In this document: piece after piece, positions 1 through 64,000 of the stretch | Numbering within the stretch: the first letter of the stretch is position 1 | Layout of the letters: every line of letters starts with the position of its first letter | NCBI GenBank assembly: GCA_964399265.1 | Contig: CAYNQF010000001.1 | Span: 1,195-65,194 of the forward strand | Length of the DNA stretch: 64,000 nucleotides | From: an uncultured bacterium | Lineage (GTDB): Bacteria > Joyebacterota > Joyebacteria > Joyebacterales > Joyebacteraceae | Direction: 5' to 3' | The notes under the pieces: model-generated | What the model saw: only the letters and a program-made list of their open reading frames with translations | Database searches by the model: none | What the model was told of the DNA's origin: nothing | Position numbers and translations under genes: made by a program

Positions 1-1869
1 GGGCCAAACGTGCACTTCAATCAGAACACGTTCGTAGACGACCTGTGGACCCGGTACTACAGATGGGCTCTCTTCGCTGCGCCGTGGTTCCTCGACTACG
101 ATGTGAGCCCGAACCCGCCTCCGCGAGGCCGGCAGTTCACCTTCTCGCTGGACACCGAGTACCCGGGCCCGCACCCGTTCGACGGCGACTTCAGCGTGGG
201 CACATCGGCGTATGCCACTCTCATAGAGCAGGGCGACTACCAGCTGGCTTCGGGCGAGACGAGTCTGAAGGTCATCTCGGGCATCTCGACGACGGGAACG
301 TCCGGGAGCACGAGCTGGCAGGTGATAGCGCCGTGTGATGAGGCGCCGACGCCCGTGGTGCTTACCAACTACTCCTATGGTGTCGTGAGCGGGTCGTGCA
401 CGCACTACGCGAGTTACACCGATCAGATAGGCAATAACCCGAACGCGTCGGTGCAAGCCTCCTGGTATCCCAACACCATCGTCGTCGACATCGGGGGGAG
501 CGGGGACTACACGACCATCCAGCCCGCCATCAGTGCCGCGCCCTGTGAACACGACATCGTTCAGGTCGAGCCAGGGACGTACACCGGCACGCAGAACAGG
601 AACCTGGACTTCGGGACGAGGAACCTGACGCTCACGGCGACCGGCGGTCCCGGCGACACGTTCATCGACTGCGGGCTCTCGGGACGCGGCATCTATCTAC
701 ACGGCGGCCAGGACACGACGACGGTCATCAGCGGGTTCTCGATCGCCGCCGGGAAGCCCTCAGGAACGTTCACCTACGGTGGCGGCATCTTCTGTGACGG
801 CGCTTCGCCGAAGCTCTCGAACATGGCCATCGTCGAGTGCCAGGCCAACTACGGCGCGGGAATGGCGTGGATGGACGCCTCGCCGAGGCTCAGCGACGTT
901 CACTTCATACACAACACGGCGACCGACTACGGCGGAGGCATCTACGCGGTCAGGGACTCGATGGGGGGCAGGCTCGAGGACGTCTACTTTATGGACAACT
1001 CCGCCGGCGCGCTCGGCGGAGGTATCTACGACGTCTACAACACGTTCAGTCTCTACGACTGTTTCATCCATGGCAACTCGGCCGTGTTCGGGGGTGGGAT
1101 GTACATAGGGCGTTCGGCGCCCAACATCGTCCGCGCGCAGATCCAGTGGAACAGCGCGACCACCTCCGGCGGCGCGCTCTTTATCCCGTATGAGTCGGAG
1201 GCTGCGATCGCGCGGTCGAACATCATCCACAACACGACGGGCAACGCGAGCTACGGCGCCATTCAGAGCAACGACTCACAGCCCGTGATCTCGCAGTGCA
1301 TCATCGGGTACAACTGGGGCGGAGGAGGTGGGATCCGGTGCACAGGGACGAAGATGCCGACCACCTATCACAGCCTCTCGTATGCGAACGCCGGCGGAGA
1401 CAGCCTGTGCGGCACCCATCACGACAACCTCTTCCGCGACCCGTACTTCTGCGACGAGCCGGGCGAGGACCTCACGCTCCATTCCGACTCCCCGTGCCTG
1501 CCTTCCTACAACCCCTGGAGCGTTCAGATAGGCGTGTACGGTGACGGCGGATGCGGCTACGCCGGGGTCGACGAGGGAACGCAGGTGAGCGCGCTCTCCC
1601 TGAGCAGGCCCGCTCCGAATCCGACGCCCGGCAGCGTGTCGATAGACTACGAGGCTCCGAGGTCGTCCTCGTCGCTCCGCGTCGCCGTCTACGACCCGGC
1701 GGGACGGCTCGTGAAGGTCCTGACGGACGGCTCCCCGGACGCTTCCTCCGGGCGGCTAGTGTGGGACGGGACGGACTACAGAGGCAACGAGGTCGCCAGC
1801 GGCGTGTACTTCGTGCGCGCCACGTACGCGGGCGATACTGTGGCCCGCAAGCTTGTGGTGCTGAGGTAG
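1..1869 (+). CDS. 5'-partial secreted right-handed parallel beta-helix repeat protein with C-terminal T9SS/FlgD-Ig-like sorting domain (possible polysaccharide lyase-type fold)
   Basis: The ORF is in frame from the window edge with no upstream stop, so the N-terminus is missing. It carries repeated GGGIY / N-x-x-G beta-helix rungs. The C-terminal ~80 aa (LSRPAPNPTPGSVSIDY...VAVYDPAGRLVKVL...GVYFVRATYAGDTVARKLVVL) match the T9SS type-A CTD / FlgD Ig-like pattern. Confidence 0.65.
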   Translation, partial: GPNVHFNQNTFVDDLWTRYYRWALFAAPWFLDYDVSPNPPPRGRQFTFSLDTEYPGPHPFDGDFSVGTSAYATLIEQGDYQLASGETSLKVISGISTTGTSGSTSWQVIAPCDEAPTPVVLTNYSYGVVSGSCTHYASYTDQIGNNPNASVQASWYPNTIVVDIGGSGDYTTIQPAISAAPCEHDIVQVEPGTYTGTQNRNLDFGTRNLTLTATGGPGDTFIDCGLSGRGIYLHGGQDTTTVISGFSIAAGKPSGTFTYGGGIFCDGASPKLSNMAIVECQANYGAGMAWMDASPRLSDVHFIHNTATDYGGGIYAVRDSMGGRLEDVYFMDNSAGALGGGIYDVYNTFSLYDCFIHGNSAVFGGGMYIGRSAPNIVRAQIQWNSATTSGGALFIPYESEAAIARSNIIHNTTGNASYGAIQSNDSQPVISQCIIGYNWGGGGGIRCTGTKMPTTYHSLSYANAGGDSLCGTHHDNLFRDPYFCDEPGEDLTLHSDSPCLPSYNPWSVQIGVYGDGGCGYAGVDEGTQVSALSLSRPAPNPTPGSVSIDYEAPRSSSSLRVAVYDPAGRLVKVLTDGSPDASSGRLVWDGTDYRGNEVASGVYFVRATYAGDTVARKLVVLR

Positions 1870-1891
1870 AGGGCGCTTCGAGAGGTGTCCA

Positions 1892-3255
1892 ATGTGCGTT
1901 CCCAGAGGGGTTCGTGTCTCGGTCCTTGGCGGCCTGATCGCGTCGGCTGTGGTGTTGTCTCTCTCGCTATCCACGCGCGCGCAGAGCTCACATGAGCCGG
2001 CGCCCGGGAAGGACTATCCCGTGGTAGGTGAGGACGCGGCGTGGACGTGGTTCGGCGGCCCGAGGGCCGTGAGCTACGACGGCGAATTCCACAGAACGTA
2101 CACGGGGTGGATCTCCTCCAAGGGCGAGATCAAGATCGCCTCGATCGACCGGGACACGGGCGCGGTCGAGGTCAGCACGCTCTGGGTCGAGCAGGACGCT
2201 GACGACCACTCCAATCCGTCGATCCTCGTACGGCCGGACGGGCGCCTCATGGTCTTCTGCTCGCCCCATTGCTGGCGCGCGGTCCGCAACGCACAGGGTG
2301 GAAGAGTGGGCGGTATCTACTACCGCGTGTCGGAGCGTCCCGAGGACATCTCGTCGTGGGGGCCGCCGCAGGTCATGGACCAGAACGTGCCGGGCTCCTA
2401 CGGGTGGACGTACCCGAAGCCGGTGCAGCTGTCCGCTGAGAACGACAGGATCTACCTCTTCTGGAGGGGAGGGACCGGCAGCCCCATCCTCGCCATCTCG
2501 GACGACGGCGCCGAGTGGGTGTTGGGAGGGATCCTCATCGACACCGGTGAGAAGAGGCCGTACATGGTCATAGCCTCGAACGACGAGGACGAGATCCACA
2601 TAGCCTACACCCGCGCCCATCCCGACGAGAGTTCGGAGAACGGCATCTACTACCTCAAGTACCGTGACGGCGCGTTCGTCCGTGCCGACGGCAGCAAGAT
2701 CAAGGACATATGGGAGCTTCCGGCCGGCCCGAGTGAGTGCGACCTCGTCTACGACGGCTCGTCCTCCGGCAAGTCGTGGGTGTGGGACATAGCCTTCGAT
2801 GAGAACGGAGACCCGGTCATTGTCTACGCCGTCTTTCCGACAGAGGACGATCACCGCTACGAGTATGCCAGGTGGCGCGACGGTGAGTGGAAGACGACCG
2901 AACTCGTCGAGGGTGGACCGGCCTTCCCGCGCAGGGGAAATGGCGTCAGCCGTGAGCAGTACTACTCGGGCGGCATCGCGCTGGACCATTCCAACCCAGA
3001 CGTGGTCTTCCTCTCCAGGCTGGTCGACGGCGTCTATGAGATCGAGCGTTGGGAGACGACCGATCGTGGAGACACGTGGACCTCGCTGGCCGTCACCTCG
3101 GGCTCGACGTTCGACAACGTCCGTCCGGTCGTGCCGCTTCACCGATCTCCGGGAGATCCACTCGTCCTCTGGATGTCCGGCGTCTACTACAGGTACGACA
3201 TCTTCGGGACAGGCATCCGTCACATGCCGGACGGAGTGTCCGGGGTGGGTGAGTG

Positions 3256-3256
<1 letters not shown>
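1892..3256 (+). CDS. secreted BNR/sialidase-like beta-propeller protein (BNR_4-like)
   Basis: N-terminal signal peptide. A GAGAGGTG RBS sits 6 nt upstream of ATG 1892. Motifs HSNPSIL..DGRL recur like BNR_4-family blades. The stop overlaps the next start (TGATG). Confidence 0.5.
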
Positions 3257-5879
<2,623 letters not shown>

Positions 5880-5963
5880 GGACGGAACGACGAGCGGCCG
5901 CGCCGGAAGGTGAGGGGCGGTTCGCCACAGAGTGTCTGTCCAGCCCCGTCAGGGGCGTCGGAA

Positions 5964-6004
5964 GAAGAGGGGGGAAGGTCCTTCTTGGGCCATCCCCCCT
6001 CTTC
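5964..6004. terminator. bidirectional stem-loop in convergent gap (12-bp stem GAAGAGGGGGGA / TCCCCCCTCTTC with nested GAAGG/CCTTC)
   Basis: A perfect inverted repeat read directly from the sequence between the gdhA stop (5879) and the end of the minus-strand 1000-aa gene (6024). There is no clear U-tract. Confidence 0.45.
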
Positions 6005-6023
6005 ACGTTCTGCGGCGGTCGGG

Positions 6024-9000
6024 CTACTCGCTCGACGCGGCCGAGGCGATCGAGCGGCCGGGCTTGAGGACTATGCCGTGACCGGTCTTGCTGTTGATGG
6101 CGATCTCGAGCGGCTGGTCGAAACGGAGGTGACGTACGAACTCGGTCTCCCGCACCGCCGGCTGCGTGTCGAGCCAGCCGTGGTCGAGCATCGCCGAGGC
6201 GTCGTCGGGCGCGAGCGTGAAGTAGCCGATGCCGAACGAGGTGATGTTCTGGAAGAAGTGGGTGCCCTGCGACGGGTCGACCCTGATGTCCTCGAGCGGC
6301 GCCTCGACTATGCACTTCGTTCCGGAGATCTGTCCCCATTTTACGGGGATGCCGAGCCACGGGTCAGCGCTGCCCCAGCGACCCGGACCGATGAGAACGT
6401 ACGGATGCTCGCCCTTCAAGAGCGCGTTCATCTCGCCGATCTGGTCGGCTATCTGCTGGGTCTTCGAGCGGTCGAATGCCGGCGTCCTCACGTAGACGAT
6501 GTCGCGCACGCCTTCGATCAGCCCGTGCCCCAGCGCGCTCGCCGACACCGCCACCGCCGCCGCGGAGTCGACTCCCTCTACGTCGACGTCGTCGGTCGTG
6601 CCTCCGAATACGAGGGGGCGTATCTGGAGAAAGGCGAGGCTGTGTCTCTCGCTCTCGCCCTCGGCGAGGTTGACCGCGAACTCCATCTCGACGTGACAGG
6701 TGAACCCTGCCTTTCCGACCTCGAGCAGGAAGCGGAGCGCCTCAGGGAGCCGCACGACGTCGCCCGACAGGAGGCCCGCCATCGTGATGAGCGGGTTCCC
6801 GTCCTTGCGCAGTCCCTCGTAGACCCGGTCGTTAGCCGGGGAGTACGTCGAGGCGACCGGCGCCAGAGTCCCGTGTTCCTCAGCGACCTCCTTGCTCAGG
6901 AGAACGAGGTTACTCTCCGGCGCGTCGGACGGCGAGCCGACCGGACCCGGTAGCGAGAGGTCGAGAGCGTAAAACTCGCGTTGCGAGTTGTTGAGGTAGT
7001 CGCTGGTCGACGAGAACTGGTAGAGCCTGTTCGGGTGCGCAGGCGAGAACCGCACGGTCCTGCCGCCCTCGACGACCATCCTCCCGAGACCGAGCGCAAC
7101 CGAGGCGACGCCGTCCTCGGCCGACGCCCCCTTGACCGGATAGTAGTCATAGGAACGGGCCACGCCCGCCGCGTTCGGGTACAGGTAATCGCCGTGCCGG
7201 CGGCCCGCTATCTGCTGGATGATCACGGCCATTTTCTCTTCCTCGAGCCTGTTCGGCGTCGACTCTATGTAGCTCTTCGAGTCGGCCGAGTAGGTCGAGG
7301 CGTAGACCAGCCGCACCGCCCGCGACAGCTCATCGAGCCGGACCTCTATGTCCTCGTCCATGTTCGGGATCATGTAGGTGTCGTAGATGCCGGCGAACGG
7401 CTGGAACGAGGAATCCTCGAACAGACTGGAGGAACGCACGGCCAGCGGATAGCGTACGCGCTCGAGGAACGTCCGTAGCTCGTCGAGCGTGTCCTGCGGC
7501 AGCGGGGCGCGAAGGAATGCCTCCCGTATCTTGTCGTCGTCGGTCTCCGCCAACGCCCGCTGGGTGAGCCCCGACCTCTTCATGAACTCGTCGAAGACCC
7601 CCGTGGCGACCACGGCGCTTGGGGGAACCGAGATGTGTACACCATCGATTCTGTCCTCGATGTCGTAGGCGTTCAGCAGCGAGTTGATGAACGCGAGGCC
7701 GCGGCCCTTGCCGCCCAGCGAGCCGGTGCCTATGCGTGTGAACGAGGCGCCCGCCTCGAACGTGTCGCGCGAGAAGTCCTCCACCAGTCCGGCCCTCGTC
7801 TGGGTCCGGTAGTCCCTGACGCAGGAGATGAGATATTCGCGCATCTCCTGCGTCGAGCCGAACTCGTCGGTCGTCACGGGCCTTATGGCCTTGGCGATGT
7901 CGAATTCGGTCCGTGCCATGAGCCACGTCGAGAAGTCGTTTCGCGTGGCGTGGAGGACGAGCGACTCGTCGGGAACCCGCTCCAGCGCGTCCAGGAGCGA
8001 CTTCAGGTCGGTGGCGCGGGCGAGCTCGTTGCCCCGCTCATCGACGAATGTGAAGTCCCCGAACCCGAGGTGCTCGCGCATGAACCTGCGGACATCGTCC
8101 AGGAGCGTGGGTGAGGTCTTCTGGCAGAACGCGGCCCCGGCGTCGCCGGCCTCTATCGCGAGTTCCGCGTCCGACGACTGGACGAGCACCGGTGTGCGGG
8201 AGTCGGCCTCCTTGACCATCCTGGCGAACGCGATGCCGGCGCGCGGATACGACTTGCCTCCGCGCGGGAACTTGCCGTCTGCGATGACGCCCAGGAGGTG
8301 TTCGTGGGTCGCCTTGTAGATCTCCTCGGCGTCCTCATACGTCGAGGCGAGCAGGATCTTCGGGCGGGCGCGCATGCGCATGAGCTTCTGCATGCGGTTG
8401 ACACCCTCGGACATGAGCGCCTGCGTCTGCGCCATGATCTCGGCGTACAGCATGGGCAGGTACGATGAATAGAAGCGGACCGAATCCTCGATCAGGATGA
8501 TGCTCTTGACGCCTGCGAGATCGGCGTCGTGGTAGCTGTTCATCAGGTCCTCGGCCCACTTGATGATGGCTAGGAAGACCCTCGCGTCGCCGAGCCATAC
8601 GAAGATGCGGTCGATGCCGCCCCTGTCCGACCTCTCTTTGAGGAGCGACAGCTCGCGCGTGTCGTACGCCAGCAAGACAACGGGGATCTCGGGCGCGACC
8701 TCCCGTACCCGCCTGCTGAACTCGAAGACGTCCATCTCTCCGACGCGCGGCATCGTTATGATGAGGTCCGGGTTCGTGTCCGTTATCTCCTCGACGGCTT
8801 CCTCGGCCGTGGAGACGCGGACGATGGTGGGGGCGGACGAGAGGTTCAGCTCCTGGTACTCGGTGAAGAGCATCTCACCCAGGTTCCCGTCCTCCTGGAA
8901 GGTGAACGAGTCGTAGAGGCTCGAGACCAGCAGTATGCGCCTCACCCTCCACGGCATGAGGTCGGAGAACGGAACACGCTTACGCTCTATCCTGCCTGCC

Positions 9001-9026
9001 ACTTCCTCGAGCGGGCGATACCTCAA
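6024..9026 (-). CDS. tandem CheY-like receiver domains fused to PEP-synthase-like PPDK_N ATP-grasp domain; C-terminal region without recognisable phospho-His (SHAAI-type) mobile domain
   Basis: Two N-terminal receiver-like modules (LLVSSLYD..., IILIEDSVRF...). The PPDK_N hallmarks GGKGRGLAFIN and VRSSSLFEDS are present. TTG start at 9026 with an AGGAGG RBS 9 nt upstream. Confidence 0.7.
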   Translation of the reverse strand: MRYRPLEEVAGRIERKRVPFSDLMPWRVRRILLVSSLYDSFTFQEDGNLGEMLFTEYQELNLSSAPTIVRVSTAEEAVEEITDTNPDLIITMPRVGEMDVFEFSRRVREVAPEIPVVLLAYDTRELSLLKERSDRGGIDRIFVWLGDARVFLAIIKWAEDLMNSYHDADLAGVKSIILIEDSVRFYSSYLPMLYAEIMAQTQALMSEGVNRMQKLMRMRARPKILLASTYEDAEEIYKATHEHLLGVIADGKFPRGGKSYPRAGIAFARMVKEADSRTPVLVQSSDAELAIEAGDAGAAFCQKTSPTLLDDVRRFMREHLGFGDFTFVDERGNELARATDLKSLLDALERVPDESLVLHATRNDFSTWLMARTEFDIAKAIRPVTTDEFGSTQEMREYLISCVRDYRTQTRAGLVEDFSRDTFEAGASFTRIGTGSLGGKGRGLAFINSLLNAYDIEDRIDGVHISVPPSAVVATGVFDEFMKRSGLTQRALAETDDDKIREAFLRAPLPQDTLDELRTFLERVRYPLAVRSSSLFEDSSFQPFAGIYDTYMIPNMDEDIEVRLDELSRAVRLVYASTYSADSKSYIESTPNRLEEEKMAVIIQQIAGRRHGDYLYPNAAGVARSYDYYPVKGASAEDGVASVALGLGRMVVEGGRTVRFSPAHPNRLYQFSSTSDYLNNSQREFYALDLSLPGPVGSPSDAPESNLVLLSKEVAEEHGTLAPVASTYSPANDRVYEGLRKDGNPLITMAGLLSGDVVRLPEALRFLLEVGKAGFTCHVEMEFAVNLAEGESERHSLAFLQIRPLVFGGTTDDVDVEGVDSAAAVAVSASALGHGLIEGVRDIVYVRTPAFDRSKTQQIADQIGEMNALLKGEHPYVLIGPGRWGSADPWLGIPVKWGQISGTKCIVEAPLEDIRVDPSQGTHFFQNITSFGIGYFTLAPDDASAMLDHGWLDTQPAVRETEFVRHLRFDQPLEIAINSKTGHGIVLKPGRSIASAASSE

Positions 9027-9080
9027 GGCGGGAGACCTCCTGCGCGCCGCGCGGCGCGCGTGTGGCTCGCGGCTCAGAGC

Positions 9081-9110
9081 GGCTCGGCCCGGCGTTGGCC
9101 GGGCCGAGCC
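9081..9110 (-). terminator. perfect 13-bp GC stem (GGCTCGGCCCGGC / GCCGGGCCGAGCC) with 4-nt loop just downstream of transglutaminase-like gene B
   Basis: Read directly from the sequence. It sits between the stop of the 9120..11045 gene and the start of the 6024..9026 gene. An 18-bp GC palindrome lies at 9042..9059. Confidence 0.45.
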
Positions 9111-9119
9111 TGGTGTTAC

Positions 9120-11045
9120 CTAGACCTTCTTGAGCAGTATCAGGTTGTTTCTCGGAGCCGCGACACCGTCGGAAGCGGCCTTGAACGCCGCGTAGAGGTC
9201 GGTCGGGACCTGCATCTGCTTGATTACGACCTTCGCGCTCCAGGTGACCGTGTGCGTCTCCTTGTCCCACGAGCAGTCTATGCTCATGTCAGCGACGTCA
9301 CTCGTGGAGGATACCGCGTCGGGCAGCCTGACGACGTCGTAGCCCTCGGGTATGTCGAGGCTGACCGACAGGTCCGACTCGCTCTCGCACGGCATCTCGA
9401 ACGGATACCTGCGCTCGGCCAGCTTGGGATACATGTCGAACGACGCGAACTCGAACGGGAACCTGGGCACGCGCACGATCATCATGTCACCCTGCGGAAC
9501 CGCGAAGTCGGGGGCGTCAATAACCTGGCGAACCGTCACCGGAGCAGTGAGGTCGGCGAGGTCGGAGAGCGTCCGCTCGACGCTCTTCGCACCGGCGGAG
9601 ACGACGTTCGCATAACCGTCGAAGACCTTGCTCTCCTCGGAGTCGGTGGCGTCCTTGAGCGTCACGCGGGTCTTTCTGTCGAAGTACCCCGTCAACTCGC
9701 AGGCGGCCACGACGTCGGCCGAGCCATCGGGCGTGATCGCTATCTCCATCCACTTGTCGGCCTGGTTGTTCGCCGGCTCGAAGGCCGGGATCTTGACGAG
9801 TTCGCCCAAGCCTCCGTCCTTCACGACGAGAGCTGTATTCCCGTGGCCCCACCTCAGATACCCGTAGCGCACGTCGTCGAGCGACGGGTCGAGGAAATCG
9901 TATCCGCCCGCCGACGGGACAGCGACGAAGAGCCGGTCGAACTGCTTGAGCGTAGGCACGGATTCGACGAACCTGCCGCGCATCTGCTTGATCGCCGCCG
10001 GGTAGGCGTCTATGCCGGCCGCACGGAGCATACTGACCAGAAGGACCGCCTTGTCACGCGTGTCGCCGTACTTGTTCGCGAGCACGGTGGCAGCGTCGTT
10101 CGGCTCGTAGCCGCCCAGGCCGAGGGTCAGATAGACGTATCGAACGTTCTTCGCCACGTCCAGGAACAGCGTACGTATCTTGTCCGAGTCGGTCGTCGCG
10201 CCGGACGTCAGCTCCGCGACCCGCGCGGCGATCTCGCCGTCGGTCTGGACGTGCGGGTAGAAGACGTCCGCCATGAACGCGGCCGGATCATCCCACGATG
10301 TGTATGAGGAGAACATGACCGCGGGCAGAAGCTCGGACCGCGGCGGCATGTTGTCCTCCTCGACGAGGGCCGGCACGTCGTGCGTGGAGAACACCACGCT
10401 GCCGTCCTTTGCGTCCTCCTTGATCTCAACGTCGCCGAGCATCCCGGCCATCGTTGCGTATGTAGGCGTGTAGGCACCGGGCGGGTAGGAGAGCGTGAAC
10501 TCGGCGTTCAGAATGGGAGCCGTGCCGCCCATCGCCTCTATAGAGGAGAAGCTGCGGTCCGCGGCGGCCTTGGTGTTCTCGACCATCTGGAGGTCCATCG
10601 TGGAGCCCGGTCCTGCGACCGGGAACGAGATGACCTTCTCGAGGACGTTGGCGTAGATGGTTGCGCCCTCGAGGAACGACGGCGTGATGTCGTTGATGCC
10701 GTCCTCCTCTACGGGAACCTCTCTGCCCGACGATCTCACCGTGAGACCGTGAAGCATCTCGATCGTTGTGCGGTCGGTGTCGTAGTAGAACGACGGGTTG
10801 CTGTACTCCTCGCGCCCCATAAGGGTCAGGACGCGCGTGAGCCTGTTTCTCGTCGTCGTGAACGACCCGTCGTCGGCGACGTCGGTCATCTCCTGCAGGT
10901 AGAGAATGATGCCCGAGTCGTCCGGGTACTGCTCCTTGCCGGGCGCGTCCTTGATGAGCGCCTCGACGTCGACATTGCGCCACTGAGCGGCCGCAACCGA
11001 CGCCGCGAGGGCCAGGATGACGATCGCGCATAGTGCCTTCTTCAT
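9120..11045 (-). CDS. secreted DUF3857/transglutaminase-like family protein, catalytic Cys and His not conserved (likely inactive paralogue)
   Basis: Signal peptide MKKALCAIVILALAASVAAA. The core is GDTRDKAVLLVSMLRAAGIDA (Thr in the Cys position), with no His in the FxHG position but the Asp retained (YDFLDPS). The ATG follows the TAG of the upstream paralogue directly; AGGAGGG RBS. Confidence 0.7.
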   Translation of the reverse strand: MKKALCAIVILALAASVAAAQWRNVDVEALIKDAPGKEQYPDDSGIILYLQEMTDVADDGSFTTTRNRLTRVLTLMGREEYSNPSFYYDTDRTTIEMLHGLTVRSSGREVPVEEDGINDITPSFLEGATIYANVLEKVISFPVAGPGSTMDLQMVENTKAAADRSFSSIEAMGGTAPILNAEFTLSYPPGAYTPTYATMAGMLGDVEIKEDAKDGSVVFSTHDVPALVEEDNMPPRSELLPAVMFSSYTSWDDPAAFMADVFYPHVQTDGEIAARVAELTSGATTDSDKIRTLFLDVAKNVRYVYLTLGLGGYEPNDAATVLANKYGDTRDKAVLLVSMLRAAGIDAYPAAIKQMRGRFVESVPTLKQFDRLFVAVPSAGGYDFLDPSLDDVRYGYLRWGHGNTALVVKDGGLGELVKIPAFEPANNQADKWMEIAITPDGSADVVAACELTGYFDRKTRVTLKDATDSEESKVFDGYANVVSAGAKSVERTLSDLADLTAPVTVRQVIDAPDFAVPQGDMMIVRVPRFPFEFASFDMYPKLAERRYPFEMPCESESDLSVSLDIPEGYDVVRLPDAVSSTSDVADMSIDCSWDKETHTVTWSAKVVIKQMQVPTDLYAAFKAASDGVAAPRNNLILLKKV

Positions 11046-13028
11046 CTAGCCCTCCTCTTTCATGAGAATGACCTCACCCTTGACCGACCTTCCCGCCAGC
11101 CTGACCGCCTCTTTGAGCGCCTGGTAATCGGCGGGAGATATCTGGAACGAGTCGAGCGCCATCGTGCGGTCGTAGCGCACGGCCGGCGCCCCGTCGTTCT
11201 CGGAGGCGGGGAGGAACGAGTACTCCATCTTGAGGCCGATCGAGCCTTGCTGGAACTCGACGTCGTCCGGGAAGTTCCGGACCTTGAACCCTGCCGGTAT
11301 GTCGACGATACCCTCCTCCTCGACGCCCAGCGTCACGCCGAGCGCGATGGGGTACTTCCTCTCCTCGAGAGACACGAATCTGCCGAAGAGAATGCCCGAG
11401 AGTATGTCGAACTGGCCCGCCGCCGCCGGGACCCTGAACAGGCTGTATGGGTCGGCGTCCAGCATGTAGCCGTCGATCTCGTACGAGAAGTCGATCGTCA
11501 TCGGCTGATAGAGGTCCTCGTAGTCGGACACCGCGAAGTCGCTCATGACGGCGCCGGCGTAGAGCTGCTGCACCATGTTCTGCGCCATCATCTTCACCTG
11601 CTCGGGGCCCACCGAGCTTGCGATCGTGCGGAGGATCTCCTCGTACATGCCGCGCCCCGTGATCTTGACGCTCCCCTTGAGCGTCCCGTTGGCCGCGAGC
11701 GTCGAACGGTCGGTGATGACGCCGGAGTTCTCCGACGCCGGCACGTGCGGTGCCTGCTGGATGTCCTCGCCCTTCTCCGTGGCGATGAGCACCCACCTGT
11801 CACCCACGTAGGAGGCGTAGACCGAACGGCTCATCTCCATCGTCGGGTCGATGAACTTGTACGAGCCGTCGTCGCCTTTGATGGCCACGATGCCGTGTTC
11901 GAAGTAGACGGTCGGAATCTCCGTGTCGGTCTTCCTGCTCGGGTTGATGAAGACGACCCAGGCCGGGACGCCTATCTCCTTGAGCATCGTCACCATGAGG
12001 ACCGCTTTGTCCCTGCAGACGCCGTACTCCTTCTCGAGCGTGTACGCGGCGAAGTGCGGCTCGAGGAACATGCTGCGGTCCATCGCTATCCCCAGGTACC
12101 GCACGTTCTTGATGATCCAGTAATGGATCGCCTGGATCTTGTCTTCCTTCGTCTCGAGCCCGTCCGTCACCTCCGCCACAACGTCCCTGATCGAGTCCTC
12201 GACCACGCACTTGTCGTTCGAGATCTCCCACGCGTAGCGGGAGAGCTCCTCCCAGCTCTGGACCGTCGAGACGATGACTCGCGTGGCGACCTGCGCCATC
12301 GGGGCCATGCCGACCTCTGGCTCGATCTTGGGAGCGTTCTTGCGCGTCCACGTGTAGATCTTGTAGTCGCCCTCGGTCTTCTCCGAGAACTCGGCGTCAC
12401 CGTCCTTCACGATGTGCTTGAGGGGCATGTCCGCGGGGCCCTTGACGGTCACGGTCACGTCGATCATGGGCTCCGTGTACTGCATGAAGTACATGCCGTT
12501 GAAATTGTTGTCCAGGAGCGGCTCGTACTTCTCGTGGACCAGCGTCTCGACCGCGTCTCCGACCTCGAGGCCGGGGAAGACGATCGTCTTCTCGCGGAAG
12601 TCGGTCTCGTAGATATCCATGGCGGCGATGGCGGGAGGCGTGCCGTCGGTGATGAGGTCGTCGCCCACCACGATCTCAGTGCCGTCGACCTTGATGACCC
12701 GGGCCAGGATGACGTCCACGGTCCCGTACCGTCTGTGGTAGTTGAACGAAGCGTCGGCGTTTCTGTCGATGCCCTCTTCGGTCAGGATCTTGGTGAGGGA
12801 GTGTGAGTACTGCTCGTAGGCGCCGGACTCGTCGAACTCGACGTCGGTCTGGTCGAGCACCACGACGGAGTTGGCGTTCGGGTTGTCCTCCGCCTCCCCG
12901 GCCGCCGCCAGCAGCTCCAGGGCGTCGTCGAGCGCAAGCGGCTCGAGCGCCGCACCTGCCGCCTGGGCGAGCAGCGAGACGGCCAGAAGGGCCACCAAGC
13001 CCGCCAGACAGCGCATTCGGATACGCAT
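11046..13028 (-). CDS. secreted DUF3857/transglutaminase-like cysteine protease family protein with intact Cys-His-Asp triad
   Basis: Core GVCRDKAVLMVTMLKEIGVPA ... FEHGIVAI ... YKFIDPT. Signal peptide after ATG 13028, with an AAGGAG RBS 6 nt upstream. The longer ORF to 13109 is probably an over-extension. Confidence 0.7.
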   Translation of the reverse strand: MRIRMRCLAGLVALLAVSLLAQAAGAALEPLALDDALELLAAAGEAEDNPNANSVVVLDQTDVEFDESGAYEQYSHSLTKILTEEGIDRNADASFNYHRRYGTVDVILARVIKVDGTEIVVGDDLITDGTPPAIAAMDIYETDFREKTIVFPGLEVGDAVETLVHEKYEPLLDNNFNGMYFMQYTEPMIDVTVTVKGPADMPLKHIVKDGDAEFSEKTEGDYKIYTWTRKNAPKIEPEVGMAPMAQVATRVIVSTVQSWEELSRYAWEISNDKCVVEDSIRDVVAEVTDGLETKEDKIQAIHYWIIKNVRYLGIAMDRSMFLEPHFAAYTLEKEYGVCRDKAVLMVTMLKEIGVPAWVVFINPSRKTDTEIPTVYFEHGIVAIKGDDGSYKFIDPTMEMSRSVYASYVGDRWVLIATEKGEDIQQAPHVPASENSGVITDRSTLAANGTLKGSVKITGRGMYEEILRTIASSVGPEQVKMMAQNMVQQLYAGAVMSDFAVSDYEDLYQPMTIDFSYEIDGYMLDADPYSLFRVPAAAGQFDILSGILFGRFVSLEERKYPIALGVTLGVEEEGIVDIPAGFKVRNFPDDVEFQQGSIGLKMEYSFLPASENDGAPAVRYDRTMALDSFQISPADYQALKEAVRLAGRSVKGEVILMKEEG

Positions 13029-13305
13029 TTCCGCTCCTTTCATAAGAAAGCTCGGGTAATCGAGGATACTTCGATTGTTACAAACGCATAACAGGACACG
13101 ATTATGCACGCTACCGCTCCGACGGGCAAGTGGAGGCTCCGAGGCCCGGGCGAAGGCCCTTCAAGGTCTGCGCCGCGGGCCCTCACGCGCACACCTGAGG
13201 AAACCGGGGCGGTCGTCTTTCATGTGGGACGACGTCCTGTTATAGCATGCCCCGCGACGCGGGGCGGTCGGCCCCCGGCCGGGGACCGGCGAACCAGGAG
13301 GAACG

Positions 13306-14706
13306 ATGTCTGACAGGATGCTCACTCACTTCCGACGCGCTCACTTGGGGCATGTCGCAGCCGTCGTGGCGGTCGCGTTCATGGTGGGGCCGTTCGTCCT
13401 CACGTGCGTGGCGCAGGACGAGGCCGCTCCAGCGGCGCAGGGCGGGTACGACGTTCCGGTCCCGGCCTGGGTCGCGGGCGTGGCGACCGACCTCAAGCAG
13501 GAGTTCGTGATGGGCCTCGCCAGGCAGGCCGTCGAGATGGCGGAGTCGAGCGCGACCGAGGAGGTCAAGCTCCTCACCGATTCGTCCGACGGCATGGTTG
13601 CGGCCGCCAACAAGGTCGACGATACGATGAGTACGATCGGGACGATCGACTCCTCGTTCGGCATCCCCGGCATCTCGAGACTCGTGACCGCCGAGGGCGC
13701 CGTGCGCGACACGCTCTTCGGGTTCGTCGTGTGGCACGAGTCGGCCGCCGGGGAGAGCCGCGATATCGCTACGAACCTCGAGGCGGCGGTCGACAGGATG
13801 AAGGAACTGAGCCTCGCCGCCAGGTCGAACGCCCGCAAGCTCGCGGACAACGCCGCCGACGTGAGGGCCGCGCTGGCCTCCGAGGACTATGCGGGCATCG
13901 CGTCGTCGTCCGGTGTCGTCACGGAGGCCACGGACCAGCTCGGGCTCATCGCCGACGAGGCGGAGCAGGTCTCCGGAAGAATAGAGGAGATCGTCTGGAA
14001 GGTGCAGGACGGCGGAGGCTCGCCACTCGAGACAGAGTGGCAGCAGGTGCTCCTTGCCGTCAGCGACACGCGCCGGCTGGCGTCGAAGATCAGGCCCGCC
14101 CTGACGTCGCTGAGGGAGGGGAGTGGCGCGTCCGAAGCGCTCTCGGCGGCCCTGCAGGGCATGGTTGAGTCGATAGTCATCATGGACCGGGCCGTGGCGG
14201 ACGAGAGCGGTTCATTCCATTACCCGTCATCGCTCTTCGAGAGGGACGTGGACGTGGTGACGGCCCTCGAGAGGAGCGTGTCCGATAGCGACGGGACGGC
14301 TTTCCCGGAGGAGACCGCCTCTTCGATCCAGTGGCTCCTGGCCAAGGTCGCCATGGCCGAGCGCGCGCTCGCCGAGCGGGCCGTGGAGTACACGTCGACC
14401 CAGGTCGGCCGTGCCATGGACCGGCTCGAGGACAACTACAAGCGGGCCAGCGGCTTCGACAAGTCCTTGAGCGGCCGCGAGCGGATCGAGGCCTACGAGC
14501 CCGTCGACGCGGCCATGAGAGGCAACGCGGACCTGCAGGCGGCGCGCACCGCCGTCCGTGAGGCGCGGGTCACGCTCGACGCCGGCAAGTCCGATGAGTC
14601 CGCGGGCGCCGGTTCCCTGGGTTCTGCTCTTGAGAACTACCGTGATGCTTGGGTACACTCGATGACGGCGGGAGCCTCCGCCGTGAGATCGATGAAGTCC
14701 CTCTAG
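13306..14706 (+). CDS. hypothetical Ala-rich alpha-helical protein with N-terminal signal anchor
   Basis: AGGAGGAA RBS then ATG 13306. One N-terminal hydrophobic segment. The remainder is a low-complexity helical/coiled-coil-like sequence with no recognised domain. Confidence 0.5.
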   Translation: MSDRMLTHFRRAHLGHVAAVVAVAFMVGPFVLTCVAQDEAAPAAQGGYDVPVPAWVAGVATDLKQEFVMGLARQAVEMAESSATEEVKLLTDSSDGMVAAANKVDDTMSTIGTIDSSFGIPGISRLVTAEGAVRDTLFGFVVWHESAAGESRDIATNLEAAVDRMKELSLAARSNARKLADNAADVRAALASEDYAGIASSSGVVTEATDQLGLIADEAEQVSGRIEEIVWKVQDGGGSPLETEWQQVLLAVSDTRRLASKIRPALTSLREGSGASEALSAALQGMVESIVIMDRAVADESGSFHYPSSLFERDVDVVTALERSVSDSDGTAFPEETASSIQWLLAKVAMAERALAERAVEYTSTQVGRAMDRLEDNYKRASGFDKSLSGRERIEAYEPVDAAMRGNADLQAARTAVREARVTLDAGKSDESAGAGSLGSALENYRDAWVHSMTAGASAVRSMKSL

Positions 14707-14742
14707 GGCATACGGTAGCAGGGGCAGAGCTGGGGGAACACA

Positions 14743-15444
14743 ATGGTGCGTGGGGTCTTCTTCGACGCCGGCAACACGATCGTCTTCCCCGACTACGATA
14801 TCTATGTCGACATCGCGCGCTCTCTCGGGCGCGCGGTGTCGCATGAGCAGGTGGTCGACGCGGAGGCACGCGCGCGCGCCTCATTCGACAGGGCCGTGGC
14901 CGGGTCGAGCGGCGACGGCGTCTACGGCTTCTGGCCCGTCTACTACACGCCTTTCTACGAGCGCCTGGGGCTCACGGGAGCGCAGGTCGAGCGCGCCATC
15001 GAAATGACGCGCAGGGCCAACGACGAGGGGTTCGGCATCTGGCGGGTCCCTGTCGACGGGCTCGAGGAGACGGTGGACGCTCTCGTACGTCGCGGGCTCA
15101 GCGTGGGGATCATATCCAACTCGGACGGCAGGCTGGAAGCGCGGCTCGAAGGTATCGGTATACGCGATCTCTTCGACTTCGTGATAGACTCGGCCGTCGT
15201 GGGCGTCAGCAAACCGGCGTCAGCGATCTTCGGCCTCGCGGTCGAGGCGAGCGGCGTCCCCGCGGGGCAGGCGGTCTACGTCGGCGACTACTACGAAGTC
15301 GACGTAGTGGGCGCCAGGGGCGTCGGCATGACTCCGGTGCTGTTCGATCCGGTCGGCGCCTACCACGATGTCGACTGCGATACCATCGCCAGATTCGGCG
15401 ACATAGTGGGACTCGTGGACGGATGGAGGGGGGAGGGACGTTGA
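14743..15444 (+). CDS. HAD-superfamily hydrolase
   Basis: Motif I FFDAGNTIV, motif III GIISNSDGR, motif IV VYVGDYYEVDVVGA. Confidence 0.7.
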   Translation: MVRGVFFDAGNTIVFPDYDIYVDIARSLGRAVSHEQVVDAEARARASFDRAVAGSSGDGVYGFWPVYYTPFYERLGLTGAQVERAIEMTRRANDEGFGIWRVPVDGLEETVDALVRRGLSVGIISNSDGRLEARLEGIGIRDLFDFVIDSAVVGVSKPASAIFGLAVEASGVPAGQAVYVGDYYEVDVVGARGVGMTPVLFDPVGAYHDVDCDTIARFGDIVGLVDGWRGEGR

Positions 15445-16154
15445 GACAGCGGGAGATCACACACTCGGCGGCGCTGTTGATGGTCGGCATCGGCGGGGCG
15501 GCGCTGGCCTCGGCGCTGGTCGGCCAGGTCATCCCAGGCGTGCCCAGGCCCGCGCAGATCGTGATCCGGTTGTTCGTCCTCTACCTCGCCATCGTGGTGC
15601 ACGAGGTGTCGCACGGGTACGTGGCCAGCCTCCGCGGCGACCCGACGGCCAAGTCCATGGGGCGTCTGACGCTCAACCCCATCCCTCATATAGACATCTT
15701 CGGCAGCATAATCATTCCCGGCTTCCTCATCATCACCGGTTCGAACTTCGTGATCGGCTGGGCGAAGCCTGTTCCGATCGACATCAGGCGGTTCCGCGAG
15801 CCCCTGAAGGACTTCGCGATCACATCGCTTGCCGGTCCCGGCTCCAACTTCCTGCAGGTCATTGTCTACGCGCTCCTGTTCCGGTTCCTGGCTCCCAGCC
15901 TTCCGAACTGGTTCGGATTCCTCACCTTCTCAGGCGCGGCCATCAACCTGTTCCTCGGGTTCTTCAATCTGATTCCCATTCCGCCGCTCGACGGCTCGAG
16001 GCTCGTGGCCGCGGCGCTTCCAACGAATCTCGCCGTCCAGTATCTCTCCATTGAGCGGTTCGGGTTCATCATCGTCTTCGGGCTTCTGTGGCTCGGGGTC
16101 TTCAACCCGATCTTCTCGGTCATCTGGAGCCTGCTGCTCAGGATTCTCGGCTAG
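15423..16154 (+). CDS. M50-like (SpoIVFB/COG1994-type) integral-membrane zinc metalloprotease
   Basis: HEVSHG (HExxH) within a transmembrane segment; multi-TM. The start is ambiguous: ATG 15423 overlaps the upstream gene by 22 nt, and an alternative TTG lies at 15441. Confidence 0.6.
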   Translation: MEGGGTLRQREITHSAALLMVGIGGAALASALVGQVIPGVPRPAQIVIRLFVLYLAIVVHEVSHGYVASLRGDPTAKSMGRLTLNPIPHIDIFGSIIIPGFLIITGSNFVIGWAKPVPIDIRRFREPLKDFAITSLAGPGSNFLQVIVYALLFRFLAPSLPNWFGFLTFSGAAINLFLGFFNLIPIPPLDGSRLVAAALPTNLAVQYLSIERFGFIIVFGLLWLGVFNPIFSVIWSLLLRILG

Positions 16155-16186
16155 ACCTCATCGCTCAGCCTGTTTCCGACTCATGT

Positions 16187-16207
16187 TCGCGCGCTGTCGA
16201 CGCGCGA
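16187..16207 (+). terminator. stem-loop TCGCGCG-CTGTCGA-CGCGCGA downstream of the M50 gene
   Basis: 7-bp perfect inverted repeat with no U-tract; putative terminator only. Confidence 0.3.
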
Positions 16208-16423
16208 GAAAGTGCCCGACGTCCGGGCTCACCGGAGCGCGCCGTCCGGCACGTTCATTCTGAGTCCCGGCGGAACCTCGTCGCAGGTCCCGCATCTTAA
16301 TACATGGCACAGAAGAAGGCGCAGGGGCCTGCGAGCCCATTACACAACCTGGTGTGCGCGCATCATGCCTCGGGCTCGCGGGTTCCCTGAACCGAAGGCT
16401 GACGCACAAGGAGTGAGGCGAGG

Positions 16424-16663
16424 ATGAAGAGCGAGCAGGCAGCAGCCAGTCTGGACATGACGGGTTACTTCTGCCCCGAACCGGTCGTCCGTACGAACGA
16501 GGAGATTTCGAACGTCGGAGTCGGCGAGATCCTCGAAGTTACGGCGGACGACCCTTCATCCAAGCCGGACATCGAGAGTTGGGCCAGGAGAACGGGCCAC
16601 GAGCTGGTTTCGGTCGAGAACGATGACGGCGTGTTCAGGTTCCTGATCCGTCGGACGAAATAG
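16424..16663 (+). CDS. tusA: TusA-family sulfurtransferase (CPxP motif)
   Basis: YFCPEPVV motif. 79 aa with a two-layer alpha/beta pattern typical of TusA/SirA. Confidence 0.8.
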   Translation: MKSEQAAASLDMTGYFCPEPVVRTNEEISNVGVGEILEVTADDPSSKPDIESWARRTGHELVSVENDDGVFRFLIRRTK

Positions 16664-16843
16664 AGATATCGGTATACGCGTTTGCTATGGTGGGGGCGCA
16701 ATGTCCGAGATCGACCTGCGGCAGTTCGGGGGACACCGCTAAGTCGTGACCGGTGCGCCCCACTGTAGCGCTATGGGGCCGCGTACGGCGCCGCGACGAC
16801 AGACGAGAGCGCGCCCGCGCGGGAGCAGATTGGAGGAATGACA

Positions 16844-17212
16844 ATGGCCGAACGCAAGCGTATGCTCTACGTCCAGGCGTCGGGTATAGACACGCCCACG
16901 AGGCTCTACTCGCCGGTCGTGCTGGCCACGGTCGCGAAGTCGATGGACATGGACGCGACGGTCTACTTCCTGGGCCAGGGCATCACGGTCGTCAAGGCGG
17001 GGGAGGCCGACAAGATCAAGATCGGCGACTTTCCTGTCCTGTCGGATGTGATTGCCCGGGCCATGAAGGCGGGCGTGGAGTTCAAGGTGTGCGACCAGAG
17101 TTCCAGGCTGATGGGTCTCTCGAGCGGAGACTACATCGACGGCGTCGAGATAGTCGGTGCGGCCACGCTGAACGACCTGACGCTCGACGCTGACGGCGTG
17201 CTCTGCTTCTAG
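16844..17212 (+). CDS. DsrE/DsrF-like sulfur-relay family protein
   Basis: ~120 aa with the DsrE-like pattern (VYFLGQGITVV ... conserved Cys in FKVCDQS). ATG 16844 sits 6 nt after GGAGGA; ATG 16838 is too close to the RBS. Confidence 0.65.
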   Translation: MAERKRMLYVQASGIDTPTRLYSPVVLATVAKSMDMDATVYFLGQGITVVKAGEADKIKIGDFPVLSDVIARAMKAGVEFKVCDQSSRLMGLSSGDYIDGVEIVGAATLNDLTLDADGVLCF

Positions 17213-17247
17213 CTCGTGCATCAGCATTCAAGACGGAGGTCGTCCCC

Positions 17248-18444
17248 GTGTTCAAGGGTTTCCTCGACTATCAGTCCGGCTCGCCCGTCGACCCGCGGGT
17301 CGTCGAGGCGATGCTCCCGTACATGACCGAGCGCCATGGCAATCCCGCCATGCTTCACTCAGTCGGTGACATGAGTCGCCAGGCCGTGGAGGCCGCGCGC
17401 GCTCAGGTCGCCTCTTTCATATCGGCAGACCCCACGGAGATCTGCTTCACGTCAGGCGCCACTGAGGCCAACAACATGGCCCTGAAGGGCGCCGCCCTCA
17501 GGCTGCGCAAGAAGGGCAATCACATCGTCTCGAGCGTCATCGAACATCGCTCGATCATCACTCCTCTCAAGTACCTCCAGCGCGAGGGATTCGAGGTGAC
17601 GTCCGTGCCGGTCGACCGCGACGCGTTCGTCGACCCGGCGGCCGTCAGGGACGCGATTCGCGACGACACGATCCTGGTCTCGATCGGCATGGCCAACAAC
17701 GAGGTCGGAACGATTCAGGCCGCGGGCGAGATCGCGTCGATAGCACGCGAAAAGGGCGTGTTGTTCCACACCGACGCCGTTGCCGCAGAGGCGTGGATCC
17801 CGATCGACGTCAAGACGCTCCCGTTCGACCTCGTCACGCTTTCCTCCAACGATGTGTACGGACCCAAGGGCATGGGCGCACTCTATATAAGGAAGGGCAC
17901 GCGCATCGAGGCCATGATCCACGGCGGGGGGCAGGAGAGCGGGCTTCGCTCGGGCAGCGAGAACGTGCCGGGCATCGTCGGTTTCGGGAAGGCGGCCGAG
18001 CTGGCCGCGGCCGAGATGGAGTCGGACGTCGATAGGGTCAGGCCGATGCGGGACCGGTTGATCGACGAACTCCTGAAGATAGAGGACACGACGCTCAACG
18101 GGCCGCGCGAACGCAGACTTCCGGGGAACGCAAACATCCGGTTCGCCTACATTGAGGGAGAAGGATTGGTCCTCTTGCTCGACATGGAGGGCATCCAGGT
18201 AGCGAGCGGATCCGCGTGCTCGACGAAGACGCTGGAGCCCTCCTACGTCCAGATCGCGATGGGCATCAGGCACGAGCAGGCGCATGGCTCGCTCGAGTTC
18301 TCGCTCGGCCGCTGGACGACCGACGAGGACATAGACATGGTCCTGCAGGCGCTGCCGTCCATCGTGGACCGCTTGAGAAAGATGTCGGCGTTTAGGCCGG
18401 GCATGGAGTACGATAAGGACGAGTTCCGGAAGCACGAGCACTAG
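17248..18444 (+). CDS. IscS/NifS-like class-V aminotransferase-fold protein lacking the PLP-binding lysine (SSND in place of SGHK); catalytic-loop Cys retained (SGSACS)
   Basis: Collinear with IscS along its whole length. At the Schiff-base position the sequence reads DLVTLSSNDVYGPKGMGALY versus the canonical SFSGHKIYGPKG. GTG start with a GGAGG RBS. Confidence 0.8.
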   Translation: MFKGFLDYQSGSPVDPRVVEAMLPYMTERHGNPAMLHSVGDMSRQAVEAARAQVASFISADPTEICFTSGATEANNMALKGAALRLRKKGNHIVSSVIEHRSIITPLKYLQREGFEVTSVPVDRDAFVDPAAVRDAIRDDTILVSIGMANNEVGTIQAAGEIASIAREKGVLFHTDAVAAEAWIPIDVKTLPFDLVTLSSNDVYGPKGMGALYIRKGTRIEAMIHGGGQESGLRSGSENVPGIVGFGKAAELAAAEMESDVDRVRPMRDRLIDELLKIEDTTLNGPRERRLPGNANIRFAYIEGEGLVLLLDMEGIQVASGSACSTKTLEPSYVQIAMGIRHEQAHGSLEFSLGRWTTDEDIDMVLQALPSIVDRLRKMSAFRPGMEYDKDEFRKHEH

Positions 18445-18504
18445 GGGAAGCTCCAGGGCGTCTGCAGCACAGCGTCCCCCGGGTTGTGGCCCAGGAGGTA
18501 GATC

Positions 18505-18897
18505 ATGAACGAGGTTACCCCGAGCGTTCCGCCGCAGTCGGGCGGAGATGTTCAGTTCGTGCGTGAAGTGAGCGCGCCGCTCTATGCGGCCAGGGGCTGG
18601 ATGAAGCTCGTCGGCGTGCTCATGATCATCTATGGCGCGCTGATGGCCCTGACCATCGTCGGGATCATCGTGTGCTGGCTGCCGATCTGGATCGGCGTCC
18701 TGCTGCTGCGTGCCGCCAGCTCGGCAGAGATGGCACAGGTCTCCGGAGACAAGTTCCAGCTCGTCGAGTCGATGACGAAGCTCAAGACGTACTTCACCAT
18801 CTACGGCATTCTCGCCCTCGTCGGGCTGATCGCGGCCGCCATCGCTCTCATGGTGGGCGGGCTGGGCGCCATTACCGAGCTCATCCTGAACCGCTGA
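18505..18897 (+). CDS. small polytopic membrane protein (DUF-type, unknown function)
   Basis: GGAGG RBS then ATG; 3-4 predicted TM helices. A strong terminator follows the gene. Confidence 0.55.
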   Translation: MNEVTPSVPPQSGGDVQFVREVSAPLYAARGWMKLVGVLMIIYGALMALTIVGIIVCWLPIWIGVLLLRAASSAEMAQVSGDKFQLVESMTKLKTYFTIYGILALVGLIAAAIALMVGGLGAITELILNR

Positions 18898-18926
18898 CCG
18901 TACATGTGAGACGAGTTCGTCTTTGG

Positions 18927-18959
18927 GGCCGCCGGCTCGCTTCCGGCGGCCCATTCTTC
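18927..18959 (+). terminator. rho-independent terminator: 10-bp stem GGGCCGCCGG / CCGGCGGCCC, 7-nt loop, T-rich tail
   Basis: Perfect inverted repeat at 18927-18936 / 18943-18952, followed by ATTCTTCTTGCATTT. Confidence 0.7.
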
Positions 18960-18988
18960 TTGCATTTGGCTTGGTCATTTGGTAAATT
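18960..18988 (+). promoter_or_regulatory. sigma70-like promoter TTGCAT-17-TAAATT for the ArsR operon, with palindrome TTGGCCAA (18987-18994) overlapping -10 as candidate operator
   Basis: Hexamers and spacing read from the sequence; located 25-55 nt upstream of the arsR-family start. Confidence 0.45.
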
Positions 18989-19018
18989 GGCCAAGTATAC
19001 CCAGAACGGAGGTTGCGG

Positions 19019-19378
19019 ATGAACGAGGGGATAAGGCAGCGATACGAGGCCAGGGCCGGCGTCATGAAGGCGCTTGCGCACCCCAGCCGGCTCTACATCG
19101 TGGACGAGCTGTCGAGGGGCGAGAGGTGCGTCCACGAGCTTACCGACGCCATCGGCTCGGACATGTCGACCGTGTCAAAGCACCTGGGTGTCCTCAGGAC
19201 GGCCGGGATCGTGCGAGACGAGAAGCGCGGTTCGGAGGTCTACTACTCGCTCCGAATGGCATGCGTGCTCGACTTCTTCGGGTGTCTGGAGGCGGTCATG
19301 AACGGTGGCGATGCGGTGTCGTGCGCGTCTGCGGCGCGCGAGCCCGCGTCGACGCCACGGGCCGGGAGGACGACGTGA
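19019..19378 (+). CDS. ArsR/SmtB-family metalloregulatory transcriptional repressor
   Basis: wHTH signature HPSRLYIVDELSRGERCVHEL...VSKHLGVL. GGAGG RBS 9 nt upstream of ATG 19019. Stop overlaps the next start (TGATG). Confidence 0.85.
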   Translation: MNEGIRQRYEARAGVMKALAHPSRLYIVDELSRGERCVHELTDAIGSDMSTVSKHLGVLRTAGIVRDEKRGSEVYYSLRMACVLDFFGCLEAVMNGGDAVSCASAAREPASTPRAGRTT

Positions 19379-19860
19379 TGGCATTGACTTCGAGGCCCAC
19401 GCGGGGCGCGGCGACCGCGCTTGGTTTCGTCCTTGTCGCACTCGTCGCTCTGGCGCTGCTCGTGGGCTGCGGTGACACGGAGAAGGCGGCCGAGACCTCG
19501 GCCAGCGCCGGGTCCGGCGAGGCGCCCGGGCCGGCGAACGCCGGAAAGGCGTCCGAGTCGAATGCCGAGACGGCCGCGCTTCCGACGCTCCTCGACCTCG
19601 GGTCCGACAAGTGCGTTCCGTGCAAGGCAATGATGCCGATCATCGCGGAGATGCACGACACCTTCGCGGGGAAGCTGTCCGTGGAGTTCATCGACGTATG
19701 GAAGGACAGGGAGGCCGGGCAGAAGTACGGGGTGAAGGTGATCCCGACGCAAATCTTCCTCGACGCCGACGGGAACGAACTCTTCCGTCACCAGGGCTTC
19801 TTCTCGAGAGACGACATTCTGGCAAAGTGGCGGGAGCTGGGCTACGACTTCGGGCGGTAG
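19378..19860 (+). CDS. thioredoxin-fold lipoprotein (CVPC active site)
   Basis: Lipobox LLVGCGD. CVPCK CxxC motif with the cis-Pro motif VIPTQIF. GGGAGGA RBS. Confidence 0.7.
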   Translation: MALTSRPTRGAATALGFVLVALVALALLVGCGDTEKAAETSASAGSGEAPGPANAGKASESNAETAALPTLLDLGSDKCVPCKAMMPIIAEMHDTFAGKLSVEFIDVWKDREAGQKYGVKVIPTQIFLDADGNELFRHQGFFSRDDILAKWRELGYDFGR

Positions 19861-19884
19861 TCCGGCGGACGCCGGAGGTGAGAA

Positions 19885-20583
19885 GTGGTTGAGCTCTTCT
19901 CGACACTGAGCAGAGCCGTTGAGGGCGCTCCGGCAGTGGCGCTCGCGGCGTCGCTCGCGTGGGGCGTCCTGAGCGTCGTCCTGTCGCCCTGTCATCTCGC
20001 GAGCATCCCTCTCATCGTCGGGTTCATAGACGGGCAGGGGCGCATCTCGACGCGGAGGGCGTTTGGGATATCGCTTCTGTTCTCCGTCGGGATCCTGGCC
20101 ACCATCGCCGCGATCGGTGTGGCCACCGCCGTGGCCGGCAGAATGATCGGAGACCTAGGCCGCTGGGCCAACTACGGTGTAGCGATCATCTTCTTCGCCG
20201 TCGGACTGCACCTGCTCGGCCTTATCCCGATGCCGTGGTCGGGCCCCGGGCGTGTCGGCATGAGGCGGAGGGGTGCGCTCGCCGCCTTCGTGCTGGGGCT
20301 CGTGTTCGGCGTCGCCCTGGGGCCGTGCACGTTCGCATATATGGCTCCGATGCTGGCCGTTACCCTGCGGGTTGCTGCGACGAGTCTCGCCTACGGAGCG
20401 CTCTTGCTACTGGCGTACGGCGTCGGGCACTGCTCTGTCATCGTCCTGGCGGGCACGTTCACGGAGGTCGTGCAGAGATACCTGAACTGGACGGAGCGGT
20501 CCAGAGGCGCCGTCGTGCTCAGGAAGGTGTGCGGAGCGCTCGTGATGGTGGGCGGGGTATACCTTCTCATTACGGCGCACTAG
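19885..20583 (+). CDS. ccdA: CcdA/DsbD-like transmembrane thiol:disulfide electron-transfer protein
   Basis: Six TM segments with conserved Cys in TM1 (VVLSPCHLASIP). GTG start with a GGAGGTG RBS. Confidence 0.7.
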   Translation: MVELFSTLSRAVEGAPAVALAASLAWGVLSVVLSPCHLASIPLIVGFIDGQGRISTRRAFGISLLFSVGILATIAAIGVATAVAGRMIGDLGRWANYGVAIIFFAVGLHLLGLIPMPWSGPGRVGMRRRGALAAFVLGLVFGVALGPCTFAYMAPMLAVTLRVAATSLAYGALLLLAYGVGHCSVIVLAGTFTEVVQRYLNWTERSRGAVVLRKVCGALVMVGGVYLLITAH

Positions 20584-20593
20584 GGAGAGTCGC

Positions 20594-21892
20594 TTGAACT
20601 GGAAGATCGAGTGGAAGCCGCTCCTCATCATGCTCGCCGTCTTCCTGGCGGCGTTCAACCTGCCGGTCGGAACGGCGAGGTTCGACAATGCGCTCGTCGA
20701 GGCGTTCGCCCTCGTGAAGTGGTACGCGCGCGAGCACGTGGTCCTGTGTCTGCTGCCCGCCTTCCTCATAGCCGGGGCCATCGCCGCCTTCGTGCGCAAG
20801 GAATCGGTGATGAAGTACCTCGGCGCACGAGCGCCGAAGCCGCTCGCGTACGGTGTCGCCTCCGTATCCGGGTCGATCCTCGCTGTCTGTTCCTGCACTG
20901 TGCTGCCGCTCTTCGCGGGCATATACAGGATGGGGGCCGGCCTGGGACCGGCCAGCGCGTTCCTCTACTCGGGTCCCGCGATCAACGTGCTCGCCATCAT
21001 ACTGACGGCCCGCGTGCTCGGGCCCGAGCTGGGCCTCGCCAGGGCCCTGGGTGCGATCGGGTTCAGCGTGGTCATAGGACTTCTCATGCACGTCATCTTC
21101 CGTAAGGAGGAACTCGAGAAGGCCGACGCGCAGATGGCGATGCCGGAGCCCGAGCCCACGAGGCCGCTCTGGCAGAACGGCGTCTACTTCGCGATCATGG
21201 TGGCGATCCTCGTCTTCGCCAACTGGGGCAAGCCGTCGGCTCCGGACGGGCTCTGGGCCGCCGTCTATTCGGCCAAATGGGCTATTACCTCGCTTCTCGG
21301 CGTCGCGTTCGGCGTCGTCCTCATCCTGTGGTTCCGTTTGTCCGTGATGCGCGCGATGCTCGCGGCTCTGCCGCCCGTCGCGCTCGCGCTGCTGCTCCCG
21401 GGACAGCCGATCCTCGCCTTCGGCGCGGCCGTGGTCGGGCTCGGTGTCATCACCAGCACCGCCGGCGGAGAGATGGGCGAGTGGTTCGAATCGAGCTGGG
21501 GGTTCGCGAAGCAGATACTGCCGCTGCTCCTGATCGGCGTCATCGTGGCCGGACTGCTCCTGGGGAGGCCCGGACACCAGGGGCTGATTCCCTCCGAGTG
21601 GGTGGCGCGCTCGGTGGGCGGGAACTCGCTCGGCGCGAACCTCTTTGCATCGGTCGCGGGCGCGTTCATGTACTTCGCGACGCTCACTGAGGTGCCCATC
21701 CTGCAGGGGCTCATCGGCAGTGGCATGGGCAAGGGGCCGGCGCTGGCGTTACTGCTGGCGGGTCCGGCGCTGTCGCTTCCTAACATGCTCGTCATCAGAA
21801 GCATCATGGGAACTAAGAAGACGCTCGTGTTCGTAGGGTTGGTCGTCGCCATGGCCACGGTGACGGGGATGCTGTACGGCAGGTTCTTCTGA
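20594..21892 (+). CDS. permease of the UPF0718/DUF318 (YraQ-like) family
   Basis: Polytopic membrane protein with the paired-repeat architecture typical of DUF318. TTG start at 20594 after GGGAGAG. Commonly paired with the small thioredoxin-like protein that follows. Confidence 0.65.
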   Translation: MNWKIEWKPLLIMLAVFLAAFNLPVGTARFDNALVEAFALVKWYAREHVVLCLLPAFLIAGAIAAFVRKESVMKYLGARAPKPLAYGVASVSGSILAVCSCTVLPLFAGIYRMGAGLGPASAFLYSGPAINVLAIILTARVLGPELGLARALGAIGFSVVIGLLMHVIFRKEELEKADAQMAMPEPEPTRPLWQNGVYFAIMVAILVFANWGKPSAPDGLWAAVYSAKWAITSLLGVAFGVVLILWFRLSVMRAMLAALPPVALALLLPGQPILAFGAAVVGLGVITSTAGGEMGEWFESSWGFAKQILPLLLIGVIVAGLLLGRPGHQGLIPSEWVARSVGGNSLGANLFASVAGAFMYFATLTEVPILQGLIGSGMGKGPALALLLAGPALSLPNMLVIRSIMGTKKTLVFVGLVVAMATVTGMLYGRFF

Positions 21893-21903
21893 TGGAGGAA
21901 CAC

Positions 21904-22134
21904 ATGAAGGTTCAGATACTGGGTACCGGGTGCCCGAAGTGCAAGCAGCTCGAGGCGAACGCCCGCGCGGCGGTCGAAGAACTCGGCCTCGACTACGAGC
22001 TTGAGAAGGTCTCCGACATCAACGAGATCATGAAGTTCGGGATCATGATGACGCCCGGACTCGCCGTGGACGGTGTCGTGAAGTCGGCGGGGAAGCTCCT
22101 GTCGGTCGAGGATATCAAGAAGTTGCTCAAGTGA
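21904..22134 (+). CDS. small thioredoxin-like 'redox-active disulfide protein 2' family protein (CPKC)
   Basis: MKVQILGTGCPKCKQLE... is a textbook match to this ~77-aa family. GGAGGA RBS before ATG 21904. Confidence 0.8.
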   Translation: MKVQILGTGCPKCKQLEANARAAVEELGLDYELEKVSDINEIMKFGIMMTPGLAVDGVVKSAGKLLSVEDIKKLLK

Positions 22135-22153
22135 GGTTCGGGAGCGTGGAGGG

Positions 22154-22702
22154 ATGATGAGGTCGTTCCGTTACCTTGTGCTGACCGCCTCTCTGCTCAC
22201 CTGCTGTGCCGCGGTCGGTTTGGCCGACGAAGGAGTGTCCGCGCCCGCATCAGACACCGAGGCGGCGACGCATTCGCTGCCGGACTCGACCGGTGCGTCG
22301 CCGACCTCCGGCGCCGAGGCCGACTCCACGGCCCTCGACCGCGTCGTCGTTACCTATTTTCACAAAGAGTTCAGGTGCGAGATGTGCCTCGCGTTCGAGG
22401 CCAACTCGGAAGAGGCTCTTCGGACGGCGTTCCCGGGCGAGTTGGCGGACGGCCGTCTTGTCTGGCGCGTCCTGAACCTGGACGACAAGCAGAACACACA
22501 CTACGAGGACGACTACGGCCTGACGGAGCTCTCGCTCGTCGTGGCGGGGGAGCGCGACGGCGTCGTCGTGGAGTGGCGAACCCTCCCGGACATCTGGGGG
22601 CTCGTGGACGACAAGCAGGCGCTCATCGATTACGTTACGTACGAGGTGGGGAAGACGCTCGATAAGGTCAAGTACCGCGAATGGGCGGGAACCCGGAAGT
22701 AG
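22154..22702 (+). CDS. secreted hypothetical protein with CxxC motif (FRCEMC)
   Basis: Signal peptide. GGAGGG RBS. Last gene of the ArsR-family operon, immediately followed by a terminator. Confidence 0.5.
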   Translation: MMRSFRYLVLTASLLTCCAAVGLADEGVSAPASDTEAATHSLPDSTGASPTSGAEADSTALDRVVVTYFHKEFRCEMCLAFEANSEEALRTAFPGELADGRLVWRVLNLDDKQNTHYEDDYGLTELSLVVAGERDGVVVEWRTLPDIWGLVDDKQALIDYVTYEVGKTLDKVKYREWAGTRK

Positions 22703-22709
22703 CGGGAAA

Positions 22710-22740
22710 AGGGGCCTGGAACCGGCCCCTTTCTTTTTCT
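22710..22740 (+). terminator. rho-independent terminator AGGGGCC-TGGAACC-GGCCCCT followed by TTCTTTTTCT
   Basis: 7-bp stem, 7-nt loop and U-rich tail read from the sequence, 8 nt after the stop at 22702. Confidence 0.7.
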
Positions 22741-22741
22741 G

Positions 22742-22770
22742 TTGACGCCTGCACATACGTGCAGTAGCAT
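22742..22770 (+). promoter_or_regulatory. sigma70-like promoter TTGACG-17-TAGCAT upstream of lexA
   Basis: Near-consensus hexamers with exactly 17-bp spacing. Begins 2 nt after the upstream terminator. Confidence 0.5.
22750..22763 (+). promoter_or_regulatory. candidate LexA operator TGCAC-ATAC-GTGCA (Fibrobacter-type TGCNC-N4-GTGCA) inside the promoter spacer
   Basis: Exact match to the reported Fibrobacter succinogenes LexA box consensus. It lies between the -35 and -10 elements of the promoter preceding lexA. Confidence 0.5.
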
Positions 22771-23073
22771 GGTGCACAGATGGGCAGTAGGCGCCCGCGG
22801 CGGTTCGCGGCTCTCATGCATGAGCAGAAGGCCGCGCCGCCACTGCCCGTCGCTAAGCCATCAAGGCCGAGGTGTCAGGGCCGCGCGTTGGGCGGATAAC
22901 GTGGGAAATGGTCAGCTCGCGCGCCCGGTCCGGAACGAACGGGAATCCTGCGCGGCCCGCCTCGGCTTCTTTTTGAAAGGGGACCCGCGGCTGCGGTAGC
23001 GACGACATCGCGCGAGCATCATGCAGCTGCGGGCATTCTCTTGAACGGACGCATCCACCAGGAGCGAACCACA

Positions 23074-23706
23074 ATGACCATCCGGGACGATCTCTCGCAG
23101 GTTCAGAAGAAGATCCTCGAGTTCATCACCGAGAACATCCAGGACCACGACCGCTCGCCGACCATCCGCGAGATCGGGGAGGAGTTCGGCATCTCTTCGA
23201 CGAACGGCGTGCGCTACCACCTCAAGGTGCTCGAGGAGCGCGGGTATATAAAGAGGGAGCGCGGTATCTCGCGCGGCATCGAGTGGCGCGAGCATCACGT
23301 TCCGTCGCCCGCCCGTGCCAACGCGAGTGAGATACCGCTCGTGGGGCAGGTCGCGGCCGGCTCGCCCATCCTGGCGGTCGAGAACGTCGAAGGCGCGATG
23401 GCGGTCGACGAGATGTTCGGGACGAACGACGATTGCTTCGCGCTCCGCGTAAGCGGAGACAGTATGAAGAACGGCGGCATCTTCGACGGCGATATCGTCA
23501 TAGTGCAGCCGCAGCCAACCGCGAGGGCCGGCGATGTGGTCGTCGCACTAATAGATGAAGAGGCGACGGTCAAGACGTACACGCGATCGGAAGGCAAGGT
23601 CGTTCTCAGGGCCGAGAACCCGGACTACGACGACATCGTCCTGGACGCGCGCAGCGAGGACGCCAGGGTCTTGGGCAGAGTGGTCGGGCTAATGCGAAAG
23701 ATCTGA
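23074..23706 (+). CDS. lexA: LexA repressor (SOS regulator, S24 autopeptidase)
   Basis: N-terminal wHTH (LSQVQKKILEFI..RSPTIREIGEEFGISSTNGVRYHLKVLEERGYI). Cleavage-site AG in VAAGSP. Ser/Lys dyad in GDSMKNGGI ... KTY. GGAG RBS before ATG 23074. Confidence 0.9.
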   Translation: MTIRDDLSQVQKKILEFITENIQDHDRSPTIREIGEEFGISSTNGVRYHLKVLEERGYIKRERGISRGIEWREHHVPSPARANASEIPLVGQVAAGSPILAVENVEGAMAVDEMFGTNDDCFALRVSGDSMKNGGIFDGDIVIVQPQPTARAGDVVVALIDEEATVKTYTRSEGKVVLRAENPDYDDIVLDARSEDARVLGRVVGLMRKI

Positions 23707-23746
23707 CGCGGGGCCATGTCGCTGCTTTAACAAGCGAGAGGTTCAC

Positions 23747-24577
23747 ATGTACATTGCCGACGAAGCCAACACGAGAAGGAACGAGGCCGGCGCAAGTGCG
23801 GCCCGCCGGCGTTCCGGATCGCACGACTGGACCTCGGTGGCCGTGGCCATGCTCGCCACGTTCATCGTTATTGTCATGGCTCTGGGTGTTGCGGATGCTC
23901 GCGAGCCGGAGCGGGCCGATAGATCTGACACGGCGATAGAGAAGCTGTTCAAGGTCGACAGGCTTCACGAGGCTACGCGCGGGGAGATCGCGCTGCCGGA
24001 GCCGTCGCGCTCGGGCGGCCTCTCAGTCGAGGCGGCCATCGAGGGCAGACGATCGGTCCGGACGTTCACGGACGATCCCGTGACACTCGAGCAGCTCTCC
24101 CAGCTCCTGTGGGCCGCGCAGGGGATCACGGACAGGGATAGGTTCAGGCGCTCGGCCCCATCCGCCGGCGCCACGTATCCTATAGAGATATTCGTGGTGG
24201 CGGGGCGCATCGATGGACTCGAGCCCGGGGTCTATTGGTATGTGCCGTCGAGCCACACGATCAACCTGATCTCGGCCGGCGACCGGCGCCCGGAGCTCTC
24301 CGAGCAGGCTCTGTCCCAGTCGTCGGTGCTTAACGCGCCACTGTCGCTCGTCATAACCGGCGTCTACGAGCGGACTATGGAGAAGTACGAGGAGAGAGGT
24401 GTTCGTTACGTTCACATAGAGGTCGGAGCGGTCGCCGAGAACGTGTACCTGCAGGCGGAGAGCCTGGGACTGGGAACGGTCTTCGTGGGTTCGTTCTCGG
24501 ACGACGGCGTGCGCGACCTCCTTCACGCCGAGGTCTCTCCGCTCGGCATTATGCCTTTGGGGGTGCCCGCCAGATGA
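23747..24577 (+). CDS. membrane-anchored SagB-type dehydrogenase / nitroreductase-superfamily protein
   Basis: N-terminal TM helix followed by a nitroreductase-fold domain (RRSVRTF... / GAVAENVYLQAESLGLGTVFVG). Confidence 0.6.
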   Translation: MYIADEANTRRNEAGASAARRRSGSHDWTSVAVAMLATFIVIVMALGVADAREPERADRSDTAIEKLFKVDRLHEATRGEIALPEPSRSGGLSVEAAIEGRRSVRTFTDDPVTLEQLSQLLWAAQGITDRDRFRRSAPSAGATYPIEIFVVAGRIDGLEPGVYWYVPSSHTINLISAGDRRPELSEQALSQSSVLNAPLSLVITGVYERTMEKYEERGVRYVHIEVGAVAENVYLQAESLGLGTVFVGSFSDDGVRDLLHAEVSPLGIMPLGVPAR

Positions 24578-24924
24578 GACAGCGAACGACTCCGGGACAA
24601 CTCTGTAGAATTAAGGCTCCCAGACCAGGGGACGAGGAGCCGCGGGCCCGTGGTTACGACGTCGGTCCCGACGGGATGCTCAAGGACGTAGGAGAACCCG
24701 TGGCGGTCCTCGCCAGGTTCGGAAAGGGTCAGATCGACCCGCTCCGTTTCAAGTGGAACACCTGTGTTTACGACGTGGACCGCGTGAGCGGCAAGTGGGA
24801 GGAGCACGAGGGACAGTACAAGCTCTACTATTTCGGCGTCGTGACGAAGGCCGAGGATTACTACGAGCTCATCTACAGCACGAGGACGATGAGCTGGACG
24901 TTGTCCAGGACGGATAGCGATTGA
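24574..24924 (+). CDS. hypothetical small protein, translationally coupled (ATGA overlap) to the preceding gene
   Basis: The ATG at 24574 overlaps the TGA of the SagB-type gene. Coding-like composition; no recognised domain; the true start could be internal. Confidence 0.4.
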   Translation: MRQRTTPGQLCRIKAPRPGDEEPRARGYDVGPDGMLKDVGEPVAVLARFGKGQIDPLRFKWNTCVYDVDRVSGKWEEHEGQYKLYYFGVVTKAEDYYELIYSTRTMSWTLSRTDSD

Positions 24925-24940
24925 TGGTTGGAGGTGCGCC

Positions 24941-25432
24941 ATGAACGTCAGGATGCTGGCCCCGGACACAACGACCTGCTTCATGTACTACGAATCACCC
25001 ATCGGGCTCGTGGAGGTTGGCAGCACCGCGGGGGCCATCACATCGCTGTACTTCGTCGACGAGCGTCGTTCCGAGATGCTCAGGGACGAACTCGGCGAGG
25101 AGGCCGTGCGGCAGGTCGCCGAGTACTTTGAGGGCGGGCGCCGCGAGTTCGACGTTCCGGTGTCGCTAGGTGGAACGAAGTTCCAGAAGCTCGTCTGGAA
25201 CGAGCTTCTGAAGATATCGTTCGGCAACACCGTGTCGTACGGAGACATCGCCAAAGCGATAGGCAAGCCCACGGCGGTGCGCGCCGTCGGTGCTGCCAAC
25301 GGGCAGAACCCCATATCGATCATCATCCCGTGTCACCGCGTGATCGGGAACGACGGTCGCCTGACAGGTTACGGAGGGGGACTATGGCGGAAGCAGTGGC
25401 TTCTGAAGCACGAGGGCGGTCTGCTGCTCTGA
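24941..25432 (+). CDS. ogt: methylated-DNA--protein-cysteine methyltransferase
   Basis: Active-site PCHRV and helix-turn-helix NPISIIIPCHRVIG. GGAGGTG RBS. Confidence 0.85.
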   Translation: MNVRMLAPDTTTCFMYYESPIGLVEVGSTAGAITSLYFVDERRSEMLRDELGEEAVRQVAEYFEGGRREFDVPVSLGGTKFQKLVWNELLKISFGNTVSYGDIAKAIGKPTAVRAVGAANGQNPISIIIPCHRVIGNDGRLTGYGGGLWRKQWLLKHEGGLLL

Positions 25433-25443
25433 AGGAGAAGAAC

Positions 25444-26550
25444 GTGTCGGGCGACGGATCGAACGTCTACTGGAAGGAAGTCTACGACACGCTCGTAGCG
25501 AGCGTGCGTTTCAACGGCAAACACGGCGACATAGACGGCCATCTGTGCAGATTGTCGGAGTCGGTCGGTCCGCGCGCGCACGGCCACCCGTTCGTCCTCC
25601 ACAGGGGCGGGGGCGACATGGAGGTGTGCCTGCCGGTGACGGGGCCGCTCGACGACGACAGCAGCGGGGGACCCGCGCCTGGCGGGTCCCCCGAGATATC
25701 CTTCGGCACGCTCGGGGGCGCGGTCATGATGTGCGCTCCGTTCGAGGGCGACTTGGGTTCCGATGATACGGCGCGCTCGCTCGGGGAGGAGTTCGGAAGG
25801 CTCTGGCGTCACACGGTCGAGCATCACATCGGCGTCACCGAGGACCCCTGGCGCGAGGTCCTGCTCGATTACGAACCCGGCATTGCGGGCCTGTACAGGG
25901 CGGAGCTGCAGGTGCCGATGCTCCTTCCGAAATGGCTCGAGAGGCTCCGCGCCGGGCTCGACCGGTATGCCGGTGTGTCGGTGCGTCAGCACGTGCTGGG
26001 AGGAAGCGAGCGGCTCTACCCGTCTTCGAGTTCTTCCGAGAAGGTGACGTGGGTTAAGGGCGCGATGGCGCGCCTCGACGCGGCGGTCGAGGACGAGAAC
26101 AGGAGACGGGCCATCATGTGTGGATGTGCGCACGTCTATCCCGCCGCGCGCATCGCTGCGCTCAAGCGCGAGTACGAACGTCTCGGAAGCGTCGACGCAC
26201 TCCTCGAGTTCATCGCGAACGATCCGGGGTTCGACGTTGCGCCGTACTACCGCGACCCCGAGAGGTCCGGCAACGTCATCCTCATAGACAAGAACCCCCA
26301 GGAGCGTGAGAAGCACGCCGAAGCCACTGACCCATTCGTCAAACGCGCGGCGGCCTGCCACTGCCCGATCGTCAAGGCGGCCATACTCGCGGGCGAGAAC
26401 GTGTCGTTCACGTACTGCGGCTGCGGCACGGGATGGTTCAAGCCCGTGTGGGAAGCGATCCTGGAGGCGCCGGTCGACGTCATCTGCGAGGAGTCCGTCC
26501 TGCGAGGCGACGACCGCTGCAGGTTCGCCATCTACCTTCCGGAGGAATAG
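25444..26550 (+). CDS. hypothetical Cys-rich protein (motifs MCGCAH, CHCP, YCGCGTGW, RCRF in C-terminal half)
   Basis: GTG 25444 lies 11 nt after the ogt stop, preceded by AGGAGAAG. Stop is 1 nt before the fpg ATG. No family recognised. Confidence 0.5.
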   Translation: MSGDGSNVYWKEVYDTLVASVRFNGKHGDIDGHLCRLSESVGPRAHGHPFVLHRGGGDMEVCLPVTGPLDDDSSGGPAPGGSPEISFGTLGGAVMMCAPFEGDLGSDDTARSLGEEFGRLWRHTVEHHIGVTEDPWREVLLDYEPGIAGLYRAELQVPMLLPKWLERLRAGLDRYAGVSVRQHVLGGSERLYPSSSSSEKVTWVKGAMARLDAAVEDENRRRAIMCGCAHVYPAARIAALKREYERLGSVDALLEFIANDPGFDVAPYYRDPERSGNVILIDKNPQEREKHAEATDPFVKRAAACHCPIVKAAILAGENVSFTYCGCGTGWFKPVWEAILEAPVDVICEESVLRGDDRCRFAIYLPEE

Positions 26551-26551
26551 C

Positions 26552-27376
26552 ATGCCCGAGCTTCCAGAGGTCGCGTCGCGAGCTAAGGAGATGCAGAGGC
26601 TGCTCGTCGGGAAGACGATCCGCGACATCGAGCTCTTGCAGCCCAAGTGCCTGAACGTTCCGCCGGCCAGGTTCAAGAAGGCGCTCAGGGGCGCGGAGCT
26701 TCTGGGGACCTCGTACCACGGCAAGTGGCTCTTCACGGACACGACCAAGGGGCATCTGCTCATCAACCTGGGCATGGGTGGCGACATGCTGCTCGTGAAG
26801 GACGACGAGATTCCCGAGAAGCGTCAGGCCGTCTTCTACTTCGACGACGGGACCGCTCTCTCCATCCGGTTCTGGTGGTTCGGGTACGTTCACTACGCGG
26901 CCGAGGGCAAGCTCGGCTCGCACAAGATGAGCGGGAAGCTCGGTCCGAACGCGGTCGACGTCTCCAGAGACGAGTTCCGGGAGATGCTCCGCGGCAGGCG
27001 GGGCGCGGTGAAGACGTTCCTTCTCGACCAGGAGAAGATCGCCGGGATCGGCAACGCCTACGCGCACGACATCCTGTTCCTGGCGGGTCTCCATCCACAA
27101 CGAAAGCTCGACACGCTATCGGAGGACGAGGTCGACGGGCTGTGGCGGGGCATCCGCGACGGGCTCCTTCCGAGCCTCAAGAAGAGGGGCGCCTGGTACG
27201 AGCGGGACCTCAAGGGCAGACGCGGCGGATTCAAGATGGACGACATCCAGGTCGGCTACCTCGAGGGAGAGCCCTGCCCGACATGCGGCACGAAGATCGA
27301 GAAGCTCAAAACCGGAAGCACTTCTTCGTTCATCTGCCCGAAGTGCCAGGCGCTCAAGCCGAAGAAGAAGAGATGA
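26552..27376 (+). CDS. mutM: formamidopyrimidine-DNA glycosylase (Fpg/Nei family)
   Basis: N-terminal MPELPEV with catalytic Pro2/Glu3. H2TH region present. C-terminal zinc finger CPTCG...CPKCQ. GGAGGAA RBS. Confidence 0.85.
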   Translation: MPELPEVASRAKEMQRLLVGKTIRDIELLQPKCLNVPPARFKKALRGAELLGTSYHGKWLFTDTTKGHLLINLGMGGDMLLVKDDEIPEKRQAVFYFDDGTALSIRFWWFGYVHYAAEGKLGSHKMSGKLGPNAVDVSRDEFREMLRGRRGAVKTFLLDQEKIAGIGNAYAHDILFLAGLHPQRKLDTLSEDEVDGLWRGIRDGLLPSLKKRGAWYERDLKGRRGGFKMDDIQVGYLEGEPCPTCGTKIEKLKTGSTSSFICPKCQALKPKKKR

Positions 27377-27518
27377 GCCGCGACTCCGTAGACGTTCTGT
27401 TCGAGGACCCGCTCGCCGGGTCCCTCTGGAGCGCGGGGACAACGACGTTCTGGTCAGGCTGGAGGTGAAGGAGCCCCTCTTCGGGAGCGGCTTCTGGATG
27501 AGGCTGAGGTAGCGAACG

Positions 27519-28961
27519 ATGCTGGGACGACACCACAAGGAAGCGTCCGCGGGCGAGGTGCGCGACAGGCGCCTCGTCTTCCACGTCGACATGGACGCGT
27601 TCTTCGCGTCGGTCGAGGTGATGTGCCGACCGAAGCTGCGTGGCAAGCCGGTCATCGTCTGCGGCAAGCCGACGACTCGCAGCGTTGCGGCCGCGGCATC
27701 GTACGAGGCCCGGAAGTACGGCATCCGGTCCGGCATGTCGACCGTTGAGTGCTTCCGCCGCTGCCCCCACGTGGTAGCGGTCGAGGGCAATCCGGGGCAG
27801 TACATCTACGTTTCGCTCGAACTGCTGCGCATCTACAAGGAGTTCTCGACGATCGTCGAGCCCTACTCGATCGATGAGGCGTTCGTCGAGATGACCGGCA
27901 CGAAATGCAACTGGCAGAACTGCGAGGGCGTGGCTCTCGAGATCAAGGACAGGATAGGGAAGAGGTTCCCCGGACTTACGGCGACCATAGGCGTGGGCCC
28001 CAACAAGCTCGTGTCCAAGATGTGCGGCCACCTGAACAAGCCCGACGGCATAACGGTCATACGACCCGGCGGGTTCCTGGACGTGTTCGGCGAACGCAAC
28101 GTCACCGACATCTGGGGCGTAGGCGACAGAACGGCCCTCGCTCTTTCTATGATGGGCATGGACAACATTCGCGAGCTGTCGGAGCACCCGGTCTCGATGC
28201 TGCGTCGTCGCTTCGGCATCATGGGAGAGATCCTTCACATGATGGCCGTCGGTCGCGACGACACGCCCGTCGTGCCGTACTTCGAGGGCATGCCGGTCAA
28301 ATCGATGGGTCACGAACATACGCTCCCGGCTGACACGTGGGACATCGCCGAGGCGGAGAAGGTGTTGCTGCGTCTGTGCGACCAGGTTGCGCGACGGATG
28401 CGGAAGAAGGGATACCTGGGCGACGTCATCTCGATGCGTCTTAGGTTCAGCGACTTCGAGAGCATAGGCAGGCAGAAGAAGCTCAAGTTCTACACGGACG
28501 AGGAGCGCGTCATATACAAGGAAGCGCGCGAGCTTCTGCACAGGCACTGGAGGCCGGGACACTCGATCAGGCTGGTGGGCGTGAACTGCTCGGGTCTGGT
28601 GAAGGTGCCCGAGACGGTGCAGGTCGACCTCTTCCGTCAGAAGGAGGAGGACTCACACAGGAAGCTTCTGGCGGCCGTCGACGCGATCAGGGACAAGTTC
28701 GGCGAGAACGCCATAACGAGGGCGCGACTCGTCGACATCAATCGCAGGATGTGGGACGCCGGCCGCCGCGTCTCGGAGCCCAGGTTCCAGAAGATGTCGG
28801 TCGGAACGAGCGAGCGCCAGTACCACTCGATCATGGCCGGGTTCCACGACAACAAGGCGAACGTGGATACCGTACCGCTTCCACCCGGTCTTTCGTCGAG
28901 TCCGTTCGACATGCTGCGCCACCAGGACGCCGAGGATCTGAGCCGCGGAGGCATCGACTAG
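27519..28961 (+). CDS. dinB: Y-family DNA polymerase IV with ~100-aa C-terminal extension
   Basis: HVDMDAFFASVE catalytic motif. Little-finger region present. 480 aa, longer than typical DinB. Confidence 0.85.
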   Translation: MLGRHHKEASAGEVRDRRLVFHVDMDAFFASVEVMCRPKLRGKPVIVCGKPTTRSVAAAASYEARKYGIRSGMSTVECFRRCPHVVAVEGNPGQYIYVSLELLRIYKEFSTIVEPYSIDEAFVEMTGTKCNWQNCEGVALEIKDRIGKRFPGLTATIGVGPNKLVSKMCGHLNKPDGITVIRPGGFLDVFGERNVTDIWGVGDRTALALSMMGMDNIRELSEHPVSMLRRRFGIMGEILHMMAVGRDDTPVVPYFEGMPVKSMGHEHTLPADTWDIAEAEKVLLRLCDQVARRMRKKGYLGDVISMRLRFSDFESIGRQKKLKFYTDEERVIYKEARELLHRHWRPGHSIRLVGVNCSGLVKVPETVQVDLFRQKEEDSHRKLLAAVDAIRDKFGENAITRARLVDINRRMWDAGRRVSEPRFQKMSVGTSERQYHSIMAGFHDNKANVDTVPLPPGLSSSPFDMLRHQDAEDLSRGGID

Positions 28962-29014
28962 CGGCAGGCTCAGATGACACGAGCGTTCAGACCCGAGAGG
29001 CGTCAAACGGAGTG

Positions 29015-29941
29015 ATGGTGATAGACCTCCAGGATAAGCAGGGCGACCTCTTCCCCGAGATGCCACACGCGGGAGAGCATCAGATCGCCGACACGAACGG
29101 GGCGTACGACAGCAGCCCGGTCCCTCCCAACGTGCACCGTCTGGGGCGCCACGGCCGCATACGCGTCGGTACGTCCGGCTACAGCTTCGCCGACTGGATC
29201 GGCCCGTTCTATCCCCAGGGCACGCCCCGCAGCAAGATGCTCGACGAGTACGTCCGTCACTTCGACGTGGTCGAGATCAACTCGAGCTATTACCGGCTCC
29301 CGGACGCCAGGATGTTCGAGAGGATGGAAGAGAAGACACCGGACGGGTTCGAGTTCATCGTCAAGCTCTACAAGGGGATGACACACGAGATCGAGAGCGA
29401 CACGTCGATGTACCGTTCTCTGTCCGACGCGATCGCACCGCTTCGCGAGGCGCAGAAGTTCGGCGGGTATCTGGCGCAGTTTCCCTGGAAGTTCAAGAAC
29501 ACGCCGGAGGCGCAGGCCCACCTCGGCTTCCTGAGGGAGCACCTCGGTGGCGACTCGCTGTTCGTCGAGTTCAGGCACGACTCGTGGATGACGCCTGAGG
29601 TGTTCGAGTTCCTGCACTCCGAGGGGCTGGGGTACTGCTCGGTCGACGAGCCGAACCTGAAGGGCCTCATTCCCCCCGTGGCCCGCGCCACGACCGAGGA
29701 GGGTTACGTGCGGTTTCACGGTCGCAACTCCGTGAACTGGTGGGGGAAAGGCGGCGGAGACCGCTACGACTACGATTACAGCGACAGCGAACTCGGCGAG
29801 TGGGCGAAGAAGCTCGTCACCCTTGAGGACAAGGTCAAGAAGGTCTACGCTTTCTTCAACAACTGCCACGCGGGTCACGCCGCCAGGAACGCCGAGCTGA
29901 TGATCGAGATGCTCGGCAGCGAGCTGGGCGATCGGTGCTGA
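29015..29941 (+). CDS. DUF72 (YecE-like) family protein
   Basis: VGTSGYSFADW...FYP N-terminal signature. ATG 29015 after a GGAG-like RBS; the long upstream extension of the ORF is discounted. Confidence 0.75.
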   Translation: MVIDLQDKQGDLFPEMPHAGEHQIADTNGAYDSSPVPPNVHRLGRHGRIRVGTSGYSFADWIGPFYPQGTPRSKMLDEYVRHFDVVEINSSYYRLPDARMFERMEEKTPDGFEFIVKLYKGMTHEIESDTSMYRSLSDAIAPLREAQKFGGYLAQFPWKFKNTPEAQAHLGFLREHLGGDSLFVEFRHDSWMTPEVFEFLHSEGLGYCSVDEPNLKGLIPPVARATTEEGYVRFHGRNSVNWWGKGGGDRYDYDYSDSELGEWAKKLVTLEDKVKKVYAFFNNCHAGHAARNAELMIEMLGSELGDRC

Positions 29942-30014
29942 CGACCGCGCGCCACCGGAGAGCGCCGCCGGCGCCCTACGAATCCATGACGTTCGGGAGA
30001 CCGGGAGACCGCTG

Positions 30015-30404
30015 ATGGACCGGACGCGTCCTGATATGCTCGGATATTGCGGCATCTACTGCGGGCGGTGCGACATCCACGTCGCGTGCAAGACCGGAGA
30101 CACGGCCGGCCAGCAGGCGATCGCCGACTGGATAAACGAGCATCACGGTGCCAAATGCACGGCGGAGGAAATACGATGCAGCGGGTGCAAGGGGCCACTG
30201 GACGAACACTGGAGCGTGAGCTGCAAGGTCCGGTTGTGTGCCTCCGAGAGGGGCGTAACCACCTGCGTCGACTGCGGCGAGTATCCGGGTTGCGACACGC
30301 TCGAGACCTTCTACCGTGGAGGAGACTACGAGTCGGCCCGGAAGACCCTGGAGAGGATTCGGGAGATCGGATTGAACGCCTGGCTCGAGGAACAGGAGGG
30401 GTGA
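30015..30404 (+). CDS. DUF3795 Cys-rich domain protein
   Basis: CGIYCGRCDIH ... CSGCKG ... CVDCGEYPGC pattern. Confidence 0.75.
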   Translation: MDRTRPDMLGYCGIYCGRCDIHVACKTGDTAGQQAIADWINEHHGAKCTAEEIRCSGCKGPLDEHWSVSCKVRLCASERGVTTCVDCGEYPGCDTLETFYRGGDYESARKTLERIREIGLNAWLEEQEG

Positions 30405-30408
30405 CGAG

Positions 30409-31146
30409 GTGAACAGACGCCACCACATCGCGACGGCCATGGTGATGCTCGCGTCCCTCATGCTGCTCACGTGTATCACCGCGGAAGCGGACGACCAGAC
30501 GTCGAAGGGCCGCCCGGTCGTGCCGGGCTCCGTGCTCGACGCCCCTCCGGAGCATCCGTCGCCCGACGCTCACTATCTCATCTATCTGCACGGAGCCATA
30601 CTCGAGAGCGAGGGCCCCGACGCGGTGCACCCGCGCTTCGGCAGATACGAGTACTCGGCGATACTGGACTCGTTGGCCGTCAGGGGGCTCGTCGTCATAA
30701 GCCAACTGAGGGCGCAGGGCGCCGATCCGATCGATTACTCCAAGAGCACGGCGGAGTGGGTTAACACGATGATCCGCGAAGGTGTCCCGCCTGAGCACAT
30801 CACGGTCGCCGGTTTCTCGAAGGGCGGCGGCATAGCGATGGACATCTGCCGGCGCCTGTCCAACCCCGGCGTCAACTACGTCTTCATGGCGTGCTGTCCA
30901 AGGGCGATGCAGGACTGGCCCGAGGCCGACTACCGCGGGCGCATTCTCTCGATCTACGAAAAGAGCGACGATTTCGCCGGTTCCTGCCGAGAGGCCATTC
31001 TCGGCTCTGCCGACGCGCCGACTCCCGAGGGCATCGTGTTCAAGGAGATCGAGATAGACACCGGGCTCGAGCACGGCGCGTTCTACCGACCACGGCCCGT
31101 GTGGGTCGACCCGGTGGTCGGTTGGGCGATGTCGTCTCCCGAGTAG
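30409..31146 (+). CDS. secreted/membrane-anchored alpha/beta-hydrolase-like protein
   Basis: N-terminal hydrophobic segment. GFSKGG nucleophile elbow. GTG start 4 nt after the preceding stop, with a GGAGGGG RBS. Confidence 0.5.
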   Translation: MNRRHHIATAMVMLASLMLLTCITAEADDQTSKGRPVVPGSVLDAPPEHPSPDAHYLIYLHGAILESEGPDAVHPRFGRYEYSAILDSLAVRGLVVISQLRAQGADPIDYSKSTAEWVNTMIREGVPPEHITVAGFSKGGGIAMDICRRLSNPGVNYVFMACCPRAMQDWPEADYRGRILSIYEKSDDFAGSCREAILGSADAPTPEGIVFKEIEIDTGLEHGAFYRPRPVWVDPVVGWAMSSPE

Positions 31147-31151
31147 CGCTT

Positions 31152-33467
31152 ATGACCATCACCGATTTCCTCCAGAAGATACGGCACGACGGTTACTACG
31201 CCGGGCAGATCGCCCACGTGGAGACCGTTCCCTCCCGGGAGGCCGAGTACGGCGACCTCTCCGAGCCGCTCCCGGGACCGCTCGCCCGGGCGCTCGAGGC
31301 CGCCGGGATAGAGAGACTCTACTCCCATCAGGTGGACGCCATCGAGGCGGTCCGGCGGGGCAGGAACGTGGTCGTGGTGACCGGGACCGCTTCGGGGAAG
31401 ACGCTCTGCTACAACGTCCCCGTGCTCGAGCGTCTGCTCGCGAAGCCCTCGGCAAAGGCTCTCTACCTGTTCCCGACCAAGGCCCTGGCGCAGGATCAGG
31501 TCAAGTCGCTCACGAGGCTGGCCGGACTGGACACTGAGCTCATGGAGGTCGTCCGGACCGGCACGTACGACGGGGACACGACCCGCCACACGAGACGCAA
31601 GCTCCGCGACGAGGGGAACGTCATCCTCTCGAACCCGGACATGCTCCACGCCGGGATACTCCCATATCACGCCAAGTGGAACAGGTTCCTGAAGGACCTC
31701 GAGTACGTCGTCGTCGACGAGATACACACGTACCGCGGCATCTTCGGGTCGAACGTCGCGAACGTCCTCCGGAGGCTCAGGCGCGTGTGCGAGCACTACG
31801 GTTCGCACCCGCAGTTCATATGCTCGAGCGCGACGATCGCGAACCCGCGGGAGCTTGCGGAACGGCTGGTGGGTGAGCCGTTCGAGGTCGTAGACCGCGA
31901 CGGGAGCCCGCGTGGGACGAAGCACTTCGTGCTCTGGAACCCGCCGTACCTCGACGATACCAAAATGGAACGCAGAAGCTCCAACGTCGAGGGGCACTGG
32001 CTCATGTCCGAGCTGATCGCCGAGGGGTTCCAGACGATCGCCTTCGGCAGGGCTCGGGTCGTCGCGGAACTCATCTATCGCTACGCGAAGGACTCCCTGC
32101 GGAGACGGAAGCCCGAGTACGCGGAGAAGATCAAACCCTACAGGGGCGGCTACCTGCCCGAGGAACGGCGCGAGATCGAGAGGCAGCTCTTCTCGGGCGA
32201 ACTCATGGGGGTCGCCAGCACGAACGCCCTCGAGCTTGGCATCGACGTGGGTAGTCTGGACGCGGCGGTCATAGTCGGGTTTCCCGGCACGATAGCGAGC
32301 GTCTGGCAGCAGGCCGGACGGGCGGGACGCGCTTCCGACGAGTCGCTCGCGGTCCTGGTCGGATACAATGACCCCATCGACCAGTACCTCATGCGGCACG
32401 GGCGGTATTTCTTTATGCAGTCCCCCGAGAACGCGGTCATCGACCCCGGCAACAAGTATATTCTCGCGAACCACCTTCGCTGCGCGGCGTTCGAGCTTCC
32501 GCTCTCCGAGATGGACTACGACCTGTTCGGAGAGCTGGCGGAGCCGATCATTGACGTGCTCGACGAGGTGGAGGACCTGAACGAGATAGACGGGCGCCAC
32601 TACTGGGCGTCGACCGACTTCCCGGCGAGGGCGATGAACCTCAGGACCATCTCGGACAACACGTACACTATCGTAGACGTCGCTCGCGACAACGCGGTGA
32701 TCGGTGTGGTCGACGGTGTGTCCGCGCTCGAGCTGGTCTATCCGGAGGCCATCTACCTGCATGAGGGCGAGACCTACTTCGTCCGCGACCTCGACCTCGA
32801 GCAGAAGGTGGCCTACGTGGAGAAGAAGGAGGTCGACTACTACACCCAGCCGGTGTTGGAGTCGGCCATCCGGATCGGTGAGGCGACGGACTCCAGGGTG
32901 TGGAACGGGAACAACGTGTTCTTCGGCGACGCCACCGTCACCTGGGTGACGTCTGCGTTCAAGAAGATCAAGTTCTACCAGCTCGACTCCATCGGATGGT
33001 CGAATCTCGACCTGCCGCCGTTCCACCTGGAGACCAAGTCGCTCTGGGTGTCTCCCTCGAAAGAGGCGATGGACGCGGTCCGCTCCCAGGGACGCAATCC
33101 CGTCGAGGGACTGGTCGGAGTGCGCAACGTTGCGATATCGGTCCTGCCTCTCTTCTCGATGAGCGACCGCAGGGACGTGGGCGGTATCGTCGAGAGCGGC
33201 AACACCGGGAGCCCCACGATGTTCCTATACGACAGGTTCGAGGGCGGGCTCGGGTTCGTCGAGACGGGCTACCGCAACATCGGCGAGCTCCTGCGGGGGT
33301 GTCTCGACCTGGTCGAGGAGTGCGACTGCGAAGATGGATGTCCCTCGTGCGTCGGCCTGCCCATACTGAGGCCGCCCATTCAGCAGGACCCCGATGCGGG
33401 CGGCGCCTGGCCGATCCCGGACAAGGAGTCCGCGCGGCTGCTCCTCAGAGCGATGCTCGCGGCCTGA
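31152..33467 (+). CDS. mrfA: MrfA/YprA-like DEXH-box helicase with C-terminal DUF1998 zinc-Cys4 domain
   Basis: Walker A GTASGKT. DEIH box (VVDEIHTY). C-terminal CDCEDGCPSCVGLP. ATG lies 5 nt after the upstream stop. Confidence 0.8.
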   Translation: MTITDFLQKIRHDGYYAGQIAHVETVPSREAEYGDLSEPLPGPLARALEAAGIERLYSHQVDAIEAVRRGRNVVVVTGTASGKTLCYNVPVLERLLAKPSAKALYLFPTKALAQDQVKSLTRLAGLDTELMEVVRTGTYDGDTTRHTRRKLRDEGNVILSNPDMLHAGILPYHAKWNRFLKDLEYVVVDEIHTYRGIFGSNVANVLRRLRRVCEHYGSHPQFICSSATIANPRELAERLVGEPFEVVDRDGSPRGTKHFVLWNPPYLDDTKMERRSSNVEGHWLMSELIAEGFQTIAFGRARVVAELIYRYAKDSLRRRKPEYAEKIKPYRGGYLPEERREIERQLFSGELMGVASTNALELGIDVGSLDAAVIVGFPGTIASVWQQAGRAGRASDESLAVLVGYNDPIDQYLMRHGRYFFMQSPENAVIDPGNKYILANHLRCAAFELPLSEMDYDLFGELAEPIIDVLDEVEDLNEIDGRHYWASTDFPARAMNLRTISDNTYTIVDVARDNAVIGVVDGVSALELVYPEAIYLHEGETYFVRDLDLEQKVAYVEKKEVDYYTQPVLESAIRIGEATDSRVWNGNNVFFGDATVTWVTSAFKKIKFYQLDSIGWSNLDLPPFHLETKSLWVSPSKEAMDAVRSQGRNPVEGLVGVRNVAISVLPLFSMSDRRDVGGIVESGNTGSPTMFLYDRFEGGLGFVETGYRNIGELLRGCLDLVEECDCEDGCPSCVGLPILRPPIQQDPDAGGAWPIPDKESARLLLRAMLAA

Positions 33468-33553
33468 GTGCTTTTGCCTACGGTGCGGCCGTTCGGGGGC
33501 GTATAGTGGAGCGGAGAGGCATAGCAGGGAGCGGCACGGACGGGAGGACACAC

Positions 33554-34237
33554 GTGGAGTGGTTCAGGGATGACGTGGGGGACGGGGTGATAGCGGAGCA
33601 CGCGGTGGTCGGGTTCGCCTCCGCCAACTGCTACATAGTGGCCGACGAGAGGACCCGCGAGGCGGTCATTGTCGACCCGGGCGCCGACAGGCCCGAGGAG
33701 GTCGAGGGCATCGTTGCCGAGGTCAAGCGCCTTGGCCTCAGCCTGCGGTACATCCTGAACACACACGGCCATCCCGACCACATGTGGGGCAACGATCTGG
33801 TCAAGAGCGAACTGGGGGGCCAGGTGGTCATCCACGAGCTTGACGGGATGAAACTCACCGACCCTGACAGAAATAGCTCGACCCTCTTCGGCATGTCCGT
33901 CCGCGTGCGTCCCGCCGACAGGTTGGTGCGCGACGGCGACTCTGTCGACATCGGTGACGTCAAACTCAAGGTACTGCACACGCCGGGTCACAGCTCGGGT
34001 GGCGCCGCCTTCCTCGGCGACGGCTTCGTGCTGACCGGGGACACGCTCTTCGCCGGGTCGATAGGCCGGTCCGATCTGCCATGCTCGAGCGAGGACTCAA
34101 CGATAGCCTACGAGGTCCTCCTCGAATCGATAGGCAACAAGCTTCTTACGCTGCCCGACGAGACCCGTGTGCTGCCGGGCCACGGCCCCACGACCACGAT
34201 CGGCATCGAGCGCAGGACCAACCCCTTCCTGAGGTAG
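33554..34237 (+). CDS. MBL-fold metallo-hydrolase (glyoxalase II-like)
   Basis: THGHPDH motif plus downstream His/Asp ligands (HTPGHS, GD). GTG 33554 with a GGGAGGA RBS; the start is uncertain. Confidence 0.7.
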   Translation: MEWFRDDVGDGVIAEHAVVGFASANCYIVADERTREAVIVDPGADRPEEVEGIVAEVKRLGLSLRYILNTHGHPDHMWGNDLVKSELGGQVVIHELDGMKLTDPDRNSSTLFGMSVRVRPADRLVRDGDSVDIGDVKLKVLHTPGHSSGGAAFLGDGFVLTGDTLFAGSIGRSDLPCSSEDSTIAYEVLLESIGNKLLTLPDETRVLPGHGPTTTIGIERRTNPFLR

Positions 34238-34245
34238 CCCGGGGA

Positions 34246-35271
34246 ATGGAACTCAGGTACGAGGTCATAGAGCTGGTGCCGCGGTTCGTGTTCAGGACCG
34301 CGCGCACCACGAGCGCCTCGAGCGAGAGCGTCGTGGTTAAGCTCTCGGACGGGGAGCTGACCGGACTGGGGGAGGCGGCGCCGTCCAGGTTCTACGGCGA
34401 GACGACCGATACGGTCGTGGCCTATCTCGAACGGATGCGCCCCGCCGTCGAGCACTCCGTGCACGAGTCGGAGCTGATGTCGTACCTGACGTCGCGCGGA
34501 GGTCACTCGGACCCTGCTGCCCGCGCCTCGCTCGAGATCGCGGCTCATGACATGATGGGGAAACGCTACGGCGTCCCTCTGTGGAAGCACTTCGGCCTCG
34601 ACCCGGAACGAACGCCGGTGACGACGATCACCATCGGGATCGACGAGCCCGACGTCATGCTGGAGAAGGCGCTCGAGGCGAAGGGATATCCGCTCCTCAA
34701 GATCAAGCTCAACGCGGACACCGACCTGTCGATCGTCGAACGGATCAAGAAGGCCACCGGCGCGCGCTTGACCGTGGACGCCAACTGCGGATGGGACGTC
34801 GACAGCGCGATACGGAACGTCGCCGAACTTGCCCGGTTCGGCGTCGAGTTCGTGGAGCAGCCGGTCAAAGCGGACGACATCGAGGGACTGCGCCGCGTGA
34901 AGGAACGCTCGACGATACCTGTCTTCGCGGACGAGAGCTGCCCCACGAGCAGAGACGTATCGGCCGTCGCGCGGGCCGTGGACGGCGTCGTCATCAAGCT
35001 CATGAAGTGCGGCGGGTTCGTCGACGCCGTGGCTATGGCCGGCGAGGCCAGGCGACACGGTCTCGAAACCATGATCGGCAGCATGCTGGAGAGTTCCATC
35101 TCGATCACCGCCGCGGCGCACATCTCGCCGCTCATGGACTACGCGGACCTGGACAGCGTCTTCCTGCTGTCGAACGACCCCTATTCCGGGATGAAGATAG
35201 ACCACGGGCGGATTGTGCTCCCCGAGGGGCCGGGATTGGGCGTGAGCCCCGCCGAGGCCCGGGTTGCCTGA
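34246..35271 (+). CDS. enolase-superfamily enzyme (dipeptide epimerase / MR-MLE-like)
   Basis: KIKL lysine pair. Metal ligands D..E..D (TVDANCGW, EQP, ADES). N-terminal capping domain present. Confidence 0.75.
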   Translation: MELRYEVIELVPRFVFRTARTTSASSESVVVKLSDGELTGLGEAAPSRFYGETTDTVVAYLERMRPAVEHSVHESELMSYLTSRGGHSDPAARASLEIAAHDMMGKRYGVPLWKHFGLDPERTPVTTITIGIDEPDVMLEKALEAKGYPLLKIKLNADTDLSIVERIKKATGARLTVDANCGWDVDSAIRNVAELARFGVEFVEQPVKADDIEGLRRVKERSTIPVFADESCPTSRDVSAVARAVDGVVIKLMKCGGFVDAVAMAGEARRHGLETMIGSMLESSISITAAAHISPLMDYADLDSVFLLSNDPYSGMKIDHGRIVLPEGPGLGVSPAEARVA

Positions 35272-35301
35272 CGCCGTGAGGCTGACGCCGGAGGTGTGCA
35301 C

Positions 35302-38106
35302 ATGAGGACCGCCAAGGCCTCGTTCCTGCTGTTCCTGATCTCCCTGCTCGCGCTCGCTTCGTGTTCGACCCACGAGGAGTTCGTCGAGAGAAAGCTCGCC
35401 AGGGCCGACGAACTCGCCAAGCGACGGGACTACGCCGCCGCTCAGTCGCTCCTCGACTCAGCGCTGGACAGGTCGCCCGATGATGTCCGCCTTGCGCTCG
35501 GCAAGGCTGACATCCACATGATGGCACACGAGTACGACCGAGCCCAGGCCTGGTACAACGAGGCCATGGCCATCGACGACCGCAGTCTCGACGCCGTCGT
35601 CGGCAGGTGGGAGGCCATGCACGAGGCCGATCCCGACAGCGCCGTCTCGGCCGGGATCCTCGCCGAGGCGGACGCCCTTCTGGGCGTCGCCCCCGACAGC
35701 CTGTTCAATCTCTCCGCCTTCGTCGAGGCCTACTACATGCTGGACCGGTTGGACGACGTTGGCGACGAGGCCCGACTCCTGACAACGCTCTATCCCAAGA
35801 GCAAGTTCGCCGACGAGCTGATCAAGGAGGACATCGACTGGATAGGTGTGGAGCGCGACGACCAGACCAGGCTCGAAATGGCCAACGCTTTCCTCGAGGA
35901 CTATCCCGAGACCAGATGGCGGCCTCGTGCCCTCATGCTCAAGCTCGTTTCACTTCGGAGGCTCGGGAGGAACGACGAGGTGCTCGATGCCTGCCGGGAG
36001 TGGACGGCGGCGAACCCCGACGACCCCGAGGTCCTGAACGTCGCGGCGACCGAGATGGTGGCGGTCCGCAAGGCACCCGACGAGGCCGCCGCGCTGGCGC
36101 GGAGAGCCATAGAGCTTACGCTCAAGGATTGGTCCGAGGGTACGGAGGAGTCGCGGGAGGATTCGGAGGAGGCAGGCTACGGCGACGGAGAGCCGGGCGA
36201 GGGCGGAGCGGCGGAGAGGACGTCCGGCGACCCCTCTCACGACCAGGAACAGGATCTGGCGGGGTACTACCTCACGCTCTCGCGGGCACTCGTGCTCGCC
36301 CGCGACTTCCCGTCAGCGCTTCAGGCCGCGCGAGACGGGCTCGGAGTGCTCGACACGGGGCCCGACGAGGAAGAGACGGGCTCCGCGTGGCAGTTCGTGG
36401 CGGGGCAGGCGCTGGAGGGGCTCGTGAGTTACGAGGCCGCGTTCGACTCATACCTGGAAGCGATCATCGTCGGAGGGCGGCAGGACCGCTGGCCGGCAAG
36501 GGCGGACACGGCGATACGCGCGCTCTACGACCAGAGGTTCGCCGCGCGTTCGGGAGGGGCGCCGCTCGTCGAGTTCGCACGCGAGCGTCTGGAGTACGCG
36601 GGTCCGGTGTTCACGGACGTGACTGACGCCGTGGGCCTGTCCGGGCGCAACGAGTCGAGAATAGCGTGGGGCGACTACGACGGCGACGGCTACGAGGACC
36701 TTCTTCTGTCGGGCCGCGTGCTCATGAAGAACATGAGAGGCTCCGGGTTCGTGGATGTCACCGATGAGGCCGGAATAGGCGGGAGCGGGGCGAATGGTGG
36801 CGTCTGGGCCGACATCGACAACGACGGCGACCTCGACATGTACGCCACGTCCGGAGCCACCGAGGGGGACAAGACCGACAGGCTCTGGCGCAACGAGGGT
36901 GACGGCACGTTCGTCGACGTCACCGTGTCGGCCGGAGACGTCACCGACCACTACACGACCGAGGGAGCCGGGTGGGGCGACTTCAACTCCGATGGATACG
37001 TCGATCTCTACCTCGCCAGCTACGAGCGCCCACGCACCGAGACGTTTCAGGAATACGGCGTCGGCTACCCTGACATACTGTATGCGAACCGGGGCGACGG
37101 GACGTTTCACGACGTGACCCATACGATGGGGATCGTTCCGCCGTTCGGGAAGGACCTGTGCGGCCGTGGAGTCAACTGGGGCGACTACGACAACGACGGA
37201 GACCTGGACATCTACGTTTCCAATTACAGACTTCAGGAGAACTTCCTGTGGAGAAACGAGGGTGGCGCCGGGTTCGTCGACGTGGCGCCGCAGCTCGGCG
37301 TCTCCGGCAACGAGACCGACGGCTGGTGGGGCCACACGATCGGCTCGGAGTGGGGAGACATGGACAACGATGGCGACCTCGACCTCTTCTGCGCCAACCT
37401 GGCTCATCCACGCTACATAGAGGTATCGGACAAGTCCATGCTCTACAGGAACATGGTCGGGCGCGACGGTCGGTTCCACGGAGACTCTTTCATCGAGCGC
37501 AGAGCCGAGGCCGGCATCAAGTACGCCGAGACGCACTCGGACCCGTCGTGGGGCGACGTCGATAACGACGGCGACCTCGACCTGTTCATCACGTCCATAT
37601 ACCCTAACTGCGCGACCTTCCTCTACCTGAACGACGGCCACGGCGACTTCGCGGACGCGACGTGGCTGGCGGGCGTGAGGTCGTTCAACGGGTGGGGCGC
37701 CGCGATGTGTGACTACGACCACGACGGCGACCTCGACATAGGCGTGGCCAGCGCGTCCGGCTTCCACCTGTTCAGGAACGACGGTCTGGCGGCAGCAGCG
37801 GGCGGCGTGGAGAGCCACTGGCTCGAGGTGAAGTGCGTGGGGAGCCGCTCCAACGCGGCCGGCATCGGAGCGCGGGTGGTCGCGCGTTCGGGGCGAACCA
37901 CGCAATTGCGCGAGATAGAAGGGGGCAAGGGCACCACGAGCCAGCACGCCATGATCGCCCACTTCGGTCTTGGCGGAAGGGGCGGGCCGGTCGGTCTTGA
38001 GGTCAGGTTCCTGGGTGGGGCGACGGTCGTGCTAGAGGACGTCGCCGTCGACAGGTTGGTGACCATCGTCGAGCCGCTCGAAGCGGGGGACGGGGATTCG
38101 AAGTGA
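35302..38106 (+). CDS. secreted TPR + FG-GAP/VCBS repeat + ASPIC/UnbV (CRTAC1-family) protein
   Basis: Signal peptide, then N-terminal TPR-like helices, then multiple DxDGDGxxD FG-GAP repeats, then C-terminal ASPIC/UnbV (HFGLGG...VEVRF). GGAGGTG RBS; the start is ATG 35302 or GTG 35296. Confidence 0.7.
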   Translation: MRTAKASFLLFLISLLALASCSTHEEFVERKLARADELAKRRDYAAAQSLLDSALDRSPDDVRLALGKADIHMMAHEYDRAQAWYNEAMAIDDRSLDAVVGRWEAMHEADPDSAVSAGILAEADALLGVAPDSLFNLSAFVEAYYMLDRLDDVGDEARLLTTLYPKSKFADELIKEDIDWIGVERDDQTRLEMANAFLEDYPETRWRPRALMLKLVSLRRLGRNDEVLDACREWTAANPDDPEVLNVAATEMVAVRKAPDEAAALARRAIELTLKDWSEGTEESREDSEEAGYGDGEPGEGGAAERTSGDPSHDQEQDLAGYYLTLSRALVLARDFPSALQAARDGLGVLDTGPDEEETGSAWQFVAGQALEGLVSYEAAFDSYLEAIIVGGRQDRWPARADTAIRALYDQRFAARSGGAPLVEFARERLEYAGPVFTDVTDAVGLSGRNESRIAWGDYDGDGYEDLLLSGRVLMKNMRGSGFVDVTDEAGIGGSGANGGVWADIDNDGDLDMYATSGATEGDKTDRLWRNEGDGTFVDVTVSAGDVTDHYTTEGAGWGDFNSDGYVDLYLASYERPRTETFQEYGVGYPDILYANRGDGTFHDVTHTMGIVPPFGKDLCGRGVNWGDYDNDGDLDIYVSNYRLQENFLWRNEGGAGFVDVAPQLGVSGNETDGWWGHTIGSEWGDMDNDGDLDLFCANLAHPRYIEVSDKSMLYRNMVGRDGRFHGDSFIERRAEAGIKYAETHSDPSWGDVDNDGDLDLFITSIYPNCATFLYLNDGHGDFADATWLAGVRSFNGWGAAMCDYDHDGDLDIGVASASGFHLFRNDGLAAAAGGVESHWLEVKCVGSRSNAAGIGARVVARSGRTTQLREIEGGKGTTSQHAMIAHFGLGGRGGPVGLEVRFLGGATVVLEDVAVDRLVTIVEPLEAGDGDSK

Positions 38107-38921
38107 GCGCGGACACCGATGCAAGAGAGCGCGACGACGATCTCCGGAAGCGGCTTCACCGGCTGGGAGACGCGCCACGAGTGACGAAGCTCCGCGCCCG
38201 CAGCCGCCCCGCGGCGCTCGAGGACATGGACGGCGTGGTAGAGCGCGACGGCGTCCTCGTCGTGGAGCGCAGCGTCACGTCGCTGATGTCGCAACGCGCC
38301 AGCCGCGCCATCCTGGAGAGGACGGCGCGGGCACGGCGCGAGGCGGAACGCCGCGACGACGTCGACGAGGAGGTCAGGAATCTCCTCCTGAATCCGGGCG
38401 GCGCGCTCTTTCTGGACACGGAGACCACCGGACTCGGCAGCGCCATGGTATTCATGCTCGGTTCGATGCGCATCACCGATTCGGACATGGTCGTGAGGCA
38501 GGTGTTCGCTCGCGACTACTCCGAGGAGAGGGCACTGATTGACGCATGGACGGGGATGCTCGGCGGCGCGGACATGCTCGTCTCGTTCAACGGGAAATCG
38601 TTCGACCTCCCGGTGCTCCGGGACAGGGTCGGATACCACGGTCTCGATGTCGTTGATGAGCCCGCGCACCTCGATCTGCTCCACGTGTCGCGCCGCAGGT
38701 GGAAGGACGTGCTGCCCGATTGCCGGCTTCAGACGCTCGAGTGGAACGTCTGCCGCCGCAGGAGGACCGGCGACATCCCCGGCGAGGAGATACCGGCGGC
38801 CTATCACAGGTTCGTTCGCACCGGTGACCCGAGCGACATGCTCGCCGTCTTCCACCACAACGCGCTCGATCTGGTGACTCTGGCCGACATCGCGGCCGCG
38901 CTGGCCGCGCCCGCGGAGTGA
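38103..38921 (+). CDS. mrfB: MrfB/YprB-like RNase-H-fold 3'-5' exonuclease
   Basis: FLDTETTGLG, FNGKSFDLPVL, HLDLLHVSRRRW and HHNALDLVTL blocks are collinear with B. subtilis YprB. GTG start overlaps the preceding stop (GTGA). Confidence 0.75.
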   Translation: MSADTDARERDDDLRKRLHRLGDAPRVTKLRARSRPAALEDMDGVVERDGVLVVERSVTSLMSQRASRAILERTARARREAERRDDVDEEVRNLLLNPGGALFLDTETTGLGSAMVFMLGSMRITDSDMVVRQVFARDYSEERALIDAWTGMLGGADMLVSFNGKSFDLPVLRDRVGYHGLDVVDEPAHLDLLHVSRRRWKDVLPDCRLQTLEWNVCRRRRTGDIPGEEIPAAYHRFVRTGDPSDMLAVFHHNALDLVTLADIAAALAAPAE

Positions 38922-39133
38922 CCGGGCGGTCCGGCTCGCGAGTCGAAGCCCTGCGGAGGGCGGGACAAAGCCTGCGACAGAGCGGAGTTGTCGCCGTCAG
39001 AAATGAATGTGCACAACTCGTGGACAAGGTCGTGCGTAAGCGGTTGACTGCTTCTGACGGACGGTGGGTAACCTTCTGAGTCGTTGCAGCGTGCGGCCGC
39101 ACTCTCCGAACACACAACCCGGGAGGAGCTCGA

Positions 39134-40816
39134 ATGAGCGGTGGCAAGGTCTTCACGTTCATCGTCGGAGGACGGGCGGGCGCCGGCGCCAAGAAGGCGG
39201 GGGCGGTGGCCTCCGACCTCTTCGCGTCGATGGGGCGACACGTCTTCCAGATGGACGATTACCAGAGCCTCATCAGGGGCGGTCACAACTTCATCGCTTC
39301 GAGCACGTCCATCGGCCCGGTGCTGAGCCACTACATGAAGGCCGATCTGGTGGTCGCGCTCGACAAACGCAGTCTGGAAACCCATCGCGACAACATCAGA
39401 AAGGGCGGAGTGCTCGTCTACAACTCGGACGAGGCCGACGAGGAAGCGGCCGAGGGCACCGCGGCCGGCACGGTCGTGGGCGTTCCCATGACGACCGAGG
39501 CCAAGAAGCACACCGACCCCGAGCTCAGGCTTGGCCTGGCCGGTCCGGCGTCGCTCGCCGCCGTGCTCGGAATGTCGCACGACGAACTCGACGAACTCAT
39601 CAGGAAGGGCTATCGGAGAGACCTCGAACAGAACTTGCCGTTCGCCGGAGCGGTCTACGACGCCGTTGCGGCGAAGGCGGCCGGTACGTTCTCATTGGAG
39701 AAGGGCGAGGTCGAGCTGCCGATGCTCACAGGGAACGAGGCCATCGCGCTCGGCGCGTGTGCTGCCGGGCTTGACCTCTACTTCGCGTATCCCATGACGC
39801 CGGCGAGCACCGTGCTCCACTTCCTGGCCGCCCACGACGAAGCGCTCGGCGTCGACGTCATGCACCCGGAGAGCGAGATCGCAGCGATCAACATCGCGCT
39901 CGGCGCCGCGGCGATGGGAGCGCGGGCGATGGTGGGAACGAGCGGCGGCGGATTCGCGCTCATGGAAGAGGCCTTCTCGCTCGCCGGCATGGCCGAGGTG
40001 CCGATACTCGCCGTTCTCTCCTCTCGACCCGGTCCCTCCACGGGCGTTCCGACCTACACCGAGCAGGCCGATCTCAGGTTCGCGTTGAGCCAGGGCCACG
40101 GCGACTTCGCGAGGGTCGTCGCGTCACCCGGCAGTGTGGAGGAAGCGTTTGCGCTGTCCGCTGAGATGCTGGCGCTCGCGTGGGAGTTCCAGGTGCCGTG
40201 CATTCTGCTCACCGAGAAGCACCTCTCCGAGAGCAGGGTGACCGCGGACATCGACCCGTCCTCCGCGGCCTGGGCGACGCCGGTCATGCACGAGGGAGGG
40301 GACTACAAGCGTTACAGAGAGACCGACAACGGAGTGTCGCCCCTCCTGTTCCCGCCGTCTGGCGAACTCATCAAGTGGACCAGCTACGAGCACGACGAAC
40401 TCGGACTGACCACCGAGAAAGCGACCGAGGTCGCTCGCATGCACGACAAGCGCGCCCGAAAACTGCCCGCCATCATCGAGAAGCTGAAGGGCATGACGAC
40501 GGTCAGGCGCTACGGGAACTCGGGGCCCACCATCGTGACGTACGGCTCGACCACGCTGTCCGTACGCGAGGCGCTCCGCGCCTCCGGCATCGAGGCCACC
40601 GTGGTGCAGCCGGTCTATCTGCAACCGTTCCCTAAGTGGGAACTCAAGGACATCCGCGGCACGTCGCCGGTCGTCGTGGAGCAGAGCTGCAGCGGGCAGT
40701 TCGCCACTCTCCTGTCCGACAAGCTGGGGACAGAGCCCTCGGCCGTGATCAGGAAGTACGACGGACGACCCTTCGAGCCCGACGATCTGGCGGAGGAACT
40801 GCGTAAGGTCCTTTGA
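39134..40816 (+). CDS. korA: 2-oxoacid:ferredoxin oxidoreductase, fused gamma-alpha subunit
   Basis: N-terminal gamma-like domain, then an alpha domain with the TPP/transketolase-like fold (GNEAIALGA...YPMTP). GGGAGGAG RBS. Confidence 0.85.
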   Translation: MSGGKVFTFIVGGRAGAGAKKAGAVASDLFASMGRHVFQMDDYQSLIRGGHNFIASSTSIGPVLSHYMKADLVVALDKRSLETHRDNIRKGGVLVYNSDEADEEAAEGTAAGTVVGVPMTTEAKKHTDPELRLGLAGPASLAAVLGMSHDELDELIRKGYRRDLEQNLPFAGAVYDAVAAKAAGTFSLEKGEVELPMLTGNEAIALGACAAGLDLYFAYPMTPASTVLHFLAAHDEALGVDVMHPESEIAAINIALGAAAMGARAMVGTSGGGFALMEEAFSLAGMAEVPILAVLSSRPGPSTGVPTYTEQADLRFALSQGHGDFARVVASPGSVEEAFALSAEMLALAWEFQVPCILLTEKHLSESRVTADIDPSSAAWATPVMHEGGDYKRYRETDNGVSPLLFPPSGELIKWTSYEHDELGLTTEKATEVARMHDKRARKLPAIIEKLKGMTTVRRYGNSGPTIVTYGSTTLSVREALRASGIEATVVQPVYLQPFPKWELKDIRGTSPVVVEQSCSGQFATLLSDKLGTEPSAVIRKYDGRPFEPDDLAEELRKVL

Positions 40817-40843
40817 CGGAATCCTCCATGGGAGACGCCTGAA

Positions 40844-41689
40844 ATGACTAACAGAGACCTCGAAACCTACGCCGAGAACACGTGGTGTATGGGGTGCGGC
40901 AACTTCGGCATCCTGAACGCGGTCGGCGGCGCCGTGAAGCTTCTCGAGGAGCGGGGAGTTGGACGCGACCGTATCGTGATGACCGCCGGGATCGGGTGCC
41001 ATGCCAAGATCTTCGATTACGTGGCGCTGTCGGGGCTCTACTCGCTGCACGGACGCGCGATGGCGACGGCCCAGGGTATGAAGCTCGCAAACCCGGACCT
41101 CAAGGTCGTGGCGTTCTGCGGCGACGGAGACGCCTTCGGTGAGGGCGTCGCGCACATGATGCACGCCGCGAAGCGGAACGCGAACATCACCGTCGTCGTA
41201 CACGACAACGGCGTGTACGCGCTCACGACGGGGCAGCGCACTCCGACCAGTCCCCGCGGATTCGTGGGGCCCTCGACCCCTCACGGAAACCAGGAGGATC
41301 CGTGGAATCCTCTCGTGCTCATGCTCGAGGCCGGTGCGACCTTCGTCGCGAGGGGGTACTCGGGGAGGGTGGAGCAGCTGTCCGAGTTGATCGCCCAGGC
41401 GGTGGAGCACGACGGGTTCTCGTTCATCCAGGTCCTCCAGCCGAGCGTCACCTTTACCGACAGGTACGCCGAGTACAATGAGACGGTGAAGCCGCTCGAA
41501 GGCGGACCGCTTCCCTTCGACGAGGCGCTGGCGATGGCGCGGAAGACCGACGTGTTGCCCGTCGGCGTCTACTACCGCAGGAAGAAGACGCCGTACGAGA
41601 CCGAGCTCCTGGGGGAGCGCAACCCCTTCCGCGATCGCATGAGCCGGGAGGAGCGCATCGAGATGGTGAGAAAGGTGCTGGCCGGCTGA
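40844..41689 (+). CDS. korB: 2-oxoacid:ferredoxin oxidoreductase beta subunit (TPP-binding)
   Basis: CMGCGN motif and TPP-binding GDGD...N motif (GDGDAFGEGVAHMMHAAKRNANITVVVHDN). Confidence 0.85.
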   Translation: MTNRDLETYAENTWCMGCGNFGILNAVGGAVKLLEERGVGRDRIVMTAGIGCHAKIFDYVALSGLYSLHGRAMATAQGMKLANPDLKVVAFCGDGDAFGEGVAHMMHAAKRNANITVVVHDNGVYALTTGQRTPTSPRGFVGPSTPHGNQEDPWNPLVLMLEAGATFVARGYSGRVEQLSELIAQAVEHDGFSFIQVLQPSVTFTDRYAEYNETVKPLEGGPLPFDEALAMARKTDVLPVGVYYRRKKTPYETELLGERNPFRDRMSREERIEMVRKVLAG

Positions 41690-41780
41690 CCACGCGGTCG
41701 TTCGCTGTCGCGGCGCACGGCAGGCAACGAGTCGCGCCGGGCCGGCGGACAGCGCCTGAGGGTAGGAGCCCCGGGAGGTG

Positions 41781-42356
41781 ATGCCGGTGACGGTGAAGGA
41801 GACCATCGAGAAGAGAAGGGCGTACAGGTCCCTGGTGCCCGCGGACATTGACGACATGCTCGTGTCGGACCTCGTGGACTGCGCACGTCTGGCGCCGTCC
41901 TGCTACAACAATCAGCCGTGGAGGTACGTGTTCGTTCGGGAGCGGGAGGCCCTGGAGCGTGTATTCGTGGCGCTCTCAGACGGGAACAAGTGGGCCACTG
42001 CCGCCACGATGATCATCGGCGTCGCCAGCCGCTCCGACCTCGACTGCCGGATAGCGGGGCGGGAGTACTTCCTCTTCGACACCGGGATGGCCACCGCGTT
42101 CATCATACTGAGAGCCACGGAGCTGGGCCTTGTCGCTCATCCGATAGCCGGGTTCAGCGAGACGAAGGCCAAGGCGGCGATGCGCATTCCGGACGACATG
42201 CGCCTGATAGCGCTCGTGATCGTGGGCAAGCACTCGGACGTCATCGGACCGCTGCTCTCGGAGCACCAGGCCGAGGAAGAGCCGCAGCGTCCGGAGCGCA
42301 AGCCGTCGGGCGAAGTTGCTTTCGACGACCTATGGGGGGAGGCTTCCGATGACTAG
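41781..42356 (+). CDS. nitroreductase-family protein
   Basis: RRAYRS...CYNNQPWRYVFV FMN-binding signature. The start is ambiguous (GTG 41778, ATG 41781 or GTG 41787) relative to a GGGAGG RBS. Confidence 0.7.
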   Translation: MPVTVKETIEKRRAYRSLVPADIDDMLVSDLVDCARLAPSCYNNQPWRYVFVREREALERVFVALSDGNKWATAATMIIGVASRSDLDCRIAGREYFLFDTGMATAFIILRATELGLVAHPIAGFSETKAKAAMRIPDDMRLIALVIVGKHSDVIGPLLSEHQAEEEPQRPERKPSGEVAFDDLWGEASDD

Positions 42357-43122
42357 ATCAGCGGTCCGATTGAGCGAGCGCAGCGTCGTGGTGACGACGG
42401 CCCTCGCGCTTGCCGCGGCGTTTCTGTTCGCTTCTGCGGGATGCGCCGGAGGCGAGAAGGCCGACAATGAGCGTTCGGCGGCCGCGGACAGCCTCTCGGC
42501 CGGAGCGGCGTCGCAGGAGATGACAGAGTACGAAGGCATTCCCCTCAGCACGTACTACCGCGAGTACGACAACTCGATCAAGGGACCTCAGGAGATCGAC
42601 CTCGATACCTATAGGCTCGATGTCACCGGGCTTGTCGAGCACCCTCTCTCGCTTACCTACGACGAGGTGCTGGACCACGACCCGCAGACCAGGCTCCTGA
42701 CGCTTTTCTGCGTCGAGGGATGGCAGGAGAGACTGGTGTTCGAGGGCGTGAGACTGGCCGACGTGCTCACCGCGGCCGGGCCCAAGCCCGGAGTCAAGAC
42801 GATCATCTTCCGGGCCGCCGACGGCTACTCGACATCTCTGCCATACGATGACGTGGACAGGCTTGACCTGATGCTCGCCGCCAGGATCAACGGGTTGCCC
42901 CTGGACGCGATGCGCGGCATGCCGTTCCAGCTCGTGGCCGACACCAAGCAGGGCTACAAGTGGATCAAGTGGCTGACCTCCATCGAACTCTCGGACAAGC
43001 CGTTCTCGGGATTCTGGGAGTCCCGCGGGTACTCTAACGTGGCCGACGTTCAGAAGAGCCGTATAGAGCGTGAGGCCCGCCTCATAGAGGAGAGAGAGCC
43101 CTCGAGCCCAACGCCCGATTGA
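42349..43122 (+). CDS. sulfite-oxidase-family molybdopterin oxidoreductase (YedY/MsrP-like catalytic domain) lipoprotein
   Basis: Lipobox FASAGC. Mo-domain motifs (LFCVEGWQER..., GYKWIKW). Overlaps the nitroreductase gene by 8 nt. No twin-arginine motif seen. Confidence 0.7.
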   Translation: MTRSAVRLSERSVVVTTALALAAAFLFASAGCAGGEKADNERSAAADSLSAGAASQEMTEYEGIPLSTYYREYDNSIKGPQEIDLDTYRLDVTGLVEHPLSLTYDEVLDHDPQTRLLTLFCVEGWQERLVFEGVRLADVLTAAGPKPGVKTIIFRAADGYSTSLPYDDVDRLDLMLAARINGLPLDAMRGMPFQLVADTKQGYKWIKWLTSIELSDKPFSGFWESRGYSNVADVQKSRIEREARLIEEREPSSPTPD

Positions 43123-43260
43123 CGATTCCCACCGCGTGGTTTACTGTCCCAGTAATATCCGGGGGAGCCTAGGATGGGCCTCCCCGTGTCGGTTCCGTCT
43201 GCGGCGGACTCGCGCGCGGCAGTCACGCGCGTGCCGTCCCGGTCTCGCGCTGGAGGTGCG

Positions 43261-44103
43261 ATGAGGTCCACGTTCTTCTGTCATGTCTTCGCGGCGGCCA
43301 TGATCCTGGCGGCCACCGCCTCGGCCGCCCCCATAGTCGGCGCCAGCGCCAACACGCTTCCGGCGGGCCAGTTCATGATAGACGGGTGGTTCACCTGGCG
43401 GGACTACACATGTATGTACGAGGACAGCTCGGAGACCTGGTACACGTTGTCGTCGGAGCGGACGATCACCTCCGGCACGCTCATGCCGAGGGTGTGCTAC
43501 GGCTTGACCGACTGGGTCTCCCTTCGCGCGGGCGTTTCCATAGAGGACAGATACCGGGAGTTCAAGGACTTCGACGAGACCCGGTCGAGCACAGGCGTCG
43601 GTGACTTCGTTTTCGACCCAAAGATCAAGGTCTACCAGGGCGAGGAGGGATACCCACGCGCCTCGCTCATCGTCGGCGTGCGCATCCCCACGGGCGACAC
43701 CGAGGCCGACGTCCCGCTTTCGGACGGATCGACCGACTACGTCGCCGGGGCCGCTCTCACTCACAAGGCCGGAGACGTGACGACGCACGTCTGTCTCACG
43801 TACTGGCTGAACGGAGAGGGCGACGATGGAGCCGACGTCAAGGACGTGTGGGTCGGGAGCCTGTCGCTCGAGACCACGATAGACGAGAGTTGGTCAATGC
43901 TGTGGGAGGCGAAGGCGTACGCCGGGTCGGAGGATTCCGACTACCGGCGTCTCTACGCGTGCCCAGGTATCTCCTGGAACGGAGAGCACGCGACGGTGGG
44001 CCTGTCGGCCATGATATCGGCCTACCGCAAGGGCGACCCCGCGGTCAGCGCGTCCGATTTCGACTGGGCGCCGTACGTCCGCTACTACTACCGCTTCTTC
44101 TAG
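43261..44103 (+). CDS. putative outer-membrane beta-barrel protein
   Basis: Signal peptide, alternating amphipathic strands and C-terminal YYYRFF. GGAGGTG RBS. Confidence 0.5.
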   Translation: MRSTFFCHVFAAAMILAATASAAPIVGASANTLPAGQFMIDGWFTWRDYTCMYEDSSETWYTLSSERTITSGTLMPRVCYGLTDWVSLRAGVSIEDRYREFKDFDETRSSTGVGDFVFDPKIKVYQGEEGYPRASLIVGVRIPTGDTEADVPLSDGSTDYVAGAALTHKAGDVTTHVCLTYWLNGEGDDGADVKDVWVGSLSLETTIDESWSMLWEAKAYAGSEDSDYRRLYACPGISWNGEHATVGLSAMISAYRKGDPAVSASDFDWAPYVRYYYRFF

Positions 44104-44169
44104 ACGGTCTTCCGTGGGCCGCCCCGGCTCGCGGGAGGGCAGTTCCCCCCATCTGACGGAGGCGTTCTA

Positions 44170-44286
44170 ATGCCAGGACCGCTCGGTCTTCCGTGGTCGA
44201 CCTTCTCGGCGCTCCTCGTCGTCGCGGCGAGTATCGTGCTCTCAGTTGCGTGGGCGCTGATCGCCGTGAGAAGGGGACGGGAATGA
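44170..44286 (+). CDS. 38-aa single-pass membrane protein, putative small subunit of the downstream sodium:solute symporter
   Basis: Not in the ORF track. GGAGG lies 8 nt upstream of ATG 44170. The sequence MPGPLGLPWSTFSALLVVAASIVLSVAWALIAVRRGRE has a hydrophobic core. Its TGA overlaps the transporter ATG (ATGA). Confidence 0.45.
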   Translation: MPGPLGLPWSTFSALLVVAASIVLSVAWALIAVRRGRE

Positions 44287-45752
44287 GCAGCGTCGGCGTA
44301 TACACCCTCGTCATGGGCGCCTACCTCGTGCTGCTCGTACTGATGGGCGCTCTGATGGCGAGGCGGACCAGGAACGCTGAGGACTTCTACATCGGGGGGC
44401 GTCAGGTCGGCCCGTGGGTTACGGCGTTCTCGTTCGTGGCAGCCTACTTCAGTTCCGTGGTCATCGTAGGGGGAGGCGCGTTCGGGTACAGGTTCGGCAT
44501 GTCGACATTGTGGGTTGCCGCGTCGAACGTCCTGATCGGATGCACGCTGGTGTGGATCGTGATGGGCCGGAGGCTCTGGCAGTTCACGAAGCGCCTGAAC
44601 GCGATGACCATCCCCGGGTTCATAGGACGGCGGTACGGGGCGCGCGAGGCCGAGGTGATATCGGCCGTCATCATCTTCGCGTTCATGATCGTCTACAACG
44701 TGAGCGTGCTCGTCGGGATGGGTCGCATCATGGAAGGCCTGATGGACATCCCTTACACGACGGCCGTCCTGATATCCGGTCTGATCATACTCATCTACGT
44801 CTCGATCGGCGGTTACCTCGCGGTCGTCTGGACGAGCTTCGTTCAGGCGTGGATCATGATCTTCGGTCTCCTCCTGCTGGCGTTCGCCACGTTGCGCGCC
44901 GTCGGCGGGTTCGCCGCGGGGACGGCCGCGTTGGCGGCACTCGACAGGGGGTTCGTGAGCACGCCGGGCGTGTGGGGGTGGAGCGGGCTCCTGTCGTTCG
45001 CCCTCATCGTGAGCCTCGGCGTGTGGGGAATGCCGCAACTCCTGGTGCGCTTCTACTCAATGAAGAACACGAAGGTGCTGCGACTCGGGACGGTGCTCGC
45101 CACTCTCGGCGGGGCGATGGCGGTCCTGCCCTACATGACGGGCGCTCTGAGCAGGCTCGTTCTGCCTGCTCTGGAGAACCCCGACCTGGCCATCCCGATG
45201 CTCACCGAGCGCGTCCTGAACCCGTGGGGCGGCGCCGTCTTCCTCGCCGGCGTCATGGCGGCGGGGATGTCGACGTTCGCGTCCGTGCTCATCATCGTGA
45301 GCGGCGCCATCGTCAAGGACCTGCGCAGGGGAGTGACCCACGGAGAGCGCGCCGGTGGCGGTCCCGCGGCTCCGGGCGAAGAGAAGAGAGAGGTCCTCTA
45401 CGGCAGACTGGCGAGCCTTGGAGCGGGCCTGATCTCGCTCCTGATTGCATACAGACCTCCAGCGCTGGTCCTCGTCATAACGGCCTTCGCCTGGGCCGTG
45501 ATAGCATCGTCGTGTCTCTGGCCGGTCGTGCTGGGGGTCTACTGGAAACGCGCCACCAGGGCCGGCGTAACGTCGTCCATGCTCGTAGGTGCCGCGGTAT
45601 CGCTCGGCTGGATGGCGGCGGGCAAGCCGTTCGGCATACACGGGTTCATCCCCGGAGTGGCGTCCTCACTGGTCGTTCTCGTCGTCGTGAGTCTGGTGAC
45701 CAGGCCGCCGGCCAGGGCGATCATCGACAGGGCCTGGGGGACCGGAACTTGA
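44283..45752 (+). CDS. sodium:solute symporter (SSS) family transporter
   Basis: 13-TM SSS architecture. N-terminal DFYIGGRQVGPW...SYFSS signature. Confidence 0.85.
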   Translation: MSSVGVYTLVMGAYLVLLVLMGALMARRTRNAEDFYIGGRQVGPWVTAFSFVAAYFSSVVIVGGGAFGYRFGMSTLWVAASNVLIGCTLVWIVMGRRLWQFTKRLNAMTIPGFIGRRYGAREAEVISAVIIFAFMIVYNVSVLVGMGRIMEGLMDIPYTTAVLISGLIILIYVSIGGYLAVVWTSFVQAWIMIFGLLLLAFATLRAVGGFAAGTAALAALDRGFVSTPGVWGWSGLLSFALIVSLGVWGMPQLLVRFYSMKNTKVLRLGTVLATLGGAMAVLPYMTGALSRLVLPALENPDLAIPMLTERVLNPWGGAVFLAGVMAAGMSTFASVLIIVSGAIVKDLRRGVTHGERAGGGPAAPGEEKREVLYGRLASLGAGLISLLIAYRPPALVLVITAFAWAVIASSCLWPVVLGVYWKRATRAGVTSSMLVGAAVSLGWMAAGKPFGIHGFIPGVASSLVVLVVVSLVTRPPARAIIDRAWGTGT

Positions 45753-45875
45753 GTCCGGCGCGAGTGTCGTTGCTCTCGCTCCTCTTGACGTTGGGGGCGC
45801 GGTCGTGAATCAGGCGCGCATGCTGAGATTCCTTCTCATCATGAGCATCGTCCTCATCATTGCGGGCGTAGTCAG

Positions 45876-46826
45876 GTGTTCAATGGAGATCACGAGCCCA
45901 CGTCCGGAGAGCGGCGGGGCGGAGCAGAGCGAGCGGAGACAGGAAGAGGTGTGAAGAGAGTCAGCCGCGGCATCAGAAGACGAGCCATCAAGTGGACGAG
46001 GTCGGCGCGCTCTCTTGGACCCAGGGAGTACGGGCGTCTCGTCGACTACCACATACACACGAGACTCTGCGGCCACGCCGTGGGAGAGCCGGAGGACTAC
46101 GTAAGAGAGGCGATAGCGCGGGGACTCTCGGAGATAGGTTTCGCCGACCACATGCCGCTTCTCAGGATGCGTGACGACAGACTGACGATGGCTCCGGATG
46201 ATCTGCCTCGCTACGTGGACATGATCCGCGACCTTCAGGCGTCGGTCGACGAGATAGGCGTGAAGCTCGGTGTCGAGATGGACTATTTCTCGGGACAGAT
46301 GGACGAGATATGGGAAGTCGCGTCGAGGTTCGAGTTCGACTACGTGTACGGTTCGGTCCACTACATAGACGGATGGGGCTTCAGTGACAGCAGGCACCTT
46401 TCGAGCTACCAGGGCAAGGACCCCGACGAGACCTACGCGCGCTACTTCGACCTGTTCTGCGAGGCCGTGACAGAGGGAGGGTTCGACGTGATGGCTCACC
46501 CTGACCTCGTCAAGAAGCACGGTATCACTACGAGCCTCTCGCTGGACGAGATGTACCGGATGGCCGCCGGGGCGCTCGCTTCGGCCGACGTGGCCGTCGA
46601 GGTGAACACGTCCGGGCTTAGGAAGCCGGCGCTCGACATCTACCCGAGTCTCCCGTTCCTCCAGGCTTGCCGCGAACGGGGCGTGGCGGTGACGCTGGGT
46701 TCGGATGCGCACGCGCCGCGACAAGTCGGCATGGACTACGACCTCGCGCTGCGCCTGCTCAGGCGGGCCGGCGTGGCCGAGATCGCGACATTTGAGTCAC
46801 GCAGAAGGACGATGCGCAGCCTATGA
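45876..46826 (+). CDS. PHP-family histidinol-phosphatase (HisJ/HisK-like)
   Basis: DYHIHT...GFADHMP...HYIDGWG metal-binding His/Asp motifs. The true start is probably downstream (e.g. GTG 45951). Confidence 0.7.
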   Translation: MFNGDHEPTSGERRGGAERAETGRGVKRVSRGIRRRAIKWTRSARSLGPREYGRLVDYHIHTRLCGHAVGEPEDYVREAIARGLSEIGFADHMPLLRMRDDRLTMAPDDLPRYVDMIRDLQASVDEIGVKLGVEMDYFSGQMDEIWEVASRFEFDYVYGSVHYIDGWGFSDSRHLSSYQGKDPDETYARYFDLFCEAVTEGGFDVMAHPDLVKKHGITTSLSLDEMYRMAAGALASADVAVEVNTSGLRKPALDIYPSLPFLQACRERGVAVTLGSDAHAPRQVGMDYDLALRLLRRAGVAEIATFESRRRTMRSL

Positions 46827-48307
46827 ACGACGAACTGCACGCAACACCCCCGGCAAGCCCGCCCGAGCCCGCGGAGCCGGTGTCACAGAAGCCGGACGGG
46901 CACGAGTCCGGGATCGGACCCGAGGCCGTGGAGGAGCGGGCCATCAATCCGCTGGCCGCCCTCACCATGGTCCTGGTCTTCCCGGCGCAGACGTTCAGGC
47001 GCCTGATGCTCAGGCCGAACTGGATAGTGCCTTTGCTCTTCGTGATCCTGTCGGTCCTGGTGAGGCGCATACTGACGGTGCAGACCGGGTTCATGGACGA
47101 GGTGTTGCGGGACCAGGCCGTTCTGACCGGAGGGGCCATCGCCGACCTCAGGAGCGCGGCGATGGTCTTCAGCGTAGTGACGGCCCTCGTGTCCGTGCCG
47201 GTCGTGACGGTGATCCAGACCCTCTTCCTGATGCTTTTCGCCAGGGCGTTCGGCGGAAGCGCCAGGTTCCAGAGCGCGTTCTCGGCGGTTGCGTATGCGT
47301 CGGTGCCCGTCGGCGTGGGGGCGCTGGCGCTGTCGGCCCTGCTTCCACTCACACACTCGGCGACGCTCGGAGCCAACCTGGCGGCGCTCCTGCCCGCGAA
47401 CAGCAGCCCCTTTCTCGTGAGTCTCGGCATGGAGCTGGACCTCTTCTACCTGTGGTTCTTCGTCCTTCTGGGCATCGCGGCGGTCCCCGTCTTCGGGCTC
47501 CCGAAGCCGCGCGCGAGGCTCGCCGCCGCTGTCTTCGCGGTCTTCTTCGTGCTGGTTATGAGCTGGATAGGCTCCGGGTCTCCGGCGGAGGGCGAGAGCC
47601 CACTCCACGGATGGAAGACCGTGGATACAGAGGAGGTCTCGATGCACTTCCCGGAGGACACGCCCGGCGAAGTCGTGGACGAGGCCATTCTCGCGGCCGA
47701 CTCGGCGGTGGAACGGACGCGCGGAGTCGTGGGGGCGTCCTTCGGACGAATAGACTGCTACGTGTATCCGTCCTTGGGAGAGAAGACGAGAATCACCGGC
47801 AACGCCGCCCTCGCGAACCGTGTCGCATGGGCGGACGCCGTGCACGTGGCCTGGGAGGGGCACGCCGAAGTGGAGCTTGCCAGGGAAGTGGCCAGGGTGG
47901 GCGGTGCGCGGGCGCTCGGCAGGATGTATAATCCGTTCCTCGCGGACGGTCTGGCCGTCTACGTGGGACGCCTGGTCGCCGGAAAGCCTGTTGCAGAGGT
48001 CGCGGCGGAGTTGCATATTGAAGGTTCACTGCCGGATCTCAGCACCCTGGTCGATCCGGCCATGTACACCGCCACGCGGGGCACGATCGGTGATGCGGCC
48101 GCGGGTTCGTTCACCTCGTTCATGTTGGACGACCTGGGCCGCGAGTCGTACAGGGAGTTGTATTCCTACGTGTCGCGCACTCAGGTCCCGGCGAGGGGGG
48201 CGCTCGAGCGTGCGTTCTCGGACTCCCTCGGCACCATCGAGCAGAGATGGACTTCGTATATCATGCAGCATGCTGCGACACCCGGTGACCCGCCGCCGGC
48301 CGACTGA
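46823..48307 (+). CDS. Yip1-domain membrane protein with C-terminal soluble domain of unknown function
   Basis: Five TM helices in the Yip1 arrangement after a Pro-rich N-terminus. The C-terminal ~250 aa have no recognised motifs. Confidence 0.5.
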   Translation: MNDELHATPPASPPEPAEPVSQKPDGHESGIGPEAVEERAINPLAALTMVLVFPAQTFRRLMLRPNWIVPLLFVILSVLVRRILTVQTGFMDEVLRDQAVLTGGAIADLRSAAMVFSVVTALVSVPVVTVIQTLFLMLFARAFGGSARFQSAFSAVAYASVPVGVGALALSALLPLTHSATLGANLAALLPANSSPFLVSLGMELDLFYLWFFVLLGIAAVPVFGLPKPRARLAAAVFAVFFVLVMSWIGSGSPAEGESPLHGWKTVDTEEVSMHFPEDTPGEVVDEAILAADSAVERTRGVVGASFGRIDCYVYPSLGEKTRITGNAALANRVAWADAVHVAWEGHAEVELAREVARVGGARALGRMYNPFLADGLAVYVGRLVAGKPVAEVAAELHIEGSLPDLSTLVDPAMYTATRGTIGDAAAGSFTSFMLDDLGRESYRELYSYVSRTQVPARGALERAFSDSLGTIEQRWTSYIMQHAATPGDPPPAD

Positions 48308-48321
48308 GAGGAGAAGCGACA

Positions 48322-49002
48322 TTGGGAACGGGATTCTTTACGAGCGTGGGTCAGTCGGGGTTCGTTGGGCAGGCTATCGTGATCCTGCTGCTCTTCGTAT
48401 CCATATACTCCTGGGCCATCATCTTCCAGAAGCAGGGCATGTTGAGACGCGCCGTCAGGAGATCGGCGGCTCTGCGTGAGCAGTTCGAGAGCGACCCCGA
48501 CGGCACGATCAACCACTACGCCGACCGGAGTCGCTTCGAGGACTCGCCGTTCGCGGCGGTGCTCGACGCGGCGCTCCACGAGCTGTCTCTTCTCCTTGGT
48601 CGTGGTGGTTCCGCTCAGGCAAGAGGAGAGCTGTCGATGGTGCACGTCGACGGCGTCGAGCGGAAGCTTGAGAGCACCGTCTCGGAGCAGGCCATCGAAC
48701 TCAAGAAGTACCTGATCGTCCTGGCGACGACGGCCGGAGTGGCCCCGTTCGTCGGCCTCTTCGGAACGGTGTGGGGCATCATGAAGGCGTTCGCGGCGAT
48801 GTCGGTCACCGGGAGCGCCAGCATCAGCAGTGTCGCGCCCGGCGTGTCGGCCGCGCTCACGACCACGGTAGCGGGCCTCGCGGTCGCCATACCGGCGCTC
48901 GTGGGCTACAACTATCTGATGAGCAAAGTCCGCACGCTGACCATCGGGATGGAGAACTTCTCCTCCGACATCATCATCACGATCGAGCGGAACTTCGGCT
49001 AG
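48322..49002 (+). CDS. tolQ: MotA/TolQ/ExbB proton-channel protein
   Basis: Three TM helices with the TTAGVAPFVGLFGTVWGIM signature. TTG start. Confidence 0.8.
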   Translation: MGTGFFTSVGQSGFVGQAIVILLLFVSIYSWAIIFQKQGMLRRAVRRSAALREQFESDPDGTINHYADRSRFEDSPFAAVLDAALHELSLLLGRGGSAQARGELSMVHVDGVERKLESTVSEQAIELKKYLIVLATTAGVAPFVGLFGTVWGIMKAFAAMSVTGSASISSVAPGVSAALTTTVAGLAVAIPALVGYNYLMSKVRTLTIGMENFSSDIIITIERNFG

Positions 49003-49022
49003 TCGCCGGGAGAGGTCGCGAG

Positions 49023-49430
49023 TTGAGACGAAGACGACGCGACTACGATGATGACGTGGTGCACGAGATCAACGTGACGTCACTGGTCGACGTCACGATG
49101 ACGCTGCTTATCATCTTCATCATTGTGGCGCCGATGATAGAGCAGGGCATCGACATCAATCTGCCTTCGGCCGAACCGAAGCGGGTGGACGTGGCGGACG
49201 TGATCACGATATCGGTCACGGAGAACGAGCGCGTCTATCTGGAAGGACAGCGCGTGACCATGGAAGAGCTGGAGGATCGTCTGGCCAACATCAGAGCCGC
49301 GCGCGAGGACGTCGCGGTACTCATCAAGGCCGACTCAGACCTCCGATACGGCCGCGTGGTTGACGTGCTGAACACTGTGAGGAACGCGGGCATCTTCAAG
49401 CTGGCGATGGCCACGAAGCCGCCCGAGTAG
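49023..49430 (+). CDS. tolR: ExbD/TolR biopolymer transport protein
   Basis: RRRRR...EINVTSLVDVTMTLLIIF N-terminus. TTG 49023 after a GGGAGAGG RBS. Confidence 0.75.
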   Translation: MRRRRRDYDDDVVHEINVTSLVDVTMTLLIIFIIVAPMIEQGIDINLPSAEPKRVDVADVITISVTENERVYLEGQRVTMEELEDRLANIRAAREDVAVLIKADSDLRYGRVVDVLNTVRNAGIFKLAMATKPPE

Positions 49431-49444
49431 GCAGGACGGAAGCC

Positions 49445-50161
49445 ATGGGACGCGTCCTCTTCATATCGGCTCTGGTGCACGTCATCGTGCTGGTGGCGCT
49501 GCCGTTCATACCGGCGCTGTCGCGTCACTACGACGCCGCGCTCGACACCTACACCGTCGAGCTGGTCGACGTTCCGTCGCAGCCGGACGTGCCTCCGGCC
49601 GTGGAGGAACCCGCTCAGCAGGAAGCCGCGGTCGAGGAGCCCGCGCCGACCGAGGAGAAGGAAACGATCCCCGAGGAGCCGAAGGCCAAGCCGAAGCAGG
49701 TGGTGCTCAAGCCTCCCGCGGCCAAGCAGGAGAAGTCGTTGGAGGAGCGGCTCCAGGAGCGGCTCGGCGCACAGGACCGGAAGCGTCCGCAGGAGAGTCA
49801 GGAGCAGCCGAAGCCGAAGACGGAGTCCGCGCCGGCCCAGACGAGCACGGCGCGCGTGTCGGCGTCGCGATTCCCGTACGGCTGGTATCTGGCGGTCGTG
49901 CAGGGCAAGGTCAGCTCCAACTGGTCGCAGCCGAGCGCCAGGCTCATAGTCGAGGACTCGCTGACGACCTCGGTCGCGTTCACGATAGCCAGGGACGGTT
50001 CGGTGCGGGACGTCAGGGTCTCACGTTCCTCCGGACGGTCGACGGTGGACCAGTCGGCGGCCAAGGCCGTGCGAGACTCGGCGCCCTTCCCGCCGTTGCC
50101 CGACGACTACCGCGAGAACACGCTCCAAGTGACCATCGACTTCACTATATTGAAGGAGTAG
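49445..50161 (+). CDS. TonB_C-domain protein in TolA position (TolA/TonB-like energy transducer)
   Basis: N-terminal TM anchor, Pro/Glu/Lys-rich linker, and a C-terminal TonB-type domain (YPxxA...G.V.V.F.I...G.V). Confidence 0.65.
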   Translation: MGRVLFISALVHVIVLVALPFIPALSRHYDAALDTYTVELVDVPSQPDVPPAVEEPAQQEAAVEEPAPTEEKETIPEEPKAKPKQVVLKPPAAKQEKSLEERLQERLGAQDRKRPQESQEQPKPKTESAPAQTSTARVSASRFPYGWYLAVVQGKVSSNWSQPSARLIVEDSLTTSVAFTIARDGSVRDVRVSRSSGRSTVDQSAAKAVRDSAPFPPLPDDYRENTLQVTIDFTILKE

Positions 50162-50192
50162 CGATACTCCGCGGGTAGAGAGGAGCAACGAG

Positions 50193-51503
50193 TTGCTCTT
50201 GAGGATCCGATTCCTCGCCACGCTCACAGTTGCGGTCGCGCTCGCGGCGGTATTCACGCCGTCCGGCGTGAGCGCGCAGGGCGTCAGGCTTCACATCGAG
50301 AAGGGGTTCGGCGAGAAGGTCATCATAGCGGTCCCGCTCTTCGAGGGGACGGGGACCGGCGGGGCGAGCGCCGAGGGCGTGAGAGAGGTGCTCACCTTCG
50401 ACCTGGCCAACTCAGGTTATTTCGACGTGTTCGAGAACACCGAGTTCGTCGATGAGACGGAGGCCGACGACAGGCTGACCGGACGGATCGCCTTCCCGGA
50501 GTGGCTGGCCCTCGGGGCCGAGATCCTTGTGAAGGGCGAGTTCCATTCCGGCCTGTCGGAGTTCTGGCTCGAGGCCACGGTCTACGACCTCGGGCAGGGA
50601 AGGGCGATCTTCGGCCGCAGGTACGAGGGCGGACCGGACGAGTGGAGGGCGGCCGTTCACAAGCTGTCCGACGACATCATCAAGAGGCTGACGGGTGAGG
50701 ACGGCATCGCGCAGACCAGGATCGCTTTCGTGTCGAACGCTAGTGGCACGAAAGAGATCTACGTGATGGACTACGACGGAGGCGAGAGGCGCAGGATAAC
50801 GCGGGACAGCCAGATGGCGATCTACCCCGCGTGGTTCCCGAACGGTGAGCGCATTGCATACACGAACTTCAGGGGGTCGCGCCAGGAGATCGACGTGGTG
50901 GACGTCCGTTCGGGGGCGACGCAGAGGCTGACGTCGTTCCCGGGCCTCGACGCGTTCCCGGCCGTATCGCCCGATGGACGGGACATTCTGGCGACTCTGT
51001 CCCGCGACGGCAATCCTGAGATCTACAGGTTCAAGGCGGACGGGTCGGGGGCGAAGCGCCTGACCTACGGAAGGAGCACGGAGTCGTCACCCTGCTGGTC
51101 TCCCGACGGAAGGCGCGTGGCCTTCGTCTCGGACCGGTCCGGCAGCCCCCAGGTGTACGTCATGAGCTCGACCGGGGGCACGGCGGAACGCGTGACGTTC
51201 CAGGGTACCTACAACACGTCTCCCGACTGGTCTCCCAAGGGCAACCTGATCGCGTACACCTCGAGGATCGAGGGCGTCTTCCAGATCTGCACGGTGGACA
51301 TTGAGACGAAGGAAGTGGTCAGGCTCACGACTGGTCCGCAGCAGAAGGAGGACCCGACCTGGGCTCCCGACGGGAGGCACGTGGCCTACAGCGTGAAGTC
51401 TGGAGGCAAATCAGACCTCTATATGCTTGACATCTATGAGCAAGAACAGGTCAAATTGACGAGTGGCTCTGGGGACTACCTGAGCCCAGCTTGGTCTCAC
51501 TAG
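50193..51503 (+). CDS. tolB: Tol-Pal system beta-propeller protein TolB
   Basis: N-terminal TolB domain plus repeated WSPDG propeller blades. TTG start after AGAGGAG. Confidence 0.85.
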   Translation: MLLRIRFLATLTVAVALAAVFTPSGVSAQGVRLHIEKGFGEKVIIAVPLFEGTGTGGASAEGVREVLTFDLANSGYFDVFENTEFVDETEADDRLTGRIAFPEWLALGAEILVKGEFHSGLSEFWLEATVYDLGQGRAIFGRRYEGGPDEWRAAVHKLSDDIIKRLTGEDGIAQTRIAFVSNASGTKEIYVMDYDGGERRRITRDSQMAIYPAWFPNGERIAYTNFRGSRQEIDVVDVRSGATQRLTSFPGLDAFPAVSPDGRDILATLSRDGNPEIYRFKADGSGAKRLTYGRSTESSPCWSPDGRRVAFVSDRSGSPQVYVMSSTGGTAERVTFQGTYNTSPDWSPKGNLIAYTSRIEGVFQICTVDIETKEVVRLTTGPQQKEDPTWAPDGRHVAYSVKSGGKSDLYMLDIYEQEQVKLTSGSGDYLSPAWSH

Positions 51504-51533
51504 GACGAAGGACTTCTGTGGAGGAGGTTCCAG

Positions 51534-52064
51534 ATGCGGAGAGTCGCCGTTCTCATGCTTGCTGCGGTCCTCGTTGTCGGGGCGATGTTCCTGCTCCCCG
51601 GTTGCGCCGGGAAGAAGCCGGTCACGGAGACGATAACTGACGAAGGCATGTCAGAAGACGCGAGTGCCCTGACCGGCGAGGATCTGCCGCTCACGGACGC
51701 TGGCGACACCATCTACGTGGAGCCGCTTTCGTCCGCCTTCGAGAACATCCATTTCGACTTCGACAAGTACGACATCCGGCACAGCGATGAGGCGATACTG
51801 CAGGGCATAGCCGAGTGGCTCAAGGACAACGACAACGTCTCGCTGCTCATCGAGGGCAACTGCGACGAGCGCGGCACCAACGAGTACAACATGGCACTCG
51901 GCGAGCAGCGCGCACTCGCCGCCAGGCGCTATCTCGTTGGTCTCGGCATTCCTGCGGAGCGGATCACCACCATCAGCTACGGTGAGGAGCGTCCGCTCGA
52001 CCCGAGGAGCAACGAAGAGGCCTGGGCGAAGAACCGCAGGGACCACTTCACCGTCTCCGAGTAG
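51534..52064 (+). CDS. pal: peptidoglycan-associated lipoprotein (OmpA-family)
   Basis: Lipobox LLPGCAG. OmpA domain NxxLGxxRA (NMALGEQRALAARRYL). Confidence 0.85.
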   Translation: MRRVAVLMLAAVLVVGAMFLLPGCAGKKPVTETITDEGMSEDASALTGEDLPLTDAGDTIYVEPLSSAFENIHFDFDKYDIRHSDEAILQGIAEWLKDNDNVSLLIEGNCDERGTNEYNMALGEQRALAARRYLVGLGIPAERITTISYGEERPLDPRSNEEAWAKNRRDHFTVSE

Positions 52065-52147
52065 GCAAGCCAGGTGATCGCATCGCTCCGGCCGCACTTC
52101 CGCCCGGGATGCGCGTCGGAGCGGTGCGTTAGACGGAGGGACGACCA

Positions 52148-52801
52148 TTGAGACGAAGCTCCGGTTCGCGCAGGGGCGGTCCGTCCACCGGCTTCCGTTT
52201 CCCCGCGGGGCTCATTGTTCTTGCGATCGCGCTCATGGGCCTGACGCAGAGCGGGTGCGGCACGGGCGGTCTGGCGGTCAAGAAGGACGTCTGGGAAGCA
52301 CAGGACGATTTCGAGAGGCGGCAGGCCGGCCTGTCCGAGAAGGTGCTGCAGCTCGAAGGACGGATCACCGCGATCGAAGAGGAGATGCAGGTGCTCCGCC
52401 ACGCCATCGACGACCTCTCGAAGCGGCTTTCGGACGTCGACGGGGAGCTTTCTCGTGGTCTCGAGGCCATTCGCAACGGCCAGCAGCAGCTGGGCATAGA
52501 GCTCGAAGGCCGCATCCGCAACGTGGACCAGGAGCGAGCCAGCGATCGGGACGATGTCCTCGGGCGGTTCGAGATCATGCTGGAAGAAGTCACGGCGGAG
52601 AACAAGAGCCTCCGCCAGGACCTCGAGGCCCTGAGGTCGGCCGTGGCGACCGGCTACGCGCACACGGTCGAGCGCGGCGAGACGCTGGCCAGCATCGCGG
52701 CGAAGTACGGGGTGACGGTCCAGGAGATAGCGGCCGCGAACAACATCACGAACCCAAACCTCATCGCAGTCGGTCAGGAACTCATCATTCCGCAGCACTA
52801 G
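52148..52801 (+). CDS. coiled-coil lipoprotein with C-terminal LysM domain (CpoB/YbgF position)
   Basis: Lipobox LTQSGCG, a long coiled coil, and a LysM domain ([31 protein letters not shown]). TTG start after GGAGGGA. Confidence 0.6.
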
Positions 52802-52844
52802 GCGGATCGGCCGGGACCGCGGGACATCGAACTCGAGATGAGAA

Positions 52845-52876
52845 GAAGGCCCTCCTCGGAGTCGGGGAGGGCCTTC
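52845..52876. terminator. bidirectional terminator: perfect 11-bp stem GAAGGCCCTCC / GGAGGGCCTTC, 10-nt loop
   Basis: Read directly from the sequence in the convergent gap between the LysM gene (+) and the 52905..53732 gene (-). Confidence 0.55.
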
Positions 52877-52904
52877 CTGTATGCAGTGTTGATCCGAGCC
52901 GCGG

Positions 52905-53732
52905 CTACGCCCGCGCGTCGCGCGTCGGGTCGAATTCGAACGTCGGGTCGACCTCGCGCAAGAGCCGCGCGCTCTCCGCCAGTCGGTCGCGGAGCCCCTC
53001 TTCGTGTGAGCTCATCCACGCGTGGTAGACGTCCAGGAACTCGTTTCTGCGCTCCTCGATCAGTTCCTCGCGGCGGATATCGTCGATCGAGCGTTCGAGG
53101 TGGAACAGCTCGCCCTCCGAGTAGCGCCGGATGAAGTTCAGGTACTGCCCGCGCATGTGCATGAGTATGGTCACGTAGCTCTCAATGCCCTCTGAGAGCT
53201 TAGCCAGAGTTTCAGTCATCGACGTAGTGCCGTGTCCGATCCTGGTGGCGTACGAGGACGCGAGCGCGTAGTAGCTCGCGGCCCTGGTGATGTAGACGGT
53301 CTTCGGAACGTGGAAGACGGAGCGGTGGTGGCAGTGGCGCTCGTCGAACACGTCGAAGACCGCGACCGACATGAGCAGATAGTCGCCGTTCGCCTTGTAT
53401 ATCTCGTACTTCTGGCGGTCGGTGTCGCAGTCGGCTATCATGCGGAAGAGATCGGAGTCGTCCAGACACACCAGTCGACCGGTGCGCATCAGATACTTCG
53501 GCTCGATGTGAGAGTTCAGAAGATGCGCGAGGTAGACGTTGACGTCCTCGTCGTAGAACTCCGTGTTGGACTCGAGCCCCGTCTGCACCCTTGAGTGCAG
53601 AAGGCAGTTCAGCATGAAGAAGTACGACGTCTGGACGTCGGCGTCGGTCTCGAGCTTTCTCAGAGGCCCGCGCCGTCCGGTGCTGCGCGGTGCGGAGACC
53701 TTGGTTGTTCCTCTAGTCCGGCGCTTGACCAT
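52905..53732 (-). CDS. hypothetical protein (no recognised domain; basic N-terminus; locally lower GC)
   Basis: Long ORF with coding-like composition rich in K/Y/F/N/I, unlike the antisense shadow ORFs. Bracketed by a terminator and a divergent AT-richer promoter region. Confidence 0.45.
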   Translation of the reverse strand: MVKRRTRGTTKVSAPRSTGRRGPLRKLETDADVQTSYFFMLNCLLHSRVQTGLESNTEFYDEDVNVYLAHLLNSHIEPKYLMRTGRLVCLDDSDLFRMIADCDTDRQKYEIYKANGDYLLMSVAVFDVFDERHCHHRSVFHVPKTVYITRAASYYALASSYATRIGHGTTSMTETLAKLSEGIESYVTILMHMRGQYLNFIRRYSEGELFHLERSIDDIRREELIEERRNEFLDVYHAWMSSHEEGLRDRLAESARLLREVDPTFEFDPTRDARA

Positions 53733-54064
53733 GCACGTCCTCTACTGGATGCGAAGCGATGCGGTTGACGACCCGAAAAAGCAAGTCCCGTGCCACGGCA
53801 ACGGCGGTGAACGATTCGCCAGTCACGAAGGCGGCCTCGCCGCCGGCATTGGAGCCGCCTCTCGAAAGGTCCCTTGCGACGGGGCTTCCAGGGCGGCATG
53901 CTTCGGGACCGGGGGTTTGTCAGTGCATGGACCGTGCGCAAACGAGAGGAGAGTCAGTTACTTCATGCTAAACTGTTGTGTCTGTGATTGCGTATCGTCA
54001 GACGTCTCCCGATGCCGCCGGGTCGTGCGGTGTGGCGGGGCGGGCAGCGGGACAGGAGGTCCAG

Positions 54065-54850
54065 ATGCGAGTGGCCGTGGTGCAGACGAGGCCCAAGTTC
54101 GGTGACGTTCCGGGGAACATGGAGAGGGCGATGTCGATGGTGCGGTCGGAGCGCGCGGACCTATACGTGCTGCCGGAGCTTTGTCTGTCGGGCTACGTCT
54201 TCGAGTCTCGTGACGAGGCGAGGAGACTGGCTCAAGAGCCCGGCGACCGGCTGTTCGACGGCGCGGCCGCGTTCTCAGCCGAAAGCGGGGCGGCCGTCGT
54301 GATGGGATTCGCCGAGGAGGACGGGGAGAGGCTCTACAACTCCTCGATCCTGCTGGCTCCGGATGGCAGGCGCATGGTCTACAGAAAGGTCCAGCTCTTC
54401 TGGGGTGAGAAGAAAGTCTTCGAGCCTGGGGATCGTCCACCGGAGGTGGTCGAGGCCGTCGGCGCCAGGCTCGGCATGATGATCTGCTTCGACTGGATAT
54501 TCCCCGAGGTTGCGCGCACGCTGGCTCTTGCCGGGGCTCAGATACTCTGCCACTCGGCCAATCTGGTGCTTCCGTACTGCCAGGAGGCAATGGTAACGAG
54601 GTGCCTTGAGAACCGGGTCTTCGCGGCCACCGCGAACCGCGTCGGCAGGGAGCGGCGAGCCGGTCAGGACCTCTCTTTCACGGGCATGTCCGAGGTCGTT
54701 GCTCCGGACGGCAAGATACTCGCGCGGGCCGGCGGCGACCGGGAGGAAGTGCTGGTCGTGGAGGTCGACCAGTCGAGGGCCGACGACAAGACCCTTACGC
54801 CAGCGAACGACCTGTTCGGGGACAGGCGGCCCGACCTCTACAGGCTCTGA
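54065..54850 (+). CDS. carbon-nitrogen hydrolase (nitrilase superfamily)
   Basis: Glu-Lys-Cys triad context: LPELCLSGY, YRKVQLF, MMICFD. Confidence 0.8.
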   Translation: MRVAVVQTRPKFGDVPGNMERAMSMVRSERADLYVLPELCLSGYVFESRDEARRLAQEPGDRLFDGAAAFSAESGAAVVMGFAEEDGERLYNSSILLAPDGRRMVYRKVQLFWGEKKVFEPGDRPPEVVEAVGARLGMMICFDWIFPEVARTLALAGAQILCHSANLVLPYCQEAMVTRCLENRVFAATANRVGRERRAGQDLSFTGMSEVVAPDGKILARAGGDREEVLVVEVDQSRADDKTLTPANDLFGDRRPDLYRL

Positions 54851-54952
54851 CCGGCCGCCGCAGGGCGGCCTTGCGGCCCACTGGCATGTTCCTTGCAGAA
54901 TTCCTGCGCCGACGGGGCATGCCTGATGTCCGCAGCCCTGTGAATCTGTCAT

Positions 54953-55948
54953 GTGTCGGCGCGCGATCAGGCGCGCGGAACGAGCGAGGTCCCTTTGCAG
55001 CGCTCCGGTCCCAGCATAGAGGTCAAGATCGTCCTCCTGGCGGCGTGCGTAGTGGTCGTTCAGGATCTCGTCCTGCTCGCGATGTACCTCGCGGGGGCGT
55101 CGGCAACGACCATCCAGGCGACGTTGGGCGCAGTGCTCGTCTTCGCGGTGGTGGTGGCGGCCGTGTGGGGCAACGCCGTCGCCCGGGCGATAAGGCGTCT
55201 CTCCAGGGCATGCTTCGTCGCCGATCGGGGCGACATCCACGTTCTCACGGAGCCGGACAGGACCGATGAGATCGGCGAGCTCAACGACGAGATCAACCGC
55301 CTCATCGTCTCGCTGCGATCCCTCAAGAGCGCCGAGTCCGAGCTGGCCTCGGCGAGCGCGGTCACGGAGGCCGCCACCGAGTCGGCTCCGGGCGCGCTCC
55401 ACGCGGCGCACGAGGTGGTGGTCGCGCTCAAGGAACTCAAGGAGGGCGCGGCAGCGGAGGCCGACATAATGAGGAGGGTCGCCGGCTCTCTCGGCGAGGC
55501 AAGGACCCTTCTCGAGCAGGTGGCGGGACACGTCGAGGGAGGCATGCGGGACGACGACATCGTGTCGAGGCTTCACGCGCTCGGAGGGGGAGCGCGCGAG
55601 GCGGAGCTGCTGGCTGACGCAGTGGTCGACGAGGCGGCCCGTGCCGACATCGACGAGATGGCCCTTGCGAGAGCGGTCAACGGGCTCCGGGCGTCCGTGC
55701 GGACGATCTCCGACGCGGCCGGTGACGCGGCAAGGCTGCTCGAGCAGAGAGCCGCGGACGCGCGCGCCGCGAGCAAGGCCCTGACGAGACTCGCGGAGGC
55801 GGAGTCCGGCAAGTCCGACGCCGCCCGCGTGGCGGAACTCATGAGCCGCAGCGCCTCCCAGGGGTTCAGCGAAGCGTCTCGGCTGGCCGCCTTGCTCCGC
55901 AGGCTCGGTCTCGTTCTGGAGGCGTACGAGCAGAAGCGCAGGCTCTGA
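54953..55948 (+). CDS. two-TM membrane protein with HAMP-like domain and Ala-rich coiled coil (no output domain)
   Basis: Two TM segments, a HAMP-like DEIGELNDEINRLIVSL, then low-complexity helical sequence. GTG start. Confidence 0.5.
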   Translation: MSARDQARGTSEVPLQRSGPSIEVKIVLLAACVVVVQDLVLLAMYLAGASATTIQATLGAVLVFAVVVAAVWGNAVARAIRRLSRACFVADRGDIHVLTEPDRTDEIGELNDEINRLIVSLRSLKSAESELASASAVTEAATESAPGALHAAHEVVVALKELKEGAAAEADIMRRVAGSLGEARTLLEQVAGHVEGGMRDDDIVSRLHALGGGAREAELLADAVVDEAARADIDEMALARAVNGLRASVRTISDAAGDAARLLEQRAADARAASKALTRLAEAESGKSDAARVAELMSRSASQGFSEASRLAALLRRLGLVLEAYEQKRRL

Positions 55949-56784
55949 GCGGAAGGACGGCCTCTACCGAAGTGCGGCGCCGGCCGCGTCGTCCGGCCGT
56001 ACACGATGTTCACACTCACGCGGGCCTCTTTGGGCCCGCTTTCTCGTTCTCAGGTGGGGACTCTGCTCCAAGACGTTGCGCACAGGTAACTTGTGCGCCC
56101 GGAGAGGACGAGGGGTCGCGGCCGGTGTGCCGTGGCACGACCGTTGCTCGACGACGCGCACGGATGTGCGTCTCGGAGGAGAGCGAAGGGCCGGCGGGCA
56201 CTACCGGCGTTTGCGGAGGCGCCGGGTCGGTTGTGCGGTGCGGTGAGGGGTGAGCCGGCCGGTTCTCGCTCCTCCATTCCGGAGGGAGCACGCGGGCCAT
56301 GAGCGGGGAAGACCTCGGTTTGGAGATGATAGAACGGTCCGCCGTCGCTGTGCTTCGACCGGGGCTGTCGGTCGCGGTCAGCGGCGATCGTGCCGGCATC
56401 GGGGCAGGCGAGGAGAGCGGACCGCCCGCTACGGCGACGGTCACCCTGACCGCTGGCCCCGGGATCGGGAAACGGGCGTCCCGACGGCTGCGGCTGACGC
56501 CGGGACGCCGCTCAGTCCTGCTCTCGCTGTCCCGGTGCCTCGCCGAGTGCGCGATGGATCTAGGACTCGGCGCGTCGGTCTGCCGCCCCGGCACGTCCCC
56601 GAGCACGGCATTCCTCGCGATGACAAGGGACTGGTCCGAGAGACAGCGCGGCCTCCGCGAGGCCGGCGCGAGAGCGTGGACCGAAACGCCTTGAGCGGCA
56701 CCTCCCCACGTGTGACAATGCGAGTTCCGCCGATCGCCGCGCGCGCAGACTACGGGGCCGCGCTTCTTCGACAGGGGGAACCGC

Positions 56785-58431
56785 ATGCCGGAACATCTGT
56801 CGTCGCTCACCGACCAGTACCTTTCCTTCATTGCAGAGCGCAGGCCGGTCGGCGCCACCTACCTTGGACTGCATACCAGAGACGGCGAACTCGGCGAATT
56901 CTCGCTCGACGCTCTCCGCGACGAGAGGGACATCCTGGACCGGTTGCTGAGCAGGCTGGAGGCGCTGGGTCTCGACCGCGCCGACACAGGAGACAGGGTC
57001 GACGCCACGGTTCTTCGCAACGCGCTCCGCTCGGCCATATTCCACCACGACGTGCTGAGATACCACGAGCTGGACCCCGGCTATTACGTGGGCGCCGCTC
57101 TCTACGGGTGCAACCAGCTTCTTATGCGTGACTTCGCGCCGCTAGGTGAGCGTGTGGAGTGCTTCGCGTCGAGGCTGCGCGAGGTGCCGGGCGTGCTCAA
57201 CGCGTGCGAGGACAATGTGAAGAGCCCGCCTTCCGTGTTCGCCACGGTCGCGGCGGAGATGGCTCGCGGTGGTGTTCGACTACTGAGCGAGGTGGTCCCG
57301 AGGCTGGGCGACGAAGTACCGGCGATGGCGACGGCTCTCGGGGAGGCAGCGTCGTCGGCGTCTGACGCCTTCGAGACGGCTGCCGCGCGTTTCGATGAGC
57401 AGGCCGAAGCGTCGGAGGTTCCGTTCAGCATAGGCCGCGAGGCGTACGACTGGATGTGCCGCGAGTTGCACCTTCTCGATCTTGACGCCGAGGACGTCCT
57501 GGAGATCGGGCGCGGAGCGGTCGACGACACGACACGGAGAGTGGAGGAGGTGGCCGCGGAGATAGATGCCTCCACCGGATGGCGCGAGGTCCTGGAGCGT
57601 CTGCAGAAGAACCATCCGGACGCGGAGGGTCTGAGAGACCACTACGCCTCCGAGATGGCGCGCGCACGCGAGTTCGTCCTGGAGCGCGGGCTCGTGACTA
57701 TACCCGAGGGCGAGTCTCTCGAGGTCGTCGACACGCCGACCTTCCTTCGCACCATACTGCCGTACGCGGCATACGGTCCTCCCGGGCCGTTCGAGAAGGA
57801 GCAACAGGGGTTCTTCTACGTCACGCCGGTCGACGCCTCGGCGAGCGCGGAGCAGCAGGAGCGCCAGCTGATGGGGCACTGGGTCGACAACATCCGCGTG
57901 ATAGCTCTCCACGAAGGATACCCCGGGCACCACGTGCAGCTCGTCCGCGCCAACGGCGTCGAGTCGGTGACACGGAGGCTCGCCGGCAGCAACCTGTTCA
58001 TCGAGGGATGGGCGCTGTACTGCGAGGAGATGATGCGTGAGGCCGGTTTCTTCGTCGACGCTCCCACGAGGCTTTGCCAGCTTGCCGCGACGCTCTGGAG
58101 GGCCGCTCGTATCGTCGTGGACGTCGGCCTGCAGTGTGGAGGAATGTCGCTGGACGAGGCGGCAGGCTACATGGTCTCACGCGCGGGACTGCGGCCCGAC
58201 AAGGCCGAGGCCGAGGTCAAGAGGTACGCGTCGCATCCTACGCAGCCCTCGAGCTACCTCCTGGGCAAGATGGCGATCATGTCGATCCGCGAGAGGTACG
58301 AATCCTCATTGGGCGCCGCGTTCGAACTCAGGGAATTTCACGACAGGCTCCTTGACCTTGGGAGCGTCCCGCCCAGGCTGGCCGAACTCGAACTGGGTCT
58401 GTCGGATCCGGCGACGGGAGGGCAGCCGTGA
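56785..58431 (+). CDS. DUF885-family protein (HEGYPGHH zinc-motif, peptidase-like)
   Basis: HEGYPGHH motif and family-typical N-terminal YLGLHTRDGEL. AGGGGGAA RBS. Confidence 0.75.
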   Translation: MPEHLSSLTDQYLSFIAERRPVGATYLGLHTRDGELGEFSLDALRDERDILDRLLSRLEALGLDRADTGDRVDATVLRNALRSAIFHHDVLRYHELDPGYYVGAALYGCNQLLMRDFAPLGERVECFASRLREVPGVLNACEDNVKSPPSVFATVAAEMARGGVRLLSEVVPRLGDEVPAMATALGEAASSASDAFETAAARFDEQAEASEVPFSIGREAYDWMCRELHLLDLDAEDVLEIGRGAVDDTTRRVEEVAAEIDASTGWREVLERLQKNHPDAEGLRDHYASEMARAREFVLERGLVTIPEGESLEVVDTPTFLRTILPYAAYGPPGPFEKEQQGFFYVTPVDASASAEQQERQLMGHWVDNIRVIALHEGYPGHHVQLVRANGVESVTRRLAGSNLFIEGWALYCEEMMREAGFFVDAPTRLCQLAATLWRAARIVVDVGLQCGGMSLDEAAGYMVSRAGLRPDKAEAEVKRYASHPTQPSSYLLGKMAIMSIRERYESSLGAAFELREFHDRLLDLGSVPPRLAELELGLSDPATGGQP

Positions 58432-61112
58432 AGAGAGTCGTTCTGGCGAACGGGCTTCGTCTCATCATCAGGCAGATGCGCTCGGCGCCCGTTGTGGCGC
58501 TCAATCTCTGGGTAGGGTCCGGGTCGGCCGATGAACCGGGGGACCTCTCCGGAATATCGCATTTCATGGAACACCTGCTCTTCAAGGGCACCGACGACGA
58601 GAACGGAAGGCGCGTCGAACTCGCCACTCAGGTCCACGAGGCGGGAGGTTACCTGAACGCGGAGACCGGCTGCGACCACACGATGTACTACCAGGTCGTG
58701 CCGAGCGACGGTTGGCGCGAGATCCTGGTAGCTTCGATCCGGGCCGTCTCGGAGCCCGCGTTCGTTGAGTCCGAGGTCGAGGCGGAGCGCGCCGTTGTCG
58801 TCGAGGAGGCGAGGAGCGGAGAGAACGACCCCTCCGTTTTCGTGTGGAGGAGGCTTCTCGAGACCGCGTTCCCGGGCCGTCCTTGCGGAAGGCCCGTCGT
58901 CGGGACCGTCGAGAGCGTGTCGCGCATCACGGTGGACGACCTCAAGGCTCACCACGAAACATACCACAGGGGAGGCAACCTCGTTCAGGTCGTCGTCGGC
59001 GACGTCGACGAAGAAGAAGCTGTCGAGTTCGCCTCCGGCGTACTGCGCTCGCTACCCGGCGGGGAGCCGGCGGCTCGTCGGGCGGGCGCCGGTCGGACGG
59101 GAGGGCTCCGGTCGCTCACATTCGAGGGCGGCGTCGAGCAGCCCTACGTCGCCGTGGCTTTCGACGGACCCCACGCGCTCCACGAGGACGTGCCGGCGCT
59201 CGACGCACTCTGCGGGCTCCTGGGGACCGGGCACAGCTCGCGGCTGTGGCGTTCGATGCGGAGCGGCGACGGCTCGGTGAGCGACATAGGTGCAGGCCTT
59301 GTCGCGCACAGGGACTCCGGTCTGGTGGTCGTGCGCGCGGTCGCCACCGGGGCCGACACCGACCACATCGTCGAGGGCATGTTCCGTGAGTGCGAACGGC
59401 TCCGGCACGAGCGTCCGTCTGCCGACGAGATGGAGAAGAACCTGAGGAGGCTCGAGTCGGCATACGTGCTGGAGCACGAGACCGCCGACTCGATCGCGCG
59501 GACGCTTGGATACTTCGAGATGCTGGGCGATTGCGCCTGGGCAGAGGAGTATGTGGACAGGCTGGCCCGGGTCGGCCCTGGCGACGTCGTGAGAGCGGCC
59601 GGTCGCTACCTCGATCCCGAGACGGCCACGGTCATCTGCTACGTACCGGGGCGGGCGGGAGGCAGGCCGTCCGACCGCACTGCGGCAACGCGTGCGCTGG
59701 TGGAGAGGGTGGAGGGCGCCGCGCCGTCCGCTCTCAGGGAGACCGGGGTGGGCGAGTGGTCACCTCCTTCTTCATTCACACGCCCTGACGTTCTGGGAGA
59801 GAGCACCGACGTGTCCTCCGCCAGGCTGTCGATGCCGGGCGGTGGTACGATCGTGGCGCGGCGGTCCGGAGCGCTGCCGCTCGTCTCGCTGACGCTCGGG
59901 TTCCGCGGCGGTTTTCTGGAAGAGCCTGACGGCAAGGCCGGACTCACGTACCTGACGCAGAGGATGTGCCGGGAGGGCACCGGCGGCAGGACCGCCGACC
60001 AGATATCGGATGCCATAGAGGGACTGGGGACCGGGCTCGCCTTCGCCGTCGAGCGGGACGGCATGGGGGCCGGCCTCACGGTGATGTCGAAGCATCTCGA
60101 TGCGGCCGCTCTGGTCTTGGGCGACGTGCTGGTCGATCCGGCCTTTCCGGACGAGAGGCTGGACCTCGCGAAACTGCAGGTCGCTTCCGAGATACGCGAG
60201 ATCGACGACCACCCCATCCGCCGGGCGCTCAGGATGCTCTTGCCCCTCGCGTTTCCGGGGCTTCCTCACGGCCGTCCGACGAGGGGGTACTACGACACGA
60301 TATCCTCGATGACCTCACAGGAACTACGCGGATGGCACCGCCGGGTCTGTGTGCTTGATCACCTGTACGCGTGCGTCGCGGGCGACGTCTCTCACGAGCG
60401 GGCGGTCGAGGTCGTCTCCCGGGCGCTCGACGGCCTGCCCGCCTCTTGGGAAGGGCCCGCCTCGACCACGGGAGGGGAGGAGCGCGACTTGAGCGTGCCC
60501 AGTGCGTCCGCGCCTCGGCGCCGACACGACGATGATGCGGTCTCGCGCCCCGACGGGTCGGATGAGAGCGAGCTGCCGGGCTCGCCCCAGTCAGTGGTTG
60601 CGATAGCGCTCCCAGGGCCCGTTGGGGGAACGCGTGAGGCCGTTGTGTGCAGGCTCATTGTGAGAGCGCTGTCGACGATCGGGGGACGATTCTGGCGTTC
60701 GCTCCGCGAGAGGCCTCCACACGCCTACTATGTCGGAGGGACACTGCTGGCCTACCGGGACGCGGGCTCCACGATCGCCTACGCCACCTCGGCGCCGGGC
60801 ACGGAAGAAGCTGTCATCGAGGGCCTGGCAGCCGAGTTCTCGAGGCTGGCCGCCTCCGGACTCGAGCCGGACGAACTGGAGAGGACGAAGAAGCAGCTCG
60901 CCGGCACCCTGGAGATATCGCTCATGAGGGGAGCCGCACGATCGGCCACTTATGCGATGGCGGAAGTGATGGGGGCCGGTTACGAGTACGTGGAGCGGAT
61001 GTCGAGCGAGGTCGCGACGATCACGAACGATGAAGTCGTGAACGTGGCGACCTCGCTTCTGGAACCGTCATCGGGCTTCGCCCGGGTCGTGCTTCGCGGC
61101 AGGCCAACCTGA
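58428..61112 (+). CDS. M16-family (pitrilysin-like) zinc peptidase, fused two-half architecture
   Basis: Inverted zinc motif HFMEHLLFKGT...E. Two M16 / M16_C halves. GTG start overlaps the DUF885 stop (GTGA). Confidence 0.8.
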   Translation: MKRVVLANGLRLIIRQMRSAPVVALNLWVGSGSADEPGDLSGISHFMEHLLFKGTDDENGRRVELATQVHEAGGYLNAETGCDHTMYYQVVPSDGWREILVASIRAVSEPAFVESEVEAERAVVVEEARSGENDPSVFVWRRLLETAFPGRPCGRPVVGTVESVSRITVDDLKAHHETYHRGGNLVQVVVGDVDEEEAVEFASGVLRSLPGGEPAARRAGAGRTGGLRSLTFEGGVEQPYVAVAFDGPHALHEDVPALDALCGLLGTGHSSRLWRSMRSGDGSVSDIGAGLVAHRDSGLVVVRAVATGADTDHIVEGMFRECERLRHERPSADEMEKNLRRLESAYVLEHETADSIARTLGYFEMLGDCAWAEEYVDRLARVGPGDVVRAAGRYLDPETATVICYVPGRAGGRPSDRTAATRALVERVEGAAPSALRETGVGEWSPPSSFTRPDVLGESTDVSSARLSMPGGGTIVARRSGALPLVSLTLGFRGGFLEEPDGKAGLTYLTQRMCREGTGGRTADQISDAIEGLGTGLAFAVERDGMGAGLTVMSKHLDAAALVLGDVLVDPAFPDERLDLAKLQVASEIREIDDHPIRRALRMLLPLAFPGLPHGRPTRGYYDTISSMTSQELRGWHRRVCVLDHLYACVAGDVSHERAVEVVSRALDGLPASWEGPASTTGGEERDLSVPSASAPRRRHDDDAVSRPDGSDESELPGSPQSVVAIALPGPVGGTREAVVCRLIVRALSTIGGRFWRSLRERPPHAYYVGGTLLAYRDAGSTIAYATSAPGTEEAVIEGLAAEFSRLAASGLEPDELERTKKQLAGTLEISLMRGAARSATYAMAEVMGAGYEYVERMSSEVATITNDEVVNVATSLLEPSSGFARVVLRGRPT

Positions 61113-61168
61113 CCCGTGGGGCGGCGTTCGTCCGAGATGCTCGCCCGACTCGCCGCGTTCCCATGCGG

Positions 61169-61194
61169 CTGAGCCGGGAACCGAAGTGGCTCAG
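61169..61194. terminator. stem-loop CTGAGCC...GGCTCAG with interleaved alternative pairings (GGGAAC/GTTCCC, GAGCCGGG/CCCGGCTC) at convergent junction
   Basis: Inverted repeats read from the sequence; overlaps the stop of the minus-strand DUF2723 gene. Confidence 0.35.
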
Positions 61195-63857
61195 TTCCCG
61201 CCCGGCTCGCTCTGTCGGGCCATGCCCTCTTCGACCGCCTGCCGGAACTCCTCCGGGGCGTACCTCTGCCAGAGTTCGACCAGGCGATCGAGCTTCGCCT
61301 CGTCTCCCAGGCGCTGGTAGATCGACAGCAGCGCCGGGTAGATGTCCGACCTGTCGGGGACCTTCCTGAGAGCGATCTCGTAGGCATCTCTGGCCGTCTC
61401 GTAGTAGGGAAGCGCCTCGTCGGCGTTGCCCTGCATCTCTATCTTCTCGGCCATCATGAGATTGACCCCGCCGTAGCGGATCCAGCCGTCCATGTTGTCC
61501 GGCTGCGAGGTGACGACCCTCTCCGCCAGCGGCAGCGCCTTCTCCGGCTGGTAGAGCCTGGCCGCGTAGATGGCCACGAGTCCGTTCAGCGCGGGCGTGT
61601 AGTTGGGCGCGAACTTCAGCGATATGTCGTAGAGGCGGACGGCTTCACCGACGTTGGGCGGCGTCTTCGCCATCTCGGCGAAGCCCAGTCTCGAGAACCC
61701 GGCGGCGTAGTTCGTGATGAGCCGCGCGGTCGCGGGCCCCTTGTAGATCTCGTCCATGACGCGCCAGCCATCGTCGACGTCGATGATGCTGTCGTAGCGG
61801 TAGTTCTCGAAGCAGTTCTCGTACGTCCTCTCGATGTCGATCTGGTGTCTCTCCGCCTTCTTCACGAGCTTGAAGACCATGCCCTCGAGTCGGAGATTGT
61901 CGTAGTAGCCAAGGAAGTCGTCGACGGTCACCGCGAAGTAGATGGGACGCTGGAAGTTGTCCTCCCGGATGATGTCGTGCACGACGATGTCCTTGAGAGA
62001 GATCAGCTTCGGTTCTCCCGTGTCGGGGTCGCGCGCCCAGTAGGGATGCATGCGGTCGATCTCGTCATAACTGAAGCTCATCGGCACGCCGCGCTCCTTG
62101 AGCTGCGTCACGTACCAGTTGATCTGAACAAGAGACAGGTTCACTATGTCGACGTCCGGCCGAATGTGTTCGACCTGCTGCAGATACCAGAGCGGGAACG
62201 TGTCGTTGTCGCCATTGGTGATGAGCAGCGCGTCCTTGTCCAGGAAGTTGATCATGTTCCAGCCGTAGTAGTACGCGACGTAGTTCCCTCTTCTGTCCAT
62301 CTCGTGGTAGTGCCTGACCATCGGAAGGAACGCGAAGGCGATGAGGGCGGCGGCGAGGACGATCTGATAGGTCCTGCCTATCTTGCGTCCCCACTCGACG
62401 ATCGCCCCGGCGCCTATGCCGACCCAGATCCCGATGCCGACGTACGCCGGAACCCAGAAGTACTCCCTGGGCCTCACCTCGTGGTCTGAGATGTTCATGT
62501 AGAACAGGAGTGCAACGGACGCCATCGCGAACGCGATGAGCATCATCGTGAACGTCCTCTTGTCCTTGCGGGCGTGGACCACGGCGCCCCACGCGGCCAG
62601 GAAGAGCGGCCAGATCGTGAACTGCGGCTTGAAGTACGACCACAGGATCTTGAACTGGTTCGAGAACGGCGTGCGCCTCGGGAAGAATCTCATCGGCTCG
62701 TACTGCTTGCGCTGCATCACGTCGAGGACGAGTCTCCACGTGTGCGGGTTCGACTCATTGATGGCGGGCTTGAGCCGGGCCCTGACCAGGAGATACGCGT
62801 GGACCGACAGTGCGAGCGCACCCAGAACCACGACGGCCAACACGATCCTCGCGGGCACCTCCGGGCTCTCGATCACCTTGCGCTTAACGAAGTAGTCGAA
62901 CAGCGCGAGACTCAGGAACGTGGCCGCCAGAAGCCCCACGTAGGCCCCTGCAGTAGCGCCTCCCTGAAGGCTTCCGACGCCGAACGCCGCGCCTATCCCT
63001 ATGATGGCGAACGTGGCACGCAGCCACGTGGGCATGGGCGCTACGTTCGCCTGCTCAACGCCGCGCTTCCGCAGCTGGCGCGCGACGGCCTTCGGCTTAG
63101 GCCACAACGAGGGGACGGCGTAGAAGACCGTCGAACCAAGCCAGATGAGGCCCAGGGCTATCGCTCCCTCGGAGGAGTGCTTCGTCATCATCACAAAGGA
63201 GAACACGAACGGGAGCCCAAGGAGCACCGTTCCCAGGAAACTGCGTTCGAACAGGATGATGAAGACGAGGAACGCGGGGGCCCAGAGGAGGCAGCCCATG
63301 TGGACGCCGACGCCGAGGGCCAGCAGGTAGATAATGAAGTAGAGGCGTCGCCTGTCGCGCGGCACGTCGTGCAGCTCGGACCACCGGAGCGTCATCCACA
63401 GCGTCACCGCCATTATCAGGATGTTGGTCGCGTAGACCTCGGCCTCGAGCGAGTTCTCCCAGAAGCTGAACGAGAAAGCGGTCACGACGCACGCCGTTAT
63501 GCCTGCCACGTAGGTCGGGAAACCCTCGGAGAACGACGTGACCTGACCCTCCCAGCGCTTGGCCATCTTCGCGATCGCCAGGTAGATGAAGACGATGGCC
63601 AGGCTGCCGGCCAGGATCGACGTGAAGTTGACCGCCTGGGCAACGTTGGGGAAGGGGAGCAGCGCGAAGAGCCTGGAGATGAGCGTGTACACGGGCGATC
63701 CCGGGGGATGCCCCACGCCGAGGATGTCGCCGACCGCTATGAACTCGCCGTTGTCCCAGAACGCTACGGTAGGCGCCGTCGTCCTCAGGTACACGATGAT
63801 CGAGAGCGCCCCGAGCGCCCATGCGATTATCCTGTTGGTTCTCTCGTGCTGGTACAT
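61191..63857 (-). CDS. DUF2723 (TMEM260-like, glycosyltransferase-39-like) polytopic membrane protein with C-terminal TPR repeats
   Basis: N-terminal FWDNGEF...GVGHPPGSPVY signature and more than 10 TM helices. C-terminal TPR-like helices. GAGGAG RBS. Confidence 0.7.
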   Translation of the reverse strand: MYQHERTNRIIAWALGALSIIVYLRTTAPTVAFWDNGEFIAVGDILGVGHPPGSPVYTLISRLFALLPFPNVAQAVNFTSILAGSLAIVFIYLAIAKMAKRWEGQVTSFSEGFPTYVAGITACVVTAFSFSFWENSLEAEVYATNILIMAVTLWMTLRWSELHDVPRDRRRLYFIIYLLALGVGVHMGCLLWAPAFLVFIILFERSFLGTVLLGLPFVFSFVMMTKHSSEGAIALGLIWLGSTVFYAVPSLWPKPKAVARQLRKRGVEQANVAPMPTWLRATFAIIGIGAAFGVGSLQGGATAGAYVGLLAATFLSLALFDYFVKRKVIESPEVPARIVLAVVVLGALALSVHAYLLVRARLKPAINESNPHTWRLVLDVMQRKQYEPMRFFPRRTPFSNQFKILWSYFKPQFTIWPLFLAAWGAVVHARKDKRTFTMMLIAFAMASVALLFYMNISDHEVRPREYFWVPAYVGIGIWVGIGAGAIVEWGRKIGRTYQIVLAAALIAFAFLPMVRHYHEMDRRGNYVAYYYGWNMINFLDKDALLITNGDNDTFPLWYLQQVEHIRPDVDIVNLSLVQINWYVTQLKERGVPMSFSYDEIDRMHPYWARDPDTGEPKLISLKDIVVHDIIREDNFQRPIYFAVTVDDFLGYYDNLRLEGMVFKLVKKAERHQIDIERTYENCFENYRYDSIIDVDDGWRVMDEIYKGPATARLITNYAAGFSRLGFAEMAKTPPNVGEAVRLYDISLKFAPNYTPALNGLVAIYAARLYQPEKALPLAERVVTSQPDNMDGWIRYGGVNLMMAEKIEMQGNADEALPYYETARDAYEIALRKVPDRSDIYPALLSIYQRLGDEAKLDRLVELWQRYAPEEFRQAVEEGMARQSEPGGN

Positions 63858-63867
63858 CGATTCTCCT

Positions 63868-64000
63868 CTAGGTTCCGGAGCTCTCGGATGACGGCGGTTT
63901 GAGAAGCTGGGTCAGCCTGTCTCTCAGCGCCTGAACCGGCAGCCCTCTCGATATCTGTCCTGCGAGTGCCAGCGAAAGCTCCCCCGTCTCCTCGGACACC
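63868..64000 (-). CDS. 3'-terminal fragment of an unidentified gene continuing beyond the window
   Basis: Open frame from the window edge to TAG at 63868 (...GQISRGLPVQALRDRLTQLLKPPSSESSGT*), directly upstream of the DUF2723 RBS. Confidence 0.35.
   Translation of the reverse strand, partial: VSEETGELSLALAGQISRGLPVQALRDRLTQLLKPPSSESSGT

What the first reader, a model, noticed from the sequence alone, without database searches (positions are those of the whole stretch)
18927..22740. Cleanly bounded ArsR-family operon made entirely of thiol-disulfide and transport functions
A terminator (18927-18952), a TTGCAT-17-TAAATT promoter with a TTGGCCAA palindrome over the -10, six genes, then a textbook terminator (22710-22740). 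The genes are an ArsR/SmtB regulator (with Cys near the DNA-binding helix), a CVPC thioredoxin-fold lipoprotein, a CcdA/DsbD membrane reductant conduit, a DUF318/YraQ-type permease, a CPKC 'redox-active disulfide protein 2' and a secreted CxxC protein. The composition looks like a metal(loid)- or oxidant-responsive envelope thiol-redox/export module. Neither its effector nor its substrate is obvious.
Basis: partly seen in the sequence, partly recalled or inferred. Interest (0 to 1): 0.5.

Follow-up and report, generated by a model that had tools for sequence, protein, structure and literature searches.

The report
Arsenic-resistance operon core with thiol relay
This six-gene unit is the front part of a known kind of arsenic-resistance operon (regulator, exporter and a thiol-based electron relay across the membrane). 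It is ordinary in kind, though how the relay part works is still not understood.

Summary
Six co-directional, tightly packed genes (19019-22702) lie between two hairpin terminators, behind a conserved promoter.

Genes 5 and 6 pass the NCBIfam cut-offs for ArsE (TIGR00412) and ArsF (NF040494). Gene 4 is an ArsP_1 permease that keeps the invariant CSC motif. Gene 1 is an ArsR with conserved C37, C82 and C89.

Relatives at the same chromosomal site (probably Ca. Eisenbacteria) extend the same operon with an ArsC-like reductase and/or ACR3. This copy stops after arsF. Of 34 metagenomic ArsF loci of at least 5 kb, 25 carry Acr3, ArsC-like or ArsM-like genes.

Three details may be new:
- ArsF always has an N-terminal hydrophobic segment. 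It sits next to a two-cysteine DsbD-superfamily protein, either "ArsG" (57 loci) or CcdA plus an exported thioredoxin (6 loci, as here). This suggests a relay ArsE → CcdA/ArsG → (Trx) → ArsF.
- The real operator is a TTTGG-N8-CCAA dyad around the -10, conserved across distant ArsR orthologues.
- C37/C82/C89 is an unusual cysteine layout.

Verdict: a new member of a known kind, of modest interest.

The parts
18926..18962 (+). Intrinsic terminator of the upstream DUF5362 gene. It forms the left boundary of the unit.
   Evidence: A 10-bp all-G-C stem with a 7-nt loop, then ATTCTTCTTG. Folding gives -24 kcal/mol, z = -4.75, with 0 of 200 shuffles as stable. The hairpin is conserved in L002, L004 and L005, with variation in the loop.
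18960..18988 (+). Promoter: -35 TTGCAT (18960-18965), 17-nt spacer, extended -10 TG (18980-18981), -10 TAAATT (18983-18988).
   Evidence: Read from the sequence. It falls below the scanner's threshold. The block is conserved in the three sister loci aligned (L002, L004, L005) and across further orthologous loci, while the stretch between the -10 and the ribosome-binding site diverges. More distant loci have TTGACA-17-TATATT at the same place.
18978..18995 (.). Predicted ArsR operator: dyad TTTGG-N8-CCAA(G) centred on the -10. An extra CTTGG half-site lies at 18970-18974.
   Evidence: It occurs once in 64 kb against 0.03 expected; 3 of 100 shuffles have a match. The same dyad lies just upstream of arsR in 14 other loci, whose ArsR proteins are 54-87% identical to this one. 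In L049 it is part of a 40-bp perfect palindrome.
19019..19378 (+). arsR: ArsR/SmtB-family repressor, 119 aa, with cysteines C37, C82, C89 and C102.
   Evidence: PF01022 47.9 bits; NF033788 85 bits against a cut-off of 55. In 49 homologues C82 and C89 are invariant and C37 is at least 90% conserved. In the AF2 model (pLDDT 86), C37 sits at the start of alpha3, C82 at the N-cap of alpha5 and C89 inside alpha5. GGAGG lies 6 nt before the ATG.
19378..19860 (+). Exported thioredoxin, a probable lipoprotein (lipobox LVGC, Cys31) with active site CVPC.
   Evidence: PF00085 38.6 bits; PF13098 37.8 bits. Orthologues in ArsF loci of other lineages are 45-70% identical, and 6 of 6 have an N-terminal hydrophobic segment before C[VI]PC. 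The start overlaps the arsR stop.
19885..20583 (+). CcdA-type membrane thiol-disulfide conduit, 232 aa, with Cys36 in SPC and Cys148 in GPC.
   Evidence: PF02683 45.8 bits against a cut-off of 27.1. The ArsG model NF040495 does not hit it at E <= 0.01. It is 27% identical to Prevotella ArsG, and the first cysteine motif aligns. It is 67-82% identical to the CcdA of ArsF loci whose GC content ranges from 45% to 66%.
20594..21892 (+). ArsP_1-family permease, the long (~430 aa) type, with a CSC motif at residues 99-101.
   Evidence: PF03773 252 bits. It scores far below the SO_0444 and SaoE equivalog cut-offs: 109.5 against 300 and 107.8 against 325. C99-S100-C101 is invariant in an alignment with six homologues. 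It is 67-80% identical to permeases of distant ArsF loci. The ~400-aa arsP type is described in PMC2963123.
21904..22134 (+). arsE-like cytoplasmic Thioredoxin_3 protein, 76 aa, CPKC.
   Evidence: PF13192 97.8 bits; TIGR00412 'MTH895/ArsE family' 109.3 bits against a cut-off of 62. It has no N-terminal hydrophobic segment; only 1 of 57 homologues has one. It lies directly upstream of ArsF in most loci.
22157..22702 (+). arsF-like exported thioredoxin-fold protein, CEMC at residues 75-78 (numbered from the ORF start at 22154).
   Evidence: NF040494 88.7 bits against a cut-off of 60; no Pfam hit. The AF2 core has pLDDT above 90, with the CxxC at the N-terminus of helix 76-92. The top Foldseek hits are thioredoxins. 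70 of 70 homologues have an N-terminal hydrophobic segment. The family holds 3,910 clusters at 50% identity.
22708..22742 (+). Intrinsic terminator. It forms the right boundary of the unit.
   Evidence: A 9-bp stem (6 G-C pairs) with a 7-nt loop, then CTTTTTCTGT. Folding gives -19.7 kcal/mol, z = -2.05.

Best explanation
This is the core of an arsenic (inorganic and organo-arsenical) resistance operon: arsR-trx-ccdA-arsP-arsE-arsF. The window copy ends after arsF. Relatives carry an ArsC-like reductase and/or ACR3 after it.

Proposed mechanism:
1. ArsR binds the TTTGG-N8-CCAA dyad that straddles the -10 and represses the operon. Operator location is shown by conservation; binding is inferred.
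2. A trivalent arsenical, As(III) or methyl/aryl-As(III), ligates the conserved thiols C37, C82 and C89 and releases the repressor (inferred).
3. The ArsP_1 permease, with its membrane CSC motif, expels the trivalent (organo)arsenical (inferred from the family).
4. The cytoplasmic thioredoxin-like ArsE feeds reducing equivalents to CcdA. CcdA reduces the exported CVPC thioredoxin lipoprotein and, through it or directly, the exported CxxC protein ArsF. Topology and gene linkage are shown; electron flow is inferred.
5. Reduced ArsF acts on arsenicals outside the cytoplasm. It may bind or sequester exported trivalent species and free envelope dithiols from As adducts, or it may reduce an arsenical. 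This step is speculative.
For: Family membership:
- ArsE 109 bits against 62, ArsF 88.7 against 60, ArsR 85 against 55, ArsP_1 252 bits, CcdA 45.8 against 27.1.

Same-site orthologues extend the operon:
- L091: ...trx3-arsF-LMWPc-SBF-lexA.
- L090 and L092: an LMWPc gene follows downstream.
- L004 and L003: an LMWPc gene follows.
- L002: ACR3 follows, 380 bits against a cut-off of 283.

Independent lineages:
- Holophagales: trx3-arsF, then arsR-arsM (362 bits against 263)-acr3 (466 bits)-arsP_1.
- Prevotella plasmid: arsR-arsF-arsG-trx3-permease-arsC-ACR3.

Census of 80 metagenomic ArsF loci:
- 25 of 34 loci of at least 5 kb carry Acr3, ArsC-like or ArsM-like genes.
- Of the 67 loci with at least 400 bp downstream of arsF, 63 have ArsG or CcdA next to ArsF. 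The other 4 are short contigs of this lineage, which would be cut off before ccdA if gene order is as in the window.

Topology: ArsF 70/70 and the cluster thioredoxin 6/6 have an N-terminal hydrophobic segment; Trx3 has one in 1 of 57.

Fold: ArsF has a thioredoxin fold.

Regulator: ArsR cysteines are conserved, and the operator dyad is conserved upstream of arsR in 14 other loci.

Literature:
- The ArsR5-ArsP-ArsE-DGC operon is up-regulated by arsenic in P. mercurii ND132 (10.1101/2022.10.17.512643).
Against: - The 64-kb window has no arsC, acr3 or arsM, so this copy on its own shows no canonical arsenic gene.
- The LMWPc neighbours match arsenate reductase best but fall below the equivalog cut-off: 93-150 bits against 174.
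- The effector of an ArsR/SmtB protein cannot be read from its sequence. This cysteine layout matches none of the three characterised As(III) sites I know of.
- PF03773 also contains Cu/Zn exporters.
- The only experimental work on ArsE/ArsF that I know of (Chen, Zhang, Rosen 2019; recalled from memory, not held in the library) assigns them nitro-group reduction and calls ArsG a permease. That is not the relay proposed here.
- Nothing here shows electron transfer or co-transcription.
Confidence: 0.7

Rival explanations
1. The literal ArsEFG function. ArsE and ArsF together would reduce the nitro group of aromatic arsenicals (roxarsone, nitarsone), and a membrane protein would export the resulting amino-aryl arsenite. 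On this reading the operon is a nitroaromatic-arsenical detoxification system.
For: Genes 5 and 6 pass the NCBIfam models that NCBI names after this function. PGAP names the homologous Prevotella genes accordingly.
Against: - The ArsG equivalog NF040495 does not hit gene 3.
- ArsF has a flavin-less thioredoxin fold and a predicted exported location, whereas ArsE is cytoplasmic.
- The ArsF family is very large, 3,910 clusters at 50% identity. Every ArsF locus sampled here came from a metagenome or a MAG. Selection by synthetic feed additives seems unlikely there (my inference).
- The neighbouring genes are general arsenic genes: arsC, acr3 and arsM.
Confidence: 0.1
2. A soft-metal or antimony efflux and envelope-protection module. 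The ArsP_1 permease would export Cu, Zn, Cd, Hg or Sb rather than arsenic, and ArsR would sense that metal.
For: The best NCBIfam hits for the permease are the SO_0444 Cu/Zn efflux family and SaoE. ArsR/SmtB proteins include Zn, Cd and Pb sensors such as CmtR, which is a weak hit.
Against: The scores are far below the cut-offs: 109.5 against 300 and 107.8 against 325. Across lineages the linked genes are arsC-like, acr3 and arsM, not cop, czc or mer genes. The sensor residues are all cysteines plus one histidine; there is no His/Asp/Glu alpha5 site. Sb(III) as a co-substrate is not excluded.
Confidence: 0.08
3. General envelope thiol-redox housekeeping. CcdA and a ResA-like thioredoxin would serve cytochrome c maturation or oxidative-stress repair, under a redox-sensing or persulfide-sensing ArsR-family regulator. 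The system might be linked to the upstream TusA/DsrE/NifS sulfur-trafficking genes.
For: CcdA plus an exported CxxC thioredoxin is the canonical reductant branch of cytochrome c maturation (established knowledge). TusA, DsrE and a cysteine desulfurase lie just upstream in all relatives of this lineage. BigR is among the weak regulator hits.
Against: - BigR scores 50 bits against a cut-off of 155, and its sensing cysteine does not align with C37.
- A terminator separates the upstream genes from the operon.
- This CcdA and thioredoxin are a dedicated subfamily that travels with ArsF, Trx3, acr3 and arsM in unrelated genomes of 45-66% GC, where the sulfur genes are absent.
- No ccsA, ccsB or resBC genes are in the unit.
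Confidence: 0.07

Closest known systems
[quoted passage not shown]
   Same: The same three redox determinants occur together with an arsP of the ~400-aa type under arsR. In 7 of their 8 instances arsC is also present, as in this operon's orthologues.
   Different: That paper did not recognise the exported ArsF-type partner. It doubted transmembrane electron flow because ArsC is cytoplasmic. The window copy lacks arsC and acr3.
ArsEFG of Shewanella putrefaciens 200 (Chen, Zhang, Rosen 2019, PMID 31059239; content recalled from memory, paper not held)
   Same: Gene 5 is in the ArsE family and gene 6 is in the ArsF family, adjacent in the order E-F and under ArsR control.
   Different: ArsG (NF040495, DsbD_2) is replaced by a bona fide CcdA (PF02683) plus an exported thioredoxin. 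An ArsP_1 permease is added. The published activity, nitro-reduction of synthetic aromatic arsenicals, is unlikely to be the native role here.
ArsP methylarsenite efflux permease of Campylobacter jejuni (PF03773, TC 2.A.119)
   Same: The same Pfam family at 252 bits, with a conserved membrane CSC cysteine pair and a location in an ArsR-controlled unit. The efflux of MAs(III) and Rox(III) by ArsP is summarised in PMC6205960.
   Different: This is the long ~430-aa subtype, with an insertion of about 100 residues. No NCBIfam equivalog covers it, and its substrate is untested.
Reductant relays of the DsbD and CcdA-ResA type (cytoplasmic thioredoxin to a two-cysteine membrane protein to an exported thioredoxin-fold protein)
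   Same: There is a cytoplasmic Trx-like protein (ArsE), a CcdA with the two Pro-flanked cysteines, and two exported CxxC thioredoxin-fold proteins.
   Different: The system is dedicated to an ars operon rather than to cytochrome c maturation or disulfide isomerisation. The terminal substrate is unknown, and electron transfer has not been shown.
P. mercurii ND132 'operon C' (ArsR5-ArsP-ArsE-DGC; bioRxiv 10.1101/2022.10.17.512643)
   Same: It has the same ArsR-ArsP_1-Thioredoxin_3 sub-module, and it is transcriptionally induced by arsenic.
   Different: As described in the preprint, it has no CcdA, exported thioredoxin or ArsF, and it has a DGC-domain protein instead.
Characterised As(III)-sensing ArsR repressors: R773 ArsR (ELCVCDL in alpha3), AfArsR (C-terminal Cys95/96/102) and CgArsR (Cys15/16/55). 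All three are recalled from memory.
   Same: The winged-helix ArsR/SmtB fold is shared. C37 aligns with the first cysteine of the alpha3 CVC motif, and the Holophagales homologue has CVC there. All-thiol ligands are available.
   Different: The motif is CVH rather than CVC. The other conserved thiols form a Cx6C pair (C82, C89) at the start of alpha5. This layout matches none of the three known sites.

Membership tests
ArsR/SmtB metalloregulators (PF01022, NF033788) | Winged helix-turn-helix domain scoring above the curated cut-offs | tested here: met
   PF01022 47.9 bits against 22; NF033788 85 bits against 55. The AF2 model shows the alpha1-alpha5 plus beta-wing architecture.
ArsR/SmtB metalloregulators (PF01022, NF033788) | Conserved metal(loid)-ligand residues | tested here: met
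   C82 and C89 are invariant and C37 is at least 90% conserved in 49 homologues; C102 is in the majority consensus.
ArsR/SmtB metalloregulators (PF01022, NF033788) | Dyad operator overlapping its own promoter | tested here: met
   TTTGG-N8-CCAA straddles the -10. It occurs once in the window against 0.03 expected, and it recurs upstream of arsR in 14 other loci. Binding itself was not tested.
ArsR/SmtB metalloregulators (PF01022, NF033788) | De-repression by As(III) or organoarsenicals | not testable with these tools
   This needs an EMSA or a reporter assay.
ArsE (TIGR00412, MTH895/ArsE thioredoxin-like) | Model score above the cut-off, a CxxC motif and a small cytoplasmic protein | tested here: met
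   109.3 bits against 62; CPKC; no hydrophobic N-terminus.
ArsF (NF040494) | Model score above the cut-off and an invariant RCxxC motif | tested here: met
   88.7 bits against 60. R74, C75 and C78 are invariant in alignments A1 and A4.
ArsF (NF040494) | Nitro-group reduction of aromatic arsenicals together with ArsE | not testable with these tools
   This is a biochemical assay. The thioredoxin fold and the exported location make it doubtful as the native role.
ArsG (NF040495, DsbD_2-type 'aminoaryl-arsenical efflux permease') | Model score of at least 200 bits | tested here: not met
   Gene 3 gets no NF040495 hit at E <= 0.01. True ArsG proteins score about 292 bits. Gene 3 is only 27% identical to Prevotella ArsG.
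CcdA / DsbD transmembrane domain (PF02683) | Pfam score above the cut-off and two Pro-flanked cysteines, expected in TM1 and TM4 | tested here: met
   45.8 bits against 27.1 over profile positions 4-214. The motifs are SPC36 and GPC148. The first motif aligns with that of ArsG. TM assignment follows the family; no topology prediction was run.
ArsP (PF03773, organoarsenical exporter) | Pfam membership and a conserved membrane cysteine pair | tested here: met
   252 bits. C99-S100-C101 is invariant in 7 aligned homologues. The requirement of these cysteines for transport is recalled from memory.
ArsP (PF03773, organoarsenical exporter) | Efflux of MAs(III) or Rox(III) | not testable with these tools
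   This needs transport or resistance assays.
Canonical ars operon | Contains an arsenate reductase and/or an As(III) pump (ArsB or Acr3) | tested here: not met
   The 64-kb window has no arsC, acr3 or arsM hit. The feature is met in same-site orthologues L002, L004, L090, L091 and L092.
SO_0444 Cu/Zn efflux and SaoE (NF033936, NF040736) | Equivalog score above the cut-off | tested here: not met
   109.5 bits against 300 and 107.8 bits against 325.
BigR/SqrR-type (per)sulfide-sensing ArsR proteins (NF040642) | Equivalog score above the cut-off and the alpha2/alpha5 cysteine pair | tested here: not met
   50.3 bits against 155. In the alignment to BigR (3pqj), BigR has Ser where C37 lies, and BigR's own cysteine aligns with a non-cysteine residue here.

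The most novel reading that the evidence does not exclude
ArsE → (CcdA or 'ArsG') → (exported Trx) → ArsF may be a dedicated transmembrane reductant relay that handles arsenicals outside the cytoplasm. It could strip As(III) or MAs(III) from envelope dithiols, or it could be a so-far unidentified reductase for pentavalent organoarsenicals.

On this reading the current annotations would describe side activities rather than the native mechanism. Those annotations are 'ArsG efflux permease' and 'ArsF nitroreductase subunit'.

Four observations support this and none contradicts it:
- ArsG and CcdA+Trx are mutually substitutable next to ArsF.
- ArsG has two cysteines conserved in 45/45 and 43/45 sequences, in PC/CP motifs.
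- The whole ArsF family carries an N-terminal hydrophobic segment, consistent with export.
- Trx3 stays with ArsF even where ArsP_1 is not directly upstream.
Probability: 0.35. Interest if true: 0.6.

Novelty: new member of a known kind. Interest (0 to 1): 0.3.

Why it matters
As an annotation, this turns an apparent "unknown thiol-redox module" into the core of an arsenic-resistance operon in an uncultured lineage, probably Candidatus Eisenbacteria. It also shows that this particular genome copy stops after arsF, where relatives carry a reductase and/or an As(III) pump.

More broadly, ArsF is a large family (about 3,900 clusters at 50% identity). In every locus sampled it comes with a two-cysteine DsbD-superfamily membrane protein. 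That link is a testable argument that many ars operons contain an extracytoplasmic thiol-reducing branch whose substrate is unknown. The published names of ArsF and ArsG may therefore not describe their native roles.

The predicted operator (TTTGG-N8-CCAA) and the C37/C82/C89 thiol set give concrete handles for building or interpreting arsenic biosensors.

Tried and rejected
- The ArsEFG paper (PMID 31059239) and the ArsP paper (PMC4681449) could not be read. Their content is therefore cited from memory only. Searches for secondary descriptions found nothing useful.
- The genome-contig scan with the ArsF alignment returned only 3 loci, because the degenerate patterns were too narrow.
- The word-indexed protein search for ArsF returned only 10 hits. 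The exhaustive HMM search gave the real family size.
- The TTGGCCAA palindrome was rejected as the operator. It is not rare by chance and is not conserved in L004 or L005. It was replaced by the TTTGG-N8-CCAA dyad.
- A BigR/SqrR-type sensor, SO_0444/SaoE efflux and ArsG membership for gene 3 were each tested and rejected on score and alignment.
- A horizontally acquired island was considered. GC content is flat across the region and the cluster sits at the same chromosomal site in relatives, so there is no sign of recent insertion.
- No Rfam family and no tRNA lies anywhere in the window.
- PDB entry 8qkf shares the RCVHEL motif, but no paper on it could be found.
- Distances between the ArsR cysteines could not be measured, because model coordinates are not returned.

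Full report
**1. Observation**

The region holds six + strand ORFs:
- arsR 19019-19378
- an exported thioredoxin 19378-19860
- ccdA 19885-20583
- an ArsP_1 permease 20594-21892
- a Thioredoxin_3 protein 21904-22134
- a CxxC protein 22157-22702

The gaps between them are -1 to about 24 nt, and a GGAGG-type ribosome-binding site can be read before at least four of the starts.

Terminator-like hairpins flank the block. One is at 18926-18952 (-24 kcal/mol, z = -4.75). The other is at 22708-22732 (-19.7 kcal/mol, z = -2.05). None lies inside.

The promoter TTGCAT-17-TAAATT (18960-18988) is too weak for the consensus scanner. It carries an extended -10 TG and lies in a block conserved in orthologous loci, while the sequence just downstream diverges.

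Two small corrections apply to gene starts: 21904 rather than 21892, and 22157 rather than 22154.

**2. Protein identities**

- HTH_5/ArsR: NF033788 85 bits against a cut-off of 55.
- Thioredoxin: CVPC, with lipobox LVGC.
- DsbD_TM/CcdA: 45.8 bits against 27.1.
- ArsP_1: 252 bits.
- Thioredoxin_3.

Two hits change the picture. Gene 5 passes TIGR00412, the "MTH895/ArsE family" (109 bits against 62). Gene 6 has no Pfam domain but passes NF040494, the "nitrophenyl compound nitroreductase subunit ArsF family" (88.7 bits against 60).

The ArsF-like protein models as a thioredoxin fold. The core pLDDT is above 90, and CEMC sits at the N-terminus of helix 76-92. Its best structural matches are thioredoxins.

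The permease keeps an invariant CSC motif. It belongs to the ~400-aa arsP type described by Castillo & Saier. It scores far below the SO_0444 and SaoE cut-offs.

**3. Same-site relatives**

Homologues of the window's proteins lie on MAG contigs with the same flanks: HAD, M50 peptidase, TusA, DsrE, NifS-like and DUF5362 on one side, and LexA and a nitroreductase on the other. They have the same six genes in the same order. Close ArsR homologues are labelled Candidatus Eisenbacteria.

In these relatives the operon does not stop at arsF:
- L091 continues with LMWPc, SBF and then lexA.
- L090 and L092 have an LMWPc gene downstream. In L090, SBF follows as well, after DUF5362.
- L004 and L003 continue with LMWPc.
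- L002 continues with a protein that passes the ACR3 equivalog (380 bits against 283).

The LMWPc proteins match thioredoxin-coupled arsenate reductase best, but below the cut-off.

The window has no arsC, acr3 or arsM anywhere in its 64 kb. This copy is therefore the first six genes of what is an eight-gene operon (arsR-trx-ccdA-arsP-arsE-arsF-arsC-acr3) in L091. That it was shortened, rather than the relatives extended, is my inference. GC content is flat across the region.

**4. Independent lineages**

- A Holophagales MAG has trx3-arsF next to arsR-arsM (362 bits against 263)-acr3 (466 bits)-arsP_1.
- A Myxococcales MAG has GcvH-DGC-DGC-OsmC-trx3-arsF-arsG.
- A Prevotella nigrescens plasmid is annotated arsR-arsF-arsG-thioredoxin-permease-arsC-ACR3.

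A metagenome scan with an ArsF alignment gave 80 loci. A tblastn census of those loci showed:
- Trx3 is present in 48 of the 55 loci with enough upstream sequence.
- Of the 34 loci of at least 5 kb, 25 carry Acr3, ArsC-like or ArsM-like genes.
- Of the 67 loci with at least 400 bp downstream of arsF, 57 have ArsG next to it, 5 have CcdA (with the exported thioredoxin wherever enough sequence is held), 1 has both, and 4 have neither.
- Those 4 are short contigs of the window's own lineage. They would be cut off before ccdA if gene order is as in the window.

ArsF is a big family: 3,910 clusters at 50% identity reach E <= 0.001.

**5. What "ArsG" is, and what the CcdA variant implies**

ArsG (NF040495) is a DsbD_2/DsbD_TM-superfamily protein. 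It has two cysteines conserved in 45/45 and 43/45 sequences, in SPCP and FCP motifs.

Gene 3 of the window is not an ArsG: NF040495 does not hit it, and it is 27% identical. It is a genuine CcdA. The CcdA of other ArsF loci is 67-82% identical to it, although those loci range from 45% to 66% GC. The gene order differs between them: R-Trx-CcdA-P-E-F here, M-Acr3-E-F-Trx-CcdA in L077, and a divergent arrangement in L049.

Topology also sorts cleanly. All 70 ArsF sequences and all 6 cluster thioredoxins have an N-terminal hydrophobic segment before the CxxC. Only 1 of 57 Trx3 proteins does.

Trx3 stays with ArsF-ArsG/CcdA in 17 of the 30 loci where no ArsP_1 is directly upstream.

The simplest reading is a DsbD-like relay. 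Cytoplasmic ArsE would donate to a two-cysteine membrane conduit (ArsG, or CcdA). The conduit would reduce an exported thioredoxin-fold acceptor: ArsF directly, or ArsF via the CVPC lipoprotein. This is an inference from linkage and topology. No electron transfer has been shown.

**6. The regulator and its operator**

Correct numbering gives C37, C82, C89 and C102.
- C37 aligns with the first cysteine of the alpha3 CVC motif. The Holophagales homologue has CVC there, whereas this protein has CVH.
- In 49 homologues of 58-82% identity, C82 and C89 are invariant and C37 is at least 90% conserved.
- In the AF2 model (pLDDT 86), C37 sits at the start of alpha3, C82 at the N-cap of alpha5 and C89 inside alpha5.

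This differs from the three As(III) sites I know of, which I recall from memory: R773 alpha3 CVC, AfArsR C-terminal and CgArsR N-terminal. The BigR type is excluded.

Lining up the regions upstream of arsR from 19 loci shows a shared dyad. It reads ATTTGGyTAwAwTrsCCAAr, that is, TTTGG-N8-CCAA enclosing the -10 hexamer. In L049 it is part of a 40-bp perfect palindrome. The dyad occurs once in the window (18978-18994) against 0.03 expected. It lies just upstream of arsR in 14 other loci.

**7. Literature**

[quoted passage not shown] They found 8 instances, 7 of them with arsC. They also described the two arsP size classes. They doubted transmembrane electron flow because ArsC is cytoplasmic. 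They did not note an exported partner.
- A preprint on P. mercurii ND132 reports that its ArsR5-ArsP-ArsE(PF13192)-DGC operon is up-regulated by arsenic.
- ArsP exports MAs(III) and Rox(III), as reviewed in PMC6205960.
- The ArsEFG paper (Chen, Zhang, Rosen 2019) is not held. From memory, it assigns nitro-reduction of Rox(III)/Nit(III) to ArsE+ArsF and export of the amino product to ArsG. The NCBIfam names agree with that.

**8. Verdict**

The unit is an ArsR-controlled arsenic-resistance module of an already described type, so it is a new member of a known kind.

The most likely mechanism has three parts:
- A trivalent arsenical releases ArsR from a dyad over the -10.
- ArsP_1 exports the arsenical.
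- ArsE-CcdA-Trx-ArsF carries reducing power to the outer face of the membrane, to deal with arsenicals or As-thiol adducts there.

My confidence that this is an arsenic system is about 0.7-0.75. My confidence in the relay as drawn is about 0.5. The terminal reaction of ArsF is open.

The rivals each get 0.1 or less. They are literal nitroaromatic-arsenical reduction, soft-metal efflux, and generic or sulfur-linked thiol housekeeping.

Interest is modest. The value lies in the testable re-reading of ArsF and ArsG and in the predicted operator and sensor site.

Noticed in passing
window 22742-22770 (dyad at 22749-22764): The lexA promoter-like site TTGACG-17-TAGCAT encloses a perfect dyad, CTGCAC-N4-GTGCAG. 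The same dyad lies upstream of lexA in L004, L005, L012 and L091. It occurs once in the window against 0.22 expected. It is a candidate LexA/SOS box for this lineage.
   Followed up: partly
window 18505-18897; L090 12431-12820: A DUF5362 membrane protein sits directly upstream of arsR in the window and in L002, L004, L005 and L092. In L090 it lies inside the ars cluster, between the ArsC-like gene and acr3. In L016 it lies about 2 kb upstream of arsR. It may be functionally linked to the ars genes.
   Followed up: partly
window 16424-18444: TusA (16424-16663), DsrE (16838-17212) and a class-V aminotransferase/cysteine desulfurase-like gene (17248-18444) form a sulfur-trafficking trio. The trio is conserved immediately upstream of the ars cluster in all same-lineage relatives. 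A terminator separates it from the ars operon. No functional link was tested.
   Followed up: no
L008 4495-8034; L023, L028, L070: In other lineages the Trx3-ArsF-ArsG triad is preceded by a GcvH-like protein, two DGC-domain (PF08859) proteins and OsmC. These are further thiol or lipoyl-type proteins, and their role in ars clusters is unexplained.
   Followed up: no
L035 2573 onward: One ars-type exported thioredoxin (CIPC) appears fused to a C-terminal region of about 290 residues that is rich in cysteines (496 aa in all). It could be a real fusion or a mis-extended ORF. This was not examined.
   Followed up: no
window 17452-19065 (-), 20570-21577 (-) and others: Long antisense ORFs overlap the real genes, for example one of 537 aa and one of 335 aa. 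They have Arg/Gly/Pro-rich translations typical of the opposite strand of 65%-GC coding sequence. I judged them to be artefacts from composition only.
   Followed up: partly
L090 10739-11785: One relative carries a second CcdA (232 aa) and a 105-aa ORF between arsF and the ArsC-like gene. This looks like a duplication of the conduit within the operon.
   Followed up: no

Follow-up and report, generated by a model that had tools for sequence, protein, structure and literature searches.

Predicted tandem LexA operators and a conserved structured leader RNA in front of a probable lexA repair operon in an Eisenbacteria-type bacterium

INTRODUCTION

In the genome of an uncultured bacterium, a palindrome lies in the spacer of a promoter located upstream of lexA, and a long leader separates this promoter from the gene. 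Is the palindrome an operator through which LexA could control its own synthesis, and does the leader itself take part in this control? In E. coli, lexA is autoregulated through two tandem SOS boxes with the motif CTGT-N8-ACAG. The LexA box of Fibrobacter succinogenes, in contrast, was reportedly defined by experiment, by Mazon et al. in 2004 (Microbiology 150:3783), as TGCNC-N4-GTGCA, and the palindrome studied here matches this motif. Cis-regulatory leader RNAs include riboswitches reported for products of purine damage, such as 8-oxoguanine; we know of no conserved structured RNA located upstream of lexA in any bacterium.

In this work, we have analysed a window of 64,000 nucleotides (the whole stretch of DNA under study), together with the lexA loci of related and more distant bacteria. 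A preliminary description of the locus had proposed SOS autoregulation of lexA through a single operator of the Fibrobacter type. From the sequence comparisons reported below, it is likely that the locus combines an autoregulated SOS promoter with two operators, a repair operon and a structured leader RNA in a bacterium of the Eisenbacteria type.

RESULTS

The lexA promoter and its gene

The sequence reads TTGACG-17 bp-TAGCAT at the position given in the preliminary description (Table 1; the spacer occupies 22748–22764), and a scan against the sigma-70 consensus also called this promoter, with 9 of 12 positions matching. To call it near-consensus was nevertheless generous, as the −35 hexamer fits at five of six positions and the −10 hexamer at only four. 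The promoter directly follows a terminator, as had been claimed: the terminator scan found the hairpin of the upstream orf182, which ends at 22702, and its T-rich tail adjoins the −35 hexamer. The T-rich tract is kept at the same place in relatives that do not have the hairpin (L001, L166 and L171), so it may also serve the promoter.

The lexA start codon lies 303 nt past the −10 hexamer, in agreement with the long leader proposed earlier, and a consensus scan of the region between them (22771–23073, which includes the stretch after the U-run described below) found no other promoter-like site. Three relatives (L083, L166 and L168) have this promoter 36–61 nt from the lexA ATG, as measured from an ATG inside the second LexA box. 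This short distance, together with the lack of another promoter in the leader of the window, identifies the promoter as that of lexA. We conclude from the sequence that TTGACG/TAGCAT is the lexA promoter, probably of the sigma-70 type, with a predicted transcript start near 22777.

The downstream gene encodes a complete LexA, as supposed, bearing both domains, the Ala-Gly cleavage site (A95-G96) and the catalytic residues S130 and K167, all of which were invariant in the comparison. The nearest matches to the protein are LexA proteins of Candidatus Eisenbacteria genome bins (93–63% identity), and an exact look-up returned no record identical to it; for the DinB protein of the window, too, the nearest match is to Candidatus Eisenbacteria bins (90% identity). 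Identity to the Fibrobacter LexA is about 49%. LexA of the window, of Fibrobacter and of four further relatives has the same recognition-helix segment, I(S/A/T)STNGVR, which in its form ISSTNGVR is identical between the window and Fibrobacter. The preliminary description had assigned the regulation to the FCB lineage. Since the NCBI taxonomy places Eiseniibacteriota among the candidate phyla, outside the FCB group, this label rests on LexA similarity, while the idea of SOS autoregulation itself gains from the presence of the box in lexA promoters, that of Fibrobacter included (see below).

Table 1. Coordinates of the features assigned to the lexA locus, numbered along the window
Feature	Position	Strand	Remarks
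Terminator hairpin of upstream orf182 plus T-rich tract	22708–22741	+	Hairpin itself 22708–22732; 9 pairs, 6 of them G-C; tail CTTTTTCTGT
−35 hexamer TTGACG	22742–22747	+	TTGAC invariant in about 70 lexA loci
Predicted LexA box 1, CTGCAC-ATAC-GTGCAG	22749–22764 (core 22750–22763)	.	16-bp perfect palindrome filling the spacer
−10 hexamer TAGCAT	22765–22770	+	TAnnnT at the same spacing in relatives
Predicted LexA box 2, GTGCAC-AGAT-GGGCAG	22772–22787 (core 22773–22786)	.	Over the predicted start near 22777
5' stem-loop of the leader	22779–22851	+	Minimum-free-energy fold; 5' arm takes in the right half of box 2
Conserved structured RNA element, about 100 nt	22865–22967	+	Alignments, covariance model
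Helix P1	22865–72 with 22960–67	+	
Bulge GGU-N-UC	22871–76		Invariant, unpaired
Helix P2	22878–86 with 22950–58	+	
Helix P3	22887–94 with 22922–29	+	
Helix P3b	22901–05 with 22916–20	+	
Stretch GGAAAUGGUCAGCUCG	22904–19		Invariant, unpaired
10-nt loop AAAUGGUCAG	22906–15	+	Invariant
Variable or absent hairpin	about 22930–22945	+	Between P3 and the 3' strand of P2
U-run TTCTTTTT	22967–22974	+	Directly past P1; RNA form UUCUUUUU
Second leader hairpin	22977–23042	+	3' arm 23022–23035, TGCAGCTGCGGGCA
Ribosome-binding site AGGAG	23060–23064	+	9 nt before the ATG
lexA, 210 aa	23074–23706	+	Pfam LexA_DNA_bind 2e-18, Peptidase_S24 5e-34
Ten same-strand genes, tightly spaced	23747–33467	+	Pfam matches

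Two predicted LexA boxes in the promoter

The perfect inverted repeat TGCAC-ATAC-GTGCA reported in the spacer is present and extends to 16 bp. In a motif scan of both strands it fits TGCNC-N4-GTGCA exactly, in both orientations. The single operator proposed before stands as box 1, but it has a companion: a second box, absent from the preliminary description, is located just past the −10 hexamer and matches the motif exactly on the minus strand. In the 64-kb window the exact motif has three matches at these two sites, where 0.6 matches are expected, and three of 100 shuffled windows reached three exact matches. Scanning the window with the motif returned two exact sites, both in the lexA promoter, and no further box in the genes downstream.

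We also scored the window with a weight matrix made from the lexA boxes of relatives and the window's own two sites. Box 1 scored 25.1 bits and box 2 scored 20.6 bits, while in shuffled versions of the 64 kb the top site averaged 12.4 bits and never exceeded 20.4. No other site of the 64 kb scored above 11.2 bits; the site with this score, at 43404, falls within a coding region and is at chance level, and it was discarded as an operator. A third candidate box in the leader, with one mismatch to the motif, was rejected as well, as it corresponds to the 3' arm of the covarying second leader hairpin (TGCAGCTGCGGGCA), L002, L081, L161 and L163 do not preserve it as a box, it is gone in the relatives that do not have the hairpin, and it is outside the top 30 weight-matrix matches.

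All the Eisenbacteria-type lexA loci with upstream sequence share the arrangement found in the window, with the exception of L009, where a 45-nt deletion takes out box 2. The shared layout is cTTGAC-N3-TGCAC-N4-GTGCA-G-TAnnnT-NG-TGCAC-N4-G(T/G)GCA, the distance from box to box is exactly 23 bp in every Eisenbacteria locus that has box 2, and in about half of these loci box 2 has the perfect form TGCAC-AGAT-GTGCA. Across 115 kb of Eisenbacteria loci, sites of at least 14 bits occur in lexA promoters only; neither there nor in the window was a second operator site found beyond the lexA promoter, and signatures of recA, uvrA, uvrB, ruvB and uvrD were absent from both the window and the Eisenbacteria loci.

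The box is not confined to close relatives. Among 160 lexA loci from more distant bacteria (45–52% LexA identity), about 70 have a single box at the same spacer position of a TTGAC/TAnnnT promoter, and these loci span several phyla and include those of Fibrobacter and Latescibacterota. TGAAC, TGTAC and TGCCC are among the variants of their left half-site, and GGGCA and GAGCA among those of the right one. The Fibrobacter loci read TTGACAAT-TGCCCAGTTGTGCA-TTATATT, and the LexA proteins at loci with TGCCCAGTTGTGCA share 87–95% identity with proteins listed at NCBI as LexA of Fibrobacter. The promoter-plus-box module also occurs about 70 nt upstream of dinB, in the two soil relatives L151 and L157, which suggests that the motif works beyond lexA in this LexA clade.

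Could the palindrome have arisen by chance, or be bound by some regulator that is not LexA? In favour of this, the motif with one mismatch is not enriched in the window (10 matches found, 16.4 expected). We consider this explanation very improbable, however, given that the box keeps a constant position in the lexA promoters of some 70 loci from several phyla, that it is also found at dinB promoters, and that it matches the LexA box reported for Fibrobacter, the Fibrobacter loci themselves having a box at the same position. It is above all the conservation of the boxes across relatives that makes chance unlikely. The two boxes are almost certainly LexA operators, and the reading of operators and promoter taken together is very probable.

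A probable repair operon behind lexA

Ten genes follow lexA on the same strand. They code for a nitroreductase, a small DUF6504-like ORF, Ogt, a DUF6144-like protein, Fpg/Nei, DinB, a DUF72 protein, a DUF3795 protein, an alpha/beta-hydrolase and a MrfA-like DEAD/MZB helicase. The gene order of this cluster recurs in relatives, and inside the cluster the weight matrix and the terminator scan revealed no further box, conserved promoter or sense-strand terminator. In all the Eisenbacteria loci examined, dinB lies within the lexA operon; two look-ups for an Eisenbacteria dinB away from lexA and with its own box both led to genes inside lexA operons. The 11 genes (lexA and the ten that follow) are probably co-transcribed from the predicted SOS promoter.

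The leader contains a conserved structured RNA

The leader is predicted to fold more stably than 200 of 200 shuffled sequences (z = −2.9). Its minimum-free-energy fold has four domains: a 5' stem-loop, a large domain at 22864–22968, a second hairpin and a small stem near the ribosome-binding site. A hairpin comparable to the 5' stem-loop, of variable sequence, is present in relatives. The arms of the second hairpin covary (GGCTGC/GCAGCT in the window vs GGCCGT/ACGGCC in L163); this hairpin is missing in L001 and in the L005 clade, and represents an insertion relative to L001.

Between these two hairpins, alignments and a covariance model define an element of about 100 nt with four helices, P1, P2, P3 and P3b, in which several unpaired stretches are invariant (Table 1). 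The alignments (A2 and A3) comprise 16 distinct sequences, a 17th having been added later. In the proposed structure 96.7% of the cells are paired, vs 38–47% in slid controls in which the 3' partners were shifted. Four pairs (5-108, 6-107, 10-103 and 30-68) covary with three pair types each (AU, GU and GC). Changes on both sides affect only two pairs, and most of the variation goes from G-C or A-U to G-U; P2 never varies and is thus uninformative on covariation. The covariance model scored 77–105 bits in the sense orientation and at most 20 bits in antisense, and because many of the pairs are G-U the structure is strand-specific. As the sequences are of low diversity, they give the structure moderate support. 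A pseudoknot was sought by eye, between the loop AAAUGGUCAG and the 5' flank CCAUCA/CCACCA and between GGGA and UCC; no consistent covariation was seen and it was dropped.

The nucleotide identity of the element between the window and its relatives is 78–89%, to be compared with 75–84% at codon positions 1 and 2 and 50–62% at the third positions of lexA. The element is therefore as conserved as the first and second codon positions of LexA. Taken together, these comparisons indicate that the RNA domain is quite probably a real structure under selection.

The element is specific to lexA in part of one candidate phylum

Covariance-model matches are limited to one per locus, in the sense orientation only, and always lie between the SOS promoter and lexA. 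A repeated or mobile element was considered and rejected, as neither the window nor the 184 loci searched with the model (about 1.45 Mb) contained a second copy. Searched against Rfam 15 (4227 families), the window had no match at the gathering threshold, and a relaxed search with the leaders of the window, L005 and L171 gave only noise (E > 0.3). We found no published work on the SOS response of Eisenbacteria or on an RNA motif associated with lexA. As far as can be told, the leader RNA is undescribed.

In most lexA loci of the clade the leader measures 30–70 nt, and leaders of 178–347 nt occur in Eisenbacteria only. The element is confined to part of this one candidate phylum and to one gene, lexA. 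It is missing from L004, L083–86, L166 and L168, which retain the same operators; this suggests that it is dispensable for the control of lexA and constitutes an accessory layer. The ogt gene is present in 12 of 16 loci that bear the element, vs none of the six that do not.

The relatives do not share a reading frame that runs through the leader. This bears on a possible coding role of the leader, for a peptide or for an extended N-terminus of LexA that would begin at the ATG within box 2. Such an ATG is in frame with lexA and free of stops in L005, L087 and L175, and some gene callers lengthen LexA to 228–297 aa. The frame varies, however, with stops in the window, L001, L002, L006, L007, L081, L161, L163 and L171, the lengths of the indels are not multiples of three, and four sequences have ACG or TCG in place of the ATG in the conserved loop. 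We regard a coding role as hardly credible.

A U-run follows the closing helix in the subclade of the window

In the window, P1 and P2 amount to 17 mostly G-C pairs, which enclose a domain of about 60 nt and are followed by UUCUUUUU. The terminator scan misses this site because the enclosed domain is too large for the loop. The window, L001, L002, L081, L161 and L163 retain the U-rich tract, which is gone in L164, L082, L171, L184 and the L005 clade. With no promoter downstream, lexA would need read-through past the U-run, as an attenuator implies, and in the subclade of the window the closing helix and the U-run look like an attenuator.

The part of the leader beyond the element is variable. 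The element is separated from the ribosome-binding site of lexA by as little as about 8 nt or by over 100 nt, the two being adjacent in L001 and in the L005 clade; the predicted accessibility of this site (0.15–0.72) follows no pattern, and no expression platform is conserved among the carriers of the element. By analogy, a conserved core followed by a variable downstream part resembles an aptamer combined with interchangeable expression platforms.

DISCUSSION

What would the RNA do? The reading that we favour, at somewhat less than even odds, is that the domain is a cis-acting regulator that responds to a ligand or to a protein. A more specific version, in which it represents a new class of riboswitch or protein sensor that gives the SOS response a second, RecA-independent input, with a damaged or alkylated base or nucleotide as the candidate signal, is speculative and in our opinion unlikely.

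Two other roles have to be weighed against a responsive regulator. The main product of the promoter could be a damage-induced, trans-acting sRNA of about 195 nt, made up of the 5' hairpin and the structured domain, that ends at the U-run, lexA being expressed by read-through only. The long GC-rich P1/P2 helices followed by UUCUUUUU look like the 3' end of an sRNA with intrinsic termination, and in the subclade of the window the U-rich tract has been retained despite its diverging flanks. However, most carriers of the element have no U-run (the L005 clade, L164, L082, L171 and L184), the element lies right next to the ribosome-binding site of lexA in L001 and the L005 clade, there is no separate lexA promoter downstream, and the element never occurs away from lexA. 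Such an sRNA is a rather doubtful explanation, at about one chance in several. The other possibility is that the element has a purely structural role, with no ligand or partner, be it as a fixed partial terminator, as a fold that stabilizes the mRNA or as a spacer tuning the basal output of lexA. The helices are very stable, P2 is invariant, several relatives dispense with the element, and the expression platform is not conserved, all of which would be understandable in a structural element. Yet the unpaired GGU-N-UC and GGAAAUGGUCAGCUCG are invariant across lineages whose LexA proteins are only about 65% identical, and the identity of the element is far above the level of the third codon positions of LexA; a plain stabilizing hairpin would not need such conservation. 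We hold a purely structural role to be unlikely, if slightly less so than the sRNA.

We propose that LexA dimers bound to both boxes, one in the spacer and the other at the transcript start, with centres 23 bp apart, would exclude RNA polymerase from the promoter. When DNA is damaged, LexA would cleave itself under stimulation by RecA and leave the promoter free, a step that we infer because the cleavage site and the catalytic residues are intact. The transcript would then run through lexA and the ten following genes to 33467, including ogt, fpg/nei, dinB and the gene for the MrfA-like helicase. In the leader, the RNA domain, either riboswitch-like or protein-binding, may set the share of SOS transcripts that reach lexA and the operon or are translated into their products, and in the window it would act by transcription attenuation at the U-run.

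Comparison with known systems suggests that the operator is a further member of the Fibrobacter-type family of LexA boxes, in a tandem layout reminiscent of E. coli lexA. The box shares with that of Fibrobacter its half-site, its 4-nt spacer, the length of the dyad (14 bp) and its location in the spacer of the lexA promoter. It differs in that the left half-site of the window is the fully symmetric TGCAC, in that a second box covers the predicted transcript start at a fixed 23 bp, and in the length of the leader, 303 nt in the window vs about 57 nt in Fibrobacter. Like E. coli lexA, the window has two adjacent operators that overlap the promoter of the repressor's own gene, but in E. coli the motif is CTGT-N8-ACAG, there is no structured leader, and lexA does not head a long repair operon. 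The Gram-positive SOS (Cheo) box, GAAC-N4-GTTC, shares the dyad geometry and the 4-nt spacer, with GAAC instead of TGCAC as its half-site; intermediates, TGAAC-N4-GTGCA and TGTAC-N4-GAGCA, are found at the same promoter position in relatives.

The leader RNA is likened to riboswitches by its strand-specific, structured 5' domain, its invariant unpaired nucleotides, its variable peripheral hairpin and downstream region, and a closing helix and U-run that in one subclade could be a terminator. It differs from them in having no conserved expression platform, in its association with one gene only and in its lack of likeness to any Rfam family.

With respect to the regulon, LexA controls itself and a translesion polymerase in SOS operons of the lexA-dinB type and in other SOS regulons described for FCB-related phyla, Balneolaeota (PMC7739468) and Bacteroidetes (PMC8565304), and the Balneolaeota regulon includes a helicase (PMC7739468). 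The SOS motifs of these two groups differ from the box of the window (PMC7739468, PMC8565304), and, unlike in them, many repair genes appear fused in the window into one operon with a single operator pair. As a side observation, the content of this operon (ogt, fpg/nei, nitroreductase and dinB) and the co-occurrence of ogt with the RNA element would fit loosely with a damaged-base input.

What does this locus tell us about the SOS response of these bacteria? It provides a usable LexA motif for Eisenbacteria, TGCAC-N4-G(T/G)GCA within a TTGAC-N3-box-N-TAnnnT promoter. The promoter-embedded box appears to be common to Eisenbacteria, Fibrobacter, Latescibacterota and others, with intermediates that link it to the Gram-positive GAAC box, and the shared box and its intermediate half-sites thus bear on the evolutionary drift of LexA motifs. 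The SOS genes seen in this lineage would form one long operon under a single operator pair, an unusual layout for a regulon. The operator alone is expected biology, and the novelty lies more in the leader RNA. Were this RNA to sense a signal, there would be a gate on SOS output after initiation, in addition to the cleavage of LexA; and if the riboswitch reading is true, in the subclade of the window the RNA would control, at the U-run, the passage of the derepressed transcript into lexA and the repair genes.

Genes around lexA and the leader RNA

Among the Eisenbacteria lexA loci (within L001–L009, L081–L088 and L161–L184), 16 have the leader RNA element, the conserved structured RNA between promoter and lexA, and six do not; the lexA cluster contains ogt in 12 of the former and in none of the latter. 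This co-occurrence could be a hint at what the leader RNA responds to; shared ancestry may also explain it. The DEAD-box helicase encoded by the final gene of the lexA cluster has both an MrfA zinc-binding (MZB) domain and an HRQ1 winged helix, and is similar to the mitomycin-repair helicase MrfA. The order of the genes leading to it, DUF72, DUF3795, alpha/beta-hydrolase and then the helicase, is identical in the window and in the related loci L179 and L182.

The small ORF beside lexA matches DUF6504 (PF20114) weakly in the window, and its homologue in L184 scores above the Pfam cutoff for this family. Of the 160 lexA loci, 34, spread over several phyla, have such a homologue adjoining lexA, so the ORF may be an uncharacterised SOS component. 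On the other side of lexA, the upstream cluster comprises arsR-like, thioredoxin-like and CcdA-like genes, genes for an ArsP-type permease and a Thioredoxin_3 protein, and an unannotated 182-aa ORF, and its synteny with lexA is seen at several Eisenbacteria loci (L004, L005, L164, L166 and L184).

Features of the lexA region in the window
Feature	Position	Location
Upstream cluster	19013-22702	Same strand as lexA
T-rich tract	22733-22741	Immediately 5' of the -35
Small DUF6504-like ORF	24574-24924 (probable true start 24676)	Directly 3' of lexA and the nitroreductase gene
DEAD-box helicase gene	31149-33467	End of the lexA cluster

Promoter elements and half-site drift

The T-rich tract is kept at the equivalent site even in the relatives L001, L166 and L171, where a terminator hairpin is lacking, and may be a part of the promoter (UP-element-like) and not a terminator tail alone. 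In L009 (1441-1500), a 45-nt deletion relative to L008 has removed box 2, the second predicted LexA operator, together with the 5' hairpin, while box 1 and the RNA element are retained; the deletion may reflect natural variation or an error of assembly.

In the soil relative L145, a perfect TGCACATGCGTGCA (2015-2028) lies 27 nt 5' of an unannotated ORF that sits immediately 3' of lexA, and this ORF may be another regulon member.

Across relatives L089–L160, the box at one fixed position in the lexA promoter varies in its left half-site (TGAAC, TGTAC, TGCAC and TGCCC) and in its right half-site (GTGCA, GGGCA, GAGCA and GTTCA), and the recognition-helix segment of LexA is unchanged throughout. 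This series is natural material for studies of LexA motif drift.

Follow-up and report, generated by a model that had tools for sequence, protein, structure and literature searches.

Bacillus subtilis encodes the helicase MrfA and the exonuclease MrfB in adjacent genes, and this mitomycin C pair (Burby & Simmons 2019; Roske et al. 2021; Manthei et al. 2024) is the closest known system to the genes described here. In the window, the whole 64-kb stretch of DNA, homologues of both are found on one strand, helicase first as in B. subtilis, but they are non-adjacent: three unrelated genes stand in the 4,635 nt that separate them (Table 1). Are those genes functionally linked to the pair, or has an insertion split an ancestral mrfAB? 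The original prediction offered both readings, and counted four intervening genes where its own list gives three. We here document the identity of the two genes, their catalytic residues, fold and synteny, and conclude that in Candidatus Eisenbacteria an mrfA-mrfB pair, once adjacent, was very probably split by stepwise insertion of unrelated genes.

Table 1. Features of the helicase-exonuclease locus and its upstream context (window positions)
Feature	Coordinates	Strand	Basis or remark
Conserved upstream context, LexA to alpha/beta-hydrolase	23041..31146	+	Pfam
LexA	23041-23706	+	
Nitroreductase	23747-24577	+	
Fpg	about 26552-27376	+	
DinB/Pol IV-like	27519-28961	+	
DUF72	about 29074-29941	+	
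DUF3795	30015-30404	+	
Alpha/beta-hydrolase	30409-31146	+	stop 5 nt before helicase ATG
MrfA/YprA-family 3'-5' DNA helicase homologue, 771 aa	31152..33467	+	Pfam, NCBIfam, alignment to 6ZNP
MBL-fold hydrolase, glyoxalase-II-like, 227 aa (HGHPDH motif), probable passenger	33554..34237	+	Pfam Lactamase_B 1e-28
Enolase-superfamily dipeptide-epimerase / N-acyl-amino-acid-racemase-like enzyme, 341 aa, probable passenger	34246..35271	+	Pfam MR_MLE_C 3e-41, MR_MLE_N
TPR + FG-GAP + UnbV/ASPIC (CRTAC1-like) predicted lipoprotein, 934 aa, probable lineage-specific insertion	35302..38106	+	Pfam
GTGA, exonuclease start / ASPIC stop, 4-nt overlap	38103..38106	+	read from sequence
MrfB/YprB-family DEDDh 3'-5' exonuclease homologue, 272 aa	38103..38921	+	Pfam, PDB sequence match, fold match

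Sequence comparisons support the helicase as a true MrfA homologue. Its layout, a DExH core (DEIH), a winged-helix domain and a Zn-binding MZB/DUF1998 C-terminus with four Cys, has the domain order of B. subtilis MrfA, and Pfam matches cover each part (DEAD 8e-33, Helicase_C 7e-12, WHD_HRQ1 (PF22982) 1e-11 and MZB (PF09369) 3e-20). The two proteins can be aligned end to end: a single alignment to the B. subtilis structure 6ZNP (E 1e-200, 672 bits) sets residues 25-738 on 26-734, with GTASGKT and DEIH (SF2 motifs I and II) falling on the MrfA motifs, and CDCEDGCPSC, read in the ORF as ECDCEDGCPSC, on CPCHDGCPSC of 6ZNP (CxCxxxCxxC). Four conserved cysteines in the C-terminal MZB/DUF1998 region are the mark by which Burby & Simmons recognised homologues. 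The protein also matches the full-length model of the 'helicase/secretion neighborhood' DEAH-box helicases, TIGR03817 (752 bits, model positions 1-717 of 742), and has the same YprA repair-branch architecture as Mycobacterium smegmatis SftH; however, the score lies under the family's trusted cutoff (874 bits), the context is non-actinobacterial, and an MrfB-like exonuclease is linked here. No second helicase copy was found by tblastn elsewhere in the 64-kb window.

The exonuclease is supported, by sequence and by its predicted model, as a true MrfB homologue of a TPR-less form. Pfam assigns it to RNase_H_2 (2.4e-32), and its sole match in a PDB sequence search is MrfB itself (8UN9, E 5e-22), with core identity of about 24-30%. 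The motifs FLDTETTGLG, FNGKSFDLP and HHNALDL all lie in the ORF; D105/E107/D168/H252/D256 align to the catalytic D107/E109/D172/H258/D262 of MrfB, these five DEDDh residues are invariant across 28 homologues, and the wedge Leu111 of MrfB is matched as well. The AF2 model (pLDDT 88.9) has the MrfB-type fold, a DnaQ-like core with a long alpha-C and a structured N-terminal insertion (residues 45-96) before beta-1; Foldseek ranks 8un9_A first (E 2e-8, TMt 0.63) and exonuclease domains of family-B polymerases (archaeal PolB, Pol epsilon) next, as reported for MrfB. At the N-terminus lies an amphipathic helix (residues 3-22) carrying L[KR]x[KR]L..L, of which L18 is invariant in the 28 homologues; this helix is conserved family-wide, including in helicase-adjacent homologues from other phyla, and GTG 38103 is the sole in-frame start that retains it. 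MrfA binding in B. subtilis requires the MrfB N-terminus (10.1101/426304; PMC11194089). Thus the original prediction of both homologues, with their diagnostic motifs in plus-strand ORFs, was borne out, and profile searches for membership of the two proteins in other families left the assignments in place.

Where the exonuclease differs from B. subtilis MrfB is in the C-terminal three-repeat TPR domain, which it lacks (272 aa vs 413 aa); there is no Pfam match to TPR in the protein, and the chain stops about 5 residues past the last core helix (H244-267 of 272). In relatives of this clade the C-terminal extension measures at most 24 aa; homologues that carry the TPR have about 130-170 aa there. 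The entire Eisenbacteria/Planctomycetota/Armatimonadota/Zixibacteria clade is TPR-less, and quick NJ trees of helicase and exonuclease both place Eisenbacteria and Planctomycetota in one TPR-less clade. In calling MrfB homologues, Burby & Simmons took the five DEDDh residues as criterion and not the TPR, which in B. subtilis is dispensable at high expression (PMC11194089). We also considered the TPR at the N-terminus of the ASPIC protein as a stand-in for the missing domain, and rejected this, given its predicted lipoprotein signal and that the relatives without the ASPIC gene are TPR-less too.

The three intervening genes encode proteins of unrelated kinds, among which PADLOC and Pfam found no repair-related domain. 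The MBL hydrolase and the enolase-family enzyme had been named correctly from the sequence. The former has GSH_gloB as its best NCBIfam match (83 bits, cutoff 200), has GGAGG 7 nt upstream of its start GTG 33554, and has orthologues of 226-259 aa at the identical position in L003, L005 and L089-L095. The latter matches the NCBIfam models DgcA, at 237 bits against a cutoff of 400, and L-Ala-D/L-Glu epimerase, at 154 bits against 343; a homologue search covering its best 120 matches gave orthologues of at least 64% identity throughout, and the few with organism labels are Ca. Eisenbacteria proteins annotated 'dipeptide epimerase'. The domains originally read in the third gene also stand (FG-GAP_3 2e-35, UnbV_ASPIC 5.5e-11, TPR_16/19/14), but its start is revised: the mechanical ORF opens at GTG 35296 (936 aa), and ATG 35302, 7 nt after GGAGG, is the more likely start. 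Originally described as secreted, the protein reads by eye as a predicted lipoprotein, with an N-terminus (MRTAKASFLLFLISLLALASC) bearing a lipobox, LASC, that recurs in the ASPIC proteins of L089 and L090. It resembles CRTAC1/ASPIC-UnbV proteins in carrying FG-GAP repeats ahead of a C-terminal UnbV_ASPIC domain and in predicted export, to which it adds the N-terminal TPR region and the lipoprotein signal; nothing in it points to DNA repair. No paralogue of the gene was found by tblastn elsewhere in the window.

Comparison of MrfB-like loci argues for an ancestral pair interrupted by insertion. The helicase gene lies directly upstream of the exonuclease gene in 24 of 80 genome loci from other phyla (Bacillota, Acidobacteriota, Atribacterota, Chloroflexota and Myxococcota); because such adjacency is common, we take it as ancestral, and because the intervening content varies between lineages, we read that content as inserted. 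In another 50 of the 80 the fetched flank contains no helicase gene; linkage of the two is therefore not obligatory. Among relatives, the order helicase, MBL-epimerase, exonuclease is kept in 10/10 loci extending far enough upstream (L003, L005, L089-L095), and MBL-epimerase is retained at every sampled core-clade locus. The ASPIC gene is present in 5/11 relatives (L001/2, L084, L003, L089, L090) and missing from the other six (L005, L091-L095), 12 loci being compared when the window is included. In the helicase NJ tree the ASPIC-positive L003, L089, L090 and the window group together, while in the tree of the short exonuclease L090 stands apart from the other ASPIC-positive loci, so that one gain, or a gain plus a loss, are both compatible with the history of this gene. 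L090 is also the only locus in which an orthologue of the upstream alpha/beta-hydrolase was found.

Further fillers are found between helicase and MBL genes in four loci, L090-L093, all on the opposite strand: a radical-SAM gene (L091, L093), radical-SAM plus TetR (L092), and in L090 an unrelated gene of 494 aa, for which identity with the radical-SAM gene of the other three was rejected (no significant BLASTP match). In deeper relatives the genes between helicase and exonuclease are entirely different. As read from translations rather than from profile matches, they are a methyltransferase-like ORF in L008 (an Eisenbacteria-labelled outgroup), a Uma2-like ORF and a membrane protein in L009, and ORFs resembling PLD, EamA and EEP in L007. 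Despite these differences, helicase and exonuclease stay linked on the same strand within 1.3-6.2 kb in Eisenbacteria, Phycisphaerae and Pirellulales. A metagenome scan with the single exonuclease protein returned five short loci and added little.

The GTGA overlap of the exonuclease start (GTG 38103-38105) with the ASPIC stop (TGA 38104-38106) is as originally described, but is shared only with L001/L002, which at about 84% identity are the closest relatives. In L003, L089 and L090 the ASPIC-exonuclease gap is 14, 13 and 33 nt, respectively, and in the ASPIC-less L091 and L093 the gene calls of epimerase and exonuclease overlap by 14 nt; that is, the exonuclease gene abuts whichever gene stands upstream of it. 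The suggested functional tie of the CRTAC1-like gene to mrfB is thus unsupported, because the gene is missing from more than half of the relatives and the overlap is confined to the closest ones. The end of the lipoprotein ORF and the start of mrfB may be translationally coupled, but such coupling would reflect recent local compaction and no conserved functional tie. All genes from the alpha/beta-hydrolase through mrfB lie on one strand and are spaced by -4 to 86 nt, an arrangement suggesting that they are probably co-transcribed; a promoter/terminator consensus scan of 30300-39300 gave no promoter-like site and no plus-strand terminator, a result that is uninformative for this host.

The location of the pair behind LexA, Fpg, DinB and DUF72 fits a role in DNA damage. 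The order Fpg-IMS-DUF72-DUF3795/YjbQ-helicase is common to L091-L095, with LexA at its head in L094, and the downstream order POR, nitroreductase, SSF, PHP, Yip1, ExbB is as conserved as MBL-epimerase. Since conservation is equal across the entire neighbourhood of 20-40 kb, kept order discriminates neither way on a link of the MBL and epimerase genes to the pair. A candidate LexA palindrome, TGCAC-N4-GTGCA, occurs in two copies at the lexA promoter; no more copies were found before fpg, dinB, mrfA or the MBL gene. No Rfam model matched the window at the gathering threshold.

Could the MBL hydrolase, the epimerase and perhaps the lipoprotein nevertheless have a working role in an enlarged Eisenbacteria MrfAB module, e.g. 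one processing a genotoxic natural product whose adducts MrfAB removes? We consider this unlikely. MBL-epimerase does directly precede the exonuclease, or ASPIC plus exonuclease, in every far-reaching locus and in the window, but the surrounding 20+ kb is equally syntenic, and low rearrangement in the clade explains the kept position; near the exonuclease of the remaining 78 genome loci, which belong to other lineages, there is neither an MBL nor an epimerase homologue, and outgroup L008 has its methyltransferase-like ORF in their place. The short gaps and single strand of MBL-epimerase-(ASPIC)-exonuclease, the overlapping gene calls of L091 and L093, and the nitroreductase genes and LexA-headed repair array close by would all suit such a module. 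The proteins themselves argue otherwise: the MBL hydrolase is glyoxalase-II-like, with no beta-CASP nuclease module, neither PADLOC nor Pfam assigns a repair domain, and the ASPIC protein, missing from half of the loci, is a predicted exported lipoprotein and would therefore be topologically separate from DNA. Hence, of the functional link originally proposed for the intervening genes, the part concerning the CRTAC1-like gene is unsupported, while MBL and epimerase are constant in the sampled core clade and show no link outside it. That these two enzymes act as accessory factors of a lineage-specific genotoxin-response module, combining small-molecule detoxification with adduct excision, we regard as quite improbable.

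It is very improbable that a stand-alone YprA-type helicase and an independent YprB-like nuclease merely lie near one another and do no joint work. Most exonuclease loci do lack a flanking helicase, a 'YprA-only' branch is recognised in the family beside the 'MrfAB' branch (PMC12458937), and the opposite-strand genes of L090-L093 imply separate transcription units there. Yet the same-strand linkage persists in three lineages with differing intervening genes, both gene trees recover the same TPR-less clade, and the N-terminal helix that binds MrfA in B. subtilis is kept; by our own rough estimate, chance would bring two given genes of a few-Mb genome within about 7 kb of each other in under one percent of cases, yet the arrangement recurs in several lineages. 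As for the helicase being part of an anti-phage system of the YprA family, such as DISARM, Druantia or Dpd, within a defence island, many defence helicases are indeed of the YprA family (PMC12458937), and the PADLOC models BrxH, DruE, DrmA and DpdF match it. Those matches are limited to the generic SF2 core and reach at most 127 bits, versus the 672 bits to MrfA, while the DUF1998/MZB region is common to the family at large. Relative to DISARM DrmA, Druantia DruE and Dpd DpdF/J, the protein here lacks both inserted domains and a C-terminal nuclease fusion; none of the five neighbour genes scanned matches a PADLOC model, Pfam identifies neither a methylase nor a PLD nuclease nor a DrmB-like partner in these five, and the neighbours are housekeeping and repair genes in an order conserved phylum-wide. 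The PADLOC scan thus rejects this reading, and we regard it as effectively refuted.

We therefore return to stepwise insertion into an ancestral mrfAB, which agrees with the second alternative of the original prediction. The glyoxalase-II-like MBL and dipeptide-epimerase-like genes would have entered before the sampled core Eisenbacteria split; the TPR/FG-GAP/ASPIC lipoprotein gene would then have been inserted between epimerase and mrfB in one sub-lineage, including this genome, and in other sub-lineages genes on the opposite strand would have been gained between mrfA and MBL. From B. subtilis we infer a physical partnership in which the helicase would unwind damaged DNA and pass a 3' end to the exonuclease, docked on it through the N-terminal helix, the pair forming a UvrABC-independent excision route for bulky adducts. 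A role in mitomycin repair is putative here: distant homologues fail to complement across species in B. subtilis (Burby & Simmons), so the substrate may differ in this genome.

With these findings the known range of the MrfAB repair pair takes in Ca. Eisenbacteria, an uncultured phylum of which no representative in culture is known to us. They show a TPR-less MrfB subfamily whose clade keeps the pair in loose linkage (1-6 kb), with unrelated genes gained and lost in between. This is ordinary operon erosion, and no new system or mechanism; the split pair is a tidy case of it, and warns against inferring function from start-stop overlaps. The LexA-Fpg-DinB-DUF72-MrfA...MrfB array, with its candidate LexA operators, could help to define the SOS regulon of the phylum.

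The identification of the helicase as MrfA (YprA) and of the exonuclease as MrfB (YprB), the mitomycin C repair pair of B. subtilis, is sound: both proteins are homologues by the published criteria (Burby & Simmons), and the motifs quoted for them in the original prediction are all found in the window. The helicase bears the Pfam domains DEAD, Helicase_C, WHD_HRQ1 and MZB, and one continuous alignment joins it to the solved structure of B. subtilis MrfA (6ZNP, E 1e-200), four-cysteine CxCxxxCxxC cluster included; matches to models of defence-type YprA helicases are confined to its SF2 core. The exonuclease matches Pfam RNase_H_2, and its only match in a PDB sequence search was the MrfB core (8UN9, E 5e-22); its residues D105/E107/D168/H252/D256 align to D107/E109/D172/H258/D262, the experimentally defined DEDDh residues of B. 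subtilis MrfB (PMC11194089). When the AlphaFold2 model of the exonuclease (pLDDT 88.9) is compared by fold, 8UN9 ranks first and exonuclease domains of family-B polymerases come next, the same pattern as in the MrfB structure paper (PMC11194089). The sole architectural difference from B. subtilis MrfB is that the window exonuclease stops straight after the core, without the C-terminal TPR domain. The window pair is a further case of the known repair pair, with a TPR-less MrfB and a split gene arrangement.

MrfB/YprB homologues (loci L004-L095) form two architectural groups: those of Bacillota, Acidobacteriota and others carry a C-terminal TPR extension of ~130-170 aa, and a TPR-less clade comprises Eisenbacteria, Planctomycetota, Armatimonadota and Zixibacteria. 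In almost all sampled members of this clade, either other genes stand between helicase and exonuclease or the flank has no helicase, the exception being a short contig (L086) where it is adjacent; a TPR-less exonuclease outside the clade (L015, Chloroflexota) is helicase-adjacent too. Directly behind the start codon, the N-terminus has an amphipathic helix (L[KR]x[KR]L..L, residues 3-22 in the window exonuclease), common to the window exonuclease and helicase-adjacent homologues in other phyla, and found in both architectural groups.

The window has a G+C of 64-67%, and its best protein matches with an organism name are Candidatus Eisenbacteria MAGs. Three genes lie between the pair, not the four first counted: those for an MBL-fold hydrolase, an enolase-superfamily (dipeptide-epimerase-like) enzyme and a CRTAC1-like TPR/FG-GAP/UnbV_ASPIC protein (ASPIC gene). 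The overlap claimed for the last of these was confirmed, the exonuclease GTG (38103-38105) and the preceding TGA (38104-38106) forming GTGA; this GTG is the sole in-frame start that keeps the conserved N-terminal motif. The most likely start of the ASPIC protein is ATG 35302, with GGAGG in front, and its N-terminus (MRTAKASFLLFLISLLALASC) reads as a predicted lipoprotein signal. Over ~38 kb (13306-51503) nearly all genes are on the + strand with short gaps, so same-strand closeness there has little weight as operon evidence.

Features of the helicase/exonuclease region and of the array upstream of it
Feature	Position	Strand	Remark
Palindrome 1	22750-22763		perfect
Palindrome 2	22773-22786		one mismatch
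LexA	23041-23706	+	upstream of helicase
Nitroreductase		+	between LexA and Fpg
DUF6144-like	25330-26550		mechanical ORF
Fpg	about 26552-27376	+	upstream of helicase; mechanical ORF 26306-27376
DinB-type Y-family polymerase (DinB/Pol IV)	27519-28961	+	
DUF72, then DUF3795		+	between DinB-type gene and alpha/beta-hydrolase
alpha/beta-hydrolase	30409-31146	+	5 nt before helicase
Helicase	31152-33467	+	86 nt before MBL hydrolase
MBL hydrolase	33554-34237	+	8 nt before enolase-superfamily gene
Enolase-superfamily enzyme	34246-35271	+	30 nt before ASPIC gene
TPR/FG-GAP/UnbV_ASPIC protein	35302-38106	+	mechanical ORF from GTG 35296; -4 nt to exonuclease
Exonuclease	38103-38921	+	212 nt before next gene
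2-oxoacid:ferredoxin oxidoreductase alpha subunit	39134-40816	+	first gene after exonuclease

Eleven related loci were compared closely. In ten of them the MBL-epimerase genes lie between helicase and exonuclease, and the POR/nitroreductase/SSF/PHP/Yip1/ExbB genes come next in each case; L001/L002 and L084 are too short upstream to show the order. The ASPIC gene is present in the window, L001/L002, L084, L003, L089 and L090, and absent from L005 and L091-L095. Its 4-nt overlap with the exonuclease gene is limited to the window and L001/L002 (exonuclease 84% identical), the two genes being 14, 13 and 33 nt apart in L003, L089 and L090; in L091 and L093 the exonuclease overlaps the epimerase by 14 nt, per gene calls. 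The helicase-MBL junction is a recurrent insertion site, since on the opposite strand it holds a B12-binding radical-SAM gene in L091 (6465-7946) and L093 (6428-7912), the same with a TetR regulator in L092 (5839-8011), and an unrelated 494-aa gene in L090.

A wider scan (one genome per species, queried with an alignment of exonuclease homologues) gave 80 loci, which were searched by tblastn with the window's proteins. The helicase is directly upstream of the exonuclease in 24 (Bacillota, Acidobacteriota, Atribacterota, Chloroflexota, Myxococcota), separated from it within 10 kb in six, and not in the fetched flank in 50, of which 18 have <10 kb of upstream sequence. Fillers in more distant loci of the same helicase and exonuclease clade, named from translations rather than profile matches, are a methyltransferase-like ORF (L008, labelled Eisenbacteria), a Uma2-like ORF and a membrane protein (L009, Pirellulales), and a PLD-type synthase, an EamA transporter and a reverse EEP gene (L007, Phycisphaeraceae). 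In quick distance trees, the helicase (NJ) tree clusters the ASPIC-positive loci and places the entire TPR-less lineage as sister to the adjacent-pair lineages; that TPR-less clade also comes out of the exonuclease tree, which does not resolve the position of L090.

The helicase-exonuclease adjacency in other phyla, with fillers varying between lineages, supports the original suggestion that insertion split an ancestral mrfAB. The simplest history is an adjacent pair split in steps: MBL-epimerase would have entered early in the clade, the lipoprotein (ASPIC) gene later in one sub-lineage, and other genes at other places in other sub-lineages. Under stepwise splitting the start-stop overlap, confined as it is to the window and its nearest relatives, reflects recent packing and speaks for co-transcription in this genome rather than for shared function. 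The proposed functional link between the CRTAC1-like gene and mrfB is not supported, the coupling being incidental and neither gene nor overlap conserved among relatives. That the MBL and epimerase genes have a functional role with the pair is improbable. They are present in every core-clade locus examined, but the gene order of the whole region is conserved clade-wide, so their position is weaker functional evidence; among the 80 loci, tblastn placed MBL or epimerase homologues close to the exonuclease in the Eisenbacteria core clade alone.

Stepwise splitting notwithstanding, three observations indicate that helicase and exonuclease continue to belong together as a pair: the two genes stay within 1.3-6.2 kb of each other across phyla although the fillers change, their trees are congruent at clade level, and the exonuclease N-terminal helix is retained. 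In B. subtilis, MrfA binding needs the MrfB N-terminus, for which prediction shows a course around the winged-helix domain of MrfA (10.1101/426304; PMC11194089). By analogy with B. subtilis, the 3'-5' helicase would unwind damaged DNA and the 3'-5' DEDDh exonuclease would remove the damaged strand, independent of UvrABC. Lesion specificity may differ, since complementation in B. subtilis fails with distant homologues (Burby & Simmons).

Upstream of lexA (22713-22975) we observed a terminator-like hairpin, then TTGACG and two tandem TGCAC-N4-GTGCA palindromes with TAGCAT between them, a layout repeated upstream of lexA in L094 (582-790). The palindromes are candidate LexA operators overlapping a promoter. 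Behind them lies a conserved leader of ~105 nt with a long hairpin fold (-57.5 kcal/mol, z -2.6) and no Rfam match. From lexA a co-directional array (23041-33467) runs LexA - nitroreductase - (DUF6144) - Fpg - DinB/Pol IV - DUF72 - DUF3795/YjbQ - MrfA helicase, and is common to several Eisenbacteria loci (L091-L095 compared). The DUF6144-like and Fpg mechanical ORFs overlap by ~245 nt; residue 83 of the Fpg ORF is the first of the Fpg domain, so the real Fpg start is probably near 26549-26552, right behind the preceding stop. The Fpg-IMS-DUF72-DUF3795/YjbQ-helicase order is found in L091-L095, with LexA at its head in L094, and this conservation supports a DNA-damage role for the helicase/exonuclease pair. 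The LexA-to-MrfA array resembles a gene block for the response to DNA damage and puts DUF72 and DUF3795 into a repair context.
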